Virus record (IMG/VR): IMGVR_UViG_3300025121_000013
Reading direction: 5' to 3' (one strand)
DNA length: 64,000 nt
From: a virus
Part shown: piece by piece, positions 1 through 64,000 of the stretch
Layout: each line of letters starts with the position of its first letter
Numbering within the stretch: position 1 is the stretch's first letter
Made by a program: the position numbers and the translations under genes
The notes under the pieces: model-generated
Seen by the model: only the letters and a program-made list of their open reading frames with translations
Told to the model about the DNA's origin: nothing
Database searches by the model: none

Positions 1-87
1 AATTTAATAGATTTTATCGATCTGTAGTCTGAAGAAGACTGGCGGCTTTAGACGTCCAAATGAATTCAGCACTTTCTTGGTTTTTAA

Positions 88-102
88 AGAACATATTTAA
101 AA
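88..102 (+). promoter_or_regulatory. Putative late promoter motif AGAACA-N4-TAAA
   Basis: AGAACATATTTAAAA, same motif as upstream of structural blocks. Confidence 0.5.
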
Positions 103-123
103 GTCCTTCCTTTAGGAGTTTTT

Positions 124-1197
124 ATGCCGAAATCTTCCAAATCTTATACAGTTAAAATTGGTGGAAATATTTTGAATAAAGTCAATTACTTAGAGTGGAT
201 GATTGACGAACTAGAAGATCTTTCTTGCTTTGTCTTTAATTTCGGCAAAAGGTTTGGAGAAAAACATTGGGATAATTATGGACAAATGTATCATTTCGCT
301 CGGAGATTTTTTCCAGATTTAAATACGAAAGTTTTGCAGAATTTTATTCGGCTTTATAGAAAGCGAGGTAAAAGACCACAACCAAAATCTCCAATAAATC
401 CAAGTATTTATATAGATCAAGCATTTAATATAAAGAAAACTAATGAGACTAAAATTACAAATTATTGGTTGAGATTTCACAAAAAGAATTTCCCTTTATT
501 TGGCAAAAGAATTCTCAATAGAATTTCAAAATTCTCCCAGGTCAAATTGATTCAAATCTATAAGAAAAACAATAACTTATATTGCAAACTTTGTCTCGTA
601 AATCCTTTGGCTTTGCCAAAAGAAAATAAGAATTCAAAAACCATAGGTTGTGACGTTAATTTTAAAACTTTAGTTCTTTCGGATAACTCCTTCTTTTCAT
701 TGGCAAAATTAGCACATCGAAAACTTGAGCATAAGAAAAATAATTCTAAAAAGAAAAACCTCACAAATTTCTCAAAAGATTTTTGCCACAAAATAACTTC
801 TCAAATGGTCGAACATCTTTTAAGTACAGGATCAAAAGTTTTGATTCTCGAAGATCTTCGAACTTTGAGGAAAAACGCTTCGAGAAAATATGGATCATAT
901 TCTAAGTTAAGAAATTATATAATAAATACAATGCCTTACGGAATGATCCAAAACTTTCTCGAATACAAATGTTTAGACGCTGGAATTTTAGTTCACAAAA
1001 TAAATCCTGCTTACACAAGCAAAACATGCTCGGCCTGTGAATCGTTAGAAACACAAAGACCGACACAGAACAGTTTTGTTTGTCAAAAATGTGGACTGAA
1101 ATTACATGCAGATCTAAACGGGTCGAGAAACATCGAGAAGTTCTACACGAACACTCGATGGGCTACCAGTGAATCTAGCCCAGCCAAGGACCTTTAA
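124..1197 (+). CDS. tnpB: TnpB RNA-guided nuclease (Cas12f-like size)
   Basis: RuvC-I IGCDVN, RuvC-II LILEDL, Zn ribbon CSAC..CQKC, RuvC-III HADLNGSRNI; D-E-D triad intact. Confidence 0.92.
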   Translation: MPKSSKSYTVKIGGNILNKVNYLEWMIDELEDLSCFVFNFGKRFGEKHWDNYGQMYHFARRFFPDLNTKVLQNFIRLYRKRGKRPQPKSPINPSIYIDQAFNIKKTNETKITNYWLRFHKKNFPLFGKRILNRISKFSQVKLIQIYKKNNNLYCKLCLVNPLALPKENKNSKTIGCDVNFKTLVLSDNSFFSLAKLAHRKLEHKKNNSKKKNLTNFSKDFCHKITSQMVEHLLSTGSKVLILEDLRTLRKNASRKYGSYSKLRNYIINTMPYGMIQNFLEYKCLDAGILVHKINPAYTSKTCSACESLETQRPTQNSFVCQKCGLKLHADLNGSRNIEKFYTNTRWATSESSPAKDL

Positions 1198-1258
1198 AAC
1201 TTGGAGAAGCTGGGATCCTTTCGGACCGTCCAGAAGTTCACGGATAACTTTTTGAATT
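1090..1258 (+). ncRNA. Putative omega/reRNA scaffold plus guide (guide ~1242-1258, GGATAACTTTTTGAATT)
   Basis: Inferred from established TnpB architecture (scaffold overlaps the tnpB 3' end, guide is the right flank). The 5' boundary is a guess. Confidence 0.5.
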
Positions 1259-1284
1259 TAAGTTGGTAGAAGGAGAGTGATAAA

Positions 1285-1527
1285 ATGATCTGTCCAAATT
1301 GTGATAAAGAATTAGAAGAATCGTATATAGATAGTTTTAATAATATACCTATTGAAAAAATTGAATTTTTTCATTGTAAAAATTGTAACCTATGTGTTGG
1401 AAAAATACATCCTATCTTAACCGATAAAGATTTTGTTGGCTATGTATGTTGGAAAAAAGATGGAGAAATAAATTTCAACAAAATGTATGATGTGAAAAAA
1501 GATAAAGGAATTATACTTGGAGGATGA
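1285..1527 (+). CDS. Small Zn-ribbon hypothetical protein
   Basis: CPNC..CKNC, SD AGGAG. Confidence 0.7.
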   Translation: MICPNCDKELEESYIDSFNNIPIEKIEFFHCKNCNLCVGKIHPILTDKDFVGYVCWKKDGEINFNKMYDVKKDKGIILGG

Positions 1528-1753
1528 AATGGAGAAAATCAAAGAGATTAAAAATCCTGAGCTTCTTAAAATTTTAGAAGATGAAAAGATTGACCCTTGT
1601 ATATTTGTAGACATGGGAAATAGCATCTTAAAAATGATTGAAAAAGAAAAGGAAGAATATTTAAAACCTGATTATCCATTCAAAAATATTTTTAAACAAG
1701 AAAAGTCCATAGATGAAGAAATTCTCATCAAATATCCATGTAAGAAAGGATGA
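1517..1753 (+). CDS. Hypothetical protein
   Basis: Coupled operon ORF. Confidence 0.55.
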   Translation: MEDEMEKIKEIKNPELLKILEDEKIDPCIFVDMGNSILKMIEKEKEEYLKPDYPFKNIFKQEKSIDEEILIKYPCKKG

Positions 1754-2091
1754 AAATGATCATAGTTCAGTGGGGAGTAAATAATTTTCTTGATGACTTT
1801 TCGAGCGACTATTCAGATTTTTTGCCAGAAGAGGTTAGAAAAAATTTTTCTATTATTCTGTTGTCAGGACATGAAGGATGTGGGGACCCGGAATGCGATT
1901 TTGAAATGTATTGTCATGGGCTGCTTTCAGGAGGCATAAAAATTTGGGGGACTCAAGAAATAACATATACATTATGTCCTGGGGATTATGTCATACAAGT
2001 TTCTGAAGAAGAATTTGTGAGAGTCAAACGAAAGTTTTTTGAGGATTCTAAATTTTTCAACTTAGTAAAAGATAAAATAATTTCGTGCTAG
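1750..2091 (+). CDS. Hypothetical protein, HG..CPGDY motif (paralog of next ORF)
   Basis: MxxHG...CPGDY(V/I) shared with 2123-2437. Confidence 0.65.
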   Translation: MKMIIVQWGVNNFLDDFSSDYSDFLPEEVRKNFSIILLSGHEGCGDPECDFEMYCHGLLSGGIKIWGTQEITYTLCPGDYVIQVSEEEFVRVKRKFFEDSKFFNLVKDKIISC

Positions 2092-2122
2092 TTAAATAAC
2101 CCAGAAGTTTTAGAAAGGAATC

Positions 2123-2437
2123 ATGAAAATGAATTACGTTCAATGGTTTAAGAATGGTGATCATCCTGAAGATGGCCCTTCAGCTTTAGAAGGAAAGGTT
2201 GTTAGATATTTTAGAGATCCTGATATTTCTGGAGATACGATTTGTGATGATTGTAATCAGGAAATGAATTCCCATGGGTGGATTGATCAAAGTGAATATG
2301 GTTATGTAGTTTGCCCAGGAGATTATATTTTCGAAACGTCTCCTGGTGTTTATAAACCTTTAAACGAAGATCTAGTTGAGATTATAAACGGCATGGTTGA
2401 AAATGCAATCAAAGAACATAATAAGGCAATATCATGA
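2123..2437 (+). CDS. Hypothetical protein, HG..CPGDY motif
   Basis: CDDC..MNSHGWI..VCPGDYI. Confidence 0.7.
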   Translation: MKMNYVQWFKNGDHPEDGPSALEGKVVRYFRDPDISGDTICDDCNQEMNSHGWIDQSEYGYVVCPGDYIFETSPGVYKPLNEDLVEIINGMVENAIKEHNKAIS

Positions 2438-2682
2438 AAAAATATATCATTGAAAATTTGGAAGTTAAAGAAATTAATATTTATAGAGAAACGGAACAAT
2501 ATGTTTATATGCCTGGCGGAAAGAGAAAAGAAAAATCTAAAAAGTATTTTTCATCTAAAGAAGAAGCCATGTTGTTTTTAATGAAAGAAGAAGTTAAAAA
2601 ATTTGAAAACGATATCTTTTCTTTTCAAAGTAGATGGAGCAGACTTCTCGAATACAACGAAGGGATATTAAAAAATGTTTGA
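2434..2682 (+). CDS. Hypothetical protein
   Basis: ATGA overlap, operon context. Confidence 0.6.
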   Translation: MKKYIIENLEVKEINIYRETEQYVYMPGGKRKEKSKKYFSSKEEAMLFLMKEEVKKFENDIFSFQSRWSRLLEYNEGILKNV

Positions 2683-2923
2683 TCCTTGCACGGCTTGTCC
2701 ACATGGAAATAAACTAGAATTGAAAGAAAGTCCAACGAGTCCTTGGAAATATGATGTAGAGAATATGCCAATAAAAAAGACGCTTTTATTAAATTCTAAG
2801 GTTTATGGTTTTATCACAGGAACTGCCTATAAAGAAAATGAAAAAATTTGGATTGAAGATTGTTTCGGAGAGGGCTTTGGAATTAAGATTGAAGATATTT
2901 TGGCATATGCCGAAATAACATGA
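2675..2923 (+). CDS. Hypothetical protein
   Basis: Operon context. Confidence 0.6.
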   Translation: MFDPCTACPHGNKLELKESPTSPWKYDVENMPIKKTLLLNSKVYGFITGTAYKENEKIWIEDCFGEGFGIKIEDILAYAEIT

Positions 2924-2942
2924 TAAAAAGGAGATTACAAAA

Positions 2943-3185
2943 ATGGCATTGACTTCATTGGAACAAGGATTTTTGATTGGGATTGGATTTGCAATTAGCA
3001 AGATGTCTGAAAATGAATTGAAGCCTTTGATCGATACCCTTGGACAATTAAAGACTCAGCTTGGTGGAATGTTAACATCTCCGGAATTCAATGAAGCTTT
3101 TAAAACCATTCAAAATGGATTTAATATGGCAAAGCCTCCAGAACCTGTTAATACCCCTCCGACGGATATTCCTCAAGAAAGTTAA
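2943..3185 (+). CDS. Hypothetical protein
   Basis: SD AGGAG, N-terminal hydrophobic stretch. Confidence 0.65.
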   Translation: MALTSLEQGFLIGIGFAISKMSENELKPLIDTLGQLKTQLGGMLTSPEFNEAFKTIQNGFNMAKPPEPVNTPPTDIPQES

Positions 3186-3191
3186 ATATAA

Positions 3192-3782
3192 ATGTATATC
3201 ACCCCTTGTACAAAATGTGTTTTCACTTTGACATGCGCTAAAAAGAAAGAACTTTTGAAATCAATAAGAGATAATGGTTTTGGATCTTATGTTACAAAAT
3301 TAAATATAAAGTGTGATATTCATTGGAGAGAAATTCAACCTGGGCAAAGAATTATTTATGCCTTTTCTGACTTTAATGGTCCAGAGCATGATATTATTCT
3401 TTCATATCAAACAATTTCTGGAACAGTTATGAAAAGAATGAAGAAAATTAATAAGTTATTAGTTTGGTTAGATGATAATGATTTTACTAGAAGAAAAATT
3501 GTAAAACTTCTTCCTTCTCTTGTCGAAATTTTAAATGAGCCAAAAGAAGCATTATGTTCGATGTGCAATAGGCCAATATCTAAATCAAATTTTGAAGGAT
3601 TCAATTGTGGATTATGCAACCCAGCTAAAGAATACATAGAAAATTGTGAGTTAGATTATGAAATATCTAAGTTATCTAAATTACCGGATTATTTTTATGA
3701 CGAGATGGCAAAAAATATGGCTAAACAGATAGATGAAGAAATTATGAAACTCTTTGAAAAAAGTAAAAACAGAAAAGAATAA
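3192..3782 (+). CDS. Cys-rich hypothetical protein
   Basis: PCTKCVFTLTC head, CSMC..CGLC. Confidence 0.7.
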   Translation: MYITPCTKCVFTLTCAKKKELLKSIRDNGFGSYVTKLNIKCDIHWREIQPGQRIIYAFSDFNGPEHDIILSYQTISGTVMKRMKKINKLLVWLDDNDFTRRKIVKLLPSLVEILNEPKEALCSMCNRPISKSNFEGFNCGLCNPAKEYIENCELDYEISKLSKLPDYFYDEMAKNMAKQIDEEIMKLFEKSKNRKE

Positions 3783-3824
3783 ATATCTAATATTCAATAT
3801 GCCTTCAGAAAAGGGATTTAAAAA

Positions 3825-4067
3825 ATGAAAGTTTCAATTCATAAGCTGGAGAATCCTTCAAAGAAATCTGGAGATCGATATGTCTTTTCTGCAAAGTATT
3901 GTTGTATGAACATGTTTAATGCTCTTCAGAAAAATGACGGAGTTATAATGCTTCCTCTGTTGTATTCTGACTTCGATGTTGAAACATCATTGAACATGAC
4001 TTTAAGCGGCACTCCAATCTCTTTTTGTCCATTCTGTGGATCAGAGATTAGCTTTGTTAGAAAGTGA
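3825..4067 (+). CDS. Small phage protein, YCC..FCPFCG motif
   Basis: Recurrent phage Zn-finger pattern. Confidence 0.7.
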   Translation: MKVSIHKLENPSKKSGDRYVFSAKYCCMNMFNALQKNDGVIMLPLLYSDFDVETSLNMTLSGTPISFCPFCGSEISFVRK

Positions 4068-4087
4068 AACATAATGTTCCGGCATAT

Positions 4088-4102
4088 AGAACAAAAATAA
4101 AA
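4088..4102 (+). promoter_or_regulatory. Putative late promoter motif
   Basis: AGAACAAAAATAAAA upstream of 4129. Confidence 0.55.
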
Positions 4103-4128
4103 CTTTAGTTTTCTTTGGAGAATAAGAA

Positions 4129-4647
4129 ATGATTTTAGCTAGAAATAATCAAGTTGCTTATGAAGATTTTACAGTCACCGATTCTGAAGGAAATTTAATT
4201 ACGGGTTTAGACCAAAGTGATTTTACTTATAAATTATATAATGGCTCAGGAACAGATGTTTCTCTAACAATCTCCGTGACAATTTCAGCTTTAAACAACG
4301 GAAATTATAGAGCTTCATTTACTCCCAATGCAATTGGAACATGGTATTTGACAATTTATAATTCGACATATTTTCCATGGGGAAAATCAGATTCTATAAT
4401 TGTTCAAGAAAATAATTTTGATACTTTGGATACGTTAATAAAGAGAATTCTTGGTCTGACTCAAGAAAATTATTATATTGATAATATGTCTTATAATACA
4501 AATGGAAATCTTTTATCTGGAAGAATTAGGATTTATTCAAATCCTTCCAGTGTCGGAACAACCAGTGATGTAATTTCAAGTTATTTAATGTCAGCTTCAT
4601 ATGATGCAAGTCAACAATTATCAAATTATTCTGTAATTAAATTGTAA
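4129..4647 (+). CDS. Probable virion structural protein (beta-rich, Ig-like)
   Basis: S/T/N-rich, GNYRASFTP..GTWYLTI. Confidence 0.6.
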   Translation: MILARNNQVAYEDFTVTDSEGNLITGLDQSDFTYKLYNGSGTDVSLTISVTISALNNGNYRASFTPNAIGTWYLTIYNSTYFPWGKSDSIIVQENNFDTLDTLIKRILGLTQENYYIDNMSYNTNGNLLSGRIRIYSNPSSVGTTSDVISSYLMSASYDASQQLSNYSVIKL

Positions 4648-4652
4648 ATAAA

Positions 4653-4931
4653 ATGAAAACTGGAGAATGGTCTGTGTACTTAGTTGAGTGCTCAGACCAT
4701 TCTCTATATTGTGGTATCACAAAAAATATAGAGAAAAGAATAAAAGCCCATAATAAAGGAAAGGGAGCAAAATACACAAGGATGAGAAGACCTGTAAAAT
4801 TAATTGAAGTCTGCTCAGATCTTGATTTATCTTTGGCTTTAAGAACTGAATATTATATCAAATCTTTAGAAAGAAAAAAGAAAGAACCTTTTTTAAGAAA
4901 TTTTAAAAAGAGAAAGGTAATTGTTAAATGA
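4653..4931 (+). CDS. GIY-YIG nuclease (UPF0213/YhbQ-like)
   Basis: VYLVECSDHSLYCGIT..R..HN.GKGAKYTR.RRPV. Confidence 0.92.
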   Translation: MKTGEWSVYLVECSDHSLYCGITKNIEKRIKAHNKGKGAKYTRMRRPVKLIEVCSDLDLSLALRTEYYIKSLERKKKEPFLRNFKKRKVIVK

Positions 4932-4952
4932 ATATTTGGGAGAAAATAAAAT

Positions 4953-5171
4953 ATGTTATCTATTAAATATATAGTCGAAAATATAGATATTGTAGAAAAG
5001 GCAATGATAAATCGAGGTAATTTGAAAGCTGTTAGTTTATTGCCTAAATTGTTAGAATTATATAATAAGAAAAAGAAACTTCAAATAGATCTTGAAACTC
5101 TTAGGTTCGAAAAAAATAAAAAAACAAAAGAAATGGCTTTATCAAAAAGGAAATTAAAAGAGGAAAAATAA
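4953..5171 (+). CDS. Stand-alone seryl-tRNA synthetase N-terminal-like coiled coil
   Basis: MLSIKYIVENIDIVEKAMINRG..LLELY..LRFEKN matches the SerRS N-terminal pattern; no catalytic domain follows. Confidence 0.7.
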   Translation: MLSIKYIVENIDIVEKAMINRGNLKAVSLLPKLLELYNKKKKLQIDLETLRFEKNKKTKEMALSKRKLKEEK

Positions 5172-5368
5172 TGGCAATTGCCCTAATCACTAAAGGAATG
5201 TTAAAACCAAGGGGAATTCTTTCAGTCGAGTTTGGCCCTCCAATTACAGTGGTCAAAGAGTCGACACAAAAACCTGAGGTCACTGTTTTTAACGTTACAT
5301 TAAAAGAATCAAAAAATCAAACATTGATTGAAGAGAAAATTAAAATTGTTGTGAAACCAATCGAATAA
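5171..5368 (+). CDS. Hypothetical protein
   Basis: TAATG coupling. Confidence 0.6.
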   Translation: MAIALITKGMLKPRGILSVEFGPPITVVKESTQKPEVTVFNVTLKESKNQTLIEEKIKIVVKPIE

Positions 5369-5427
5369 ATTTTTAGAATAAAAATATTTTATTTTTTTTG
5401 TTTTAAACTTTTTGGAGGTTATAAAAC

Positions 5428-6315
5428 ATGATAGTTTTAGATTCAAATAAAGAAGATAAAATTACCTTTGATGCTTTAATAGAGGGAGTTAGTCATAAGA
5501 ATTTACAAGGCACTTTTAATATTATAATTGAAGGGATACATTTGGGGTTTCCTATTCAAGTTTATGAAGGGAGAATAATCGCTAAAATTCCTCAATTGAA
5601 TAAAGTTATAAAAACAGTTTTAAAAGAAAATAATTATGTCGAAGCGCATTTAGATATTATATCAGATGGATTTCATGTTAGGCCATGGAAGGATACAATA
5701 AATATTAAATCGACTAAATCTCCTTTAAAAGAAATAAAAAAAATAAAGCCAGTGGTTAAAGTGAAGCCTATAAAAGAAGTCGAATATCCAGAAATGAAAT
5801 CTAAGAAAGGAAAAGATATAATCGTTGACGAAGATCCTCCAGAGGAAAATAAAAAGAAAATTGTGGATATCATTGAAAAGAAAATTTCTTCAAATCCTAT
5901 GAATAATGTTTTAGAAAGATTATATAGAGATATAACTGTAAAAGAACGTGATGACAAAGATTTAAAAGATTTAGATAAAAAAATATATATGAAAAATACA
6001 GAGTCTTCACCTGTGATATTAAAAGAAACTAAAAAAGAAGAAATGAAAACTGATATAAAACCAATTAAAATTTTATCGGAAAATAAATCTTTTCAAAAAC
6101 CTTCAGAAATTAATATTAATGTTATTAAAGAAATGATGTCGTTTTATGGAATGAAAAGTGAATCAACACAAAATAGAATGATAGAATCGACCAAAGAAAC
6201 TTGTGATGATCCAGACACCATGTATAATCATATTGAGAAAATGATAAAAGGAAATCAATCAAATCTTACTCCGGCCACTCCAGAAGAATTTTTAAAAATG
6301 TTTTCTCCAACTTAA
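5428..6315 (+). CDS. Hypothetical protein
   Basis: 295 aa, SD GGAGG. Confidence 0.75.
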   Translation: MIVLDSNKEDKITFDALIEGVSHKNLQGTFNIIIEGIHLGFPIQVYEGRIIAKIPQLNKVIKTVLKENNYVEAHLDIISDGFHVRPWKDTINIKSTKSPLKEIKKIKPVVKVKPIKEVEYPEMKSKKGKDIIVDEDPPEENKKKIVDIIEKKISSNPMNNVLERLYRDITVKERDDKDLKDLDKKIYMKNTESSPVILKETKKEEMKTDIKPIKILSENKSFQKPSEININVIKEMMSFYGMKSESTQNRMIESTKETCDDPDTMYNHIEKMIKGNQSNLTPATPEEFLKMFSPT

Positions 6316-6333
6316 AAATGAAGGGTTTTAAGA

Positions 6334-6843
6334 ATGTCAAGAATTGAATGGGATGAATTCTTTTTAAAAACTGCATATTTGGTTGCCGAAAGATCAACAT
6401 GTTTAAGAAGAATGGTTGGAGCAGTTTTAGTTAAAGATAAACGAATTATCGCTACGGGATATAACGGGGCTCCTTCGGGGCATAAACATTGTTTAGATGT
6501 TGGATGTATGAGAAAAGAATTGAAGATTCCTCGTGGAGAAAGATATGAAATTTGTAGAGCAATACACGCTGAGCAAAATTGTATTGTTCAATGCGCAAAA
6601 CATGGAATTCCAACTCAAGGCTCAATTTTGTATTGTACTTTAAAACCTTGTATGATGTGTGCAAGAGAAATTTGTAATACAGGAATTAAAGAAATTATAG
6701 TTTGTGGAAATTATTCAGATGACACTTCAGATAAATATTTAGAAGAATCTGGAGTCTCTTTAAGATTTATAAATCCTTTTAATTTAGATAAAGCCTTGAG
6801 TTGGGAAACAAAAATTATAGAAAAAAATGATATAGAATATTAA
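6334..6843 (+). CDS. dCMP deaminase (ComEB-like)
   Basis: RSTCLRR.VGA, TGYNG, HAEQN, PCMMC. Confidence 0.95.
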   Translation: MSRIEWDEFFLKTAYLVAERSTCLRRMVGAVLVKDKRIIATGYNGAPSGHKHCLDVGCMRKELKIPRGERYEICRAIHAEQNCIVQCAKHGIPTQGSILYCTLKPCMMCAREICNTGIKEIIVCGNYSDDTSDKYLEESGVSLRFINPFNLDKALSWETKIIEKNDIEY

Positions 6844-6929
6844 GCTCGTCCACCACGTGTGGAAGGAGTAAAGATATTCCCACTTTAGGGATATCGGCAT
6901 TTTTAGTTAGAAAATTTACAAAAAAATAA

Positions 6930-7066
6930 ATTTTGTTGCCTGGTGCTCTTAGCCTAAGATTTAAGCTAAGAGCACCAGACTCCGACAACCGCTTTCTCAT
7001 ATTCCCCCAGTTTCCAGAAGAAGGAAATGGAAAATGAGATAGCGGCTCCGCGATATCGTGTGGTGG
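6930..7066 (-). ncRNA. Structured RNA candidate / terminator region
   Basis: 14-bp perfect stem 6940-6978 plus long imperfect stem ~6988-7046; G-U pairs favour the minus strand. Confidence 0.45.
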
Positions 7067-7072
7067 AATCCC

Positions 7073-7291
7073 CTAGTGAATAACCCCCTTTCCTTTACAC
7101 TTAGGACAAATCCGTTTGGGTGAAATGTATTTTCGGGTTCCGAATTCTCCTTCCAATGCATCTTTTCCCAGAACCCTTTTCTTGTTAGAATGGGTTCTGT
7201 AAATCCGTTGGGTAGTTTTGGAAGTGGTTATTGAATCCCCGACCCTATAGATAATCAGGATCGTTATTAAGCCGATAATGACCCAGAACAT
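7073..7291 (-). CDS. Small membrane protein with C-terminal CxxC
   Basis: TM helix, YRVGD, CPKC, SD AGGAG. Confidence 0.7.
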   Translation of the reverse strand: MFWVIIGLITILIIYRVGDSITTSKTTQRIYRTHSNKKRVLGKDALEGEFGTRKYISPKRICPKCKGKGVIH

Positions 7292-7327
7292 GGTCAGCTC
7301 CTTTCAAAAATATGTCAAATAACACTC

Positions 7328-7347
7328 CTCATATATTAATATATATA
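7328..7347 (-). promoter_or_regulatory. Putative early promoter (variant)
   Basis: TATATATTAATATATGAG on minus strand. Confidence 0.6.
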
Positions 7348-7352
7348 AAAGA

Positions 7353-7401
7353 ATACAAAAAAATGATCCGGGGAAAATACTTCTTCCCCCCGGATCATTT
7401 T
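7353..7401 (-). terminator. Hairpin plus U-tract/GTA terminator
   Basis: AAAATGATCCGGGG/CCCCGGATCATTTT. Confidence 0.75.
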
Positions 7402-7421
7402 CAATCAATAATTATTTTGTG

Positions 7422-7598
7422 CTATTCTTGAAATATCTTCTGTCCACACGTAGAACAAAGTACAACTGGAACTTTTATAAAAAGAATTTTCATTCGTCTT
7501 TTTCTATATACAAATTTCTTGTTTAAAATGTATATATAAAAATCTCCAACGATATAGAGAATTGATAAAGCAATGACGATTGAAAGGGCAAGAATCAT
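7422..7598 (-). CDS. 58-aa membrane protein, paralog of 7073-7291 (not in ORF track)
   Basis: Manual translation MILALSIVIALSILYIVGD...CSTCGQKIFQE. Confidence 0.6.
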   Translation of the reverse strand: MILALSIVIALSILYIVGDFYIYILNKKFVYRKRRMKILFIKVPVVLCSTCGQKIFQE

Positions 7599-7646
7599 TT
7601 AGATTCCTTTCATGGAGATTGGCTTAAAGACGTTTTTATAAAGTTT

Positions 7647-7886
7647 TTATCTAATTATAAGATCAGATTCAACTGGAGTGACAATTAAGGCATTATCAAA
7701 ATATAAAAGTTTGCAATCACTCAATCTTAATGTATTTATATATAGAAATGTTTGTTGACCATATTGAAAAGTAAAAGTCTCAACTTTTAGATAATATTCA
7801 TCTTGATCATTAACATAAAATACAGTATTTTTTGGTAGATTTCCAAATTTAATTTTTTTGTCTTCATCAATAATTTTAATATTCAT
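7647..7886 (-). CDS. Small beta-domain family A member
   Basis: MxIxI..F..L....F...YxK...N...L....L..F.....V pattern. Confidence 0.75.
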   Translation of the reverse strand: MNIKIIDEDKKIKFGNLPKNTVFYVNDQDEYYLKVETFTFQYGQQTFLYINTLRLSDCKLLYFDNALIVTPVESDLIIR

Positions 7887-8101
7887 ATGACAAGACCCTT
7901 TATATTCAATTCTGCATCAACTTTTAAAACTTGATTGTATTCTGGAAATATAGAAAGAACTGTCGTTTCTAGATTTATTGCATTCCAATTATTTATTTTT
8001 TTAATTTTCATATAATATTGAGTGTCATATAAAAATACATCTCTTTCTTTGATACTATGAAAATTTACCCATGCCGATTCGAATTCTGCTATAATTTTCA
8101 T
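7883..8101 (-). CDS. Family A member
   Basis: Same pattern; start taken at MKII. Confidence 0.75.
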   Translation of the reverse strand: MKIIAEFESAWVNFHSIKERDVFLYDTQYYMKIKKINNWNAINLETTVLSIFPEYNQVLKVDAELNIKGLVI

Positions 8102-8601
8102 TTTAGATTTTCTCCACAATCAATTCAGCGTCAACTTTTTGTACAAAATCATTATCATGTAAAAAACGTCCACTTCGAAAAACAAGTTCAAAAACATTTA
8201 GTCTGTGGTTTCCAATACTACATGGTTCAATTTTCATGAAATAACAATTATTAAGATAAATTACCTCTCCATATTTAATTTCGGAAAATTTTATAATATT
8301 ATTTCTTTTGTTTTCTGGATTAAATTCTAAAAGTGTTTTTAAAAATAATTTAGCATATATTTTTTGTATTATTTCATGATCATTGAATGTCGATAATGAA
8401 CCATCTCTTAAACATATTGAATTTTTTACCCCCTGGCTATTATATAATTTTGTTGTTTTCATAAAAGGATTCTCTAAGGAACCAATGCAAAAGGGATCTC
8501 CAGAATGAAGTTCAAGAAATTTTGTAGAGGAAGAAAGTTGTCCTTCCACGGTAATTTTCATTTTAGATTTTCTCCACAATCAATTCAGCGTCAACTTTTT
8601 G
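8092..8601. repeat. 50-bp perfect direct repeat (8092-8141 and 8552-8601)
   Basis: TAATTTTCATTTTAGATTTTCTCCACAATCAATTCAGCGTCAACTTTTTG occurs twice. Confidence 0.95.
8103..8561 (-). CDS. Family A member, two fused domains
   Basis: Pattern occurs twice. Confidence 0.75.
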   Translation of the reverse strand: MKITVEGQLSSSTKFLELHSGDPFCIGSLENPFMKTTKLYNSQGVKNSICLRDGSLSTFNDHEIIQKIYAKLFLKTLLEFNPENKRNNIIKFSEIKYGEVIYLNNCYFMKIEPCSIGNHRLNVFELVFRSGRFLHDNDFVQKVDAELIVEKI

Positions 8602-9018
8602 AACTAAATCGGATTTATTTATTGATATTATATTTTTATGAATAAGATCTAGAGCATTCAACACATTACTTTCAGTACAAAATCCTTCAATTTTAATAAA
8701 CCAATTATTTTTTAGAAGAAAAATTTCACCTGGGTTAACATCATAAAAATTTGTGAAGATTCTTTCTATAGTTTCTAAATCAAATGTTATTTTTATATTT
8801 AATTTCGCTTTTAGAAGTTCAGTCATTACATTAATATTTTCAAAATTATATAGTAAACCATTTGTTAAATTTATTGAATTTACTTTTTTATGCGATCCAT
8901 TCAATGGAGATATTTTTATAAAGATTTGGTTTGTAATTGGGTTACGGATTGGATGAAAAATTTCATCTAATTTAACTTCAGAAAATGGAATAGTTCTTTC
9001 GTCTACGATAATTTTCAT
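8563..9018 (-). CDS. Family A member, two fused domains
   Basis: Pattern occurs twice; ends VQKVDAELIVEKI like its neighbour. Confidence 0.75.
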   Translation of the reverse strand: MKIIVDERTIPFSEVKLDEIFHPIRNPITNQIFIKISPLNGSHKKVNSINLTNGLLYNFENINVMTELLKAKLNIKITFDLETIERIFTNFYDVNPGEIFLLKNNWFIKIEGFCTESNVLNALDLIHKNIISINKSDLVQKVDAELIVEKI

Positions 9019-9251
9019 TAATTTATTTCACTTTTAGAAAGTGTCAAAGTTCCGTAATATTCAAAAACTGGTTGGCTATTGAGAATTTCATACATAGAAT
9101 AATTAATTAAACTAAATCCTTTGCCCGTGGAGCCTAATGTTCCCTCATCACTTTTAATAAGAAAATGACTTCTATTTATAGTAAAAATATCCCCTGGTTT
9201 TAAATCGCCAAAGGTTTTTTCTTTTTTATTTTCTATCTTGATTTGGATCAT
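9018..9251 (-). CDS. Family A member
   Basis: KTFGDLKPGDIF..LIK. Confidence 0.7.
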   Translation of the reverse strand: MIQIKIENKKEKTFGDLKPGDIFTINRSHFLIKSDEGTLGSTGKGFSLINYSMYEILNSQPVFEYYGTLTLSKSEIN

Positions 9252-9304
9252 GTTCGGTCCTTTCTGAACTCCATATTTTTGATGGTTTATAAAAGTTTAG
9301 GAAT

Positions 9305-10003
9305 TTAATATATGAGATTTATAAACCAAAGATTAGAAGGACATTGATTTAAAATTGTAAATTTTGTATTTTCTATTCTTGATTCGTAAAATGTATGCCA
9401 ATGGCCACAATACCATAAATCAGGTTTGTATTTTTCCCAAACAAGATCCAAAGCGTTTATTGAAGGGTCATTTACAGGAGAACCTAAAATCATTCTTTGA
9501 AAATTTTGTTGTTCTAAAATTCTTTTAGGTATGGTATGAGAAATTACAATGTCGATCTTTAAATCTGGAAGATTTTGAATATCATTATAATTTATAATTT
9601 CTTCAGGCCACCAAGAAACTCCTTGAATTCTTAAGTTTTTATCTATTGAGTCTGCCCCTCCCATAAATAAAACATTTCTTCCATCGGGAAGAGTTAAGAA
9701 AGACCCTCTTGGCATATAATAAATATTTGTATCAATTGAAATTGGAACTCTTCCATATTTTTTAACTTTTAAAGTTAAATCTTCATGATTTTCATGATTT
9801 CCATCACACCAATATATTTTTGTTTTTTTCGGGTTAATTCCATATTGATTAAATTTGTTATTAGAGTTCGAATGGATATTATGTAGATGAGGCCACCATC
9901 CAAAATCTCCACATTGTAAAATTATATCTGGTTTATAAAGATCGATTAATCTATTTAAATCTCCCCATCTACAATGAAGATCTCCACAAATAATAATATT
10001 CAT
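9305..10003 (-). CDS. Metallophosphoesterase (calcineurin-like)
   Basis: GDLH, GDFG, DGNHE, SHT, GHWH. Confidence 0.93.
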   Translation of the reverse strand: MNIIICGDLHCRWGDLNRLIDLYKPDIILQCGDFGWWPHLHNIHSNSNNKFNQYGINPKKTKIYWCDGNHENHEDLTLKVKKYGRVPISIDTNIYYMPRGSFLTLPDGRNVLFMGGADSIDKNLRIQGVSWWPEEIINYNDIQNLPDLKIDIVISHTIPKRILEQQNFQRMILGSPVNDPSINALDLVWEKYKPDLWYCGHWHTFYESRIENTKFTILNQCPSNLWFINLIY

Positions 10004-10076
10004 TTTTCCCCTATTTTTTGATTTTCTTTTATCGATCTACGATATGAAGAAGATCATAGCCCAGACGTTTTAAAAT

Positions 10077-10316
10077 TTATTTTAATGTTCTTTTAATTAT
10101 ATCTTTGTCTTCTGGTTTTGACCTGATATCTAAAGTTGAAGAATTTCCAGAACAATTAATTTCATCAGAATATACTTTTAGAAAACCGGCTGAATTTGGA
10201 GCCAAGGTTTTAAATTCATTCGTTATAAATTCCGACATTTTTTTATGATCGATAATATCGGGAAATAGTACAGAAAAGGATTCTCCAGAAGAGTTTTTAA
10301 AAATGATATATTTCAT
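10077..10316 (-). CDS. Hypothetical phage protein
   Basis: MKYI..FP..H..SAGF..SSTL pattern. Confidence 0.7.
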   Translation of the reverse strand: MKYIIFKNSSGESFSVLFPDIIDHKKMSEFITNEFKTLAPNSAGFLKVYSDEINCSGNSSTLDIRSKPEDKDIIKRTLK

Positions 10317-10579
10317 CTAATTCTAATCTTAAAATACTTTTTAGTATTTTTAAAAAACGTTGTTGAAAATGCAAATAAACAACAAATCAATTGAAAAAAT
10401 AATATGTTAAAAGCAAAAGTCCATGTACTTAAATGATCGTTTGGATATTTCATAAAAATAATAAAAAACCATATTGTCTCAATAATATAAGTAATAAAAA
10501 TAAGTATTGATATATAATAAATAAAATTCTTTTTTAAATCACTCATTTTTAAGAATTCTTTTCTAAGATGCGATATCAT
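10313..10579 (-). CDS. Small membrane protein
   Basis: Two hydrophobic helices. Confidence 0.6.
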   Translation of the reverse strand: MISHLRKEFLKMSDLKKNFIYYISILIFITYIIETIWFFIIFMKYPNDHLSTWTFAFNILFFQLICCLFAFSTTFFKNTKKYFKIRIR

Positions 10580-10902
10580 TTTTCAATTTTCTTTTTTTGA
10601 GTTTTCACCCATTCTAAATAATCTCTTTTAATCTTATCAATTTTAATAAACTCTAACGGATCTTTTATCCAAAATTTCTTTTCAATATATTTAAAATCAT
10701 AGAAACATGCTTCAAAAGAAAATTTTAATTCTTGATATTTAAAATAATAAATTGGTGTATGATAAAAATTTATAAAGGAGTTTATTAAATTAAATGCAAA
10801 TTTAATTCTTCTACCCATGTATATCCACCAGAACATATTTAACACACTTAGACATAATAAAATCGATGTAAATATAATAGGGATATAGAGATTTTCTTTC
10901 AT
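10576..10902 (-). CDS. Membrane-anchored hypothetical protein
   Basis: N-terminal TM, SD GAGGAG. Confidence 0.65.
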   Translation of the reverse strand: MKENLYIPIIFTSILLCLSVLNMFWWIYMGRRIKFAFNLINSFINFYHTPIYYFKYQELKFSFEACFYDFKYIEKKFWIKDPLEFIKIDKIKRDYLEWVKTQKKKIEK

Positions 10903-10913
10903 ATATTCTCCTC

Positions 10914-11123
10914 TCAGAACTTTCGTTTTATTTTAATGTATTTATCTTTTAAAAGAATTTCTTTCATTTCTTCATTTTGAAAATAAATCGCCATTAAGAT
11001 TGAAAAAATTGCAAATACAAGAATACAAAGACAATTAAATATATTTCTTTGAACTATAAATCCAGAAGAACCAAAAGAAATAAACGCTATAATGAAGAAT
11101 ATCATTTTTAGAGCGCTATTCAT
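10914..11123 (-). CDS. Small membrane protein
   Basis: Two hydrophobic helices. Confidence 0.6.
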   Translation of the reverse strand: MNSALKMIFFIIAFISFGSSGFIVQRNIFNCLCILVFAIFSILMAIYFQNEEMKEILLKDKYIKIKRKF

Positions 11124-11125
11124 TT

Positions 11126-11560
11126 TTAATTCTCTTCCTCAGGAATAAAATCTTCTTCTTCTTCTTCATCATCATAATTATCTAGATCAATATTTTCATC
11201 AACATTTCCCATCAAATTTCCTTGGTTTCCCCAACCTTGATTGGGATCATTTTCAGATCTTGTTTTTGGAATTTCTCCTTTAAAACATTTTGTATGAACT
11301 GCAGCAATTCCATTGGATTTATTATCATTAAACATCAAATCACAAACGTCACCCCAGTCTAAATCCCATTGAATAGAATCCCTTAAATTTTCATTTATCT
11401 TTTCGTTAGAGAAAACTCTTCCATATGAATCATATTCTCCACTCATCACCTGAATGCAATTCCCATCTTTCAATAAAAACAATTTTGTAGTTTGACCTCG
11501 AAAACTATTTGATAGAATCGCTTCTCCACATTCCTTGCAGATAAAACTAAAACATCCTAT
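11126..11560 (-). CDS. Hypothetical protein with N-terminal CxxC and acidic tail
   Basis: Frame extends upstream to ATA at 11560 giving (M)GCFSFICKECG; AAAGGA upstream. Confidence 0.65.
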   Translation of the reverse strand: MGCFSFICKECGEAILSNSFRGQTTKLFLLKDGNCIQVMSGEYDSYGRVFSNEKINENLRDSIQWDLDWGDVCDLMFNDNKSNGIAAVHTKCFKGEIPKTRSENDPNQGWGNQGNLMGNVDENIDLDNYDDEEEEEDFIPEEEN

Positions 11561-11602
11561 GGGGTATTTTCCTTTCAGAACATGTTTTTAATGGAAATTG
11601 AT

Positions 11603-11905
11603 CTAATTAAAACTTCTTATCTCAGCGTTCATTAAAACGGCAAATTCTTTTGCTAATTCAATATTTGGAAAAACCAATTTTGCTTCATCAATTAAGACTA
11701 CTCCTTTTTGTGGTGGCTTGTTAAATCTATAAGGAAGAAGTACAGTAAAAAATTCTCCCTGAGAGTTTTGAGTTTCATAGATTGTCACAAAGTCAATTTT
11801 TGGTTTTTCTTTTAAAAAAATTTTAACCTCGGGATCATTCCCAAAATGTCTTGTTAGTTTTTCAAGCTTTTGATCTTTTTTCCTCTTAGATATATTTTTT
11901 AGCAT
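11603..11905 (-). CDS. Hypothetical protein
   Basis: Start MLKN after AGGAAGG. Confidence 0.65.
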   Translation of the reverse strand: MLKNISKRKKDQKLEKLTRHFGNDPEVKIFLKEKPKIDFVTIYETQNSQGEFFTVLLPYRFNKPPQKGVVLIDEAKLVFPNIELAKEFAVLMNAEIRSFN

Positions 11906-11921
11906 GTTTTCCTTCCTTTTT

Positions 11922-11967
11922 GGAAATGGATGGGGAGGAAGAGAGAATAACCTCCCCATCCATTTCC
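11922..11967. terminator. 17-bp perfect hairpin with 12-nt loop
   Basis: GGAAATGGATGGGGAGG/CCTCCCCATCCATTTCC. Confidence 0.6.
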
Positions 11968-12020
11968 TTAGAAATACAACTCAATCGAACTATAGATTTC
12001 ATTCTTTTTGTTAATAATTT

Positions 12021-12272
12021 TTATTCTTTTAAATCGTTTGGATTTCTATTTCGACAGGAACATTGATTTATATTAGGATGAGAGTGCCCTCTCTTTTCCA
12101 ATGCTTCCCAAAATTCTTTTGCATTATGTCTGGTTAGTAGATTTTCTTTTGGCTTATTTACCCTTCCCTTTTCATGTACTGGGATTGGAAGTCCAAGAGA
12201 TTCACATTTCGCTTCAACCCAAGCTCTTTCATGATTCAATGAAACTTTCCAATGTGGAAATTCAGTTTCCAT
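12021..12272 (-). CDS. Hypothetical protein
   Basis: SD AGGAG. Confidence 0.65.
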   Translation of the reverse strand: METEFPHWKVSLNHERAWVEAKCESLGLPIPVHEKGRVNKPKENLLTRHNAKEFWEALEKRGHSHPNINQCSCRNRNPNDLKE

Positions 12273-12289
12273 TTTTTCTCCTTTCTTTG

Positions 12290-12529
12290 TTATTCTTTTT
12301 TAAGAAGTTCAATAATTTCTTGAACGAAATAATAAATTGAAACTCCTAACATGCATAAAGAATATAGAATCAAGAACATTCCATGAGCTGGAAACTTTTC
12401 CAATAGAAAAACCCCAACGAAAATTCCACAATTGAGAATGCATAAAAGCAATAATTTCATCTTCAAAGGGTCATTGAATTTTTTCAATTTTTTATATGGA
12501 CCATATGGGTTAAAATTCTTTTGTATCAT
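12290..12529 (-). CDS. Small membrane protein
   Basis: Two TM helices, SD GGAG. Confidence 0.65.
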   Translation of the reverse strand: MIQKNFNPYGPYKKLKKFNDPLKMKLLLLCILNCGIFVGVFLLEKFPAHGMFLILYSLCMLGVSIYYFVQEIIELLKKE

Positions 12530-12664
12530 TCAGATTCTCCATTCTTGATAAAATAGTATCTCCATCGAATTGATTCCATTTCAAATGAAGAAGAACTCAT
12601 CGAAGAAATATAACCCAACAGAATTTTTCTTTTCAATCTCAATTCAGACATTTAAATTGATTTA

Positions 12665-12859
12665 TTAATCATGAAGAATAACAAGTTCAAAATTCCAAAA
12701 GAATACCTCTACCAAGATATTGCCATCATTTTTGTCCCTTTCAAAACCAAACCCAAAATGTTTATAATGCGGATTAAAACAATCTTTTAATATAACCTCT
12801 AATCTCCCTATTTTTCTTGAAAAATATATCTTTTCATCATAGAGGTCGACAAAGTCCAT
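12665..12859 (-). CDS. Hypothetical protein
   Basis: SD AAGGA. Confidence 0.55.
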   Translation of the reverse strand: MDFVDLYDEKIYFSRKIGRLEVILKDCFNPHYKHFGFGFERDKNDGNILVEVFFWNFELVILHD

Positions 12860-12879
12860 GTGGTTTCCTTTCTTTACTT

Positions 12880-13380
12880 TTATTGCTCTGTGTCAGTACC
12901 TTCAGTGTTTGCCATCATATCAATTGATATTGATTTTGCTAAATTATCAATTCCCATTTCTTCGATCATTTCTTTTCCTTCTTCAGTGAGGCTCAATACT
13001 TCAGTTCCAATTGGAGGGTCATACCCATCATACCAGACCCCACAAAAATCCATGGCCTCTTGTAAAAGATGTTTCTTAATTCGAATATTTCTGGTCTCAT
13101 CTTCGAACTAAAAATATTCACAAATGGGACAAATCAAAAAATTGAGAACCCTATCGACTTGTTTGTAATTGATCCAATCAAAAAGGTTATCCCATGAAAA
13201 AATAACATCTACCATCGTCACATCCAATATGTCTGATATAATCGATTGGATCAATTCATCATCGGTCATATTATCAATTGAGATATTTCCATTGAATGCG
13301 TGACATACATATCTCCATAATTCATTATCAGGAAAGGATGAAAATGTATTTTTGTATATCTCAACCAGTCCGTTTCGCAT
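12880..13380 (-). pseudogene. Hypothetical gene with an in-frame TAG at 13108-13110
   Basis: Frame stays open 75 more codons after TAG (FEDETRN...TEQ*). Confidence 0.5.
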
Positions 13381-13413
13381 TTAACTATCTACTTTCAAAA
13401 AGTAAAACTCTAT

Positions 13414-13436
13414 CTCATTTATTAATATATATAGTT
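13414..13436 (-). promoter_or_regulatory. Putative early promoter
   Basis: AACTATATATATTAATAAATGAG, identical at 23613 and 45078. Confidence 0.75.
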
Positions 13437-13443
13437 AAATTTT

Positions 13444-13486
13444 TACAAAAAAATAAAGGGGCATAAAACCTTCTCCGCCCCTTTAT
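13444..13486 (-). terminator. Hairpin plus TTTTTTTGTA terminator
   Basis: ATAAAGGGGC/GCCCCTTTAT. Confidence 0.75.
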
Positions 13487-13570
13487 ATTCTAATTCTTTA
13501 TGTTTATCTATTTTTCCCTAAATAGTATAAAAATGGAGAGATAAAAATATAAAGACTGATTTTAAATATT

Positions 13571-13795
13571 TTAGTCATAATTTAAAACTGCATTCTCCAA
13601 TACTTTAACATAAAGATCAGTTTTGATATGGCATAAATTTCCATTATCCAGGAATACTGAATTTCGTGTCTCTCCGTTTTTTAAGATGACTTTGGGAATT
13701 TTCATTAGAAATAAACCATTAATAGTGAAAGGAATTCCACATTTAACATTTTCAAAAGTAACATCATTGTACTTTTCCGATTTCTTTATCTTCAT
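13571..13795 (-). CDS. Family A member (dispersed)
   Basis: VTFENVKCG.PF....LMK...NSVFLDNG.L. Confidence 0.75.
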   Translation of the reverse strand: MKIKKSEKYNDVTFENVKCGIPFTINGLFLMKIPKVILKNGETRNSVFLDNGNLCHIKTDLYVKVLENAVLNYD

Positions 13796-13810
13796 CTTCC
13801 CCTTCTTTCT

Positions 13811-14002
13811 TTATGGCTTATTTTTCATTGAGATTTTTCTTGGTTTTTTATCGTCAAAAATTTCTTGAAGTTTTATTTCATCTATAGGCAATATAGCTGA
13901 ATCAAGAAAAATTTCAGCATCTTTTCTCGCTGAAATATCATTTAAAGAATGAAAGGTATAAACTATTGTCAGTCTGTATTTCTTTCCAGATGTTGACTTC
14001 AT
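13811..14002 (-). CDS. Hypothetical protein
   Basis: Operon context. Confidence 0.6.
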   Translation of the reverse strand: MKSTSGKKYRLTIVYTFHSLNDISARKDAEIFLDSAILPIDEIKLQEIFDDKKPRKISMKNKP

Positions 14003-14181
14003 TTAAGATACATAACCACTGAAGCCTACAGATTTAATTTCTAAATTTTCCTTTTTCTTTCTTCTGATCAATTTATTATATTGTCTTTTGGCCCATTTTT
14101 TAAATTTATGTCCGGCTTTTTGACCAGATATCTGTTCCTTATATGTGGCCATATGGTCTCCTTTAAAACTTATTTAAATAG

Positions 14182-14216
14182 CTCCGAGAGGGCTTTTGTT
14201 TCTTGCCCTCTCGGAG
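14182..14216. terminator. 12-bp hairpin with 11-nt loop
   Basis: CTCCGAGAGGGC/GCCCTCTCGGAG. Confidence 0.55.
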
Positions 14217-14434
14217 GTTAAAGTTAAAAATTATTTTGATTGGTTAAAGAGAAGTTTCCTTCTTTTCATATCTGAATGTGGAATGCCAGGTTTTCTTATT
14301 TTTTGCTGCGAAGATCTTTATTTTCGGAATTTCATCGATCTGTATGTCGAAAGAAGTTCTGTGAAAGACAAAAAGAAATCCGGCTATGAAGAATAGCGTA
14401 GTGAGCACTCTTTTCTCCTTTTCTTTTGGGAGAT

Positions 14435-14854
14435 TTAGTTGGGAACAATGGAAAGGATTTCTGTTGCCCACAATGGAAGTTTATAATTCTTGAAATACCT
14501 TCTGGATCTTTCGATAAATTCGATGATGTCATCAGCGTAATCTGGGTGCATTCTCGAATTATAATATTTGATCTGGTCTTCAAAATTATCAAATTTAAGA
14601 CCATCGATGCTTCTGGCGGCTGCTGTGAAGAAGCCAATCGCCTTATCAAATTTATCGGGAGGCACGACCTTTTCAGGTTCTCCCTTTTTGTTAATTACCA
14701 TCGGCTTTTGCCTGCAAAAGGAAAAGCCGATATGAATCTGTGGATCTCCAATTTCGGTCCATGAAAAAAGAACTCCAGTTTTCTGATTGTTTTCATTTCG
14801 TACATATTCCAACAGATATCCACTATTCCTTTGCTTCCTCGGGCCGTCTTCCAT
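14435..14854 (-). CDS. Hypothetical phage protein
   Basis: IGFSFC..DKFDK.IG...A pattern. Confidence 0.7.
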   Translation of the reverse strand: MEDGPRKQRNSGYLLEYVRNENNQKTGVLFSWTEIGDPQIHIGFSFCRQKPMVINKKGEPEKVVPPDKFDKAIGFFTAAARSIDGLKFDNFEDQIKYYNSRMHPDYADDIIEFIERSRRYFKNYKLPLWATEILSIVPN

Positions 14855-15179
14855 AGAAGGCGATTCCTTTCTTATTGGTTGTTTGTTGTTTTCTTTTTAG
14901 ACTTTTAAAATTGAATTCAGGAATTAAAATATATAACCATGAGATAAAGAATATGACAAAGGATATTGATAAATATAATTTCAGAGTTTTATAATCTAAT
15001 GTATGATTTTTAATTATGGTTAAACAAAATGAAAATATTCCAATTAAAATTATTAGTGCTATACATCTTAAAATAGTATTCTTTAGAGTCAAAATTATTC
15101 TCCCTTCTCCTTGGGATCTTTCCAATTTCCTTTTGCTAAAATATTTGAAATATAAATTGAGCATCTTGTGAAAAAACAT
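14823..15179 (-). CDS. Membrane protein
   Basis: Two TM helices. Confidence 0.55.
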   Translation of the reverse strand: MFFHKMLNLYFKYFSKRKLERSQGEGRIILTLKNTILRCIALIILIGIFSFCLTIIKNHTLDYKTLKLYLSISFVIFFISWLYILIPEFNFKSLKRKQQTTNKKGIAFYGRRPEEAKE

Positions 15180-15343
15180 TCCGTATCTACAGGATAATCA
15201 AAATCTATTGAGTTCTTTGTAATTAGGAGAGGACAATGATATTGTTCATTTTTTTTAATTTTTAAGGGACAATATTTGAGGAATACAGCAAAAGCTTTTT
15301 CATTTCCAGGAAAGGTTTTTTGTTTTAAATCGTGAAAACTCAT
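15095..15343 (-). CDS. Cys-containing hypothetical protein
   Basis: ATGA coupling. Confidence 0.5.
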   Translation of the reverse strand: MSFHDLKQKTFPGNEKAFAVFLKYCPLKIKKNEQYHCPLLITKNSIDFDYPVDTECFFTRCSIYISNILAKGNWKDPKEKGE

Positions 15344-15708
15344 TCCTCAACAATTCTAAATGATTTACATAATGCAACGTTAAAAGATTTTCCGTTAATG
15401 AAATTTAATTCTTTTCTTTGTCCCAACCCTTTTCTATATTCAATTTTTTTAACAATCAATTCTGAGAAATCTGGGACGGATAATAATATATCTTTAAGAA
15501 CATTTGTAGTTTCAGGCTCTTCAAGAAAAAAGCAAAATCCATCATCAACAACATTATATTTTGCCCAATTGATCCAGCCATCTTCTTTTTCATAATTAGA
15601 AAACATAAATCCACGAAGATGGCCATTAATTTGAGAAAATATTTTCCATCCAAAACCATTTTCGGGAATCGGAAAAACTTCACTCCCATTTTCCAGTTTA
15701 TTGCACAA
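15340..15708 (-). CDS. Hypothetical protein
   Basis: TTG start after AGGAG; the longer ORF would overlap the tRNA. Confidence 0.6.
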   Translation of the reverse strand: MCNKLENGSEVFPIPENGFGWKIFSQINGHLRGFMFSNYEKEDGWINWAKYNVVDDGFCFFLEEPETTNVLKDILLSVPDFSELIVKKIEYRKGLGQRKELNFINGKSFNVALCKSFRIVEE

Positions 15709-15743
15709 AGAGAATCTCCTTAAGATCAGTGATATCAAGATGA

Positions 15744-15815
15744 TGGGGCCGGTTGGGCTCGAACCAACGACTCTCTGCTTAAAAGGCAGATACTCTACCA
15801 CTGAGTTACGGCCCC
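15744..15815 (-). tRNA. tRNA-Lys(TTT)
   Basis: Full cloverleaf, anticodon loop CTTTTAA, no encoded CCA. Confidence 0.95.
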
Positions 15816-15833
15816 ATTTAGACACGTAATATT

Positions 15834-16211
15834 TTATTCTTTAGGAAGATTTTCTAAAATAGTTCTAAATGTAATATAAATATATTTTTTACTTTCCTTA
15901 TTTATAAATGAAAAATATATTCCCGATCTTGTTGAAATATATTCTTTCTCAATATCAGTTTTTAGTTCTCCTAAATATTCTAAACAAATTCCATATATAG
16001 TACTTTGATAAATAGTTGGTTCTGTCGAATTTTCATCTAGAGGGTCTTTTTCATATATTTTCATAAATCTTTGTATCAATTCTTTTTGTGTTGTTAAACA
16101 ATCTTTTTTTATAACCCAATCTATCAGTAATTGACACTCTGTTTCACAAATATCTCTTAGAACACATTCAGAACAAATTGAAGGCAACCCATGAATTGTT
16201 ATCCTTTTCAC
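15834..16211 (-). CDS. Hypothetical protein with Cx2Cx5Cx3C head
   Basis: CSECVLRDICETEC. Confidence 0.7.
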   Translation of the reverse strand: MKRITIHGLPSICSECVLRDICETECQLLIDWVIKKDCLTTQKELIQRFMKIYEKDPLDENSTEPTIYQSTIYGICLEYLGELKTDIEKEYISTRSGIYFSFINKESKKYIYITFRTILENLPKE

Positions 16212-16828
16212 ATTAAAACCACTCCGAAAACTATCCCCTGAATGAAGCCATATATAACTTCAGATTGACTCCATTTATTATCCATGTGTGGATATTTAGG
16301 AATATTGATTAAACAAGGAATATTAACGCTAATCGGAAAAGATATACTTAAAATAAAAATATATATTAAATATATTGGGCTTAAAATTAAAAATGGTATA
16401 AAAGGGGGAACCCAAAAATATAAACCTCTAATAAATAATGCTACATTTGCATACAAAAGATAATTTTTTTCATGAGAAATAAAAACTTCTGTGATTTGAG
16501 AAATGCCATCACAAATTCTATATCCAAAAAAGTTTCCACAGCTTTTTTCTGGATTATAATTTTTTGGATCTTTATCGATAATCGTTGCAATCCATGTTCC
16601 CCATCCAAACGACTCACCGATTTTATATAAGATATAACCAATAAATTCACAAAAGAAAATATTCCAATGAGTTTTAAAATATAAAATTATCCCAATAGAA
16701 ATTCCAATTCCTAATTTTGCAAATGTGTCCATTTCTATTTCTTGAACTTTAATATCAGAGCCACGTACCCTATGTAAAAAACTAAATACAATTCCTATAA
16801 AAATCACAATGAAAAATTTAATTATCAT
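16208..16828 (-). CDS. Multi-pass membrane protein
   Basis: Several TM segments; RVRG..GWG..W..SE...G. Confidence 0.75.
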   Translation of the reverse strand: MIIKFFIVIFIGIVFSFLHRVRGSDIKVQEIEMDTFAKLGIGISIGIILYFKTHWNIFFCEFIGYILYKIGESFGWGTWIATIIDKDPKNYNPEKSCGNFFGYRICDGISQITEVFISHEKNYLLYANVALFIRGLYFWVPPFIPFLILSPIYLIYIFILSISFPISVNIPCLINIPKYPHMDNKWSQSEVIYGFIQGIVFGVVLM

Positions 16829-16831
16829 TTT

Positions 16832-17221
16832 TTAAAATTTATCTTTGATTATTGAACTAATCATTTTTCCATCCGCTTTTGTTCCAAAATGATTTTTAAT
16901 AATTCCAATAGCTTGCATTTTATTTTTCAAAGAACTAAAATCAATATGATTTGAAATCCACATTAATAATTCTTCTTCAGATATAGGTTGAGGTATGTAC
17001 TGTTTTAAAATTGAAATATAAACTTCATCTGGCACTGGAAACTTTTTTGCATCATCAGCCATTTTATTTAAAAGATTTATTATTCTTTGATCTTCGATTT
17101 CTTTTTTTGTATCTATTCTTGCCAATTCTCCCATTATAATAATCAATACATTTTTCTTTATTTCATCTTTTTCTTTTCTAGCTTTTTGAAGGTCGGCTTT
17201 TATTTTCTGTTGAATTGTCAT
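16832..17221 (-). CDS. GatB/YqeY-domain protein
   Basis: IKADL..ARKEKD..YIPQPISEEEL..ADGK. Confidence 0.85.
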   Translation of the reverse strand: MTIQQKIKADLQKARKEKDEIKKNVLIIIMGELARIDTKKEIEDQRIINLLNKMADDAKKFPVPDEVYISILKQYIPQPISEEELLMWISNHIDFSSLKNKMQAIGIIKNHFGTKADGKMISSIIKDKF

Positions 17222-18018
17222 TTAGTTAGAGGAAGATTACAAATTAAACCGATTTGTCTAATCATTTCTGATATTTCTAAAACAGGAATATTTAAAATTT
17301 TCGAAATTTCTTCCCTCTTTTTCTCTTCAAAAAAGATATAATTTATAATTTGTTTTTGACTTTCAGTCAATTTTTCAAGATTTGGTTTAACATTAGATTC
17401 ATAAACTTCTCCTGGATGAAAGGATAAAAGTTGAAAATTAGGATATAATTTTTTAAAAGAAACATCTAGAGTTCTACAGAGGTGAAGAATGACATTCTTA
17501 TAACAATATTTATTAATATTTTTCATATGAATTGGAGAAACATTTCCATTCATTATACTTCTCAACGTAGAATATGACAATCCAGTCCCTTTCATGATGT
17601 CTTCTATTCGAGATCCATAAAGAGAATAACAAAATTCTTCAACTTTATTTTCAAAATGCCAACGAGTTCTTTCATTTTTTTCTTTAACCATACTAATAGG
17701 AATTGGAATTGGTTCAGGAATTGTAGTTGAAGGTGGAATTTCCGGAACAATATTTTTTGTTTTAAGTTTTTCTGCTAGAGGAACGATCATATCCAATTCT
17801 TTTTTATGTTTATCCATATAAAATTTATAAATAAATTCAGGAGAAATGCCGAAATATTTTGAAAGTTTAAGAACTCCACAGGTACTAAATTCTACATCGT
17901 CATTTAAAGCTGCTGTGAGGCCTTTTACAGTTCCAAAAAGGTGTTTGGCCATTTCTTCAATTGAAATATTATTTGGTTTCAAAAAACATTCGATGATCAT
18001 CTCTCCTATTGAGTACAT
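17218..18018 (-). CDS. Multi-HTH regulator (HigA-like, Xre-like and sigma-r4-like domains)
   Basis: GEMIIECFLKP..LKLSKYFGISPEF; TGLSYSTL; LTESQKQII..EISKILNIP. Confidence 0.7.
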   Translation of the reverse strand: MYSIGEMIIECFLKPNNISIEEMAKHLFGTVKGLTAALNDDVEFSTCGVLKLSKYFGISPEFIYKFYMDKHKKELDMIVPLAEKLKTKNIVPEIPPSTTIPEPIPIPISMVKEKNERTRWHFENKVEEFCYSLYGSRIEDIMKGTGLSYSTLRSIMNGNVSPIHMKNINKYCYKNVILHLCRTLDVSFKKLYPNFQLLSFHPGEVYESNVKPNLEKLTESQKQIINYIFFEEKKREEISKILNIPVLEISEMIRQIGLICNLPLTK

Positions 18019-18334
18019 TTGTTGCCTTTCTTTTCTAGCTTTTGAACATCAACTTTTATATCTTGTTGGATCGACATATCAACCTTTCAAATCAGATCTG
18101 ATTTGACAAAATTTAGTTTTAAGAAAAGATTTAAAGGTTATTTAATTTTTCCTTTTTGTGATTTCATTCTATTTGATAAATCTATAAGATCTGACCATTC
18201 GCTGTTATTTTGTTCTGGCTCTTCTTTTGGGGTTTTTCCCCAATCAATATTATCATAGTTATCTCTATATTTTTTTGAGACCGCCTTATGATCTTTAGAC
18301 ATTAAGTTTTCCATGGTTTATTTTCCTTTATCTA

Positions 18335-18973
18335 TTATTTTTTATAATAGTGTTTTTGTTGAATATATTTTAAAACTTTAGGTAATGACATAAAAGGTGT
18401 CTCACATTTAGAAGAATAATATCTTATCATATTTACACAGCCCTCATTTGTTTTTGGATTAATTATAAGAGAATATGAGCCACCTTGTGATAATGTTTCT
18501 TCCATAATATGAAATACAATAATTTCATGTTCAAAATCATACATGTCATCTTCAAAAGGAATCATAAAAGGTAGAATTGTCTTTAAGCCATTTTCAACCT
18601 TTTTTAATTGTTCATCATCATTTTTATTTAAACAAATCTCGATAGCAACTTGTTTTATTTTAGGAAAATAACCCATTGTTTTTAAACCTAAATCTGAAAG
18701 ATATGTTTCTAATTCTTTGCGGAAAGGACTATTTCCACAATCGTTTACGGATAATAAGGCTTTCCAATCAGGCCCATTCAATTTCATGTCTTCTTTTTTT
18801 AAGTTAACTTTTTTAAGAAGTAAAGCTTCTTTTTCTTTTTTATATTTTTCGATAATTTTATTAAATGGCTTCATTAATTTATATAAAGGTTTTATATTTT
18901 CATCATGAACTTTTTTAGAAAGTAAATCTAGTTCTTCGATCTGTTTATCTATTTCCTCATATTTTTCTTCCAT
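18335..18973 (-). CDS. Hypothetical protein
   Basis: Start MEEK; the longer ORF overlaps the tRNA-like gene. Confidence 0.7.
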   Translation of the reverse strand: MEEKYEEIDKQIEELDLLSKKVHDENIKPLYKLMKPFNKIIEKYKKEKEALLLKKVNLKKEDMKLNGPDWKALLSVNDCGNSPFRKELETYLSDLGLKTMGYFPKIKQVAIEICLNKNDDEQLKKVENGLKTILPFMIPFEDDMYDFEHEIIVFHIMEETLSQGGSYSLIINPKTNEGCVNMIRYYSSKCETPFMSLPKVLKYIQQKHYYKK

Positions 18974-19005
18974 AAAGAAGTCCTTTCTTTTTTTGTTTTG
19001 AAAAA

Positions 19006-19090
19006 TGCCGATGGAAGGATTCGAACCTTCATGATGGGAACTCACATCAGGGTGGCCAAGCCGAGCGTCTTCCATTTTCGCCACATCGGC
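19006..19090 (-). tRNA. tRNA-like gene (Leu-type scaffold) with non-canonical anticodon arm
   Basis: Perfect acceptor GCCGATG/CATCGGC, D arm, T arm and variable stem TGATG/CATCA; anticodon region too short and does not pair. Confidence 0.75.
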
Positions 19091-19096
19091 ATATGA

Positions 19097-19186
19097 TGGT
19101 GCCTAAGACGGGAGTCGAACCCGTACAGGGATTTCTCCACCGAGGGATTTTAAGTCCCTTGCGTCTACCAGTTCCGCCACTCAGGC
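19097..19186 (-). tRNA. tRNA-Leu(TAA)
   Basis: Cloverleaf, long variable arm, CCA. Confidence 0.96.
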
Positions 19187-19231
19187 ACATTGAACTCATT
19201 TCACTGCCTTAAACTAATGCAACGTATTCTT

Positions 19232-19948
19232 TTAAGTGGCTATATATAATTGATCAATACCTTCCGAAAGAAGTCTAATCAATTTATCCTTTGGAATTGC
19301 ATAGCGTTCTCTCATTGATTTATAAACTTTTTCTGTTTCCTCAATGTAAGCTTTCACAAAATTTTTATAAAATTCTTTAAAGGTTGGATCATTGGCTATA
19401 ATATCTTTGGTTTGAATATATGTAGAGTCCTCATAATGCAACATATGGTTTTTTTCATGTTTGAAATTTGTATCAAAAGAATTAATATTTTCAAGCTTTT
19501 TAAATGCCAATTTATCAAAGATACAAAATGTGGAATTTTGCTTTAAAACAATATAAACATGTTTATCACTTCCAACTGAAATATTTGTTTGAATTAATGC
19601 ACTTTTGCCTTCTTTTGATAAAGTCGCTGCATTTAAAAAATCATTGAAAATTTGATCAAATTTTTTCGTAATATTTTCTAATTGTATATAGCTTCGCCTT
19701 AGTTCTTTATTATTATTTAACCAAATAACATGTTTTTCATTTTTTCCTTTATGAGAATCTTCCCAGAAATAATGAACCCAGCCCCAAGGAATTCCTTTTA
19801 ATGTCATAGATTTTTCATCTATAATATCTTCTTCTAAAATTTGTCTAAAGACTCTTTGTGTTAATTGTCTATTCCCAATTAAAATGGTTTTCACACTAAC
19901 CGTTGTTGTTGTAACAGATATTTTTTCCATCTCGAGATCCCTTTTCAT
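19232..19948 (-). CDS. Hypothetical phage protein
   Basis: VKT..IGNRQLT..VFRQI..WGWVHY..DQLYIA. Confidence 0.75.
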   Translation of the reverse strand: MKRDLEMEKISVTTTTVSVKTILIGNRQLTQRVFRQILEEDIIDEKSMTLKGIPWGWVHYFWEDSHKGKNEKHVIWLNNNKELRRSYIQLENITKKFDQIFNDFLNAATLSKEGKSALIQTNISVGSDKHVYIVLKQNSTFCIFDKLAFKKLENINSFDTNFKHEKNHMLHYEDSTYIQTKDIIANDPTFKEFYKNFVKAYIEETEKVYKSMRERYAIPKDKLIRLLSEGIDQLYIAT

Positions 19949-20189
19949 AATCTTTTTTTGAATTTTCTAAAATAAAATTTTTAACTTCTTTTATCAATTT
20001 TCTAACATCATTTTTATCAAAATCAAAAGTTGTAAAGACGCATATCAGATATGAATTATCAGAGAATATTATTTTTCCAATACTAGACTCACTTAAATTT
20101 TTTCTTTTGTCTATGTAAAGAAAAAGATCTACAATTTCTTTTAACGTCATGTCTATAAATAAATGATTCATAATCAAAACATGTTCCAT
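19896..20189 (-). CDS. Hypothetical protein
   Basis: Operon context. Confidence 0.55.
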   Translation of the reverse strand: MEHVLIMNHLFIDMTLKEIVDLFLYIDKRKNLSESSIGKIIFSDNSYLICVFTTFDFDKNDVRKLIKEVKNFILENSKKDYEKGSRDGKNICYNNNG

Positions 20190-20216
20190 GGCGATCCCTT
20201 TCTTTGGGATTTTATG

Positions 20217-20304
20217 TGGCGGAGGGTGTAGGATTCGAACCTACGGTGGCTTTCACCACAACGGTTTTCAAGACCGCCGCTTTCGTCCTCTCAGCCAACC
20301 CTCC
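20217..20304 (-). tRNA. tRNA-Ser(TGA)
   Basis: Cloverleaf, long variable arm, GCCA end. Confidence 0.96.
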
Positions 20305-20308
20305 TTGA

Positions 20309-20382
20309 TGGCGGTGCCTGGATTCGAACCAGGGATCCCTCGATTATCGGTCGAGTGCTCTACCAGGCTGAGCTACACCGCC
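20309..20382 (-). tRNA. tRNA-Ile(GAT), C33
   Basis: Anticodon loop CCGATAA. Confidence 0.9.
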
Positions 20383-20611
20383 TTAGACAAAAATTCTTTA
20401 TTTTCCAACAAGTATCTTTTTTAATTTTTTTAATGAACTTTTATGTATTTTTTGAACTCTTTGAAATGATATCCCCATTTTGTTCGCTATTTCTCTTAAA
20501 CTTAAGTTTTCAAAATATAAAAAGTATACCACTTGTTTTTGTCGATCATTTAAACGGTTTAAAAGTTGTTCAATATCAATATCAATATCATTATCAACAT
20601 CTTTTTCCCTC

Positions 20612-21052
20612 TCACTCTTTTAAAAAATAATACGATAATATAGTATTATATACATGCCTATTTGGGGCGTAACGTTTAAAAAAGAATTGATCATCGCCAT
20701 TAAATATTTTTGAAATTGCGGCTGCGACTCCAGCGGATCTAGAAATTCCAGCATCGCATTGACATAATAAAAAATTATCTTCGTTTATAAAATCAAGTAT
20801 TGTTTTAGCTAAATTTTTATCAAAAAGAATTATTTTTCTTTTTAGTTTTTTCTCTATTTCTTCCTCATCAATTTTTTTCATTGGGTCTAGATCATCAAAA
20901 AATATTTGTAACATTCTTTGTCTAAATTTATTTTCAGGATATATTATATGTTTATCCCCAGGGGTCGAAATTGATATAATATCATGAGGAATTGAAATAT
21001 TATCTTCAGTTATTTTATTAACCTCTCTTCTCCCTAAAACTAAGATCTTCAT
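20612..21052 (-). CDS. Cys-dependent (PTP/DSP-like) phosphatase
   Basis: CDAGISRS (Cx5R), FDD, PN..V. Confidence 0.88.
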   Translation of the reverse strand: MKILVLGRREVNKITEDNISIPHDIISISTPGDKHIIYPENKFRQRMLQIFFDDLDPMKKIDEEEIEKKLKRKIILFDKNLAKTILDFINEDNFLLCQCDAGISRSAGVAAAISKIFNGDDQFFFKRYAPNRHVYNTILSYYFLKE

Positions 21053-21070
21053 AAATGTTCTCTTCTTATC

Positions 21071-21448
21071 TTAATTATTAAGTTCATGAATATGTATATC
21101 TATTTCTTTGTACCTAATTTTTTCTTTTCCATTTTTTAAAATATTTTTTGTTCCTTTCATAATTAAATACATTTGTTCATTTTTTGGGACATCGGGGTAT
21201 GTAAATTTATCAATTACATTACACCCACATGTCTTTGGCTCTTCAAATAAAATTAACTGTTTATTTTCGTCTAAAATATATATTGAATGATTATCATTTT
21301 CTCCGATCTTAAATTCAACTATTTCAATTCTTTTTTCAATTGAAGAAGAATTCTTCACCCTATAACCAGAGAGAGCATTATATTCCAAACTAAGAATCCC
21401 TAATACAAAAAATACAATCAAAACCTTAAAGATAAAACTTTTTGCCAT
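21071..21448 (-). CDS. Membrane-anchored or secreted protein
   Basis: N-terminal hydrophobic helix. Confidence 0.65.
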   Translation of the reverse strand: MAKSFIFKVLIVFFVLGILSLEYNALSGYRVKNSSSIEKRIEIVEFKIGENDNHSIYILDENKQLILFEEPKTCGCNVIDKFTYPDVPKNEQMYLIMKGTKNILKNGKEKIRYKEIDIHIHELNN

Positions 21449-21499
21449 CAGAGGCCGCCTTTCTTTTCAAAGATGAAAAACTATAGTTTTGAAATTAAT

Positions 21500-21574
21500 T
21501 GGAGCCGGTGGAGGGATTTGAACCCACGGCTTGCTGATTACAGATCAGCTGCTCTGCCACTGAGCTACACCGGC
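21500..21574 (-). tRNA. tRNA-Thr(TGT), U32/C33
   Basis: Anticodon loop TCTGTAA, CCA. Confidence 0.9.
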
Positions 21575-21582
21575 TCTTGACT

Positions 21583-22314
21583 CTATTTCACTGCCTTAAA
21601 TTCATTTAATGAATTCAATCGATATTTGACATTTGGAAGAAGGCCATCTTCTCCAATATAGCCAACTTTAATTCTTTTTCTATTATTTTTATAATAAGAT
21701 ATTTGAATTATTCCGCAATCTCCTGCGGTAGCAGTTCCGCAATATCCTGCGGTAGCGGTTCCGTAATCTCCTGCGGTAGCAGTTCCGCCATTTCCTGCGG
21801 TAGCGGTTCCGTCATCTCCTGCGGTAGCGGTTCCGCCATCTCCTGCGGTAGCGGTTCCGTCATCTCCTGCGGTAGCGGTTCCGCCATCTCCTGCGGTAGC
21901 GGTTCCGTTATCTCCTGCGGTAGCGATTCCGTTATCTCCTGCGGTAGCGATTTCATTGTCTCCGGCAACATAAGTCGCGCCAATGATCGGCTGACCATTT
22001 TTTACGAATTTCTTCATGAATTCTGTGGAATGAAAACGATCTCCGACAAAGAGAACCTTAACCTCTTCAGATTTTGCTTTCCCATCAAATTCAATGCAAG
22101 ATGTCGTTTGAAGAACAATCCATTTAGCGGTTAGATCCCAATTCAACCAAGAGGGGTTTCCTTGCCCATTCTTTAAAAAATAAAGTCCTCCAGTACATCT
22201 CGGATTAGGATCCCAATTTAAACACTTTACTTTTCCTTGCATTGGCCATTGAAAATTATCTCTAGAAATCATGTTTTCTGGGCATGTTCTTAACCCGTAG
22301 ATGTACTTCGGCAT
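21583..22314 (-). CDS. Octapeptide-repeat (TATAGDxG) beta-solenoid protein, ice-nucleation-like repeats
   Basis: 10 ATAG repeats between globular caps. Confidence 0.85.
   Translation of the reverse strand: MPKYIYGLRTCPENMISRDNFQWPMQGKVKCLNWDPNPRCTGGLYFLKNGQGNPSWLNWDLTAKWIVLQTTSCIEFDGKAKSEEVKVLFVGDRFHSTEFMKKFVKNGQPIIGATYVAGDNEIATAGDNGIATAGDNGTATAGDGGTATAGDDGTATAGDGGTATAGDDGTATAGNGGTATAGDYGTATAGYCGTATAGDCGIIQISYYKNNRKRIKVGYIGEDGLLPNVKYRLNSLNEFKAVK
21712..21966. repeat. 24-bp coding tandem repeat, ~10.5 units
   Basis: TCCTGCGGTAGCGGTTCCGxxATC units. Confidence 0.95.
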
Positions 22315-22368
22315 TCTCTTTCTCCCTTTAACGTATTCTTTAAAATATATATGTTCTATAAAAGTTAA

Positions 22369-23238
22369 TTAATCAATTAACTTTATTTTTTGTTTTTTAT
22401 TTAAAATACTTTGTATGATAATTCCTGTTAGATCATCCATAGTTAATTTTGAAGGATCATTCTCAGGAGAACTAATTAAATTTCTTCTATATATCCATCC
22501 GGGTTCAAGAGATGAAATTTTTGTAAAAATGTCATTCCCTCGAATATTTTTTAATGAGATTGTATATTTAATAAAATTATCTGTTAATTTAGAAATTAAA
22601 ATATCAGGATTATATAGTTTTCTAATTACCGGCATTATGCCATAAAATTCACTTGAGATTTGACATATTTTTATATTTTGTTCTTTGATAACAATTGTAT
22701 TTTTTAACGCATAGGGTCTTAAAATACTTTTATATTTTTTCTTAATTGAGGCGAACATTTCAAATCCAGATATTGAACTAAAAACATCTTGTTCTTCATC
22801 AATGATTCTTCGTAAAACATAAAGCCCTTTTTCAAATGCCATTTTATTATCATTTTTATATTTTATTAATACTCCAGAAATTATATCAGTCAACATGGGA
22901 AATTTAACTTTTCCATAATTCGTAAAACCTCTTGGACCTTTTGTCTCAAGAATATTTATATATTCTACAATATCTTTAAGATGTTTTGGGCATCCTTTAT
23001 ATTTCCACGCTTGCATTGAAGCGGTTTCAGTAATTCCATTTCCATGATGATCCCAACAATTTAAATCTGTTCGTCCAGAATATTCATGTGTGCATTCTAT
23101 GCAACAAATTTCTTTATCTAAAATATCTTTTGTAGGAACTTTATTTGAAAAAATAATTTTATTATGATCTTGGAGTTCAAGACAAATGTATGTAATTAAA
23201 ACATCCAAGTCTATCTTTTTCGAAACATAGATATACAT
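22369..23238 (-). CDS. Divergent DHH-like phosphoesterase (putative)
   Basis: N-terminal IDLD and CWDHHG motifs; C-terminal DHHA1-like region. Confidence 0.55.
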   Translation of the reverse strand: MYIYVSKKIDLDVLITYICLELQDHNKIIFSNKVPTKDILDKEICCIECTHEYSGRTDLNCWDHHGNGITETASMQAWKYKGCPKHLKDIVEYINILETKGPRGFTNYGKVKFPMLTDIISGVLIKYKNDNKMAFEKGLYVLRRIIDEEQDVFSSISGFEMFASIKKKYKSILRPYALKNTIVIKEQNIKICQISSEFYGIMPVIRKLYNPDILISKLTDNFIKYTISLKNIRGNDIFTKISSLEPGWIYRRNLISSPENDPSKLTMDDLTGIIIQSILNKKQKIKLID

Positions 23239-23265
23239 AACATACCTCTTCTCGTTAAAGATTCT

Positions 23266-23405
23266 TTTTTGACATACCCGTTGTTTCTTCCATTGAGGTA
23301 TACAACGGGAAAAATACCTATGTTTGGCCCAGGGAATTAAGAGGAAGTGATGGGAGGCTTAATCCCCTGACAGATGGAAGACCCTGCTACATGAACATCC
23401 TCCCT
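23266..23405 (-). ncRNA. Pseudoknotted RNA motif, copy 2
   Basis: See findings; five complementary pairs conserved with copy 1. Confidence 0.75.
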
Positions 23406-23413
23406 AATTTTGA

Positions 23414-23546
23414 TTTTTGACATACCCGTTGTTTCTTCCATTGAGGTATACAACGGGAAAAATACCTTTAGGATAGGGAATCAAGAATTCGTCTTGGGAG
23501 GCTTGATTCCCTTCAGATGGAAGACCCTGGCCATGTGTTCCTCCCT
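23414..23546 (-). ncRNA. Pseudoknotted RNA motif, copy 1
   Basis: 148-bp offset; 54-bp identical block; covarying stem. Confidence 0.75.
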
Positions 23547-23612
23547 TAGATTTTTAAAGTTTTCTTTTTTTTCTAAATTGATTAGAAATAAAAAAAATAA
23601 AATTCAACCTTT

Positions 23613-23635
23613 CTCATTTATTAATATATATAGTT
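23613..23635 (-). promoter_or_regulatory. Putative early promoter
   Basis: Identical 23-mer. Confidence 0.75.
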
Positions 23636-23671
23636 AATAAAAGAAAAATTAAAAGAATCTATAAATATGAA

Positions 23672-23686
23672 AGAACAAATTTAAAA
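23672..23686 (+). promoter_or_regulatory. Putative late promoter motif
   Basis: AGAACAAATTTAAAA. Confidence 0.55.
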
Positions 23687-23713
23687 TTGGAATATATTTA
23701 AGAAAGGAAAAAT

Positions 23714-24310
23714 ATGGATAGGGGATATTTTAATAAAGAAGATTATAAAAAATGGTTGGATAAAATAGAAAAAATTTTACAAAAAAATATGACGGAAAGA
23801 GGATTTTTATTTTGGAAAGGCTTGAATGAAAAAATTCCAATGATATGGCATAGACCAGTTTCTTCATCTTTTAAATATCATCAAAAAGAAGATCTTAGAA
23901 TTCCAACAATTGCTGAACATGTTTTTGAAATGATATATGCGGCAGTTCCTATTTTAGGAAGTATAAATATAAAATCAAAAACAGAAGATTGTGACACTAT
24001 TCTTTTAGCTATTCTTTTACATGATGGTTTTAAATATGGAAAAACTCCTGACGAATCTAAATTTACAAATAAGCAACATGATAGAATTGTAGCAGATTTT
24101 ATAGGAAAAAATAAATTGATTTTTGAACAATTATTTCAAAGCTCTAAAATTGAAATATTAGAAGAAATTGTTAGGTATCATTCTGGACCGTGGTCTCCTG
24201 ATGCTAAAAAAGATTTTTGTTTTTCAAATGTTCATCCGTATGTGATGTTTGTTCATTTATTAGATAATTTAAGTTGTAAAAATTTGTTAAAAAATGGAGA
24301 ATATGAATGA
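23714..24310 (+). CDS. HD-domain phosphohydrolase
   Basis: YH..EHV..LLHDGFK..H..YHSG..LD. Confidence 0.85.
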   Translation: MDRGYFNKEDYKKWLDKIEKILQKNMTERGFLFWKGLNEKIPMIWHRPVSSSFKYHQKEDLRIPTIAEHVFEMIYAAVPILGSINIKSKTEDCDTILLAILLHDGFKYGKTPDESKFTNKQHDRIVADFIGKNKLIFEQLFQSSKIEILEEIVRYHSGPWSPDAKKDFCFSNVHPYVMFVHLLDNLSCKNLLKNGEYE

Positions 24311-24849
24311 AAATAATTTCTTATAAAAACTTGTTAAAAGAATTAGTTATTTTAAAAGAAAGTATTCCGTGGAGAAATGGAAAGGTTCCTATTGACATAG
24401 GCGAAACTTCTATGGAAGGGTTAAAACAAAAATGTATAGTTTTAAATAATTTATCATACTTTCACTTAAAACCAAGCTTTATGATTATATTCCCATCTTT
24501 AGACCCTTTAAAAGAAATTGGTGGGGGAACCAATGGATTTATCATTGCATCTCCTGAAGCACAATATTTAGAATATAGAAAAATAGAATCTGGATTATGT
24601 TATGCAAAAACTTATTTTTGGGGCAGGCCAAAACGTGATAGATTTTTAGATCTTTTAGATCGTCTATCTGAAAGAGGTTTTTCCTTAGAAAATTTTTCAA
24701 ATTTAAAATCTTTTGATAAGGATGTAAAATTAAATCTTTCTGTTGATAGAAATCAATTATTGATAACGTTAGGAGGCTTTAGAGAAAATCCAGAATTAAA
24801 AGATAAGAACATAATAAAAATTAACACAAGAATCTCAAGGATAAGATAA
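24307..24849 (+). CDS. Hypothetical protein
   Basis: ATGA coupling. Confidence 0.7.
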   Translation: MKIISYKNLLKELVILKESIPWRNGKVPIDIGETSMEGLKQKCIVLNNLSYFHLKPSFMIIFPSLDPLKEIGGGTNGFIIASPEAQYLEYRKIESGLCYAKTYFWGRPKRDRFLDLLDRLSERGFSLENFSNLKSFDKDVKLNLSVDRNQLLITLGGFRENPELKDKNIIKINTRISRIR

Positions 24850-25475
24850 TGTCATATAAAAATTTTATTCCTGAATTTCAATATTATTTTCATAATATTA
24901 TGATAAATAATTATTTAAATAAGTTTGAGGTTCCATTACCTACAGAAGTCTCATCGCAATATATGCCAGTGGAGTCTTTTATAGAATTATTATTCAATGA
25001 ATCATATTCATATAATACATATAAATATTTATATTCAATAGATTCAAATTCTTATGGATGGCCTTCAGTTGTTAAAACAAGAACTTTGATTTATCCTCAA
25101 ACTATGAGATATCATATTTGCGGAAATACAGGACAAAATTTATTTTCTTTAACAAATGAACAATTAGAAATGTTAAATGGACTTTTGTTATATAGACAAA
25201 GACCAGATAATTTTAGCGTAATTGATAGTACATCGGTTGATTCGACAAATGTCATAATTATAGACAGCACAACGTCAATTTTATTAGAAGTCAATTTTGA
25301 CAATTTATCACCTTTGTCGAAACTTATATATATCTATTTAGACTTTAAAATCAATCAATCTGTTTCAAAATATAATAATGAAACCCCCATAGCCAGGGAA
25401 GAGAGCTTATTGGAACTATTATATGAAACATATATTTTAGATATGATTTTTCAATTTAAATCAACGGGTTCCTAA
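24849..25475 (+). CDS. Probable baseplate/structural protein
   Basis: Context and composition. Confidence 0.6.
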   Translation: MSYKNFIPEFQYYFHNIMINNYLNKFEVPLPTEVSSQYMPVESFIELLFNESYSYNTYKYLYSIDSNSYGWPSVVKTRTLIYPQTMRYHICGNTGQNLFSLTNEQLEMLNGLLLYRQRPDNFSVIDSTSVDSTNVIIIDSTTSILLEVNFDNLSPLSKLIYIYLDFKINQSVSKYNNETPIAREESLLELLYETYILDMIFQFKSTGS

Positions 25476-25487
25476 AGGAGTTTTAAT

Positions 25488-27059
25488 ATGTCTTTTTACG
25501 AAATAGATGATCTTTGGAAAATTCTCAATACGATTCGAGGCGGAACAGAAGATATTCCAAAGTCTCTTTCGACGTTAGGTTTATCTGAACAGAAAAAGAC
25601 AATATCACTTTTCTCTGATATTATAGATCAGCAATGTTTTCAAACTCAAGATTACTTAAGAATACGAAATTTCATTATTGACTTATATTCTTCTCATAAA
25701 ACTTTAACCTCTGCTCAGAAAAATGTTCATGATATATATAGTTTAGATGAACAACATTTAGATGAACTTTTTAAAAGTTTTGGATTTAATTTTTCAAGAC
25801 AATTATCCATATTCACAAAAGAAACAAATATTAATAAAGCCAACTTCTTTTTAGATTTGGTAAATCTTTATAAAATAAAAGGGACCCCTCAAGGACTGGC
25901 AAAGGTTTTAGCTTATTATGGTTTTGCAGATTTAGATATTATAGAATTTTGGTTACAAAAAAATAGTGAAGGGGATCTAATTTTTAGAGGAGAGGTTATA
26001 GAGGGAACTATCTCAAGAGATTTAAAACTTCCTATAATTGATTTAGATTTTAACACATTTACAGAAAATGACCCACACTGGCTTTTACCTGAAAGTAAAA
26101 TTCATCAATTATTTAGTCTAAATCAAATAAGATTTCCTAGTAAATCTCCTTATTTTTCTTTAAGACCAAAATTTGATTTAACGACCATAAATGCAATTAT
26201 GTCTGCCGTTGTTAGAATAGTTCAAGATCAATATTATGCTTGGAATCTAAATGGAACGATCCCAACGAAAGATGTCGAAGTTACAAAAACTGGAGATAAG
26301 GTTTCTCTTCTTGAAATTTATTTAGCTAATATTTATCTTTTTAATTCCGAGTATGAACATGGAAAAGATAATAATATTAATTTTTTATGTTATGACGGAA
26401 CAACAGAATCTTATGCACAAATTATTTCTGAGTTTACTAATTTAATTAAAATGCCATCATCAAGATCTGAAAAGAAAATAAATACTGATTTATTTTCTAA
26501 TTTATTCACTAGATTAAAAAGTACAAATTTTCTTATCAACAAAAATACGGCGGGAACAATTTTAAATCAAATCAATTCAACGTTCAAACAAAATGTTGAT
26601 AATTTATTAATTGACACATTTAATTTTGAAGAACTTTTAATAAATTTTTTAATTGATCTTTCTAGATGGATCAGAGTGAATTTTGGTTTGGGTTATCCAA
26701 GTTTAGCTTTTATTGTTTTAGGAAGGGAGGCGATTTTAAATTATGTTGGAGACGTCATAGATTTCTTTAAACCATATCATGCCAGAGTTAGTTTGGTCGA
26801 AGCAATAAATGTTTCAAATGATCCTTTACATGATTCTTTAATTATGGAAGATGGACTTTTTGAAACAATTACAGAAAATATTTATGATTATCAAACGGGT
26901 AACAGTACTCCTTGTTGTTCATCCCCAAATATATTATGTCCGGGTGGAAGTTATTATTCAAGAGATTTTTACGATTGTGGTTCATATCATGATCTTGGAC
27001 ATTGCCTTGATGAATTTGCAATATATGATGATGGAGTTTTGGTTTATCAGTCTTTTTAA
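25488..27059 (+). CDS. Baseplate wedge protein (P2 gpI / T4 gp7-like motif)
   Basis: LYKIKGTPQGL..VLAYYG; FFKPYHA. Confidence 0.7.
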   Translation: MSFYEIDDLWKILNTIRGGTEDIPKSLSTLGLSEQKKTISLFSDIIDQQCFQTQDYLRIRNFIIDLYSSHKTLTSAQKNVHDIYSLDEQHLDELFKSFGFNFSRQLSIFTKETNINKANFFLDLVNLYKIKGTPQGLAKVLAYYGFADLDIIEFWLQKNSEGDLIFRGEVIEGTISRDLKLPIIDLDFNTFTENDPHWLLPESKIHQLFSLNQIRFPSKSPYFSLRPKFDLTTINAIMSAVVRIVQDQYYAWNLNGTIPTKDVEVTKTGDKVSLLEIYLANIYLFNSEYEHGKDNNINFLCYDGTTESYAQIISEFTNLIKMPSSRSEKKINTDLFSNLFTRLKSTNFLINKNTAGTILNQINSTFKQNVDNLLIDTFNFEELLINFLIDLSRWIRVNFGLGYPSLAFIVLGREAILNYVGDVIDFFKPYHARVSLVEAINVSNDPLHDSLIMEDGLFETITENIYDYQTGNSTPCCSSPNILCPGGSYYSRDFYDCGSYHDLGHCLDEFAIYDDGVLVYQSF

Positions 27060-27083
27060 AAGTGCTAATATGAATCATCTTTA

Positions 27084-27099
27084 AGAACAAATTATAAAC
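27084..27099 (+). promoter_or_regulatory. Putative late promoter motif
   Basis: AGAACAAATTATAAA. Confidence 0.55.
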
Positions 27100-27117
27100 T
27101 TTCTATAAAAGGTTAAA

Positions 27118-27771
27118 ATGAGCCAAGAAAATAAAAAATATCTCGTAGAGATACATGACAAGGTTCGTGGTTGTATTCTCGATGGAGATTTAAACCACAA
27201 TAGAAAGCCACAAGGTCTTGTCGAAGTTTACGAATTAGATGAAAATAATGAAAAACAATTAATTGGTAAATCAAACCTTGTTGTTTATTTAGGAAGAGAA
27301 TCCATTTTACAAAGATCTTTAGATTATCAAAATTCACATATCACTCCAACAAAAGATGAATTTATTTGTTGGTTTGGCATAGGGGATGGCGGGTCAAATC
27401 CTTCAGACCCTTTTGATCCAATTCCTCCAACAAATAATGATATTGATTTAAATAATGAAGTTCCAATAAGCGCCACTGATACGACATGTGCTGATTTTCA
27501 TGATGGCTTTTATTGGAAACATCCTTTTGATAGCATAAATTATATTCAAGATTCAGAAAATGATAATTCATGGATCATTTCAGTTTTATCAATTATTTTA
27601 TCTCCCGCACAAGCAGTTGGAGAACAGATAAATGAGGCTGGCCTTTTTATGGCCGAGAGTCGAGCACCGGGATATGGAGGGCCGTTTCATTTATATGCCA
27701 GGGTGACATTTCCCACTATGGTAAAATCAGGATTACGAAGTTTGCTTTTTGTTTGGTATTTATATTTTTAA
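27118..27771 (+). CDS. Tail-fibre attachment/baseplate protein
   Basis: NLVV..GR, GIGDGG, INEAGLF, YARVTFP. Confidence 0.7.
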   Translation: MSQENKKYLVEIHDKVRGCILDGDLNHNRKPQGLVEVYELDENNEKQLIGKSNLVVYLGRESILQRSLDYQNSHITPTKDEFICWFGIGDGGSNPSDPFDPIPPTNNDIDLNNEVPISATDTTCADFHDGFYWKHPFDSINYIQDSENDNSWIISVLSIILSPAQAVGEQINEAGLFMAESRAPGYGGPFHLYARVTFPTMVKSGLRSLLFVWYLYF

Positions 27772-27782
27772 GAGGACAAAAA

Positions 27783-28205
27783 ATGTCAACTGCTTATATT
27801 CCAAATAGAGCAAAAAGGGAACTTTTAAAAGGGACATTTATTTTATTAAGTCATTCTTTAAAAGCGGCATTGATGGCTTCAGGATTCACTTTTGATATTG
27901 ATAGCCATAATATCTGGTCTGATGTTTCCGCGAGTGAAGTTAGCGGAGTCGGTAATAATTATTCACAACAAACAATTTCTGGAAATACTGTAACGCAAAA
28001 TAATACTACAGATAAAGGAATATTTACTTGTAATTATTCTAGTTTTTCGGCTATCGGTGGAGATATAGGGCCGGCTGCCGGTTTATTAATTTATGATGAT
28101 GACGGCGGAGATAATATTTTAGTGTATTTTGAATTTGACTCTCCTGAAACAATCTCAGATGGATATACAACGAGATTTTCAGGAATTCAAGTTGAGGTAA
28201 ATTAA
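27783..28205 (+). CDS. Virion structural protein
   Basis: LKAAL..WSDVSASEVSG..Y pattern of phage tail proteins. Confidence 0.65.
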   Translation: MSTAYIPNRAKRELLKGTFILLSHSLKAALMASGFTFDIDSHNIWSDVSASEVSGVGNNYSQQTISGNTVTQNNTTDKGIFTCNYSSFSAIGGDIGPAAGLLIYDDDGGDNILVYFEFDSPETISDGYTTRFSGIQVEVN

Positions 28206-28207
28206 TA

Positions 28208-30829
28208 ATGCCAACGACAATATTATATCCGTTGGCGTCGGCAGATGATGGATATATTTTTGATGCTGGGGGTGGCACCCAATACAATAATAATGAAGTG
28301 CATTTACAAAACCAAGATAATATGCAATGCACGCCATATATTAGATTTCCATTAGCGCCAGTGCCTCCCCATTCAACAATTACAAATGCTTTTTTTAGAT
28401 TCACATCAGAGGTAAGCAACTCCAACCCTTTAATAATGTTGATTTATGGTTTTGATGAAGATAATTCGACACAAGTAACTGGGGTTGCTGATTATGGAGG
28501 CAGAACAAAAACTACAAGTTTTGTTTCATGGACTTTTGGAAGCTGGGTTATAGGAAATAGTTATGACAGTCCAGATATCTCGACTGTCATCCAAGAAATT
28601 ATAGATCGAGCGGGCTGGGCTGAAGATAATGCTTTACAAACTGGATTATATTCAGACGGTATTTTTCAAGCTGGAAACAGAACATTTTATTCTTTCGATA
28701 ATGGTGCTGGAATTCCAGAATTACATCTTGAATGGGAACCGCCTATAACGACCGTTACGCTTGACCCAGCTTCTTTAATAATTTCAGGTGGTTCCATAAG
28801 TTCATATTCAACAAGAACTGTGAATCCAGATATAGGACCCGTAATTTCAGACTTTTCAAATACAGGAGGACAAGGCATGTCTGTATCGCCCGGCGTATAT
28901 ACCAATATTTTGGATATTACCACATATCCTAAAAAGGTTCCCAGTACAATCGCTTTTATTGCTGGTTTTTCAGATAAGGGAGAAGATAATAAGTTAAAGT
29001 ATTATGAATCAAAAGAAACCTTTGTCATCGAGAATGGTTATCCTAATTATGATCTTTATGGCAAAGAATTTTCTCAAGGTATGTTTTGCGCTCATAATTA
29101 TCTTGATGAAGCTGAATCACTTTATTGGTTAAGAGCTTTACCTTCTTCAGCTCAATATGCAAATTTTAGAATTGATGGAGTTATGTCATCGACAGATAAT
29201 ACCGCATCTATTTCATTGACATATGTTAATACTTTAACGACAAAAAGTGCTATCGCCGCGACTTTGGCAACGGCTGGCACGACTTATCCTCTTTGTGTTT
29301 TGGCCGGTTTAGGAAGAGGCGTTTATTACAATAAAATTGGTATTCGTTTAACGCAACATGCAAATCCCATTTTATCTGGAGTTTTTGTTTTAGATATTTA
29401 TGAAAGACAATCTGATGGAACCGATAAAATTATTGAATCGTATGAGATTTCTTTTGATCCAAATGGAACAGATTTAAATGGAAATACAATTTATATTGTT
29501 GATATTTTAAATAATTATTCTTCTGTTTTAAGAGCCTATGAATCTTTAAGTTCCGGAGCTGTCACCCCAGGATATGAATTATTAGTTAAAGTTTTTGACA
29601 AAGATATTGGGACTGTGTCCTCAGTCATTACAGATGGGTCTGCGACCATCACAGATAATAAACAAGATTTTAGCACTTGGGATACAAATCCCGAAACTGG
29701 TTACGCTTCATATATTGTTATTGCGAAAGATAATAAAGGAAATGAAATTTGGGGTTGGCTTGGCTCTGCTAATGGTGCCGGCTCTACGGTAAATGTTTTT
29801 GACGGAAGAAATCTTGATACCGCAACCCAAAGTTGGCAGGGTGATACAAGCTCATTTAATACCAGCGGAACAATTACATATCAAATCAAGAAATCCTATA
29901 ATGAAATTGCAAGCGCTTTTGTTTCTTCTGAACCCGTTCCTTTAAGAAAAGGAACTGATGGAACTTTATTTGATGTTGACGGAACAATCAATTCTACCGT
30001 GGCAACTGACACTTTAGAAGATGCTTATTCCGGAGATTTAGACGACCAAGTTTTAGACACGGATAATATTTATTTTTCTGTCGTTTTTGATTGTGGGTAT
30101 CCAACTTCCGTAAAAGATGAAGTTGACGCTCTTTTAAGAACCAGAGAAGACGCTATGGGTTTTATCGACAATGGAGATAATTCGACTGTCAACTCTGCTA
30201 TTCTTTCAAGAGATTCTGCTCACGATTATGATTCTGAATATTTATCGCTTTATGAACCTTATAATAAGGTTGAAGATCCTGTAACCAAAAGAGATATTTG
30301 GGTTTCTCCTATTTATCATATGTCTTATCTTGTTCCGAAAAATGATATTATTGGAAAACCTTGGTATGCGGTTGCCGGTTTTAATCGCGGGGAAAACAAT
30401 TCAATTAAAGAAATGAGATTTATTGCCAAACAAGCTGATAGAGAAAGATTTTATCCAAAACAAATAAACCCTATCACAAAAATTAATAACAAATATATTC
30501 CCTATAGTCAGTTAACAACCCTGGGAAGAATGAGTCCTTTAAATGATGTTAATAGTGTTCGAGTGATTTTATATTGCAAAAGAGCTTTAAAGAACTTTTG
30601 TCTTGGATATATTTTTGAGCAAAACGATCAGCAAACCTGGACATCTGTCGCAACAGATATTTCTGAATTCTTATCTATCGTTCAACAGGAAAGAGGTTTG
30701 GACAGTTATACCATTGAGGTTTCAGCGACTGATTATGAAAAGAAATTAAAGAAATTTCATGTTAACGTAACCTTGGCTCCAACGCCAACCACAGAGCAAA
30801 TATCTTTAAATTTCTTTATCACAAGATAA
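28208..30829 (+). CDS. Tail sheath protein with ~223-aa N-terminal extension
   Basis: SPGVY at aa ~227; PWYAVAGFNRG, INPI, NSVR, FEQND. Confidence 0.88.
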   Translation: MPTTILYPLASADDGYIFDAGGGTQYNNNEVHLQNQDNMQCTPYIRFPLAPVPPHSTITNAFFRFTSEVSNSNPLIMLIYGFDEDNSTQVTGVADYGGRTKTTSFVSWTFGSWVIGNSYDSPDISTVIQEIIDRAGWAEDNALQTGLYSDGIFQAGNRTFYSFDNGAGIPELHLEWEPPITTVTLDPASLIISGGSISSYSTRTVNPDIGPVISDFSNTGGQGMSVSPGVYTNILDITTYPKKVPSTIAFIAGFSDKGEDNKLKYYESKETFVIENGYPNYDLYGKEFSQGMFCAHNYLDEAESLYWLRALPSSAQYANFRIDGVMSSTDNTASISLTYVNTLTTKSAIAATLATAGTTYPLCVLAGLGRGVYYNKIGIRLTQHANPILSGVFVLDIYERQSDGTDKIIESYEISFDPNGTDLNGNTIYIVDILNNYSSVLRAYESLSSGAVTPGYELLVKVFDKDIGTVSSVITDGSATITDNKQDFSTWDTNPETGYASYIVIAKDNKGNEIWGWLGSANGAGSTVNVFDGRNLDTATQSWQGDTSSFNTSGTITYQIKKSYNEIASAFVSSEPVPLRKGTDGTLFDVDGTINSTVATDTLEDAYSGDLDDQVLDTDNIYFSVVFDCGYPTSVKDEVDALLRTREDAMGFIDNGDNSTVNSAILSRDSAHDYDSEYLSLYEPYNKVEDPVTKRDIWVSPIYHMSYLVPKNDIIGKPWYAVAGFNRGENNSIKEMRFIAKQADRERFYPKQINPITKINNKYIPYSQLTTLGRMSPLNDVNSVRVILYCKRALKNFCLGYIFEQNDQQTWTSVATDISEFLSIVQQERGLDSYTIEVSATDYEKKLKKFHVNVTLAPTPTTEQISLNFFITR

Positions 30830-30843
30830 TATTTTTAAAAATT

Positions 30844-30890
30844 TACAAAAAAATGGGGCAGGGAGATTCTTTAAATCCCTGTCCCATTTT
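30844..30890. terminator. Bidirectional terminator between convergent units
   Basis: AAAATGGGGCAGGGA/TCCCTGTCCCATTTT. Confidence 0.8.
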
Positions 30891-31211
30891 TCATCTCAAA
30901 TTTTCAAAAAAGAAATAATAATTGTTCTTAAATTTATATTTAGTCTTATGAATATGATTTAAAAAATTAGTTCTACAAAATTTAAACTTCATTTTTAAAT
31001 GAGAAATAATTAACGTATGCATATTATTAGAAAAATGAAATTCAGCTTTGCAATTTGAACAGATAAGAATTTTAAAACATAATATACTCTTTTTAAAATC
31101 TATTGTTTTTTCCCCACATATTAGACAATAACTATCCTCTAATGAATTCAAAGAAAAATCCCCACATGGCATATCACATTGATCTTTCAAAATACATTCA
31201 ATACAAATCAT
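30891..31211 (-). CDS. Cys-rich family B member
   Basis: CIECILKDQCDMPC; CLIC..CSNC. Confidence 0.8.
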   Translation of the reverse strand: MICIECILKDQCDMPCGDFSLNSLEDSYCLICGEKTIDFKKSILCFKILICSNCKAEFHFSNNMHTLIISHLKMKFKFCRTNFLNHIHKTKYKFKNNYYFFFENLR

Positions 31212-31514
31212 CGAACAACTCTCCTATATAAATTTTCAGAAAGAAAACTGTACATAAAATAATATTTTAAATTTTTTGAAAATATAGACATACTTATTGT
31301 CTCAATTTGATATTTTTGATTGCAATTAATACATTCAATATTAATAACATTGTTATAAACAATTCTAGAATTACAAAAAATACATCGACAATTTCTAAAT
31401 GAATAAATTTTTGATTCAAAAAAACGCATTACATTTTTCAATCTGTATTGTTTTTAAAATATCAATGCAAGGGTTTTCACAAATATTTTGAAGAATGCAA
31501 TTATCACAAAGCAT
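31208..31514 (-). pseudogene. Family B member, frameshifted
   Basis: Head MLCDNCILQNICENPC and CIFC..CINC body lie in different frames. Confidence 0.65.
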
Positions 31515-31878
31515 TTTTCTTCGCAATAAATCTATAAAAATATTCCATATGATAAAGAAGACAAATTCCTGAATATAAATCAGATTCCAATATAAAGCAT
31601 ACAAAAGGTTCAAAAACATAAGTTATATTACAAGTTGAACATCTGGTAATTAAAGAATTGTTTATCGAGATTCCTCCTTTATTATGTAAATGTCCAAAAT
31701 TTTTATATTTGTTTTTAAGTTCTGTAAATATAAGATTATTGCAAAATACACATTTTGATTTATGTGGGGTATAGGGTCTAATCAATTGTTGAAAATTTAA
31801 TGTTTTTAAACGGTTATGTAATTCAGAACATATTTCATTATTACAAATATTTTGAAGAATGCAATTATCACAAAGCAT
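31504..31878 (-). CDS. Family B member
   Basis: CDNCILQNIC..C; CVFC..CSTC. Confidence 0.8.
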   Translation of the reverse strand: MLCDNCILQNICNNEICSELHNRLKTLNFQQLIRPYTPHKSKCVFCNNLIFTELKNKYKNFGHLHNKGGISINNSLITRCSTCNITYVFEPFVCFILESDLYSGICLLYHMEYFYRFIAKKNAL

Positions 31879-31880
31879 AT

Positions 31881-32183
31881 TTATTCATTATATGTACTAA
31901 AACTTCCTTTATTAAAAATTATAATTCCCTTATCTTTTGTTTTTTTAGATTTAATTATTGTGCCAAAATTAGTTTGAAAATATTCTAACCCACAGTTTTG
32001 ACAAAATGATTTTTTAGATATATACCTTTCATAAAAGCTAAATTTATTTTTACAAAAAATACAATGATCCATTTTGGTTCTATAAACACTTAAAATTCTT
32101 TCCATTTCTGAACATATATTTTTGCAAATATTTTGTATAATACATGCTTCACAAAGAAAACTACTAATTTTTAGGTTTTCCAA
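31881..32183 (-). CDS. Family B member
   Basis: CEACIIQNICKNIC; CIFC..CQNC. Confidence 0.8.
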   Translation of the reverse strand: MENLKISSFLCEACIIQNICKNICSEMERILSVYRTKMDHCIFCKNKFSFYERYISKKSFCQNCGLEYFQTNFGTIIKSKKTKDKGIIIFNKGSFSTYNE

Positions 32184-32649
32184 TCAAAGCTATATTGGCT
32201 CCATTAAAGTTCAATTTTCGTTGAATAACTTCGAAAGATGAATTCTCAGCGATTCTTATTAAATGTTCTATCCATTTTTTTATATCTCTATTTTTATTAT
32301 TAAACTGAGTTGTGGTTGGCAATACGCAACAGGGAATAATAAAGAATGGAATTCTTCTTTTTAAAGATTCTGTTAAAATAATATCAGTTGCTTCATCTGG
32401 GTGAATTCCAACCAATAAATCAAAATTATCATTTTCTTTCTCAGAAAAATAAGTATTTTTAAAATTAATATTTTTTTCTCTTTTTCTTCTATTTCTTTTC
32501 TTATCAAAGGTCGTGATATTATAGTCAGATAATACTATTTGTAATTTTCCAGTTCCTCCAGCAATATCAGCAATATTCCTAAATTTTTCTTTTGGAAAAT
32601 AAAACCTTATGAGTCTTCCTGCCTCAAAAAACCTCTTTCTGTCTCCCAT
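32164..32649 (-). CDS. SAM-dependent methyltransferase-like protein
   Basis: DIAGGTG, GIHPDEATD, PCC. Confidence 0.8.
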   Translation of the reverse strand: MGDRKRFFEAGRLIRFYFPKEKFRNIADIAGGTGKLQIVLSDYNITTFDKKRNRRKREKNINFKNTYFSEKENDNFDLLVGIHPDEATDIILTESLKRRIPFFIIPCCVLPTTTQFNNKNRDIKKWIEHLIRIAENSSFEVIQRKLNFNGANIALIGKPKN

Positions 32650-32695
32650 TTTTTCTCCTCTTCAAATCTAGATTTTTGTCAATTTTATAAAACTA

Positions 32696-33055
32696 TCACA
32701 TAATATTTATGGATCTTCTCAAAGAATTTTTTCTTCTATAGCCTTGTTCTTTTAAAATAAATTTACAGCTTCTTTTTCTATGAAAATTTTTTATAAGACA
32801 GAATTCATTTCGAAAATTTGTGAAAATAGAAAAATACAATTCTGTGATTCTGTATTTTGTTTTACAGTTAGAACATAGCCATCTATTTGGTGAAGGTTTT
32901 ATTAATTTTAAGTCGCAGATCAAACATTTTTTATTTTCATTCTCTGAAAATATTGAATGCGTTTGAAGTTTAGCAATCGATTCATTTAAAAGAAAACAAT
33001 TATCACAATATGAATTTTTAAATATTAAACATTCAAAACAAGGAATATTAATCAA
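32696..33055 (-). CDS. Family B member (subtype Cx2C..Cx2C)
   Basis: CFEC..CDNC; CLIC..CSNC. Confidence 0.8.
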   Translation of the reverse strand: MINIPCFECLIFKNSYCDNCFLLNESIAKLQTHSIFSENENKKCLICDLKLIKPSPNRWLCSNCKTKYRITELYFSIFTNFRNEFCLIKNFHRKRSCKFILKEQGYRRKNSLRRSINIM

Positions 33056-33384
33056 GTCTGAAACCCCATCTTAGGTTTTATTTTATAAGCTGTATCAAAT
33101 GTGTGATATTCTAAATATATGTTTTTAATAGATATAGATAAATAATTGAATGTACATATATAACTTACTCTACAATTTTCACACCAGTATCTATGAAATA
33201 AATTAGCTTTTAAGTTTGATTTACAAAATAAACATGTCTTAATTTCTTGATTTGAAAATATTGGATTATTTTGGATTTTAATTTTAAAAAATTCTTCTTG
33301 TAAAAGAATGCAAGAAGAACAAGTCGGCATATTTAATAATAGGCATTCAAAACAAGGCACATGAAAAGAATTTAAATTAGTCAA
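33052..33384 (-). CDS. Family B member
   Basis: CFEC..CSSC; CLFC..CENC. Confidence 0.8.
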   Translation of the reverse strand: MTNLNSFHVPCFECLLLNMPTCSSCILLQEEFFKIKIQNNPIFSNQEIKTCLFCKSNLKANLFHRYWCENCRVSYICTFNYLSISIKNIYLEYHTFDTAYKIKPKMGFQT

Positions 33385-33707
33385 GAATCAAATATTGAAA
33401 AACTTTTAATACTAACATTTGTCGAATGATAATATTCAAATTCTATTTCTTCTTTTATAAACCGAATATATAAATAGTGTGAAAATACTAAATAATAAAT
33501 TTTACAATGTTTGCATTCAAAATTAGGTTTTGAAATAACTGTTACGACTTTTTCGCAAAACAAACATGTCTTAATTTCTTGTTTTAAAAACATCGAATGA
33601 TCCTTAAGATTGTCAAATTCATCTTTTAGAAGTATGCATTGTTTACATCGATATTTTTTAAGAATGCAATTAAAACAAGGAATATGAAGAAAATCTGAAC
33701 TAATCAA
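33381..33707 (-). CDS. Family B member
   Basis: CFNC..CKQC; CLFC..CKHC. Confidence 0.8.
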   Translation of the reverse strand: MISSDFLHIPCFNCILKKYRCKQCILLKDEFDNLKDHSMFLKQEIKTCLFCEKVVTVISKPNFECKHCKIYYLVFSHYLYIRFIKEEIEFEYYHSTNVSIKSFSIFDS

Positions 33708-34055
33708 TTAAAAAGGTAAAAAGGGCTAATCATAGGTTTTTTAAAATAATATTTATAAGTTCTATCAGGAGATAAAAAATATTCAATTAGAATATTAGAT
33801 TTTACTAATTTGATGCATAAATAATTTATAGTCATTATATATTGAATTTTACAATGTACACATAAATATTCATGTTTTGTAATAATATTGTCGGTATGTT
33901 TTCCACATATTAAACAATTACAAATCTCTTTTTTTAAAGACATTGAATTATTTTTAAATTTATCAAATTCATTTTTTAGAAGTATACAATCAACACGCAT
34001 AATTTTTAAGAATGCAATCAAAACAGTGAACTTGAAAAGAATTTAAATTAGTCAT
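33704..34055 (-). pseudogene. Family B member, frameshifted
   Basis: MTNLNSFQVHCFDCILKNYA head is out of frame with VDCILLKNEF; short deletion relative to paralog 34130-34414. Confidence 0.7.
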
Positions 34056-34129
34056 ATTCGAAAATTTGAATATTAGAAATTTCTCTTTTAAAATAAGTTT
34101 TATAAATATATTCTTCAAATGGAAAATAT

Positions 34130-34414
34130 TCAATTAATATTTTTATTCATAAACCGAATGTATAAATATTTTCTAGAAACTACAAAATAAATTTTACAAT
34201 GAGTACATTCAAAATCACTTATTGAAATATATCTTGTCGGTTTTTCACAAAATAAACATTTTTTATTTTTTCTTTCTAAAAATATTAAATTATCTTTAAG
34301 TTTATAAAATTCATTCTTTAAAAGTATACAATCAACGCACTGAGCATAATTTTTAAGAATACAATCAAAACAATATATGTTAATATTTTTATTTAAATTA
34401 TGGAGTTCTTTCAT
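34130..34414 (-). CDS. Family B member (C-terminus probably frameshift-truncated)
   Basis: CFDCILKNYAQCVDC; CLFC..CTHC; IEYF tail continues in another frame. Confidence 0.7.
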   Translation of the reverse strand: MKELHNLNKNINIYCFDCILKNYAQCVDCILLKNEFYKLKDNLIFLERKNKKCLFCEKPTRYISISDFECTHCKIYFVVSRKYLYIRFMNKNIN

Positions 34415-34920
34415 AACCTAAAATTTTCATTATTTGGAAGATTCTTCATTATTTCCTTAATTTGATCAAAAGAAACCGGATAAAAATTATTATTATCCAC
34501 TCCTATATCCCATGTTTTTCCATAGGGTTTCATCCTTCCGTGTGAATGCCCAAATAAAAGCCAACTATTATAATGTGATCTAGGCCATCTTAACATAGCG
34601 TAATGGCAAATTACAATATATTCTTTTTCATATTTTAATTCAAATATTTCATGATAAAATTTTTTATTAAGTTTCATCCAATAATCATGACTGCCTTTTA
34701 AAAAAATATGTTTTCCTTTTAAAGAATTTATATAATCTTGAACATCGGTTTTTAACAAAGAAAAATCTCCAGCATGAATAACAATATCATTCTCTTTAAC
34801 AATTTCATTATTATTTTGAATCAATTTATTATCCATCTCTGTTATATTTTTAAATGGTCGATTACATAATTTAATTATTTTTCTATGGCCATAATGTTCA
34901 TCAGAAGTGAAAAAATACAT
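34411..34920 (-). CDS. Metallophosphoesterase
   Basis: SDEHYGH, AGDF, GSHD, CHY, GHSH. Confidence 0.93.
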   Translation of the reverse strand: MYFFTSDEHYGHRKIIKLCNRPFKNITEMDNKLIQNNNEIVKENDIVIHAGDFSLLKTDVQDYINSLKGKHIFLKGSHDYWMKLNKKFYHEIFELKYEKEYIVICHYAMLRWPRSHYNSWLLFGHSHGRMKPYGKTWDIGVDNNNFYPVSFDQIKEIMKNLPNNENFRL

Positions 34921-34975
34921 ATTTTAAAACCCCTCCTGTACAAAAGATTTTATTGCTATTTTTTAGTATTTAGAT

Positions 34976-35296
34976 TTAATTAATTTCTATAGGAGATGAA
35001 CTAAATGTCCATATTACATTCTTTTTCACAAACCCAATTCGTCTGGTAGCTAACTGAACTCCAATTCCATTATTTTTCTTAAATTCAATAATTAAACTAC
35101 TAATAAAAGTCCTATATATGATATTACATTTTTCACAATAATAATTATCTCTTTCCTTATTAATAGTTTTACACCCACAATTTAAACAATTTTTTATTAT
35201 TCTATCCCATGAAAAAGTTTTAAAACTATTTATAATATTTGTACAAAGTTCTTTACATTGTGGTTTTAAAATACAATCAACACAAAGTAGTTTCAT
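34976..35296 (-). CDS. Family B member
   Basis: CVDCILKPQCKELC; CLNC..CEKC. Confidence 0.8.
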   Translation of the reverse strand: MKLLCVDCILKPQCKELCTNIINSFKTFSWDRIIKNCLNCGCKTINKERDNYYCEKCNIIYRTFISSLIIEFKKNNGIGVQLATRRIGFVKKNVIWTFSSSPIEIN

Positions 35297-35312
35297 TTTG
35301 TTTTATTCCTCC

Positions 35313-35534
35313 CTAACATTTTCTTGATATAGAATGTTTATAGTCTATGTCTTTTAAAGGCTCATTACAAAATAAGCATCTGGTAAATCGATCATGATTT
35401 ATAAAAAATTTATCATTTTTAACAATTTGTTTCCATTCTTTCATTAAGTTTAAAGTTATGGGGTTGAAGATTTTTATACAATCGTCACATTGTGAGTCAC
35501 AAGTTTTTGTTAAAATACAATGGCTACAAATCAA
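35313..35534 (-). CDS. Family B member, truncated
   Basis: CSHCILTKTCDSQC; stops inside the ribbon. Confidence 0.65.
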   Translation of the reverse strand: MICSHCILTKTCDSQCDDCIKIFNPITLNLMKEWKQIVKNDKFFINHDRFTRCLFCNEPLKDIDYKHSISRKC

Positions 35535-35947
35535 AGTGAGATCCCATAATCACGAATAATTATATTATCAAAATCATTATCTTTAGAATTTTTATGCATA
35601 CAAATATAGTATTTTTCTATCTCAAAAATATGTCTCCTATCAACCAATTGAATAATCATTAAATTTGAAAAATTGGAAAACATATAAATTAAATTTTCTT
35701 TTTCACAATGAAATTTAGGAGCCCCATTTATTAAGGAAAATCTATCAGAAGATATATTTTTCTTTTTCTTTAGAATATCATCACAAAAAATACATTTAAT
35801 GGGTTCTAAATTTCCTATCCATTTAGCATCAGAATGATGAACTGATAAAAGTTCTTAGATTTGATCTTTCTTGTTTTTTACTATTTGAATTAAATTTAAA
35901 CACGCTGTATTACAACATTTTTCTAAAATACAATGATCACATATCAT
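35531..35947 (-). pseudogene. Family B member with in-frame TAA (35855-35857)
   Basis: MICDHCILEKCCNTAC...QI*ELL...CIFC, 139 codons. Confidence 0.75.
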
Positions 35948-35962
35948 ATCTTTCCTTTCATA

Positions 35963-36322
35963 TTATATTTCATATTGAGGCAAAGAAAAATCTAATTTTC
36001 CACTTTCGGAATTATAATTTTTTCCTAAGGTAATTTTTCCATTAGGAAAACTAGGATAATTAAATATGAAAAATAAATTATATTTTTGACCTTCTATAAT
36101 TAAAAAAATTCTATCAAGAAGAAAATAATATAAAATTTTACAATTGGGACATTTAAATGAATGTGGGTAGTTTTGAACACGTTTTAATTTCACTTCGCAA
36201 AAAATACATTTTAAAGTTTTATTAATACTCCAGATTTGTTTTTTAGATTTTTTAACGAAATCAATTATAAAAATACAAGGAGCATTGCATTCTTTAGAAA
36301 TAATACAATCAATACAAATCAT
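35963..36322 (-). CDS. Family B member
   Basis: CIDCIISKECNAPC; CIFC..CPNC. Confidence 0.8.
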   Translation of the reverse strand: MICIDCIISKECNAPCIFIIDFVKKSKKQIWSINKTLKCIFCEVKLKRVQNYPHSFKCPNCKILYYFLLDRIFLIIEGQKYNLFFIFNYPSFPNGKITLGKNYNSESGKLDFSLPQYEI

Positions 36323-36729
36323 TTTTCAACTATTCTTTTAAATTGATCATTTTTTATATAAAAATCTTTTGATAAATAAATATTTTTCTTGTGTGCCGCT
36401 ACCTCAACAAAAAATAAATACGTTGAATTTAAGGGTTTTATAAGAAATATATAATATCGAGAAAATTCATATCTATTTTCATATAAAAATACAGTTTTAC
36501 ATTTTTTGCACCTTTTTGGGAGTGCAAAAGAGCCATCTATTAAAGGTATGTTCTCACAAATTCCATCACAAAATAAACACGGTTCAAAATTCATATTATT
36601 TAATATTTCCCATCTTCTCTTAACATGCCAAGCCAACTTTTTTAAAATAATTTTTGAATCATCACATGGAAAATTACATATTCTTGTTAAAATGCAGTTA
36701 TCACATATCATAAGTTTTAATCTCTCCAA
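36319..36729 (-). CDS. Family B member
   Basis: CDNCILTRICNFPC; CLFC..CKKC. Confidence 0.8.
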   Translation of the reverse strand: MERLKLMICDNCILTRICNFPCDDSKIILKKLAWHVKRRWEILNNMNFEPCLFCDGICENIPLIDGSFALPKRCKKCKTVFLYENRYEFSRYYIFLIKPLNSTYLFFVEVAAHKKNIYLSKDFYIKNDQFKRIVEK

Positions 36730-36779
36730 GCTCCTTAAGTGCGAACGTCAAATTCTTAAGGAGCATTTTAGTTGTGAAT

Positions 36780-37313
36780 TTATCTTTTCTCAAAATGATT
36801 TTTTCTAACATTATGAAATGTAGTTTCAGTTTCCCTTTTTAAATTTTCAGGTTCTTTAAAATAATAATAAAGATAGTACGGAACCAAATTATTTTTGTAG
36901 TACATATCTTCAAGAATATATTCTCCTCGGTTTCTGGCATATTGTGCTTTTGGATCTTTAATTATTTTCATTGTATATAAAAGTAAAACGCCTTTTGTAT
37001 TTTCTCCCAATTTTATTAAAATTCTCATATGTATTAAATATAACGATATGTCAGGACGTTTTCTTGTGAAAGAAATTATTTCTGGTTCACACTTTGCTTC
37101 AATCAATCTCTTTAATAAATCTTTTTCTGAAATGATAAAATTAAAATAATCTGAATAAATTGAATCAAGTTCAGGAAGATTTTTAAACCCTATTATTTTT
37201 CCTTCAAAGATTCCTGGAAGAAAATCATATGGGCCATTATTTGCTAAACAATTAGAACTTGTGAAGATTAATAAAAATATGAATAAAGATATCGTTTTAA
37301 CCATAGCTTTCAT
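36780..37313 (-). CDS. Secreted/periplasmic hypothetical protein
   Basis: Signal peptide ending CLA. Confidence 0.7.
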   Translation of the reverse strand: MKAMVKTISLFIFLLIFTSSNCLANNGPYDFLPGIFEGKIIGFKNLPELDSIYSDYFNFIISEKDLLKRLIEAKCEPEIISFTRKRPDISLYLIHMRILIKLGENTKGVLLLYTMKIIKDPKAQYARNRGEYILEDMYYKNNLVPYYLYYYFKEPENLKRETETTFHNVRKNHFEKR

Positions 37314-37351
37314 GAACGATTCCTTTCCTTTTTAAATCACATTACTAAAGA

Positions 37352-37672
37352 TTAAAAATTTTCTATAAATATCTTTGAGGAAACAAAATTTCTGCTAAAA
37401 ATATATTTCGTTTTATAAATAAGCATTGTTAAATCATTATTATTATTATCTTTAATATGTATTCTTCGATTTGTGATAAAATAATGAATTGAACATTTTA
37501 GACATTTGGAACGCCCCATATATATTTTTAACTGGGAATTACAAAATATACATTTATTTATTTCATTGTTTAAAAAATTTAAAATTCTGTTTTTATTTTT
37601 AGTTATCTCTTCAAAAAGATTAATACATATTTCATTGCAATTAAAACCTAAAATACAATTAACACAAATCAT
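37352..37672 (-). CDS. Family B member
   Basis: CVNCILGFNCNEIC. Confidence 0.8.
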   Translation of the reverse strand: MICVNCILGFNCNEICINLFEEITKNKNRILNFLNNEINKCIFCNSQLKIYMGRSKCLKCSIHYFITNRRIHIKDNNNNDLTMLIYKTKYIFSRNFVSSKIFIENF

Positions 37673-38120
37673 TAGGCAACTTTATACTAACGCCGGGAAG
37701 AATTTCAGTTGAATTAAAAACTTTTGTAACTGTTAATTTTTTAAAGGAGTCATCGATAAAAAATTCTGTTTTTCTATCAAGAAATAATTGTATAACGTAA
37801 CCTCTTCCATTATAGTTAAAATATATATTACAATTTTTACATATTTTTACAGAATTATTTGGAGCTTGTTCTAATTTTGAATCACAATAAATACAATTGA
37901 TCATAATAGGTTGTTTTAAAACATAAAGTATTTCTTTTATTTTATAAATTATCAATTCATCCATGATTCTATGACAAGGATAAAAACATATATTTTTTAA
38001 AATACAAATAGAACAATATGTTCTTCCATCAATTTTTATATTTTTTAAAATTTTGTTTTTATCAAAAATATAGTTAGACATCTTGTTCAATGACCTTTGA
38101 AGAATAAAGACGCATACCAT
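37659..38120 (-). CDS. Family B member (start uncertain)
   Basis: CSICILKNICFYPC. Confidence 0.75.
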   Translation of the reverse strand: MVCVFILQRSLNKMSNYIFDKNKILKNIKIDGRTYCSICILKNICFYPCHRIMDELIIYKIKEILYVLKQPIMINCIYCDSKLEQAPNNSVKICKNCNIYFNYNGRGYVIQLFLDRKTEFFIDDSFKKLTVTKVFNSTEILPGVSIKLPNDLC

Positions 38121-38466
38121 TTTTATGTAATTGAAAATGGTTTAAATCCATGCAAATTTCTATTAAGAAATTTTCACTTATTATAAGGCGAACATAATCT
38201 ACGAAAATATAATATTTTTGCCCGCAAACGCAACATTTATAATTAAGTTTACTTTTTAGATAAATACCAGAATCTGCCATTTGTAAATTGTTATCACATA
38301 ACAAACATTTTGTCACTCTCTTAGATAAAGTATAATTTCTTATAAAATTATTTTTAATTTTTTTAATCTCATTTTCATATTCTTTGCAAATGTTAAAACA
38401 TATTCTTTTTAAAATACATTTGCCGCAAATTTCTAAAAAGTTTTTAGAGAACATATTCTTTTCCAT
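38074..38466 (-). CDS. Family B member
   Basis: CGKCILKRICFNIC. Confidence 0.8.
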   Translation of the reverse strand: MEKNMFSKNFLEICGKCILKRICFNICKEYENEIKKIKNNFIRNYTLSKRVTKCLLCDNNLQMADSGIYLKSKLNYKCCVCGQKYYIFVDYVRLIISENFLIEICMDLNHFQLHKNGMRLYSSKVIEQDV

Positions 38467-38812
38467 GTGTCAAATGAAATATTTGTTTATCATTTTTTGA
38501 TACTATTAAATAAACCATTATAGTACTAATCTCAATTTTGTAATCTTCTTTTTTAAAACAAATATAATCTAAAAAACTATAATATAACTGGTTACAATTT
38601 GGACACTTATACCACATATTTAACCTATCTATTTTTATTTTTATAACTCTTTCACCACAAATTAAACATTGTTCTATATGTTTGTATAATTTAAAATCTT
38701 TTTCAAAATTATTTTTCATTTCTATAAGTTTATTTTTATATTCTAAGCAAATAGGAATACAAACATTTTTTAAAATGCAATTATTACAAAAAGTTAAAAT
38801 ATTATTATTCAT
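38444..38812 (-). CDS. Family B member
   Basis: CNNCILKNVCIPIC; start taken at MNNN. Confidence 0.78.
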   Translation of the reverse strand: MNNNILTFCNNCILKNVCIPICLEYKNKLIEMKNNFEKDFKLYKHIEQCLICGERVIKIKIDRLNMWYKCPNCNQLYYSFLDYICFKKEDYKIEISTIMVYLIVSKNDKQIFHLTHGKEYVL

Positions 38813-39173
38813 ATATGAACAGCAATTTCTCTTTGAAAGAAATATTTTCTTGATCAATAATTTTTTTAAAGTACAATACATTGCCAATATTAAAAACTTT
38901 AATTTCACAATTACCAATACAAAAAGAAAATGCCCAGTCACAGACTAAATTAAAATTATATTTGACTCCACACTTACAATTATAAGAAATGATAATTCCC
39001 AATGGAATTTCTAGATCACAAAAAATACAGTATCTGGGTTTCTCATTTAATAATTGATTCATTTTTAATTTTCTCGGTTCAAATTCTTCTTTGACAATTC
39101 TTTCACAAAATTCAAAACATGTACGGTTTAAAATGCAATTATTACAAAAAAACATTTTTATGTACTGTTTCAT
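38805..39173 (-). CDS. Family B member
   Basis: CNNCILNRTCFEFC. Confidence 0.8.
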   Translation of the reverse strand: MKQYIKMFFCNNCILNRTCFEFCERIVKEEFEPRKLKMNQLLNEKPRYCIFCDLEIPLGIIISYNCKCGVKYNFNLVCDWAFSFCIGNCEIKVFNIGNVLYFKKIIDQENISFKEKLLFIYE

Positions 39174-39525
39174 TTAGTTCAACTGGAATATAACTATTTG
39201 TAACATTTTTCACTCTTTTAAAACCTATATTAAAATTTCTTTTCACTATCCAATATAATTCTTCGTTTTCTTCAATTACAACAAAACTTTCTGAGCAACT
39301 CTCAACCCCTATGTTAAATTTCAAATTACAAAAATCACATTTAAAACTTAGAATATTTGATTGTTTATTTATCATTAATAATCTTCCACAATTCATACAT
39401 ATTCTTTCTCCAACAAGAACACTTCTAATTTTTTCTAAAGATAATTTTTTAGAAATTTCTTCTATTCTATAACAATTTTTTTCACAAATTATTTTGCATA
39501 TACAATCGGAACATGGAAATATCAT
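39142..39525 (-). CDS. Family B member
   Basis: CSDCICKIICEKNC. Confidence 0.8.
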   Translation of the reverse strand: MIFPCSDCICKIICEKNCYRIEEISKKLSLEKIRSVLVGERICMNCGRLLMINKQSNILSFKCDFCNLKFNIGVESCSESFVVIEENEELYWIVKRNFNIGFKRVKNVTNSYIPVELNETVHKNVFL

Positions 39526-39938
39526 AACGAAATCTCTCTTTCATCTTGAGGTTTAAATATTTTATATTTTGAAGTTCGTTCTCCTAAATTCAAATATATC
39601 TTATCAAAGAATACTATTAAAAGAATTATTTCATACGGAGTTTTAATATAAATTTTTCCCATGGTTAAAAATATATTAAATGTATATGAAAGATTGCATC
39701 TAGAACATTTTTTATGAAAAAGTATGTCATTACAATTAAGGGATGTTTTAGATAGAGTTTCCCCACAATTTATACAAATGTTTTTATTTGTTTTTATATT
39801 ATATAAAATATACTTTCTTTTTTCTTTAAAATTTTGAAGAATATTATAACAAGGAAAATGACAATTATTTTTTAAAATACAATTTAGACATTGTTTTGTC
39901 ATTCTAGATGTATTCTTATAAAAGCAGGATAATTCCAT
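39522..39938 (-). CDS. Family B member
   Basis: CLNCILKNNCHFPC. Confidence 0.8.
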   Translation of the reverse strand: MELSCFYKNTSRMTKQCLNCILKNNCHFPCYNILQNFKEKRKYILYNIKTNKNICINCGETLSKTSLNCNDILFHKKCSRCNLSYTFNIFLTMGKIYIKTPYEIILLIVFFDKIYLNLGERTSKYKIFKPQDEREISL

Positions 39939-40270
39939 GCAGTTTCATCTGAATAAAAACTCATCCAATTTTTGCTAATACTAATAATTTTAGATCTTTG
40001 ATCAATGGAAAATAAAAATCTATGTCCAGGTAATAAAAATTTTATGCACCAAGTTAATATAAATATTGTATTACAGTTTGGACAAATTTTTAATCTTTCA
40101 TACTCCTTAAAATCCTTAAGTAATTTTTCACAAAATATGCATTTATTTTTTCCTAATAAAATTAAATTTTTTGAAAGTGTGGTTTTGTTTTCTTCAAAAT
40201 ATTTTTCAGTCAATGAACAAATTTGGTAACAACTATTTCCTAAAATACATTCTTGACAAGGAGGAATCAT
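39899..40270 (-). CDS. Family B member
   Basis: CQECILGNSCYQIC. Confidence 0.8.
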   Translation of the reverse strand: MIPPCQECILGNSCYQICSLTEKYFEENKTTLSKNLILLGKNKCIFCEKLLKDFKEYERLKICPNCNTIFILTWCIKFLLPGHRFLFSIDQRSKIISISKNWMSFYSDETAWNYPAFIRIHLE

Positions 40271-40658
40271 ATCTTATCATATCCTTAACTTTTCCATTTA
40301 AATAAAAATATTTATAATTCTTTGAAATTACCAAATGTGTTTCAGATATCTGAATGTCAAATATAAATTTGTGGTTGAATAAACGAAATTCAAAACACCC
40401 TACCATTGATCCAAATGCCGTATTACATTTAGGGCAGGTTTTTTTAAAAACAGATGGATTACTTTTTAATAATTTCTCTTTACAAAATATACATTGTTCA
40501 TTTATTTTTACAATATTGATCATATTTATAATTTCCTGTTTATTTTCTTCAAAATAATTTTTTGTTATCACACAAATTTGATAACAATTATTTTTTAAAA
40601 TACAATTAGTATCACAAGGGAGAAACAATTGAGATATCATACTGAGACGTATATTCAC
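40233..40658 (-). CDS. Family B member
   Basis: CDTNCILKNNCYQIC. Confidence 0.8.
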   Translation of the reverse strand: MNIRLSMISQLFLPCDTNCILKNNCYQICVITKNYFEENKQEIINMINIVKINEQCIFCKEKLLKSNPSVFKKTCPKCNTAFGSMVGCFEFRLFNHKFIFDIQISETHLVISKNYKYFYLNGKVKDMIRYDSSLSRMYFRK

Positions 40659-40953
40659 TGGTTTTAAAATACCAATATTCTTTTGTCAAATAAATTAAAA
40701 ATCTACTTTTTGGTAAATTGACAACCAGGCTAAAACCATAAAATATATTCATAAAAGTAGTGGCACATTTGGGGCATTTTCCTCCAGGGACGTTTTGTAA
40801 TCTATCTAATTCAATATTACAAAATAAACATTTTTCTATAGATATTAAATTATCATCTGTTGAAAATAGTTTTCGATTTTCTCTAATATAGTTTCGAGTT
40901 TGATCACATATTCGGTCACATGCACTTATCAAAATACAATTCAAACAAAACAA
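40612..40953 (-). CDS. Family B member
   Basis: CLNCILISACDRIC. Confidence 0.8.
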   Translation of the reverse strand: MFCLNCILISACDRICDQTRNYIRENRKLFSTDDNLISIEKCLFCNIELDRLQNVPGGKCPKCATTFMNIFYGFSLVVNLPKSRFLIYLTKEYWYFKTSEYTSQYDISIVSPL

Positions 40954-41277
40954 TTAAATTATCACAGTGCAATCGTCATTTTTTATTTCATTTTTATAAA
41001 TAACCCCTTTATTAATTCTTATTTGTTTTGTATTTTTATTTATTGAGATTAAAAAATTATATTTTTTATTTAAAATCAGATAATATAGAGGATGCAAACT
41101 CATATACATTAAATTTCAGTTCATACAATATAAATTAATTAAAGTATCCCCACAAAATAAGCAATTAGAAAAATCTTGATTTTTAAAGAACCGGTTTTTA
41201 TTTTTAAGAAAAGGGTCAATTATTTTTTGACATGATAAATTACAAAAATTATTTAAAATGCAAGTATTACAAATCAT
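40954..41277 (-). pseudogene. Family B member with TGA at a conserved Cys position
   Basis: MICNTCILNNFCNLSC..CLFC..CMN*; TGA at 41116-41118; 108 codons. Confidence 0.7.
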
Positions 41278-41726
41278 TTATAAATTATTTCTTTTATAAA
41301 TCGAGCTGGTGAACCATAATAAAGGCCTGGTTTTATTATGTTTTTAGAAACTAAAGACCCAGCCCCTATAATTGTATTTTCAACAATTTCAATTCCAGCT
41401 AAAATAATACAGCCAGACCCTATAATACAATTTTTATGAATGATAGTTATTTTCTCTTCTTCATCAGACCCAATATATTTAGTATGATTAAATATAACCC
41501 CTGGGCCGATAAAACAATTATCTTCAATGATAACATTTTTAGATATAATTGCGTTAGGCCTTATATTTACGTTTTTTCCAATAAAACAAGACCCGGTAGT
41601 TTTTACCCCATCTCCTATAATCGAATTTGATCTAATATGAGTTCCTGATTTTAATACAACCATATTTCCAATTAGAACATTATCACCAATAAAAACCTTA
41701 TTCTCAATTACACAAAATTCTCCCAT
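41274..41726 (-). CDS. Hexapeptide-repeat acyltransferase (LbH)
   Basis: IG-repeats, IGAGSLVSK, YGSPARFIK. Confidence 0.9.
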   Translation of the reverse strand: MGEFCVIENKVFIGDNVLIGNMVVLKSGTHIRSNSIIGDGVKTTGSCFIGKNVNIRPNAIISKNVIIEDNCFIGPGVIFNHTKYIGSDEEEKITIIHKNCIIGSGCIILAGIEIVENTIIGAGSLVSKNIIKPGLYYGSPARFIKEIIYK

Positions 41727-41730
41727 GTTT

Positions 41731-42408
41731 TTATCTCCTTAAACGTGCGGGATTTCCAAAATAAGTTGAATCTGGTTTTGTACTTTCCAATAAAACTGAT
41801 CCAATTCCTATGGTTGAAAACTTTGAAATGCATAGATTATTTGATATGGTTGATCCGGGTCCAATATAAGTTCCTTTCTCTATAACACAATCTCCGCAAA
41901 TTGTTGAATTGGCACCAATATAAACAAAATCTTTAATGATACTTTGCCCACCAATATGTGACCCAGCTATAATTGTGGAAAATTCTCCTATTCTAACCAT
42001 TGGACTAATAGTGACATTTGGCCCAATAAAAATTCCTTTCTCTAAAATATAATTTTTAGGCATTGACACAGAATGATGAATAACAGATAAAATTTGTTTG
42101 TCAGGAATGTTCATTTTTTTAATCAAATTAATTCGACTTTTCATATCGTTAACTTTTAACAAAGAAAAAGCAAAAAGGCAACCGTCATCTATACGTCTCT
42201 GAATATCATTAAAAGATTCAAGAACTGGAATTCCTAAAAAAACAGATCCAATTGGAAAATTATCATCTAAAAATCCCAAAATTTTATGTTCTGATTTCAC
42301 AAAATTTGTATAAAAAGTATGTTCTCTATAAATGCTTGCGCCGCCTATAATTGCATCTGCAATTTGTATTCCAGCTGAACGGACTCCGAGTATGATTATA
42401 TTTTTCAT
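41731..42408 (-). CDS. NeuD/PglD-like sugar acetyltransferase
   Basis: IIILG..GFLDD..GIPVL N-domain plus LbH, GNPAR. Confidence 0.88.
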   Translation of the reverse strand: MKNIIILGVRSAGIQIADAIIGGASIYREHTFYTNFVKSEHKILGFLDDNFPIGSVFLGIPVLESFNDIQRRIDDGCLFAFSLLKVNDMKSRINLIKKMNIPDKQILSVIHHSVSMPKNYILEKGIFIGPNVTISPMVRIGEFSTIIAGSHIGGQSIIKDFVYIGANSTICGDCVIEKGTYIGPGSTISNNLCISKFSTIGIGSVLLESTKPDSTYFGNPARLRR

Positions 42409-42668
42409 TTCTTCTTTCTCCTTCTATATTGAAATATCAATATTAAAATCCATAAATTTATTATGATACAAAAAATATTTGAAATTATCATTGGATTGTT
42501 TGAAATTTTGAACCCATAAATTATCCACCATATTTGTCCATGAATAACAATGAGCCATAATGATATCGAAATATCATCACTTCTTTTTCTTTGATACAAT
42601 TTGATAATTTGTGGAACCCCAGAAAAAGCCATTGATACCCCAATTATTGTAATCCAAAAATCAATCAA
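42405..42668 (-). CDS. SemiSWEET/PQ-loop transporter
   Basis: PQIIK..K.S.DIS, W.IYG, P.IISN; 3 TM. Confidence 0.9.
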   Translation of the reverse strand: MIDFWITIIGVSMAFSGVPQIIKLYQRKRSDDISISLWLIVIHGQIWWIIYGFKISNNPMIISNIFCIIINLWILILIFQYRRRKKK

Positions 42669-43090
42669 GGAAGTACAAGCCTTACCACCCCATTGTGAAG
42701 CTTATCGTCTCTATACCTAGAAAAATCTTCTGAACATATATGAAACTGCCTCACAATATCCATTCTAAATATTCTAACATTTAAATGTTCTGTATGAAAA
42801 TAATCAATTAAAATTTGTTTTTCATTTTTAATAAGAATTGCAAAAAACTTATAATTAGGAGTGTATAAATATTGAACGTCACAAATTCCACAAGAATATA
42901 AACAATTAGGAAACAAGTGTTCTTCTCTTTTGTTTAATAATTCTTCTCCACAAAATACACAATTATTTAATATTGTGTCTTTATAACTATTATTATCAAT
43001 TAATTCTTTGAAGTTAATCATTTTAATTAGATTTTTACACGGGGTTTCACATGTCTTTTTTAAAATACATTCTATACAACAAATTTTCAT
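42665..43090 (-). CDS. Family B member
   Basis: CIECILKKTCETPC. Confidence 0.8.
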   Translation of the reverse strand: MKICCIECILKKTCETPCKNLIKMINFKELIDNNSYKDTILNNCVFCGEELLNKREEHLFPNCLYSCGICDVQYLYTPNYKFFAILIKNEKQILIDYFHTEHLNVRIFRMDIVRQFHICSEDFSRYRDDKLHNGVVRLVLP

Positions 43091-43100
43091 TCTTCCTCCT

Positions 43101-43457
43101 TTAAGTTATATTGACATAATGATATTTATGAAGAATTAAAATATTATAAGTGTCTGGATGTTTATATCTGTTAAATCTATAAATATTAAAAAAACTATAA
43201 ATTCGTTTAGAAATAAAAACATCAAAAATGAAATTAAAATTTGAATCTTTTTCAATTAATAAAAAACAATCGTTTCTATGACTTATCATTTGAAAAGTAA
43301 TATTACAATTCCCACATTGATTAGCGACTAAATATTTTTCACAAAAAATACATTTTTCTAATCTTATTAAATTTTGTATATTTTTTATTGTGTGAACAAA
43401 ATCAATACAAACTAAATCACATGAATTTTTTAGAATGCAATTATTACAAAGAAACAT
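43101..43457 (-). CDS. Family B member
   Basis: CNNCILKNSCDLVC. Confidence 0.8.
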   Translation of the reverse strand: MFLCNNCILKNSCDLVCIDFVHTIKNIQNLIRLEKCIFCEKYLVANQCGNCNITFQMISHRNDCFLLIEKDSNFNFIFDVFISKRIYSFFNIYRFNRYKHPDTYNILILHKYHYVNIT

Positions 43458-43893
43458 CTAATTTCACCTGATTTTCTCGATTTAGGCTTATTAAATAAGA
43501 TATATTATATAACGAGTCTTTAAAATAGGTAGTGAATTTAAAAACTGTAAATAAAGTACTGTTTCTATTAGCTTTTATAAAATCAAAAATAAATAAATTT
43601 TTATTTTTTGATATTATTGCAAAACATTCAACTCTAGAAACACCTATATATCTTAATTTACACCCTTCACAAATAAAAAGATTATTAGATTTTTCAGTTT
43701 TTCCTGTTAATTTGTTTTTACAAAATACACAATGCTCTGGTCGTTTTCGATATTTATTAATACTATAATCATTTATAATTATTGAGAAATCTATTTCTTT
43801 AATAATTTCATCGCATGGTTTCATACATGTAAAACATAAAATACAATTATCACAAATTAACATATAAAATAAGTCCTTTATCTTTTTTATCAT
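43444..43893 (-). CDS. Family B member
   Basis: CDNCILCFTCMKPC. Confidence 0.8.
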   Translation of the reverse strand: MIKKIKDLFYMLICDNCILCFTCMKPCDEIIKEIDFSIIINDYSINKYRKRPEHCVFCKNKLTGKTEKSNNLFICEGCKLRYIGVSRVECFAIISKNKNLFIFDFIKANRNSTLFTVFKFTTYFKDSLYNISYLISLNRENQVKLDVSL

Positions 43894-44254
43894 GGATCAA
43901 CCTAGTCAAGTTTTGATCTGTTTTTAAAAACCGATGAGAAACATTTACTCGAAATATTATAAAATGCATACGATTTGAAGAAAAATTATCATAATCAAAA
44001 ATAAATTTTGGCTTTATGCTTTCTGCATAAGATAATGAAAAACATTTCCAACGAAAAGTTGATGAATATATTATATTACAATTTTTACATTTTAAATCAA
44101 AAAAATTCCCTTCAAACACTTTTCCACAAAATAAACAAACGGGAGGAAAAAGCGTTACACCCTTAAAATGTTGAAAATTCATATTTTTTATGATCTCTTC
44201 ACATGGCTTCACGCAGGTAAAAGTTAAAATACATTTTTCGCAGAGATCAATCAA
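43850..44254 (-). CDS. Family B member
   Basis: CEKCILTFTCVKPC. Confidence 0.8.
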   Translation of the reverse strand: MIDLCEKCILTFTCVKPCEEIIKNMNFQHFKGVTLFPPVCLFCGKVFEGNFFDLKCKNCNIIYSSTFRWKCFSLSYAESIKPKFIFDYDNFSSNRMHFIIFRVNVSHRFLKTDQNLTRLIHDKKDKGLILYVNL

Positions 44255-44637
44255 GGCGTCTTCTCCTTTGTATCTAAAGGTATAAAATTAAATGATCTAT
44301 TATGTAAAATATTTATAGCTATTTTTGAAAAAGATATATATGTCTGAATTTGTTTAAAAAATATTTCAATTGAGATTTTATGATTAATCAAAAGAATAGA
44401 TGAACAATATTCACAAGTTTCACGTATTATATGAGGAGAGGCATTATAAACTTTATATTTGCCATCATATAAATATTTTCCACAACAAAAACAATGTAAA
44501 AATTCTTTTTGATTAATCAGATCAAAAATAGTTTTTTGATTTTTAAAAATATATTGTAATGATGAAGCACATGATTCTTGACAATAACCAATTAAAATGC
44601 AATCTAAACAAGGGAATCTCTCAAATCTATTTTTCAA
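44251..44637 (-). CDS. Family B member
   Basis: CLDCILIGYCQESC. Confidence 0.8.
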   Translation of the reverse strand: MKNRFERFPCLDCILIGYCQESCASSLQYIFKNQKTIFDLINQKEFLHCFCCGKYLYDGKYKVYNASPHIIRETCEYCSSILLINHKISIEIFFKQIQTYISFSKIAINILHNRSFNFIPLDTKEKTP

Positions 44638-44999
44638 GGAGATTTTCCAGTCCTTAAGATAATTCCTTCTGACATAAAATCTTTTGGGTGGTTTCTTAAG
44701 ACCAATAATTTATTAATATAAAATTCCAACGATAGCAAAATATTATTATTTTTTTCATCCAGAAAAAATATATCTGAAAAATAAATTATTCTTAATCCAC
44801 ATGTTTTACAAAATCTGACTGGGATATAATCTCCTGTTTCAAATAAAAGTTTTTCTTCACAATAAATACATTTTGAACTATCAACATTTTTAAAAAAATC
44901 TATCTCCTTAAGATATGGTTTAAACATTTTATCTACAATTTCTTTGCAGCATTCTAAACATTGATTTTTTAAAATACAATCGATGCATAGGCATTTCAT
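44634..44999 (-). CDS. Family B member (first in unit)
   Basis: CIDCILKNQCLECC, SD AGGAG. Confidence 0.8.
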   Translation of the reverse strand: MKCLCIDCILKNQCLECCKEIVDKMFKPYLKEIDFFKNVDSSKCIYCEEKLLFETGDYIPVRFCKTCGLRIIYFSDIFFLDEKNNNILLSLEFYINKLLVLRNHPKDFMSEGIILRTGKSP

Positions 45000-45077
45000 A
45001 TTTTCTCTCCTATGAACATATGGATTTTCATTCTATATAATTCTTTAAGATTCTAAATAAAAAAAATAAAACCTTAA

Positions 45078-45100
45078 CTCATTTATTAATATATATAGTT
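45078..45100 (-). promoter_or_regulatory. Putative early promoter
   Basis: Identical 23-mer. Confidence 0.75.
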
Positions 45101-45126
45101 TATAATTCTAAACTTGTATCTTTTAT

Positions 45127-45141
45127 AGAACAAAATATAAA
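45127..45141 (+). promoter_or_regulatory. Putative late promoter motif
   Basis: AGAACAAAATATAAA. Confidence 0.55.
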
Positions 45142-45211
45142 TTTCTTTTTAAGAATTGAATCTAAGAAAAATTAAGGGTTTAAATATCTATAAGTAAGGA
45201 TCTTTAAAATA

Positions 45212-45949
45212 ATGGAAAAAATTGATTTTCCTGAGGATGAATATAAAAGTATAAAAGATCGACTCGATCAAAATAAAGTCAGCCATACAATTAGAATAAA
45301 ATCTGAATGGGGTAAATATAAAATGGGAAATATTTACGCAACTCCGTGGGGAGATCATATTAAAATTTTATCGATCAAAAGACTTCAATCCATAAGACAA
45401 TATGTTTTTTATAATGATTTAACAAATGATCAAAAAAATGAATTAAGCCAAAAGGATTGTATTGAACATATTGTATTTAAAAAAGTTCCAAAAGACATTG
45501 AAGAATCTGTGGGTGCTTTTGCCATAGATTCTCCTTTAAAAAGAAACGTTAGATTCGAATCTTTTTTAGAACAAAAAATGGATAACATATTAATTGATTT
45601 TGATAAAGTCATTCATTCCTATCATGAAGGATGGCAGAATGGATATATTTATGGGTTTGTCATTGATGGAGCAAAAGAATCATTGACCTTTTTGAAAAAA
45701 TATTTTAATATTATTATTTTCACGGCAAGAGCGTCAGAAGTTCATAAAGACGAAAAAGAAAAAATGATTAGAAACGTTGAAGATTGGTTAAGAAAAAATG
45801 AGATACCCTTTGATTTAGTTACCGCTGATAAAATGCCAGCGTTTGCGTACATTGATGATAAAGCTATCAATTTTGACAATTGGAAAAATGTAATTGGGAT
45901 CGTAAAACAAATGATGACTCAAAAAGAGACAAAAGTTGGAGGGTTTTAA
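45212..45949 (+). CDS. Two-domain protein with C-terminal HAD phosphatase
   Basis: IDFDKVI, FTAR, K, YIDDKA. Confidence 0.8.
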   Translation: MEKIDFPEDEYKSIKDRLDQNKVSHTIRIKSEWGKYKMGNIYATPWGDHIKILSIKRLQSIRQYVFYNDLTNDQKNELSQKDCIEHIVFKKVPKDIEESVGAFAIDSPLKRNVRFESFLEQKMDNILIDFDKVIHSYHEGWQNGYIYGFVIDGAKESLTFLKKYFNIIIFTARASEVHKDEKEKMIRNVEDWLRKNEIPFDLVTADKMPAFAYIDDKAINFDNWKNVIGIVKQMMTQKETKVGGF

Positions 45950-45951
45950 AT

Positions 45952-46671
45952 ATGAAGACATCTTTTAGTATTTTGGAACAGGATCAATTAAGACGTACCT
46001 TCGGTGGTACGACTGTCGGCACGGCTGATCCTTATTTAACTGGTTTATTTGGAATTCAATTTGCAAAGCTTCCCGCTGCTTTGGAATCTAGAGTCAACCC
46101 ATATGATATTTCCAGTAATAATGAGGTTAGAAAAATTTTAGCGGGTACATGTATTTCCGTGACCCCTCCCGGCGGAACATTGAATAGCCAGGATTATACA
46201 GGTCTCGGTGGCATCAAATCGGGTGTGCCTTCCAACATTGATTATGGAAATGTGGTGACTTTAAGATTTGTTGAAATGAACGGCATTCCCGTTTTTAGAA
46301 TTATTCATGAGTGGTTTAAGATGATTCGTGACTATCGATTCGGTGCGTCTAACTTACAAGAAACAGCGAGTTTGACCGGATATTCAAAAAGAACTTTTTC
46401 TGGTCTTTTATATTACTGGACAACCGCTCCTGATGCGAAAACTGTTGAATTTGCCGCGTGCTATGATGGCGTTTATCCTACGAAGGATCCTCAAGATCTT
46501 TTTGGTTCTGATATTGATACCGTGGGTAGACTGGATATAGATATCGACTTTCATATTGATACGCCATGGCAAGAGTCTTGGGTAAAAACAAAATGTCAAG
46601 AATTTGCTGATCAAAGAGCCGCTCAGATTTCTGTCATCAAAAATTATGGCCCCAAGCAAGCTGGTGTGTAA
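45952..46671 (+). CDS. Tail tube-like protein
   Basis: CISVTPPG..G..P..IDY...TL.F.E; W...I; GVYP. Confidence 0.65.
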   Translation: MKTSFSILEQDQLRRTFGGTTVGTADPYLTGLFGIQFAKLPAALESRVNPYDISSNNEVRKILAGTCISVTPPGGTLNSQDYTGLGGIKSGVPSNIDYGNVVTLRFVEMNGIPVFRIIHEWFKMIRDYRFGASNLQETASLTGYSKRTFSGLLYYWTTAPDAKTVEFAACYDGVYPTKDPQDLFGSDIDTVGRLDIDIDFHIDTPWQESWVKTKCQEFADQRAAQISVIKNYGPKQAGV

Positions 46672-46684
46672 TGAGGATAAAATT

Positions 46685-47776
46685 ATGATTATCACAGAAT
46701 CTCCAAAACTTTTTGATTCTGCATTATTTTCTTTTGTGACAAGGTCGGTTCTTTGCGATTATGTTACTGAATCAAATATTCAAAATAAAAAAGATCTTAA
46801 GAATTTTATTTTGAAGGAAGCCACTGATTATGAAATAATGAATATTTTACTTTTAAATAAAATTCCTAAAGAATCTTCAAATCTTTTAAAAGAAACTGCG
46901 TTGTATAGTATTTTAAAAGAACAGATGGTTCAAAATTGTGATTTACTTGTTGAGCATATAGGACATGAAACATTTAATAATATTTTATTCAATGTTTCTC
47001 CTTTATCTTTGTTTGATAAAACTCCTGAAAATATTTTTGAATCTTTTCTTCTTGAGGCTCCAAAAAAGAAAAAAGGTATAAAAGGTCCACAAACCCAAGG
47101 GCCTGATGATTCTTCAATGGAGCCAACTTCTGAACCGTCTCCTGAGCCTCAACAAACTTCTCAAGCTAAGGAAATAGGCGGGGAAGCGGCCAATGTCGCA
47201 AAAAGCATGCTTCTTTATAATGCCGTTGGGGCTTTGATTGGAAAAGCAAAAGATCTTGCTGCCAAAGGAATTGGCCCAGTGATAAGTCTAGTTCAAGGAC
47301 ATCCAATTATGGCTGGGGCAACATTGGCGGCTATTTTAGGCTATGCTGCAATTCGAGCATATCAAAATCATTTTAGCGCCGCTGCAAAACAATGTGAAGG
47401 TTCTGATGATAAAGCTGAATGTATGAAATTTGCTAAAATTCAAGCTCTTGGATCTCAAATCAATGATTTAAGAAAAGGATTATCTGCTTGTAAAAATTCA
47501 AAAGATCCCAAGGGTTGTCAAGATTCTATAAATAAAAAAATTCAAGGCGTTGAAGAAAAAATATCTAAGGCAAGAATTAGTGAATCTTTAATCCAAGAAT
47601 TTTTTGGAAGAAAAAAAGAAAAAACTTTTCAAGAGAAATTAAATGAATTAGATATTAAAAATAATGAGATTAAAGAAAAAATTTCTAATTTAAAAAAAGA
47701 AATTGCTACCTTAATAGAGAAAAAAAATTATCTGAGACCGATGAGCCTAAACGCTATAAGGGGCATTATTCATTAA
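46685..47776 (+). CDS. MIITE family protein 1 (possible -1 extension to 48003)
   Basis: MIITE..EATDYEIM, TM helix, 4-Cys domain. Confidence 0.8.
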   Translation: MIITESPKLFDSALFSFVTRSVLCDYVTESNIQNKKDLKNFILKEATDYEIMNILLLNKIPKESSNLLKETALYSILKEQMVQNCDLLVEHIGHETFNNILFNVSPLSLFDKTPENIFESFLLEAPKKKKGIKGPQTQGPDDSSMEPTSEPSPEPQQTSQAKEIGGEAANVAKSMLLYNAVGALIGKAKDLAAKGIGPVISLVQGHPIMAGATLAAILGYAAIRAYQNHFSAAAKQCEGSDDKAECMKFAKIQALGSQINDLRKGLSACKNSKDPKGCQDSINKKIQGVEEKISKARISESLIQEFFGRKKEKTFQEKLNELDIKNNEIKEKISNLKKEIATLIEKKNYLRPMSLNAIRGIIH

Positions 47777-48014
47777 AAACATTTGAAGATTTAATTAAAG
47801 CGGCTAAGCTTGATATTAAATATGAAGTTTTACAATTAGCATTAAACGAATTAGATAAAAAATATTTGCAAATTTTTTCGAAATATAAAATAATGAAAAA
47901 TCCAGAGATTTGTAAAAAGAAGGCTGAAATGAATTACGATAAAGAAAATGAAGGAATTTATAGATCTCATGGATTTGGATATGCTATTCAAAAGTATGAT
48001 TAAAAATAACTCTT

Positions 48015-48029
48015 AGAACAAAATTTAAA
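48015..48029 (+). promoter_or_regulatory. Putative late promoter motif
   Basis: AGAACAAAATTTAAA. Confidence 0.5.
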
Positions 48030-48064
48030 TCAGCTTTACTTAAACATAAGCAGGAGATATGTAT

Positions 48065-48672
48065 ATGATCATCACAGAAAATGTCAATGTTAAAGAATCT
48101 ATAAATTTTCTAAGATCTTTGCGTTATATAATTTCTGAATCATATAAGAAAAAAGTAATAGAAACTTTATTTTAAGGGAGGCCAGTAATTATCAAATTAT
48201 GAATCTTTTAATAAATGGAAAGATTCCATCAGAGAAACATGACATTCAAAAGGAACAAGAATTATTTTCGATTTTCAAAGAAAGTATTTTAGAAAATTAT
48301 GATATTTTTTCTTTTTTGATAGGAAAGGAAGAAACTAATAAATTGATTCTTGAGGTAGGCCCGATCAAAAATATTACTTATATTAGAGAGTTTGTTGATG
48401 CTGGAGTGGCGATTCCTATTCTTGTTGGGGCTTTTGTAGGGCACATGGTTGGGAAAAGACGTAGTATGGAAATGAAAGCATGTAAAGATTCTAAAGATAA
48501 GAAAACTTGTATAAAAAATTATTGGATAAAAGTTCATACTGATATTATTAATGAATTAAAGAAAAGTAAAGCAACTTGTGGAAAACAGAAAAATCCCGCT
48601 AAATGCAAAACCGCTTTTGATAAGATAATTAAAAGACATACTGATGCAATAGAAAAACAAAAGAGAAAATAA
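48065..48672 (+). pseudogene. MIITE family protein 2, frameshifted at an A6 run
   Basis: MIITENVNV.. from 48065 joins FILREASNYQIM in the -1 frame near 48149-48154. Confidence 0.75.
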
Positions 48673-48710
48673 ATAATTCTTTTAAATAAACATAGTAGGA
48701 GATAAACCAG

Positions 48711-49661
48711 ATGATCATCACAGAAAATGTAAAGATTTCAGATTCTATTTTGTTTCTGACCACAGCTAGAAGTATTTTAGCTGATAATATTAATGAGTCA
48801 AAAATGGAAAACAAAACAGAACTTGTTGAGTTTATTATAAATGAAGCCTCAGACTATGAAATTATGTCTGTTCTAGTCACAAATGAAATGCCTAAGGAAA
48901 AATATAATATTCAAAAGGAAATGCAATTATTTAGTATTTTAAAAGAACAGATTTTAAATTCTTCAGATGTTTTAATGGAAGCGATGGGGTCTAAAGTTTT
49001 CAAGGAATTCATTCTGGAAATTGGCCCGGTCTATCCTCATCTTTCCACGGCTAAACCTTTGCTTGAGTTCTATATGAATTCTCATAGTTTAAACGAAGAC
49101 TGGAAAGATTGGAATGCTAGAACAGTTTTAAATAAAGCAGGTGAAGGAATTTCTAAAGCGGGAAAAAAGGCTGGAGAAGTCACTGGCATTGCAGGGCATT
49201 CTGCTGAAAAATCCTCTGAGGCAGGATTTCAAACTGCAAAAAAATTATATCAACAAACACAATCAAATAAAGCTCTTCAAAAAGGTATAAAAATTGATAA
49301 AGATATTTTAAGAAAAAAAGCAAAGGAATCTGCTGAAAAAGGCATTTCTTCTGTTAAAGCTCTAGCCTCTGGACCGATGGGAAAATATCTTGGAGGCGCA
49401 GCCCTTGCTACTCTTCTCGCTTTTGCTGGAATTAAGCTTTATAAAAAATATTTTTCACAAGCAGCTAAGTCCTGTAAAAACTCTCCAGATAAAGCGGGTT
49501 GTATGAAAAAGTTTAGACAAGACGCAATAAAGAAACAAATGGATAGTTTACGTTCCTCGTTATCTTCTTGTAAAAAATCTAATAATCCAGAAAAGTGTGA
49601 ATCATTGATTCAACAAAGAATTTCAAAACTTAGTAAACAAATTGCTAATTTAGCAAGATAA
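48711..49661 (+). CDS. MIITE family protein 3
   Basis: Same architecture. Confidence 0.85.
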   Translation: MIITENVKISDSILFLTTARSILADNINESKMENKTELVEFIINEASDYEIMSVLVTNEMPKEKYNIQKEMQLFSILKEQILNSSDVLMEAMGSKVFKEFILEIGPVYPHLSTAKPLLEFYMNSHSLNEDWKDWNARTVLNKAGEGISKAGKKAGEVTGIAGHSAEKSSEAGFQTAKKLYQQTQSNKALQKGIKIDKDILRKKAKESAEKGISSVKALASGPMGKYLGGAALATLLAFAGIKLYKKYFSQAAKSCKNSPDKAGCMKKFRQDAIKKQMDSLRSSLSSCKKSNNPEKCESLIQQRISKLSKQIANLAR

Positions 49662-49692
49662 ACAATATTTTTATATCAGGAGATTTAAAACA

Positions 49693-50667
49693 ATGATTAT
49701 CACAGAAAATGTAAAACTTTCTGACTCAATTTTATTCTTGACTATTGCTCGTCAAACTTTAGCTGAAGCAGTCTCAAAACAAAACATGAAAGATTTTCTT
49801 ATCAATGAAGCTTCTGATTATGAAATTATGAGTCTTTTAATGACAAATAAAATGCCTAAAGAAAAATATAATATTCAATCTGAGATGGCTTTATTTAGTT
49901 TGTTAAAGGAACAAGTTTTAGGTTCTTATAATGTTCTTTATGAAATGATTGGTAAGGAACCTTTAAATACTTTTATATCTGAAGTGGGTCCAGTTTATCC
50001 CCAACTTTCAACGGCTAAACCTTTGCTTGAGTTCTTTATGAATTCTCATACAGATATTTTAAATGAAAAATTAAGTGACCATTTTAGCACTAATATATTT
50101 AAAGGCCCAAATGATAAAGGCTTTACTGGAGATGAATTAAAAAGGCATGAGGCTTTAAAGAAGAAGGCTGCTATTATGAAAGCTGGAAAAGTTGGAGAGT
50201 TAAAACGTAAAGGCATGGCTATGGGGAAAGAAGCGTTAGAAAAGGGTGTGCAGAAAGGACAAGAGATCAAGGGAAATGTTCAACAAGGAGTACAGCAAGC
50301 GAAAACATCTGGGACTAACGCTCTTGCAGCTGGAAAAGCCGCTGCTGAAAAGGGAATTGGCGCTGTCAATAAATTTGCTACAACTCCAGTAGGTAAGGCT
50401 GTTGGTGGTTTGGCATTGGCAGCCCTCCTTGGTTATGGCGCGGCAAAAATTTATAAGAATTATTTTTCTGCTGCAGCGAAACAATGTTCTGGCGCTCCAG
50501 ATAAAGCCGCTTGTATGAGAAAGTTTAAGCAAGATGCTTTAAGAAAACAAATTGCCGGTTTGAATTCTTCGATGTCAGCTTGTAGAAATTCTTCTAATCC
50601 ACAAAAGTGCACTGAAGGAATTAAAGCGAGAATTCAAAAATTAAATGACCAAATTACAAAAGCTTAA
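49693..50667 (+). CDS. MIITE family protein 4
   Basis: Same architecture. Confidence 0.85.
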   Translation: MIITENVKLSDSILFLTIARQTLAEAVSKQNMKDFLINEASDYEIMSLLMTNKMPKEKYNIQSEMALFSLLKEQVLGSYNVLYEMIGKEPLNTFISEVGPVYPQLSTAKPLLEFFMNSHTDILNEKLSDHFSTNIFKGPNDKGFTGDELKRHEALKKKAAIMKAGKVGELKRKGMAMGKEALEKGVQKGQEIKGNVQQGVQQAKTSGTNALAAGKAAAEKGIGAVNKFATTPVGKAVGGLALAALLGYGAAKIYKNYFSAAAKQCSGAPDKAACMRKFKQDALRKQIAGLNSSMSACRNSSNPQKCTEGIKARIQKLNDQITKA

Positions 50668-50697
50668 AAAATAAGTTTTTAAAAATATACAAACCCT

Positions 50698-50738
50698 GGC
50701 TCCCTAAAGAACAAATATAAAAGATTCTTTTGGGAGCC
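50698..50738 (+). promoter_or_regulatory. Late promoter motif embedded in an inverted repeat
   Basis: GGCTCCC-T-AAAGAA..TTCTTT-T-GGGAGCC around AGAACAAATATAAAA. Confidence 0.5.
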
Positions 50739-50774
50739 GTCTTTCACATCATTACAAATGAAAAGGAGATAAGG

Positions 50775-51554
50775 ATGTTTACTGGATTTAGAACTGCGAA
50801 AAAGCCTGTTTATGAAGTCATCACCCCTCAGACTAAATTGTCGTTTAAATTAAGAAGTCTTACCGTTAGAGAAGAAGAAAGACTCAAGGCAAGTTTGCTA
50901 ACCCCATCAAAAGTTACGGAACATTTAAATCAATGTATTTTTGATTCGATTGATCAAAAGCCAGAATCGATCACAGATTTTAAATCTTTTCTTCAAAGTT
51001 TAACGATAAAAGATAGAGACGCTCTTCTTTATGGTTTGTATCATGTTAGCTACGAAGAAATTAGAAACTATGATGTAAAATGTGCAAGTTGTTCAAAAGA
51101 ATTCCCAGTTACGATTAAGGCTTCTTCCACTTTCAATGTGACTCCATATCCAGACAATGACATTCTTACAAAAAGAGTTCGTTTTAATCTTCCTGAATAT
51201 AATGGGGTATGGGTTGTTTTAAAACAGCCTACTTTAGAAGATGAATTAAAAGGGTTGAAAGATTTAGGAACATCTAATTTAGACACTTTAAATAAAATTC
51301 TTCCTATTGAAAGTATTGAAGAAGAAAATAATGTTACCTCAGATCAAATTATTTTTAAAGATAAAACTGATATTTTAGATGCATTTAAAGAACTTATTCC
51401 TAAGGATAAAAATTTTATAACTGAAAAATATAATGAAACTTTTGGAAAATATGGAATTGACTTAAAGATGAAAACATTTTGTGCTCACTGTGGCCATAGC
51501 CAAATCGTTGGCATTGATCTTGTGGAAAACTTTTTTCGTATGGTATTTATCTGA
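50775..51554 (+). CDS. Baseplate hub assembly / tail chaperone (T4 gp26-like)
   Basis: PVYEV..P..LRSLTVREE, D...L...L, CASC, CAHC, NFF. Confidence 0.75.
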   Translation: MFTGFRTAKKPVYEVITPQTKLSFKLRSLTVREEERLKASLLTPSKVTEHLNQCIFDSIDQKPESITDFKSFLQSLTIKDRDALLYGLYHVSYEEIRNYDVKCASCSKEFPVTIKASSTFNVTPYPDNDILTKRVRFNLPEYNGVWVVLKQPTLEDELKGLKDLGTSNLDTLNKILPIESIEEENNVTSDQIIFKDKTDILDAFKELIPKDKNFITEKYNETFGKYGIDLKMKTFCAHCGHSQIVGIDLVENFFRMVFI

Positions 51555-51750
51555 TTTAGATCAAGAAACTTATAAAAAAGTTCTTGATGAAAATATTTAT
51601 ACTTGTATGGAATTGTCTAAACAATCCTATGAAGATATTTTAGAAATGCCCGTAGCAAGGTTCACTACATATTTGAAATGGAAATCAAAATTGGAGGAAG
51701 AGAAAATGAAAAGCCTTGCTAGCATGTCAAATTTTGGAAAAAGAAAATGA
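51481..51750 (+). CDS. Small gp51-like / chaperone C-terminal ORF
   Basis: SYEDILEMP.......Y...K..E; no clear start of its own. Confidence 0.6.
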   Translation: MLTVAIAKSLALILWKTFFVWYLSDLDQETYKKVLDENIYTCMELSKQSYEDILEMPVARFTTYLKWKSKLEEEKMKSLASMSNFGKRK

Positions 51751-52163
51751 ATTTTTTAGATAGATTTAATAAATCATCAATCGGCTCAAATAATAAACTT
51801 ATAGACTTTACATCCAATATAGGTTCCCAAGGAGATTTTCAAAAAATTTATGATATCGATGTAATTATAAATTCATGGAAGAATATTCTTACGACAAGAT
51901 TGGGAACCTATATTGATGATCCAACTTATGGCAGTAAAATTTATGATTTATTGTTTCAACCCTTTGATGAGGGAACGAGACAAGATATTTTAAATGAAGT
52001 CAAAGAAAGACTTTTTTCTATTGATGATAGAGCCGATATTAGAAATCTTGATGTAAAAAGGATTTCAGGAAAGAAAGGGTTTGTGGTTTTTATAAATGTT
52101 AATTATGATAAAAAGAATGTAACTTTCACAGTTCCTTTTACAGAATCAAATATTGGAAGTTAA
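51747..52163 (+). CDS. Baseplate wedge gp25/GPW-like protein
   Basis: NILTTRLGT...DPTYGS...LLFQP. Confidence 0.88.
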   Translation: MNFLDRFNKSSIGSNNKLIDFTSNIGSQGDFQKIYDIDVIINSWKNILTTRLGTYIDDPTYGSKIYDLLFQPFDEGTRQDILNEVKERLFSIDDRADIRNLDVKRISGKKGFVVFINVNYDKKNVTFTVPFTESNIGS

Positions 52164-52166
52164 ACA

Positions 52167-52679
52167 ATGAATTTCGGCTATTATTTAATTGTAAAAACTT
52201 ATAAAGGGATCTTTCAAAAAACTCACACTGGAAATACACATTTTATTATTTTACCTACAAATAAGAAATATCTATATTTAAATATAATGGCTGAAGATAT
52301 AGAGACTGGAGATTTACTTGCTGGTAAAATTGAAAATATTAAAGATGAATCTTATCCCAAAAAAGTAATAAAAAATATTCAAAATAAGTTTGGATTTAAT
52401 GCAATTTTTTTAGAAAAGATTTCTCTCGAATATAATGAGAAAGATAAAACCTTATATTATAAAACTAATGATAATACAAAATATTTTCCAAAAAAATTTA
52501 GTTTAGAATATTCAGAAAAACTTTCAAAAGAATATAATATAACCATGTTCTTTTTGAAGGGAAATTTTAAATTAGAACTTAAAGAGGTTGGACAATACAA
52601 TTTTGATTTTAAAATGAATGTTAAAACCTCAATGGCAAAAGCTCTTGCAATAAAAAATTTATTGCTCAAGGAACCATAA
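52167..52679 (+). CDS. Hypothetical protein
   Basis: Operon context. Confidence 0.65.
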   Translation: MNFGYYLIVKTYKGIFQKTHTGNTHFIILPTNKKYLYLNIMAEDIETGDLLAGKIENIKDESYPKKVIKNIQNKFGFNAIFLEKISLEYNEKDKTLYYKTNDNTKYFPKKFSLEYSEKLSKEYNITMFFLKGNFKLELKEVGQYNFDFKMNVKTSMAKALAIKNLLLKEP

Positions 52680-53324
52680 ATGCAAAAATATAATAGAGTT
52701 TTAGATTATATTCATGAATATCAAAATTTAGTTTATGATTATTATGGAAAACACGGCATACCATTTTTAGTTAATTATTATAATATTGACCGAACAAATA
52801 CGGTATGGGAAAATGAATATTTGATGGGCGGTTCTTATGAAGACATAGGAAATTTAACAGGGAAAAAATTTAATAAATATTTATTATTGCCAGTTTATTT
52901 TATTGAAGAAATAACAACCATTTTTGATGCTCAGGAAGTTGGATATGTGAAAGAAAATGATACGACTATTGTAATTCCTTATTCTTATGAAATAACGCCC
53001 TATCCCGGAGATATGTTCAAATTAGAACAAGATTTTATGAGACCGACAAATAATATTTATCCTCTATTTATTGTGAGTGGAGCTCAAATTTCTGCAAACA
53101 CAGATAAAAGGTTTTGGAGTTTAAAAGCTCATATAAAACAAAGTCGAACCACTTCAGAATTAGATTTACAAGTGACAAATAATTATGTCTTTTATGAATA
53201 TGATAAAACTATTCATACTGTAGATGAAGCGACTTTTTTAACAAAACTTTTATTAAAAAATGAATCACTCAAAGACAATTTGATTTCAAAATTTGATAAC
53301 AATAGTGGTTTCTATTTTCTTTAA
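52680..53324 (+). CDS. Virion structural protein (putative)
   Basis: Context; PYPGD motif. Confidence 0.6.
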   Translation: MQKYNRVLDYIHEYQNLVYDYYGKHGIPFLVNYYNIDRTNTVWENEYLMGGSYEDIGNLTGKKFNKYLLLPVYFIEEITTIFDAQEVGYVKENDTTIVIPYSYEITPYPGDMFKLEQDFMRPTNNIYPLFIVSGAQISANTDKRFWSLKAHIKQSRTTSELDLQVTNNYVFYEYDKTIHTVDEATFLTKLLLKNESLKDNLISKFDNNSGFYFL

Positions 53325-53335
53325 AAGAGGAACAA

Positions 53336-55795
53336 ATGGCCAACGAAATTTCTAATAAAGTTTATGCATCAAGAGAACAAATACGAAACCAAATTATTTC
53401 TTATATGCAATCCTATCTTGAATTGGAAAATGTTGATTTAGCCAAATCAAGTTTTGTTTCTTTTTTAATCAATGTTCTTTCTAGCTTAACAAGCAATTTA
53501 TTATTTTATCAATTATCGACATATAGAGAATTCTTTTTAACAAGCGCTCAATTACCAGAATCTATTTTAAATCTTTCTTCTTTTTTAGGATACAATTCTC
53601 AAAATGCCACACCAGCTGTGACAAATGCACTTTTAACAATTCCATTGACTTTTACCTCATCGCCTGCGACCATTACAATTCCCTCTGGATTTAAATTCTC
53701 AACATCAGATGCTTGTTATTTTACAACATATTATATAACCATAATTACGATTACAAATAATACCACAGTTTCAATTAAAATACAAAATGGAAATCAAAGA
53801 TACGATTTACCCTATAATATAGACACAGCAGAAAATACTTTAAGTTTTGTTTTACCTTTAAAACAAGTTGTGAGCAATGTTCAAGAATTTTCCTTAGATC
53901 AAGATATTCAAATATATCAATTTGTGACTTTAGATATTCCCTTAACTAATCAATCCGCTGGATTGACAGTTCAAGTTCAATCTCCTGGAAGTTCTTCATG
54001 GACAACTTATGAAGAATTTACAAGCCTTTATTTAATGTCAAATTTATCTTATGGATTTGTCCAAAGAAGAACTTCCACTGGAATAAGATTATATTTTGGA
54101 AATGGTTTAATCGGAATTCAACCTGCCCCTGGAAGTAAAATTAGAGTGACAGTTCAGGAAACAAAAGGAGATGATGGAAATATTATTGCAGGAGCTTTAA
54201 GATCTGGAGAAAGACTTTATGTTCCATTATATTCTGGAGGTTATGAAATTGTAAATTATACAGTTTTAAACGCTTCTCCGGCAGTCAATGGAGTCGATCA
54301 AGAATCCATTGACGAGGTTAGAAGAAATGCAATTTCTGGTTTGACGACATTAGGAAAACTTTCTTCCGAGAGTGATTTTAGTCATGTTTCTGAAGTCTCA
54401 AATAATTCTAATATTATAAAGTCTTTACCAATTTTAAAAAGATCTGATATAAAGAATAATGAAATTCTAATTTTTACAGTTTTAAATTTTTTAAATGAAA
54501 TTGTTCCAACAAGAAATTTATATGCCTCAGTCGATGACTCAACCACTTATATTCCAAGGGGAACAACATTCAATTTTGATGATGAAGATTATTTAACAAT
54601 ATTTGATATGAATTTAGACACAATAAATTATTCGGCACTTTATTCTTATATTATGTATGAAATACAACAAATTCCATCTTTAATTACAAGCTATGGATCT
54701 TCATATAATATTACCGCAGATAATCTTTTAGTTCAAAGATCTGGCAGTTCTGCACTTTTTCAATTAACTTATAAATCGGATGAATTAGATTCTTATCTTA
54801 CAGAATGTACTTTAGAGAACGCATATTCTGGCATAACTTATAATATGACAAATGATGCTACAAGTTCTTTTACTTATACCTTTTCAGATTATACCATTAT
54901 TCCTGAGGGAGAAAATACATATTATTTTAATATCTCAAAAGGCGGATCAAATATTGCAAAATATTCTTCGACATTTACTTTTAGAAAAAACTTAAATAAT
55001 TTTATGATGTCAAATTTAACAACAGACTCAACAGCTATAACCATTTATGATATTCCAGTTATTAAAAAATCTTATTATAATTCGATAAATCAAAGAGATT
55101 TTGAATTACTAGTTTTACAAAATCTTTTAGACACAATCAATTTTTCTCAATATAAAATGTTGACTGATTTTCTAAATTTAAAATTTTCAAATACGACAGG
55201 TAATTTATATTCGATGACATATAATAAACAAACAAAATTACCCGTGATAGATTTTAGATCTAGCCCTCCAACATTTCCCACATTGAACGACAGATATATT
55301 GTTAAAGATGGAGTAGGAGATTGGCTAAATAAAGATGGGCAAATTGCTCAATGTACAGATGAAACAAGTATGACATGGATTTACATAATTCCATTTACAG
55401 ATGATATTGTCGAGGTTTTAAATTCAAATAGAAAATATGTGTATACGGAAACAGGATGGTTTTATCCCATTTTAACAAATCCCTTGGAAATAGAAATTGA
55501 GGTTTATAAATCTTCAACATACACGGGAACTGCCACAGAATTAGCCAATAATATTTCCTTAACAATTTTAGAAAACTATCAAGACAGATTTGGAATCAAT
55601 ACAAAAATATTTAAATCTGAATTAATAAATACCGTTCAAGATGTTGACGGGGTTGAACATTGCAGAATTATAAAACCTGTCACAAGTATATTTTTCAATT
55701 TTGATATAAAAGAATTCACTCAAGATGAACTTTTAAAATATGGCCCAGAATATATTTATTTCACTGCTAGCAATATTAGTATAAAGGTAATTTAA
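53336..55795 (+). CDS. Baseplate wedge protein (T4 gp6/baseplate J-like)
   Basis: EFFLTSAQLPESI..LGY, YFGNG..G..P, ESIDEVR, VDGVE. Confidence 0.85.
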   Translation: MANEISNKVYASREQIRNQIISYMQSYLELENVDLAKSSFVSFLINVLSSLTSNLLFYQLSTYREFFLTSAQLPESILNLSSFLGYNSQNATPAVTNALLTIPLTFTSSPATITIPSGFKFSTSDACYFTTYYITIITITNNTTVSIKIQNGNQRYDLPYNIDTAENTLSFVLPLKQVVSNVQEFSLDQDIQIYQFVTLDIPLTNQSAGLTVQVQSPGSSSWTTYEEFTSLYLMSNLSYGFVQRRTSTGIRLYFGNGLIGIQPAPGSKIRVTVQETKGDDGNIIAGALRSGERLYVPLYSGGYEIVNYTVLNASPAVNGVDQESIDEVRRNAISGLTTLGKLSSESDFSHVSEVSNNSNIIKSLPILKRSDIKNNEILIFTVLNFLNEIVPTRNLYASVDDSTTYIPRGTTFNFDDEDYLTIFDMNLDTINYSALYSYIMYEIQQIPSLITSYGSSYNITADNLLVQRSGSSALFQLTYKSDELDSYLTECTLENAYSGITYNMTNDATSSFTYTFSDYTIIPEGENTYYFNISKGGSNIAKYSSTFTFRKNLNNFMMSNLTTDSTAITIYDIPVIKKSYYNSINQRDFELLVLQNLLDTINFSQYKMLTDFLNLKFSNTTGNLYSMTYNKQTKLPVIDFRSSPPTFPTLNDRYIVKDGVGDWLNKDGQIAQCTDETSMTWIYIIPFTDDIVEVLNSNRKYVYTETGWFYPILTNPLEIEIEVYKSSTYTGTATELANNISLTILENYQDRFGINTKIFKSELINTVQDVDGVEHCRIIKPVTSIFFNFDIKEFTQDELLKYGPEYIYFTASNISIKVI

Positions 55796-55796
55796 C

Positions 55797-56924
55797 ATGC
55801 CAATTGATGATGTCATTAAAAAAGGAAAAATTAACGATCCTTCTTTAAAAAAATTGATTGTCAATATTACAGGAAAAGAATTAGCTAAATTATCTGAGCC
55901 ATGTTATTATCCATCTCTTAAGAAATATTATTTTGAACTTCTTCATGAAACTAATTTAACAGAAAATGATATAAAAAAATTTGTGAAAGATTTTTATAAA
56001 GATCTTCCAGCTTCAAAATGGGCTCTACAAACAGATCCGATAACAAACTTTCTGATTATTTTAATGTATTATTTTTTGAAAAATAAAGATTATATTTCTT
56101 TTCAATATACTTTACTTTTTATGGGAATAAGAAACTATGCAAATATTTTAAACAAACAAATGAAGTTTTGCAAAGAAGAACATTTTAAATATGCGATTCA
56201 ACATTTAAATAGGACACATTTATTTGTGAGAGAAGGAAGTATTGGAAATGGAATTTATTATCTATCTAAAGAATTAGCTAAAAGATATAATTCAAAAATT
56301 CTTGAAGGAAATCCAGAAGGCATATCTGAATTTATTACAGAATATAGACATAGAATATCTCAAAGTTTAAAAAGTTTTGCTGAGGAATATTATAGAGCCT
56401 CTGAAAGCGGAATGGGTATTAAAACACAAATTGAATATGAAGATGAAGAAGGAAACATTAATTTACATCAAGAAAAAGGTGGTGAGAAAGGATCTGAATT
56501 AATCAATAATATTACTAAGAAAATTGCCATCTATAAATACGTAGATAAAAAAGCACAAATCGAAGCACAAAAACTAACCAAAATCAATTATTCTTTATCC
56601 AATTTGTTAATTAATAATTTAAATGATATCAAATATTCTGACAAAATTCATAATATTCTAAGATTATTTGTAAAGGACTTAAGCTCTACAAAAGAGGTAT
56701 GTGGAGATCAATTCTATCCTTTTGTAAAAAAATTGATGGGAACTAAATCTATTAAAATAAATAGTTTTAGAGGATCGATAAATATTCTTCTTTTAAACCT
56801 AATTGAAGATATAGGATTTAAAGAAGAGTATGATAATCTTGGAATTCAAACAAAAAAATTAATCTCTGATTTCTTAGCTTATTATATCACAATGGTTTTA
56901 CGAAATACATTATGTTTTAAATAA
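55797..56924 (+). CDS. Hypothetical helical protein
   Basis: 375-aa ORF. Confidence 0.75.
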   Translation: MPIDDVIKKGKINDPSLKKLIVNITGKELAKLSEPCYYPSLKKYYFELLHETNLTENDIKKFVKDFYKDLPASKWALQTDPITNFLIILMYYFLKNKDYISFQYTLLFMGIRNYANILNKQMKFCKEEHFKYAIQHLNRTHLFVREGSIGNGIYYLSKELAKRYNSKILEGNPEGISEFITEYRHRISQSLKSFAEEYYRASESGMGIKTQIEYEDEEGNINLHQEKGGEKGSELINNITKKIAIYKYVDKKAQIEAQKLTKINYSLSNLLINNLNDIKYSDKIHNILRLFVKDLSSTKEVCGDQFYPFVKKLMGTKSIKINSFRGSINILLLNLIEDIGFKEEYDNLGIQTKKLISDFLAYYITMVLRNTLCFK

Positions 56925-58413
56925 CCTCATTTATTTTTTGATAAACAAATTTTCCTATGGAAATATTTTGTTGATTTTGATCTTGATTTTGTATTCCTTC
57001 AGAAAAACTCGGAGCATCTTTCAAAACATTTCCAGTAAGCATATCTATTACCACATTATCTTTAATAAATTCTCTTGCCTCAACAAGAACTCTATCTAAA
57101 ATATTCATAACTCTTAACGCTTCTAAATAATCAGAACTATTTTCTAAAAATTCTGTAACCATTGCCGCAGCTTCAGAGTGAATCCCAAAAGCTCCTAAAA
57201 TAGTGTTCACATTATTAACCACACTGTCAAGTTCATTCAATACCGCAGGAACGCCTTCTTGAGCAATTCTAACGACTCCAAGCATTTTATCTAATAATGT
57301 TTTTGATTCTTTGATTTTGTTTGGGTCAACCCTCCCACTTAAAAATTCATCTATCTGTTCAGCGGCTACGCCAAATTCAAAATCTGATTCTTTTTGAATT
57401 TTCAAAGGAACTAATTTATTTGTACTTAAATCTATATGGGTATCATATAATACGTCTTTAGAGCCACCTAAACTATCTAAATAACTTTTTAAAGATGGCC
57501 TATTTTTATCTTCAGTTCCGCCTTCATTTGCAATTATAGAATTAAACAAACTTCCAAAATCGATTCTAACATCAACTGACCCTAATCTTTGATTATGGCC
57601 TATCATTTGTTGATCGCCGCCTTTTACCACTGTGATATTACTTATAAACGCATAGGGAATTCTAAATATTCCTGGTACGCTTATATTATGTAAAAAAGGC
57701 CAAGAATAAATAAATCCATCAGAAGAAAGTGGAATCCCTAAAAGTAAAAGAGCCGCCAATGGCCCGGTTATATATTTTTTTGTAGAATCTTCATCTGAAA
57801 CATTTGGATTATATAATCTCACTGTAATTGTGTATGAAGGGGTATATGAACTATTTTTCCAAATTATTGGAAAATCCATTCTTCCGCCCATAACCAATGT
57901 TCCCGCACTATTTAATATTGCAGAGAGTGAATTTTTCATAGGAGAATTATTTCCATATGAATTAAATTCATCTTTTATTTCTTTTGGCATAAGTCTTTTC
58001 GCTAAAGCAGATATATCCTTTCCCTCTCTAAATCCAGCCATTTGAGCCGTTCCAGAAATCATATCTGTTGTAATATTAGTTAAACTTTGAAGATAACTTT
58101 GTCCATATTCATTTGTAAAAGAATCTGTTGGAAAATTATCAGCTAAGAAAGCCACTTTTAATTTATTACCTTTAATAGAAAAACCATGATTATTTAATAT
58201 TTTCGTATAAGTTCCCCAATCGTCATCCAACTTAAATACCGTAGCGCCTAAAACGAAATGAGGTTTTTTAGGAGAAATTTCCATTATTGGAGTTGAGTTT
58301 TTATATAGGGCATCACTCACATATCCAGTGGGTGGCATGCCTATAACTTCAGGTAATTCTTTAACATCATTCATTTTATCAATGGTTTCTTGAACAAGAT
58401 TTTCCATAGCCAT
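56917..58413 (-). CDS. Probable baseplate hub/tube-initiator protein
   Basis: PIIWKNS.Y..SY...L, PF, A.I.NITV; next to the tape measure-like gene. Confidence 0.55.
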   Translation of the reverse strand: MAMENLVQETIDKMNDVKELPEVIGMPPTGYVSDALYKNSTPIMEISPKKPHFVLGATVFKLDDDWGTYTKILNNHGFSIKGNKLKVAFLADNFPTDSFTNEYGQSYLQSLTNITTDMISGTAQMAGFREGKDISALAKRLMPKEIKDEFNSYGNNSPMKNSLSAILNSAGTLVMGGRMDFPIIWKNSSYTPSYTITVRLYNPNVSDEDSTKKYITGPLAALLLLGIPLSSDGFIYSWPFLHNISVPGIFRIPYAFISNITVVKGGDQQMIGHNQRLGSVDVRIDFGSLFNSIIANEGGTEDKNRPSLKSYLDSLGGSKDVLYDTHIDLSTNKLVPLKIQKESDFEFGVAAEQIDEFLSGRVDPNKIKESKTLLDKMLGVVRIAQEGVPAVLNELDSVVNNVNTILGAFGIHSEAAAMVTEFLENSSDYLEALRVMNILDRVLVEAREFIKDNVVIDMLTGNVLKDAPSFSEGIQNQDQNQQNISIGKFVYQKINEVI

Positions 58414-58432
58414 TTATTTTTCAAACTCCTTT

Positions 58433-61400
58433 TTAAAGAAGACCTTGAGAAATTAAAGAGGTAAAAGGATCTAACTTTGATAAACTTTGATTATCTCCAT
58501 TTATATTATTGACATTCGTTTTGCTATTTGTATTTATGCTTGTAATTCTTGGGCCTAAAACATTATTAATATTTTCTGAAGATGATTTTATCGTGTCAGA
58601 AACTTTATTAGTTGCCCCTTCTAAAGCGTCGACTGTTTTTTCCCAATCAAGAAATTTTGAAGCGATATCATAATCGTAGCTCATTTCTTTTCCAAATGGA
58701 ATTAAAGTATTTTTCTCATAAGCCTTTAATGCGTCCTTAGATTTTGTAGACAGTCTGTCTATAGTTTCTTTCATACCGGGAGGAATCTTGTTCTCCCAAA
58801 TTTGATAATATCTTTGAAAGTCTGCAATCTTTCTACTTTTCTCATCCTTAAATCTTTTTGTAAATGATTTATATGCATTACTTTCAAAGAATTCATTCAA
58901 TCTTGATTCACTTGGAATGCTAAATTGTCCATTATCCATATTTTCCAACTCGTATGGCAAATGGTAATATCTATCACTACCCATAATTAAATGTCCATCA
59001 CGTATTGCTTTACCTATTCTTTCTGAAACATTCGGACCAGAAAAAGCCCATACCCTTGCTCTTTCTGAAAGCATATCTGGAGTTACCAAATTAACAATAT
59101 TTTCTTGATTGTTTCTATTTCTCCATAATTCATTTTTAATATTTTCGATCCAATCAAACATCATTTTTTTATAATCTTCAAAACCTTCTGACGCTCCAGA
59201 AACTGCTTTCTTAAATAGAGTCTCTTCTTTTTTATCTTTTTCTTCTTTTCTTTTTGCCTCTTCTATTGCATATTCGGCTGAGGTTACAAATTTGTTAGCT
59301 TTTGGATCATATACAATAGTTTTATGTTGAACCAATGTACTAAATATTGTATCCGCGACTGAAGGGTCATTCCCAATCATTGCCGCTGCTTCTTGGCTAC
59401 ATTTTCTTCTAATATCATTTAAAAATTCTCTAGATCTTTTTTCTGTCAAACCATCAACTTCTTTTTCATATGAAGTTTTATTTTTTTCCCTATTTCTTGC
59501 CCTTTGTATTTCTAAATCTTCATCATAAGAATAAATTGTCTCAGCTATAGTTTTGTATTTTCCACTTTTATCTTTATAGACTAATTCATTATCTAATAAA
59601 TATCTTGACCACTCAGCTATTCCTGAAGGATCATTGCCAAATAATTTCTTAGCTTCTTCTGAAGAATTTTCTAAAAATTTCTCTAAAAGATTTTTTTCTA
59701 ATTTATAATCACCGATCTTTATTCCATCATGTATATTTTTACTAAATCTTTCTTTTGATAAATCAATAATATTTTCACGAATCTTTAGAGCTTCTGATAA
59801 TTGTAATTTTATTCTATCATGTCTACTTTGCTTAAATCCAATTTCAGAAGGAAACATATTCTTTCCACCTACGTTAACTATCGTACCGCTATTAAACAAT
59901 TTATTAAATTGGGAGGGTCCATCTTCTCCAAAACTGTTCAATAATTTCTGAACTTTTGAAGAAGAATTTTTACCTATGGTTTCAGAAAATACTTTATTAG
60001 CTTTATCTGTATGTTCTTTATTTTCTTTCATAATTGTATTATATTCTTTTATAATTTTATTTAAGTCAAGAATTCCTCCTGTTAAAGTTTTAATCAATTC
60101 ATTTGATCCTGACCACATCTTTTCAAAAGTGGTTAATCTGTCTTTTGCTTTTAGAAAAATATTCGAAGCATTTCCCCATCCTTTAAAGAATTTCCATATG
60201 CCTTTACCTATAAGATAGATTCCAGCAAAAACTGAAGTTCCTATTAATACATGCCATAGACCACTGAAGAAATCTTTTCCCCCATGTTTTAATTTTTGAA
60301 AAAACTCTCCTGATTTAAATTTATCTAATCTTTTCTCTAATTTATCAATAATACTTGATACTTTCTTTGACGTTTTGGATTTTAAAATCTTTTGAATAAA
60401 AGGAATCTTTACAATCCGTCCTAAAAATAATCCAACCACTGAAGTTCCCATAAACCATAAATCACCAAGAATATTTTTTGCAGTTGATGGTTTGGGAATA
60501 ACCGCCGTCGTTACCCCTGGAGGAATTATGACACCAGAATATCCATTGGATTCTTTATTAATTCTGATGTCCATTGGGCCATTAAATCTTTCATTGATCC
60601 AGCTTAATAAACCCTTTATTCCAGTTCCAATTTCTTCAAATATTTTAAATTGTTTTTCCACTATGAAATCATATAACTTTTTTAACAAAGATACTGGAGT
60701 TTCTTTTTCTACTATTTTCTTTCTTCTAAAATTCCATCCTCTTTCTGCCATAAGAAATTCAGATGTCTTTTTAAAATATTTAGATTTTCCTAAAAGTTTA
60801 AATACATCATTTACAGTGTTTGTTAGATCTCTAAATAAAAATTTTCCTATATTTATTGGAACCCCAATTCTTCTTCCTTCTAAACCAAGTTTTCGTCCAA
60901 AAATTGCATTCCATAAAAATTCACCAAAATCTTTTGGTTTTTTCTTTCCGTTACTATTGCCACCTAATCCAAACCCTTTAATCCAATCTGGCCCAGTTTG
61001 AATTATATCAATTAACTTATCAAATCTAAACATAGCTTCTTCATAAATGGTTCCTAATAAAGCTGGAAGAACTTCAAAAAAGTTTTTCGACTTTGGTAAA
61101 TCTGAAGAATATTTTCCTCTCTTTTTTACCAACCATTTAAATATTGATATTGGAGAAAAAACAAGTTTTGAAGTTAATTTTGTTAAAAGAACCATTTTTC
61201 TATAAAATGGATGTTCATCTAACATTTTTGTTTGAAACTTTTTGAATCCCTCAACCTTAGCTCCAATAGCGTCCCTAACTTCAAGAAGAGCTCTTAATTG
61301 ACGAACATTAGCTGGCTCAGTATGTTCATTATATGACTCACTTAAAGCTCTAAAAGTACTTTTGAAAAATCCTTCTTTTTGATCTCTTTTCATATCTTTG

Positions 61401-62413
61401 ATATATGTATTTAATTTTCTATTTGCGGCAACATTTAACGTCATAACATTTAAAAGTCTTTTTGTTGTGGCTAAAAATGTATGTTGATCTTTTCTTCTTT
61501 TTGTTGTGACTTCTCCGGTTTTTAACTCTTTTAAGGTTTTACTAATTTCATCAAACTTTTCAACCATCTGGTTTGCAGACATCACAACTTCTCCGGCGTG
61601 CACTCTAGCAAGACCGGATTTTGTAATAAAACCACCTTTTGAAAGATGGGGAATATTTTCCTCACCTCTTGCAATCTCTATTGTCTTTTTAGATAATTTT
61701 CCCTTAGAGCCTTTTTCATTCATTTTAGCTTCAGTGCTAGCTTTTTGAAATATATAAGATTTATATGTGTATTGTCGAATTGTTTTTAATTCTTGTAAAA
61801 TAGAAACTAATAAGCTAGACTGCTCAAATTCTGTATCTCCTTGAGTCTGTTGAACATATTGGGAGACCGATCCTTTTGGACGTTGCGCAAGACGTGCCGC
61901 ATAAATTAATTTTCTTCCACCTCTCTTTCTAAAAGAGTTTCTAACTCGGCTAGCGGCTCCAGAAATCTTTTCCTTCATTTTTGAAAATATATTTTGAAAG
62001 GCTGGTGTCTCAACCATTTTCCCAACAAAATATCCAATCACTGGACTTATTTTACTTAAAGACCCGGCAACAAGATTTCCTTTATTTACATTCATATCTT
62101 CAGATATTTTTTTACTAAAATCAGCTAAAACACTTCCTGTCATTTTTGTAGCTGACACAACAGTGTTTTTCATTCCTACCATAGCGCTCTTAGAAACCAT
62201 AGCGATACTTGACATTGCCATTTTCGAAACTGAGCTTATTTCTCTTTGAGTTTTTTCTCTTGAACGCATAGCGCTTTCAGTAAATGAAGACTTCGCCATA
62301 TTAGATCTTGAATTAATTCTTTTAGAATATTCATATGCTTTATCCATAGTACTTTCCGAATTTCTAATATCTTCTTTTGATCTAAACTCGGAAGGATCAA
62401 TGTCAATCGCCAT
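58433..62413 (-). CDS. Tape-measure-like protein
   Basis: 1326 aa, helical, IPHLSKGG..SGLARVHAGEVV motif. Confidence 0.65.
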   Translation of the reverse strand: MAIDIDPSEFRSKEDIRNSESTMDKAYEYSKRINSRSNMAKSSFTESAMRSREKTQREISSVSKMAMSSIAMVSKSAMVGMKNTVVSATKMTGSVLADFSKKISEDMNVNKGNLVAGSLSKISPVIGYFVGKMVETPAFQNIFSKMKEKISGAASRVRNSFRKRGGRKLIYAARLAQRPKGSVSQYVQQTQGDTEFEQSSLLVSILQELKTIRQYTYKSYIFQKASTEAKMNEKGSKGKLSKKTIEIARGEENIPHLSKGGFITKSGLARVHAGEVVMSANQMVEKFDEISKTLKELKTGEVTTKRRKDQHTFLATTKRLLNVMTLNVAANRKLNTYIKDMKRDQKEGFFKSTFRALSESYNEHTEPANVRQLRALLEVRDAIGAKVEGFKKFQTKMLDEHPFYRKMVLLTKLTSKLVFSPISIFKWLVKKRGKYSSDLPKSKNFFEVLPALLGTIYEEAMFRFDKLIDIIQTGPDWIKGFGLGGNSNGKKKPKDFGEFLWNAIFGRKLGLEGRRIGVPINIGKFLFRDLTNTVNDVFKLLGKSKYFKKTSEFLMAERGWNFRRKKIVEKETPVSLLKKLYDFIVEKQFKIFEEIGTGIKGLLSWINERFNGPMDIRINKESNGYSGVIIPPGVTTAVIPKPSTAKNILGDLWFMGTSVVGLFLGRIVKIPFIQKILKSKTSKKVSSIIDKLEKRLDKFKSGEFFQKLKHGGKDFFSGLWHVLIGTSVFAGIYLIGKGIWKFFKGWGNASNIFLKAKDRLTTFEKMWSGSNELIKTLTGGILDLNKIIKEYNTIMKENKEHTDKANKVFSETIGKNSSSKVQKLLNSFGEDGPSQFNKLFNSGTIVNVGGKNMFPSEIGFKQSRHDRIKLQLSEALKIRENIIDLSKERFSKNIHDGIKIGDYKLEKNLLEKFLENSSEEAKKLFGNDPSGIAEWSRYLLDNELVYKDKSGKYKTIAETIYSYDEDLEIQRARNREKNKTSYEKEVDGLTEKRSREFLNDIRRKCSQEAAAMIGNDPSVADTIFSTLVQHKTIVYDPKANKFVTSAEYAIEEAKRKEEKDKKEETLFKKAVSGASEGFEDYKKMMFDWIENIKNELWRNRNNQENIVNLVTPDMLSERARVWAFSGPNVSERIGKAIRDGHLIMGSDRYYHLPYELENMDNGQFSIPSESRLNEFFESNAYKSFTKRFKDEKSRKIADFQRYYQIWENKIPPGMKETIDRLSTKSKDALKAYEKNTLIPFGKEMSYDYDIASKFLDWEKTVDALEGATNKVSDTIKSSSENINNVLGPRITSINTNSKTNVNNINGDNQSLSKLDPFTSLISQGLL

Positions 62414-62428
62414 AATTTAAAACTCCTA

Positions 62429-63295
62429 TTATATCTTTTTAAACATTTGTATAATTTTTGTATTTTTTAAATTGTTCTCTAAAAAGACAGATATCGGTTC
62501 AGAAGGATAAACCAATTCTTGACCGGGAACGTTTACTATTTTTAACCCAAATGCCTTTTTATAAGAGATTGCTATTTTTCTTAATATATTTATTTTAGTT
62601 TTATATATCTTCATAAAAGCTTCTGGGCTCAATATAAAAATTCTAGCCGTTGAGATATATTCAGTTAATATTTTTTCAAATTCAATACTATCCAATAAAG
62701 ATTTCTCTCTAAAAGTATTTTGTAGAATCCTATATAACTCTATAAACTTTTGACTTAAGTCTCTTCTCTCTTCTAATTCAAAATTATTAAAAATAAATTT
62801 GACTATTTCTAAAGAATCTATTTTATTTGATAATCTAAACATTTCAAAATACAATTCAGAATAGAAAGAATTTAATTCATCATTAAAAATATTCAAAAAA
62901 CTATTAGGGGATTCTTGAGAAACATAATGAACACATTCATGCACTGTAGTTTTTGTTAATTCTAAATCATTGGTTTTGGATAAGATATTTACATTATTAT
63001 CTATCAAGATATATATTTTCTTTTTTTCAATAAATGCAGATATATATTTATTAGGACTATAACCTGATAATTTATATCCTATAAATCTTAATAATCCACG
63101 ATTCATAAAACAGGGAATTATAATATTTTTATTTACCAAAGAATTTATTTCTTTTTCCAATTCTGGATTTTCAGCTTGAATAATTTGAAGAAATTTTTCT
63201 TTTAAATTATCTGACGTATATAATTTAATACCATCTATAGAATCTATTTTTTTAAGACCTATAGGCAAAACAAAAAGTTCTGTCAAATCTGTCAT
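62429..63295 (-). CDS. Hypothetical protein with HExxH (zincin-like)
   Basis: TVHECVH and downstream E. Confidence 0.6.
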   Translation of the reverse strand: MTDLTELFVLPIGLKKIDSIDGIKLYTSDNLKEKFLQIIQAENPELEKEINSLVNKNIIIPCFMNRGLLRFIGYKLSGYSPNKYISAFIEKKKIYILIDNNVNILSKTNDLELTKTTVHECVHYVSQESPNSFLNIFNDELNSFYSELYFEMFRLSNKIDSLEIVKFIFNNFELEERRDLSQKFIELYRILQNTFREKSLLDSIEFEKILTEYISTARIFILSPEAFMKIYKTKINILRKIAISYKKAFGLKIVNVPGQELVYPSEPISVFLENNLKNTKIIQMFKKI

Positions 63296-63297
63296 TT

Positions 63298-64000
63298 TTA
63301 TTCCATATTAAAAAGATCTAAAGTATTGATAAATCCATTTAAATTATCTTGCTTAACCACCTTTGTAATACTTTCATTCATTGTACGCGTTTGATATAAT
63401 CCATCATTTAGATTTATCACATCGCTTAAATTATGAATCTGTTCTGGAGATTGAGTCATATTTATCATAGTCGGTGGATCATATTTTCTCACATAAAAAC
63501 AAAATGATGTTGATAATGCAAGGTCATCATTCATCCCTGTATCCGCTTCAACCCTCCCATTATTTTTTTCAATTAAACCAACTAGTTCTAAAGCTAAACG
63601 TTTTGACTTAACTATTTCTGGATATTTTACAACATAAGAATATAAAGCATCAATCATCAAAGGTCTTGATTTTCCTGTTGTAGATAAACCCAACTTTACA
63701 TCTTTCCCTCTATTTTCTCGATATATTTGATTTGCTATTTCATTGTCGGCATTTAATCCACTTAAAACTTCTCCACCATACCCTCCAGTATTTTCAACAA
63801 TTATCAATGAATTTCTATATTGATAAGCTGCTGCCTTAACAACTTTTATAAAATCTGGGATTGGGAGTTTTCCTAAAAATTCCCAGACTTGTTCTAAAGT
63901 TTCATAATCCCAAATGGTTATTGCAGATTTATCACTTGCATATTCTGAAGCCGTATCAACGCCGATAAGATAAAACTTTCCAGATTGAGGGGGACAAAAT
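63298..64000 (-). CDS. terL: Terminase large subunit, C-terminal nuclease domain (partial)
   Basis: Frame open to the window edge: YLIGVDTA..DKSAI..IIVENTG..NDDLALS. Confidence 0.85.
   Translation of the reverse strand, partial: FCPPQSGKFYLIGVDTASEYASDKSAITIWDYETLEQVWEFLGKLPIPDFIKVVKAAAYQYRNSLIIVENTGGYGGEVLSGLNADNEIANQIYRENRGKDVKLGLSTTGKSRPLMIDALYSYVVKYPEIVKSKRLALELVGLIEKNNGRVEADTGMNDDLALSTSFCFYVRKYDPPTMINMTQSPEQIHNLSDVINLNDGLYQTRTMNESITKVVKQDNLNGFINTLDLFNME

Follow-up and report, generated by a model that had tools for sequence, protein, structure and literature searches.

A tandem, predicted doubly pseudoknotted RNA in the leader of a phage gene for a DHH-superfamily protein

In the tisB +42 mRNA of E. 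coli, an H-type pseudoknot near the 5' end and a single-stranded stretch lie far upstream of the ribosome-binding site (RBS), with S1 and the 30S subunit as proposed partners. As described in PMC7708055, S1 binds H-type pseudoknots, and pseudoknot and single strand together anchor 30S at a standby site about 100 nt from the RBS. S1 has also been reported to unfold a riboswitch pseudoknot in part (PMC7038950), and the account of the IGR IRES in bacteria describes a translation that is S1-dependent and for which the pseudoknots are dispensable (PMC9458429). The S1 proteins of huge phages have been proposed to redirect initiation (PMC7162821). The preQ1-III riboswitch, about 100 nt in length, is described as containing five helices, two pseudoknots, an anti-Shine-Dalgarno (anti-SD) pairing and U-A-U triples (PMC11625349). 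In phage T4 the leader pseudoknot that serves as the gene 32 operator lies directly upstream of the gene and is reported to be bound by its own ssDNA-binding product (PMC535899, PMC10690425), and the ToxI, CptI and TenpI RNAs, together with phage pseudo-ToxI, are presented as tandem H-type pseudoknots placed after a promoter and separated by A-rich linkers (PMC5086642, PMC12283969).

Here we describe a tandem RNA element of a giant groundwater phage, in a stretch of 64,000 nucleotides of virus DNA (the window) from IMG/VR record IMGVR_UViG_3300025121_000013, a linear record of 139 kb that is about 45% complete and has a GC content of 29.5%. Tail-sheath and other virion genes lie on the plus strand, and the minus strand carries a long unit of small genes with six tRNAs. 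The five-helix element heads this minus-strand unit, and its GC content is 44%, against 14-26% around it. The features to which we refer are the following (window positions unless the record is named).

23409..23548, minus strand: copy 1, predicted three-way junction with an 8-bp closing helix and arms of 11 bp and 6 bp
23261..23406, minus strand: copy 2, same predicted fold with a 12-bp arm
23414..23467 and 23266-23319, minus strand: 54-nt core, identical in both copies, its own unitig at double depth
23239..23252, minus strand: RBS of the 289-aa gene, GAGGU 5 nt before the AUG, resembling the 5' end of copy 2
22369..23238, minus strand: gene for a 289-aa DHH-superfamily protein of an unnamed family, the next gene after the element
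23547..23613, minus strand: U-rich, then A-rich stretch of low GC between promoter-like motif and copy 1, candidate S1/30S standby region
23614..23633, minus strand: promoter-like motif with a CTATATATATTAA core, putative and likely transcript start for the element
23714..24310, plus strand: divergent HD-domain gene (PF01966), a neighbour outside the element
1-1069 of the record (L521 2-1069), minus strand: truncated gene for a multi-domain S1 protein, GC-rich coding sequence, after a DnaJ-like zinc-finger ORF

A preliminary description of this DNA had proposed five complementary pairings, and all five were found in both copies where it had placed them. The unit is about 140 bases long and occurs twice in tandem. 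In copy 1, GGGAGG (23545-23540) is complementary to CCUCCC (23501-23496), the long arm is an 11-bp stem (23512-23502/23485-23475), the closing helix joins UCUUCCAU (23524-23517) to AUGGAAGA (23441-23434), AGGUAU (23467-23462) with AUACCU (23449-23444) makes up the 6-bp short arm, and CCCGUUGU (23457-23450), in the loop of that arm, is complementary to ACAACGGG (23432-23425). Copy 2 uses the same strands between 23404 and 23277, with a stem of 12 bp. In its clearest depiction the fold forms a three-way junction, UCUUCCAU/AUGGAAGA being the closing helix, with one arm of 11-12 bp and another of 6 bp, in which the 5' flank GGGAGG is predicted to pair with the long-arm loop and the 3' flank ACAACGGG with the short-arm loop. 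An equivalent drawing consists of two H-type pseudoknots with unspaced stems, joined by a loop-loop helix. The linker lengths of 4, 7-10 and 2 nt suggest that all helices can form simultaneously. The 54-nt core contains the 3' pseudoknot with its UUUU loop, the loop-loop strand and an AUG one base past the last stem. The reported spacing of 148 bp holds for this 3' core, whereas 144 nt separate the 11-bp stems and 141 nt the 5' ends. CAUG could form a sixth pairing with the UAUG that follows the last stem; this pairing is kept in both copies and adds only 0.3-1.2 kcal/mol, and a CAG/CUG hairpin around the loop-loop strand (-1.4) was too weak to count.

The nearest functional analogue of the element is probably the tisB standby pseudoknot or the preQ1-III switch, the element itself being a member of neither. 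The tisB leader as described has one simple pseudoknot, whereas here two are cross-linked, duplicated and built with SD and anti-SD strands; nor was an antisense RNA, as in the tisB account (PMC7708055), seen here. With preQ1-III as described, the element shares five helices, two pseudoknots, an SD-pairing loop and a U-rich loop placed for U-A-U triples, but it has another strand order, a longer unit, a duplication, no queuosine gene downstream and no Rfam match, and in the preferred fold its anti-SD is predicted to be paired upstream (PMC11625349). The T4 gene 32 leader differs, according to the published accounts (PMC535899, PMC10690425), in having a single pseudoknot bound by the product of its own gene, whereas the product here has a DHH fold. 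Compared with the described ToxI, CptI and TenpI systems (PMC5086642, PMC12283969), the terminator and the ToxN-like gene are absent, and the units are much larger and cross-linked.

The fold is not readily obtained by chance. A full descriptor (two H-type pseudoknots plus the loop-loop helix) matched 0 of 3000 dinucleotide shuffles of each copy, and its only matches in the 139-kb record were the two copies; in 2.33 Mb made up of 120 stretches from 13 related phage records it gave three weaker matches, unlike the element in sequence. Differences between the copies fall at 3 of 78 paired positions, all of which keep the pair, and at 16 of 54 unpaired ones (3 of 42 and 16 of 36 when the identical 54-nt core is left out); the Fisher test for the full set (p 6e-5) is descriptive, since the helices were defined from the same two sequences. 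In the four helices included in the count, both copies form all 33 pairs, 31 of them without change. The compensatory change claimed earlier is there, one pair going from C-G to U-A on both sides and one A-U becoming G-U on one side, and the minus strand is favored, as had been argued, because the change to G-U would leave a mismatch if the plus strand were the RNA. With two paralogs and one true double change, the pattern is suggestive rather than proof of covariation, and a shuffle control of pair conservation (248/500) is uninformative with two rows. Folding restricted to nested pairs did not stand out (region, z -1.1; single copies, -1.6 and -0.9), because two of the five helices are pseudoknots that such folding leaves unscored. 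The junction core lies within the nested minimum-energy fold of copy 1 and amounts to -27 kcal/mol in both copies.

The tandem arrangement is genuine and no product of assembly: in other groundwater runs, contigs end at the 54-nt core, where depth is about twice that of the flanks (24 against 10-13 in X1 and X5, which are possibly the source samples), and junction pieces of the duplication are also present in runs X9-X11. Only one variant is listed within the element: two samples carry a one-base insertion in the A-run separating the copies. We regard the element as real, and as a predicted doubly pseudoknotted RNA known from one genome.

The statement that it is no known riboswitch or ribozyme was borne out, as an Rfam covariance search of the window returned six tRNAs only; for 23150-23750 the best Rfam match had an E of 0.3 at half the threshold, with no family even at E 10. 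A covariance model, R1, was built from the two copies only, and blank searches therefore do not show absence. R1 gave a single match of 18.8 bits, lacking the motif strands, in 47 related phage records, and zero matches in 5 + 151 cellular genomes. Exact-pattern scans of viral contigs yielded 25, 83, 26 and 20 loci and no homolog, the best covariance score among the sets of 26 and 20 being 15.4 bits; a metagenome scan covering 28 of 64 parts (119 loci) likewise gave no homolog, with a best nhmmer E of 0.07 among the matches listed. Blastn of the element against INPHARED and PLSDB gave zero matches. The leader accompanies none of 41 loci with DHH homologs (38 cellular, 3 phage), and a structure-only descriptor matched 0 of 82 flanks and none of the 3 phage DHH loci; it matched five times in the 38 cellular loci, where three among the matches listed are GC-rich sequence of L324. 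None of three motifs occurs in six of nine supplement files of a catalogue of 10,006 viral structured RNAs (PMC10690425). Among the sequencing runs listed as carrying the element there was no RNA run, and the literature searched held no description of a five-helix RNA of this kind or of a phage riboswitch for cyclic oligoadenylates. The element is confined to one locus in the 139 kb of the record, and since the nearest phages compared show only about 45% identity in a virion protein, the RNA family may exist unseen. As no homolog was found, covariation rests on two paralogs and there is no gene association.

Other structured stretches were seen in related phages. In L195, GC-rich and hairpin-rich stretches (3860-3975 and 4890-5050, the same in L194) flank a DHH homolog; they are unrelated to the element in sequence and are possibly another structured leader. 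L461 (G045) has three adjacent tiny units, each with the promoter motif, a strong SD, a short GC-rich ORF and a hairpin, and L076 (14782-14833, also L406) has a strong nested, pseudoknot-capable GC-rich intergenic element that is non-homologous.

The CTATATATATTAA motif lies about 70 nt upstream of the element in sense orientation. It has six exact copies in the 139-kb record, all intergenic and one of them at the S1 operon, and 60 matches (overlaps not removed) in the 2.33 Mb of the 13 related phage records. Because it recurs at intergenic sites and in related records, it is likely a phage promoter; thus the "early promoter" assigned to this place stands insofar as a recurrent motif is present, but the site has no sigma-70 match. 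GC is 14% over 23547-23713. The U-rich stretch at 23547..23613 folds no better than shuffles (z -1.1) and is not specific, since similar stretches follow other copies of the promoter motif; the full five-helix fold occurs in none of the other 71 promoter-motif leaders examined. Between the element and the 289-aa gene no terminator-like site was found (minus strand, 21400-24400). On the other side, the HD gene had been linked to the element, and this link did not hold: a related phage (L026/L027) keeps the HD gene in the same place ahead of virion genes and lacks the RNA. The HD gene belongs to the virion module, travels with it, and was ruled out as the partner of the element. Further along the minus-strand unit lie a 243-aa ORF with ten 8-residue repeats (21583-22314, phrog_18079), which is its second gene, an ORF resembling dual-specificity phosphatases by a weak DSPc match (20612-21052), and, adjoining tRNA-Leu, a tRNA-like gene with an irregular anticodon loop (19005-19091; ARAGORN "ggcc", Rfam 37 bits).

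At the head of each copy stands a strong SD followed at the usual distance by an AUG, which in both lies 5-6 nt past GGGAGG although the spacer sequence differs; both pseudoknots use SD-like or anti-SD-like strands. The head AUG of copy 1 (23534) starts a frame of 17 codons, whereas that of copy 2 (23392) is followed at once by UAG; a conserved peptide was ruled out on this ground, and also because the one-base insertion allele in the linker (two samples) shifts a 28-codon frame. At its head, copy 2 is similar to the start region of the 289-aa gene (1 of 150 other start regions is as similar), whereas copy 1 shows no such likeness there (126 of 150 controls score as well). One base past the last stem, each copy also has an AUG (23423-23405 and 23275-23255, minus strand). 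In copy 2, and likewise in copy 1 of the insertion allele, this AUG starts a 6-codon frame whose stop lies at the next SD or immediately ahead of it, a layout that would be suitable for translational coupling.

As first noticed in the preliminary description, the AUACCUC loop of copy 2 (23301-23295) has its complement, GAGGUAU (23248-23242), in the RBS of the 289-aa gene. This match is partly trivial, since the SD core supplies five of its seven bases and the record contains the heptamer 11 times; moreover, only copy 2 has an in-register SD partner and copy 1 has no equivalent. The duplex of AUACCUC with the gene SD (-7.8 kcal/mol) is nevertheless stronger than the competing helix with its partner inside the unit (-4.9 kcal/mol), so that a translational switch is structurally possible. 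At the level of nested cores, in which the pseudoknot helices are unscored, the junction state is at -27.3 and the SD-closed state at -20.9 kcal/mol, and the RBS of the gene is paired in the nested minimum-energy fold and free in the five-helix model. The element is situated in a 5' leader with a competing helix able to occlude the SD, a mark of translational riboswitches that is independent of class, and an H-type pseudoknot with a nearby single-stranded stretch, the mark of an S1 standby site of the tisB or rpsO type, is present upstream of the RBS. The head SD with its AUG, the phage S1 and the type III CRISPR link of the gene family did not figure in the preliminary description.

We hypothesize that the tandem copies are a cis-acting leader for translational control of the DHH-family gene, a reading that is tentative and to which we assign a probability of roughly 0.4. 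It is consistent with the sense position behind the promoter motif and with the uninterrupted path to the 289-aa gene, free of a terminator. On this view the RBS of the gene would stay accessible while the RNA is compact and would become blocked once the RNA opens. Transcription reaches the upstream partner first, and the junction core is the stabler state (-27 against -21 kcal/mol, nested); the default co-transcriptional fold would therefore hide the anti-SD loop, and it would also bury the decoy SD that heads each copy. Opening of the short arm would then free AUACCUC to close the SD of the gene. The pseudoknots and the U/A-rich stretch are likely a landing site for S1 and 30S, as in tisB, and the duplication would double that site. 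S1, which can partly unfold pseudoknots and is encoded by the phage, would be the most likely trigger to shift the balance. The phage S1 ORF has four S1 domains in 356 codons at the end of the record, behind a CTATATATATTAA motif. In 13 related records, most of them incomplete, S1 was found in 0 of 13 and the element in none; the S1 link rests on a single co-occurrence in one genome. Within the proposed model, S1 as a recruiter and S1 as an unfolder act in opposing directions. That the knots might be matched to the S1 of the phage itself, giving it a translation gate of its own, is a further idea that we consider unlikely.

The preliminary assignment of the next gene as DHH-like is upheld by the predicted fold of its product (TM 0.63-0.69 to DHH/DHHA1 clusters), for which our own structure model reached a pLDDT of 94. 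Searches of the 289-aa protein against Pfam, PHROG and NCBIfam gave zero matches, and PDB chain searches with sequence profiles of the DHH family gave nothing significant. The protein has 103 distant relatives, two of which are CARF fusions. It keeps the metal motifs KxDxD and DHH (K8, D10, D12, D63, H64, H65), but has lost 9 of 30 family-conserved columns, against 0-5 in 53 of 54 other members, and both glycine motifs are replaced (GG at 50-51, WGG at 248-250); its substrate may therefore differ. Neighbours were counted at the 27 of 38 cellular DHH loci that were annotated, with 123 of 162 neighbouring ORFs scanned: 12 of the 27 have Cas10, RAMP, Cas1, Cas6, CARF or CARF-like RtcR neighbours (Cas10 or RAMP in five of the 12), and 15 have none of these. 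Lon-CARF genes stand beside the family in L317, L319 and L321, with TraT following in two of the three, and RtcR-type sigma-54 activators do so in L318, L329 and L340, where Cas10/RAMP adjoin in two of the three.

A CorA-associated DHH nuclease, which we take to be NrN, occurs in type III CRISPR loci. Like this nuclease and the cOA-degrading nuclease MAD, as far as they are described, our protein is predicted to have a DHH fold and belongs to a family whose members occur next to CARF and Cas genes or as fusions with them; the family differs in having Lon-CARF, RtcR-sigma54 and CARF-HD neighbours, and the phage copy in the loss of both glycine pairs. No CorA was found among the 123 scanned neighbours of DHH-family genes. 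DHH enzymes that degrade type III messengers, or are linked to them, have been described (PMC8284326, 10.1101/270033), and an account of ring nucleases expects further families (PMC12409355). From sequence and context, the 289-aa protein is a candidate signal-degrading or signal-sponging anti-CRISPR.

Much of the evidence above can also be read in other ways. The compact, self-contained fold with A-rich boundaries would suit a stand-alone small RNA, cut at the A-rich linkers and acting in trans as a sponge or decoy, for instance for host S1, which the phage S1 would then replace, or for a host nuclease; tandem amplification suits titration, six tRNA genes follow on the same strand, and S1-bearing huge phages are proposed to redirect initiation (PMC7162821). 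We find this rather unlikely, since the units have no terminator-like site after them and number only two, and since the SD and anti-SD content and the 28-nt distance to the SD fit a role in cis. A tandem ligand riboswitch, in which binding of a nucleotide would hold the RNA in its compact state, sequester the anti-SD and switch on the DHH enzyme, would account for the topology, which is like that of preQ1-III as described (PMC11625349). It would also make use of the UUUU loop lying across a stem with U-A pairs, where triples might form, and of the 54-nt core kept identical between the copies. The natural candidate for the ligand would be a type III CRISPR messenger or its breakdown product, given the Cas, CARF or RtcR neighbours at 12 of 27 cellular loci and the two CARF fusions. 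A riboswitch class usually accompanies its gene family, and here Rfam is blank and no copy stands upstream of the 41 homologs or in the cellular genomes searched; nearly all conserved bases are Watson-Crick paired, which leaves few for a pocket, and without both glycine pairs the phage protein may act on another substrate. A ligand riboswitch is accordingly improbable. That the knot binds the messenger or its linear product, and turns on translation of a DHH enzyme, captured by the phage, that degrades or sequesters this signal, is highly improbable.

Three further readings dispense with regulation of the gene by its leader, or replace it. A nuclease-resistant knot might passively guard the 5' end of the early transcript, tRNAs included, which fits its place at the start of a long unit on the same strand that includes six tRNA genes, and the locking of both flanks into loops. 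Such a stabiliser leaves the SD-AUG retained at the head of each copy unexplained, and the full fold is missing from the other 71 promoter-motif leaders, so that we think it quite unlikely. Just as unlikely is a mobile or selfish RNA module, possibly catalytic, inserted at a gene start and then duplicated to no benefit of the phage: the 5' end of copy 2 is like the gene start, as after target duplication (1/150 controls as good), and the distribution is patchy, with absence from all relatives searched, but the module occupies one locus only in 139 kb, the duplicated start is itself part of a helix, the start of copy 1 is unlike the gene start (126/150) and no known ribozyme family matches. HDV-like/theta, twister and pistol ribozymes gave no Rfam match; compared by eye, the strand order of the element presumably differs from the nested double pseudoknot of HDV-like ribozymes. 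Least probable of all is an antitoxin of a type III toxin-antitoxin system or a pseudo-ToxI decoy. Tandem H-type pseudoknots, A-rich linkers like the sites cut by ToxN/AbiQ, and the described precedent of phage pseudo-ToxI (PMC5086642) speak for it; against it, no terminator separates repeats and gene, Rfam has no match, the units are cross-linked double knots rather than short single ones, and the gene product has a predicted DHH fold (TM 0.63 to a DHH cluster) with no Pfam match, and is not a ToxN, CptN or TenpN. A CsrA sponge was rejected, as most GGA triplets lie inside stems (by eye), and so was a mimic of CRISPR repeats, with no Rfam CRISPR-repeat match and no likeness by eye to the two arrays found.

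In conclusion, a duplicated three-way junction with both loops knotted to its own flanks is absent from Rfam and from the literature searched, and the element is an uncatalogued fold of a known functional kind, short enough for synthesis and direct probing. It leads the gene for a phage-borne, remodelled member of a DHH family linked to type III CRISPR, a protein that is itself an anti-CRISPR candidate. If the element is a gate worked by S1, the S1 proteins of huge phages would have a first concrete RNA target; their role, in the account available (PMC7162821), is only proposed. If the element is instead a sensor of CRISPR messengers, it would represent both a new riboswitch class and a new anti-CRISPR strategy.

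What the first reader, a model, noticed from the sequence alone, without database searches (positions are those of the whole stretch)
30891..44999. 14-kb single-operon array of ~31 paralogous Cys-cluster genes with hypervariable tails
Seen: about 31 head-to-tail, often overlapping genes of ~100-150 aa between one early promoter and one terminator. Each has an N-terminal C-x2-C-I-L-x3-C-x3-C head, a helix, a CxxC..CxxC ribbon and a highly divergent beta-rich C-terminus. Known: Cx2Cx5Cx3C is the spacing of the auxiliary [4Fe-4S] motif of SPASM domains, though it could bind Zn here. Inference: a constant metal-cluster adaptor carrying variable target-binding domains, i.e. an expanded early effector or anti-defence repertoire analogous to the multigene families of large eukaryotic viruses. 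Expansion on this scale is rare in phages.
Basis: partly seen in the sequence, partly recalled or inferred. Interest (0 to 1): 0.82.

Follow-up and report, generated by a model that had tools for sequence, protein, structure and literature searches.

The report
Expanding eight-cysteine gene arrays, giant phages
A giant groundwater phage carries 31 tandem, highly diverged copies of a small eight-cysteine protein gene from an uncatalogued family that also forms separate arrays in other uncultured phage-like DNA; the proteins are likely zinc-stabilised binders whose many variants would help the phage take over or disarm its host.

Summary
Observation confirmed with corrections. There are 31 copies on the minus strand, but 6 are broken, 6 unrelated genes are interspersed, and 5 copies have a different head spacing. 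Variability is not confined to the tails: apart from the cysteines, helix (13%), ribbon (16%) and tail (16%) are equally diverged. A terminator is present; no early promoter was shown.

No Pfam, NCBIfam, PHROG, PADLOC or PDB family fits. The family is wider than this phage. The four-cysteine head recurs in other low-GC viral or phage-like contigs, fused to a zinc ribbon, another cysteine motif, a helix or membrane segments, in arrays of 4-23. Most outside copies have almost no tail. Here the array fills a cargo slot that is about 3 kb in relatives and 15 kb in this phage.

Best reading: birth-and-death expansion of a likely zinc-held scaffold that yields diversified host-binding proteins. An iron-sulfur head is possible but less likely. 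The precedent is Bacillus phage G's ~35 zinc ribbons, which lack this head.

The scan noted this same stretch twice and unrelated cysteine-rich arrays in other phages; a sequence look-up found this family nowhere else in the scan.

The parts
44634..44999 (-). copy 1, intact, 121 aa, first gene of the run, AGGAG ribosome site
44251..44637 (-). copy 2, intact
43850..44254 (-). copy 3, intact
43444..43863 (-). copy 4, intact
43101..43457 (-). copy 5, intact
42665..43090 (-). copy 6, intact
42405..42668 (-). interspersed gene: SemiSWEET/PQ-loop sugar transporter (not a family member)
   Evidence: PF03083 E 1.9e-11
41731..42408 (-). interspersed gene: hexapeptide-repeat acyltransferase
   Evidence: PF00132 E 3.6e-13
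41274..41726 (-). interspersed gene: hexapeptide-repeat acyltransferase
   Evidence: PF00132 E 4.6e-22
40954..41277 (-). copy 7, broken: TGA in place of the eighth Cys
40612..40953 (-). copy 8, intact
40233..40640 (-). copy 9, intact, Cx3C first knuckle; a population variant has an 18-nt in-frame deletion in the helix
   Evidence: (P0030)
39899..40270 (-). copy 10, intact
39522..39902 (-). copy 11, intact
39142..39525 (-). copy 12, intact
38805..39155 (-). copy 13, intact
38444..38812 (-). copy 14, intact
38074..38454 (-). copy 15, intact
37659..38081 (-). copy 16, intact
37352..37672 (-). copy 17, intact, 106 aa; modelled: short helix, long helix, ribbon, beta-strand tail
36780..37313 (-). 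interspersed gene: 177-aa protein with a signal-peptide-like N-terminus (read by eye), no Pfam hit
36730..36764 (-). perfect 10-bp stem-loop in the largest internal gap; possible processing or attenuation site (inferred, not folded)
   Evidence: sequence
36319..36711 (-). copy 18, intact
35963..36322 (-). copy 19, intact
35531..35947 (-). copy 20, broken: TAA at codon 31, and the eighth Cys is lost
35313..35534 (-). copy 21, broken: truncated in the second ribbon knuckle, no tail
34976..35296 (-). copy 22, intact
34411..34920 (-). interspersed gene: calcineurin-like metallophosphoesterase
   Evidence: PF00149 E 3e-4, 21.7 bits against cut-off 21.5
34049..34414 (-). copy 23, variant head, broken: frameshift in the tail
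33704..34055 (-). copy 24, variant head, broken: frameshift in the head
33381..33707 (-). copy 25, intact, variant head Cx2C-x6-Cx2C
33052..33384 (-). copy 26, intact, variant head Cx2C-x7-Cx2C
32696..33055 (-). copy 27, intact, variant head Cx2C-x7-Cx2C
32164..32649 (-). interspersed gene: likely methyltransferase
   Evidence: PF13679 E 3.6e-4, below cut-off
31881..32183 (-). copy 28, intact
31504..31878 (-). copy 29, intact; first 36 nt identical to copy 30
31208..31514 (-). copy 30, broken: frameshift in the helix region
30891..31211 (-). copy 31, intact, last gene of the run
30848..30892 (-). terminator-like hairpin with U-run, between the array and the converging tail-sheath gene
45079..45098 (+). 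20-bp phage promoter-like motif in the divergent gap, 80 nt before the array; in its usual orientation it points away, to the structural genes; use in both directions is not excluded
   Evidence: 7 copies in the held genome; core found 500-700 nt before the tube-like gene in 26 of 36 relatives, shuffles mean 0.16
28208..30829 (+). tail sheath gene, left anchor of the slot
   Evidence: PF17482 E 6e-7
45880..46671 (+). conserved gene used as right anchor of the slot (tube-like by position; the name is inferred)
   Evidence: orthologues 46-57% identical in relatives

Best explanation
The region is a birth-and-death array of 31 copies of a small gene with a four-cysteine head, a helix and a four-cysteine ribbon, whose products likely bind zinc at both sites and would act as a diversified set of binders of host or competitor-phage proteins. 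SHOWN: the copies arose by local duplication, overlap so that translation can be coupled, keep their cysteines while nearly every other position has changed, and one in five has been lost by single lesions; the same head has expanded separately in other low-GC contigs on different bodies. INFERRED: the two Cys4 sites hold a small fold that tolerates almost any surface, so each new copy is a cheap new binding surface; copies that find a target are kept and the rest decay. The tail is a lineage-specific extension of the ribbon's sheet that adds surface, not the defining part. NOT SHOWN: the metal, expression, timing and any target.
For: Local origin: the nearest neighbour is in the same array for 19 of 22 window copies and 14 of 15 in L091; 21 of 22 window copies fall in one clade of 25 (weak support, 0.64). 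Recent events: copies 23-25 are 71-73% identical in DNA, and copies 29 and 30 share 36 identical nt. Selection: 25 intact frames and invariant Cys although synonymous sites are near saturation (identical codons 0.69 against 0.65 expected). Real losses: the lesions of copies 20, 23, 24 and 30 are present in contigs of other studies with 0 differences. Slot: the sheath-to-tube interval is 0.8-9.4 kb (median 2.9 kb) in 36 relatives and 15.1 kb here. Ribbon: the top sequence and fold matches are zinc ribbons such as RPA12, RPB9, RPC10 and eL43 (profile E 1e-5 to 4e-3; Foldseek E 0.2 or worse). Head as a zinc site: it occurs with no other Cys motif seen (L113, L149, L028); its spacing shifts to two CxxC knuckles in 5 copies; none of 89 heads has the SPASM-type GG and 4 have any Gly there. 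Phage-restricted so far: 64 pattern hits in 185,579 prokaryote genomes, none with a ribbon behind it.
Against: No target, partner or expression data exist. Positive selection is not shown: dS is saturated, and in the youngest pairs dN/dS is 0.3-1.2 (core) and 0.7-2.3 (tail) on 35-59 codons, partly between pseudogenes. The residue make-up follows AT pressure (GC1 0.26 against 0.38 in large genes; FYMINK 47% against 40%), as expected if the surface is only weakly constrained. All 25 intact copies are net basic (+1 to +13) and the ribbon resembles nucleic-acid-machine subunits, which favours a nucleic-acid role. The head is poorly modelled (pLDDT 54-69), so a single zinc site is not shown. Most relatives carry no copy near this slot (4 of 79 loci), so the family is dispensable there.
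Confidence: 0.45

Rival explanations
1. The copies are nucleic-acid-binding or RNA-polymerase-associated regulators: a zinc ribbon with a basic helix that binds DNA or RNA, each copy with a different specificity, or together as structural DNA-binding proteins. This is the reading Iyer et al. gave for the phage G expansion.
For: All 25 intact copies are net basic. The best PDB matches of the ribbon are polymerase and ribosome zinc ribbons. Phage G ZnRs were proposed as transcription factors or structural DNA binders (PMC7824862, passage).
Against: The basic excess can come from AT-rich codons (Lys 10.5% here, 8.6% in other genes). No basic residue is invariant. The ribbon matches are generic and cover only that module. 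The head also occurs on membrane-anchored bodies. No repeated operator-like site was sought or seen beyond one promoter motif.
Confidence: 0.2
2. The head is a stand-alone SPASM/ferredoxin-like iron-sulfur module. Three Cys bind one [4Fe-4S] cluster and the fourth binds another, perhaps in a partner chain, so the head would act as an oxygen- or redox-sensitive switch or joining tag on many bodies.
For: The spacing equals the SPASM motif (PMC5715301, passage). The head pattern retrieved two real radical SAM/SPASM genes (L002, L005), which score 8.3-8.5 bits on the head profile. The only PDB hits of the head profile are the ferredoxin motifs of SdhB, at E 0.7 or worse. The slot holds a radical SAM gene in 27 of 36 relatives. 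The habitat is groundwater.
Against: The PDB hits are not significant. There is no SPASM or ferredoxin Pfam/NCBIfam match at cut-off (one NuoI hit at E 0.0096). The GG is absent. The x3-to-x2 change in 5 copies is hard to fit with cross-ligation (inference). The slot's radical SAM enzymes lack this motif (0 of 5) and have no orthologue in the held 139 kb.
Confidence: 0.15
3. The array is a dosage device with an irrelevant surface: only the cysteines matter, for example as a metallothionein-like sink for Zn, Cu or Fe during infection. Sequence divergence then reflects drift under AT pressure and protects the array from deletion by recombination.
For: Only the Cys and one or two hydrophobic head residues are conserved. 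dN/dS is near 1 outside them, as far as it can be measured. Composition drifts towards AT. 6 of 31 copies are broken. Other arrays pair the head with other Cys-rich bodies (L055).
Against: Tails of 36-75 aa with a retained beta-strand pattern (15.6% identity against 7% chance) are costly for a sink. Head-plus-membrane fusions (L028, L149) do not fit. 7.5% Cys is well below metallothioneins (recalled).
Confidence: 0.15

Closest known systems
Bacillus phage G zinc-ribbon expansion (~35 copies, e.g. gp32 YP_009015343.1; Iyer et al. 2021, PMC7824862)
   Same: A jumbo phage with about 30-35 small, diverged zinc-ribbon paralogues of unknown function. gp32, 34, 35, 37 and 46 score weakly (5-13 bits) on the ribbon part of our profile, and Gp35, Gp172 and Gp410 appear as weak Foldseek rows, E 0.4-0.6.
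   Different: The 16 phage G proteins examined have no four-Cys head (best 4.6 bits). Its ribbon proteins end in a conserved C-terminal motif and lie scattered among other genes. Ours have two metal sites, lie head-to-tail, and the family recurs as arrays in several lineages.
SPASM domain of radical SAM enzymes (anSME, PqqE; CX9-15GX4C-Xn-CX2CX5CX3C-Xn-C)
   Same: The CX2CX5CX3C spacing and a hydrophobic pair after the second Cys.
   Different: No radical SAM core, no N-terminal CX9-15GX4C, no GG. The motif sits at the N-terminus of a ~120-aa protein and is followed by a separate zinc-ribbon-like module.
TFIIS/RPA12/RPB9/RPC10 and eL43-type zinc ribbons
   Same: CxxC-(8-33)-CxxC ribbon followed by an aromatic residue; best sequence and fold matches; confidently modelled (pLDDT 83-90).
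   Different: The match covers only about 40 residues. The head, helix and tail are not explained, and no Pfam ribbon family reaches its cut-off in window copies.
Multigene families and gene accordions of large eukaryotic DNA viruses (e.g. ASFV MGFs, poxvirus K3L amplification; recalled, not from a call)
   Same: Local tandem duplication, rapid divergence, pseudogenes and a variable genome slot.
   Different: No sequence relation. The functions of those families are partly known; here none is.

Membership tests
SPASM domain | C-terminal extension of a radical SAM core (CxxxCxxC barrel) | tested here: not met
   Proteins are 100-141 aa with no radical SAM match
SPASM domain | Seven-Cys motif including the N-terminal CX9-15GX4C part | tested here: not met
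   The head begins 2-22 residues from the start, with no such part before it; motif definition from PMC5715301
SPASM domain | CX2CX5CX3C spacing | tested here: met
   24 of 31 copies exact
SPASM domain | Binds [4Fe-4S] clusters | not testable with these tools
   Needs anaerobic purification and spectroscopy
SPASM domain | SPASM fold | tested here: inconclusive
   The head is poorly modelled and residues 1-34 were barely tested in the fold search
Zinc ribbon (TFIIS/RPB9-like), second module | Two CxxC knuckles on a small antiparallel beta-sheet | tested here: met
   Invariant Cys pairs; strands at pLDDT 83-90; profile hits to RPA12 E 1e-5 and RPB9 E 3e-4
Zinc ribbon (TFIIS/RPB9-like), second module | Binds one Zn ion | not testable with these tools
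   Inferred from the family; a rubredoxin-type Fe cannot be excluded
Bacillus phage G ZnR family | Single N-terminal ribbon plus a conserved C-terminal motif | tested here: not met
   Ours have an extra head and lack that motif (16 phage G proteins compared); tblastn of 3 members against 50,697 phage records gave no match at E 1
Bacillus phage G ZnR family | Lineage-specific expansion to about 30 copies in a jumbo phage | tested here: met
   31 in the array, 1 more at G000:39083-39490 and 1 more (P0058) on the same 273,779-bp contig set
Any catalogued family (Pfam, NCBIfam, PHROG, PADLOC) | Members reach the family's cut-off or match consistently | tested here: not met
   Pfam: 0 of 28 window copies at cut-off, best family in 5 of 100. 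PHROG: best 2 of 22, 1 of 15 and 1 of 89. NCBIfam: 1 of 22, E 0.006. PADLOC: 1 of 100
Early anti-defence gene cluster | Early promoter and inhibition of a host defence | tested here: inconclusive
   No convincing sigma-70 site; the conserved motif points mainly the other way; activity cannot be tested here

The most novel reading that the evidence does not exclude
The 14-residue head is a free-standing iron-sulfur joining tag, the smallest SPASM-like unit, that cross-links two chains through shared clusters. Giant phages of anoxic habitats would then build combinatorial, oxygen-sensitive heterodimers from dozens of co-translated paralogues: a redox-gated, modular effector library with no described counterpart.
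Probability: 0.1. Interest if true: 0.88.

Novelty: new variant of a known kind. Interest (0 to 1): 0.62.

Why it matters
Large paralogue families are thought to be unusual in phages. This one takes about 11 kb, roughly 4% of a 274-kb genome, and the same head has been amplified repeatedly in other lineages on at least four kinds of body. It defines an uncatalogued phage domain and gives a replicated natural experiment in how giant phages grow by duplication rather than gene capture. The 25 intact 100-141-aa proteins are easy to make: a metal assay settles zinc against iron-sulfur, and a pooled expression screen in laboratory strains tests for host-takeover or anti-defence activity.

Tried and rejected
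1. Homodimer prediction for copy 17 (residues 1-66, 100-row alignment, 4 Zn): score 0.21 against a mark of 0.42; no answer either way.
2. Expression: no RNA holder was listed; this says nothing about expression.
3. Fold searches: nothing at E <= 0.001 in PDB or BFVD. The best Z in the wide search was 3.9, on the ribbon and tail sheet, with the head barely tested. This shows neither a new fold nor a different one. The ESM Atlas gave no feature hit for copy 17; a second query did not complete.
4. Word-index protein searches returned only known members (5 of 416 and 5 of 327 candidates). Locus searches with the family alignments could not run, and two single-protein searches found nothing.
5. dN/dS by domain: rejected as evidence for positive selection because dS is saturated, except in one pair of pseudogenes.
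6. Sequencing error as the cause of the breaks: rejected for copies 20, 23, 24 and 30. For copies 7 and 21 only run X1, a possible source of this DNA, was seen to cover them. All runs laid are groundwater runs of 2015-2017 and may be one campaign.
7. Recoding (TGA as selenocysteine in copy 7): judged unlikely by eye; the lesions are of mixed types; not tested with a tool.
8. Origin of the head from the slot's radical SAM gene: 0 of 5 examined have the motif.
9. The tree of 26 copies is mostly unresolved (2 of 23 branches starred), so no order of duplications is claimed.
10. Rows dropped: of 68 profile hits I read 28 and dropped 6 multi-ribbon or unrelated proteins among them. Of 115 metagenome loci, 81 had no profile-supported head and about 10 of the other 34 look like chance frames.
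11. Not in print: six searches for such arrays listed no paper on this family; I saw only listings and abstract starts, apart from the passages cited. The supplement of PMC7824862 could not be read; it holds the phage G alignment and might list related families.

Full report
SETTING. The window lies in a 139,369-bp contig of 29% GC with tail-sheath and baseplate-like genes and 13 tRNAs. The window's proteins are also on a 273,779-bp contig, so this is about half of a jumbo phage. Runs holding the array are 10 groundwater and 2 soil metagenomes. The host is unknown.

OBSERVATION. A scan of the three minus frames finds 31 heads between 44987 and 31205. Twenty-five copies are intact at 100-141 aa. 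Six are broken: two nonsense codons, three frameshifts and one truncation. Four lesions are present, with no differences, in contigs from other studies, so they are real pseudogenes. Five broken copies still end at the next gene's start when read past the lesion, which suggests recent loss (inference). Six unrelated genes are interspersed. All 37 genes face one way; 26 of 36 junctions overlap and the largest gap is 68 nt. A strong hairpin with a U-run ends the run. No sigma-70 promoter stands out. A 20-bp motif 80 nt upstream occurs 7 times in the held genome (block shuffles gave 0-4) and at a fixed distance before the tube-like gene in 26 of 36 relatives. In 5 of 7 own copies it points to replication or structural genes, so it is more likely their promoter; in the other two a reverse gene starts 35-38 nt away, so use in both directions is open.

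ANATOMY. Eight Cys and one Ile are invariant in 22 aligned copies. AlphaFold gives a weakly modelled head, a helix, a confident ribbon and a tail of beta-strands that continues the ribbon's sheet (pLDDT 65 and 68). Non-Cys identity is 28% in the head, 13% in the helix, 15.5% in the ribbon and 15.6% in the tail. The constant part is thus the Cys cage and the first hydrophobic residues; the whole surface varies. Five adjacent copies form a younger subfamily (up to 73% DNA identity) with a Cx2C-x6/7-Cx2C head. Synonymous sites are saturated in almost all pairs, so dN/dS cannot separate positive selection from relaxed constraint. In the 10 closest intact pairs pN/pS is 0.41/0.53 in the N-half and 0.53/0.49 in the tail. 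Single low-depth contigs show population variants: an in-frame 18-nt deletion with two residue changes in copy 9, and two silent and two replacement changes in copy 16.

NO CATALOGUED FAMILY. Pfam, NCBIfam, PHROG and PADLOC give only scattered weak hits. Three members find nothing in 50,697 GenBank phage records. The ribbon resembles RPA12, RPB9 and eL43 zinc ribbons. The head profile finds only SdhB ferredoxin motifs at E >= 0.7.

THE FAMILY IS WIDER. A profile search of 1.84 billion proteins gave 68 hits at E <= 0.001. Of the 28 I read, 13 are outside proteins with the same eight Cys and two are further copies in this phage. DNA pattern scans then found loci. In viral contigs: L057 has 8 tandem head+ribbon+tail copies two genes from a sheath 49% identical to ours; a 277-kb phage has a pair (L065) and a single copy (L069); L055 has 23 tandem genes with another Cys motif in front of the head and no ribbon; L028 (248 kb) has two heads between membrane segments. 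In metagenome contigs, 9 of 115 loci hold 4 or more heads: L091 (15), L110 (11, mixed bodies), L148 (9), L093 (8), L113 (6, head and helix only), L095 (5), L154 (5), L130 (4) and L149 (4, head and membrane segment). That scan stopped after 43 of 64 parts and needs an FPC start, so these are lower bounds. L093, L095, L148 and L154 share an accession prefix and an N-terminal signature, and count as one lineage. The viral nature of these metagenome pieces is inferred from GC and neighbours; they shared no gene with our phage at E 1e-8. In 185,579 prokaryote genomes the pattern hit 64 places, none with a ribbon behind it. Outside head+ribbon copies mostly lack a tail: median 15 aa, 46 of 66 at most 20 aa, against a median of 54 here. 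Arrays cluster by genome: the nearest neighbour is in the same array for 19 of 22 here, 14 of 15 in L091 and 5 of 8 in L057. The expansions were therefore independent, although tree support is weak.

THE SLOT. Among 79 loci of relatives anchored on the sheath, 36 span sheath to tube: 0.8-9.4 kb, median 2.9 kb, against 15.1 kb here; 3 more exceed 10 kb without reaching the tube. Those intervals hold a minus-strand cargo run, with a radical SAM gene in 27 of 36 and [VI]TNSSS-motif genes in 12 of 36; the held 139 kb has neither. Heads occur in only 4 of 79 loci: three have one head-only gene just downstream of the sheath, in our array's position and orientation, and one is the L057 phage. Single head+ribbon genes sit in the same slot in L069, L060 and L067. 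So a seed gene lives in this slot in some relatives and was amplified about 30-fold here, in place of the usual cargo.

METAL. The head spacing is that of SPASM, but in anSME the first three Cys and a later one bind AuxII (PMC5715301, passages), so the four Cys do not form one site there. A SPASM-like head would need a second cluster, which head-only proteins could get only from another chain. For zinc: the ribbon is typical, the head occurs without another Cys motif, its spacing relaxes to two knuckles, and GG is absent from 89 heads. For iron-sulfur: the exact spacing, weak SPASM and ferredoxin likeness, and the habitat. I put zinc in the head at about 70% and iron-sulfur at about 25% (judgement).

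MECHANISM. Shown: local duplication, coupling-type overlaps, retention of Cys and frames, fast change elsewhere, losses, and repeated amplification on different bodies. Inferred: a small metal-held scaffold that tolerates any surface, giving a library of binders for host takeover or counter-defence (0.45). Rivals are nucleic-acid regulators (0.2), an iron-sulfur switch or joining tag (0.15) and a dosage-only metal sink (0.15).

COMPARISON AND NOVELTY. It works like the ~35-copy zinc-ribbon expansion of Bacillus phage G (PMC7824862; I saw passages, not the supplement), but it is not that family: the phage G proteins lack the head. It is not a SPASM protein. Six literature searches listed no description of this family. 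The kind of phenomenon is known; the head domain, the two-site architecture, the dense coupled array and the repeated independent expansions appear new. Verdict: new variant of a known kind, interest 0.62.

Noticed in passing
G000:C1:1-1700 (outside the window): The contig starts with about 1.7 kb at 57-59% GC against 29% elsewhere. It encodes what reads like ribosomal protein S1 and a DnaJ-type zinc finger (names recalled, not from a call). It may be a chimeric join or host DNA.
   Followed up: no
G000:C1:6340-6889: An 88-aa ORF that reads like ribosomal protein bS21, next to a GroES-like gene (names recalled). bS21-encoding large phages are described in PMC9723584 (search listing and abstract start only).
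   Followed up: no
window 45079-45098, 23614-23633, 13415-13434, 7329-7348; G000 2213, 45655, 136884: A 20-bp AT-rich motif, probably the clade's own promoter; its core is conserved at a fixed distance before the tube-like gene in 26 of 36 relatives.
   Followed up: partly
L069:7445-10258, L334:3892-4953, L305, L306, L271, L272 (sheath-to-tube slot): Relatives carry an undescribed-looking operon of a radical SAM gene (27 of 36) and several small paralogues that start with an MKxKxDF[VI]TNSSS motif (12 of 36); three tested have no Pfam hit.
   Followed up: partly
L055:180-6903: 23 or more tandem 60-98-aa genes with an N-terminal CxxC...C motif followed by CPC and the same head: a second eight-Cys architecture in an 89-kb viral contig, where two cross-ligated clusters are easiest to imagine.
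   Followed up: partly
window 15834-16211; G000 36814-36993 and 40453-40779: Head-like motifs on other bodies elsewhere in this genome; the one at 36814 scores 16 bits on the head profile.
   Followed up: partly
window 41274-42668: A SemiSWEET sugar transporter gene coupled to two hexapeptide acyltransferase genes inside the array; no orthologue in the other loci fetched.
   Followed up: partly
window 7073-9251: A run of small minus-strand genes that look like paralogues of one another (MKIIVDE.../MNIKIIDE... starts with repeated F-x-L motifs): possibly a second, smaller expansion.
   Followed up: no
window 46604-50667: Four related structural-region genes (390, 157, 316 and 324 aa); three share an 'MIITE...EA[ST]DYEI' N-terminal part and have counterparts in relatives.
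   Followed up: no
window 19005-19091: ARAGORN calls a tRNA with a four-base anticodon loop (ggcc), beside tRNA-Leu.
   Followed up: no
L110:7118-7901, L272:17016-17720: Proteins built from ~22-residue 'LSEDFIREF' repeats; in L110 a head-like motif is fused in front of them.
   Followed up: no
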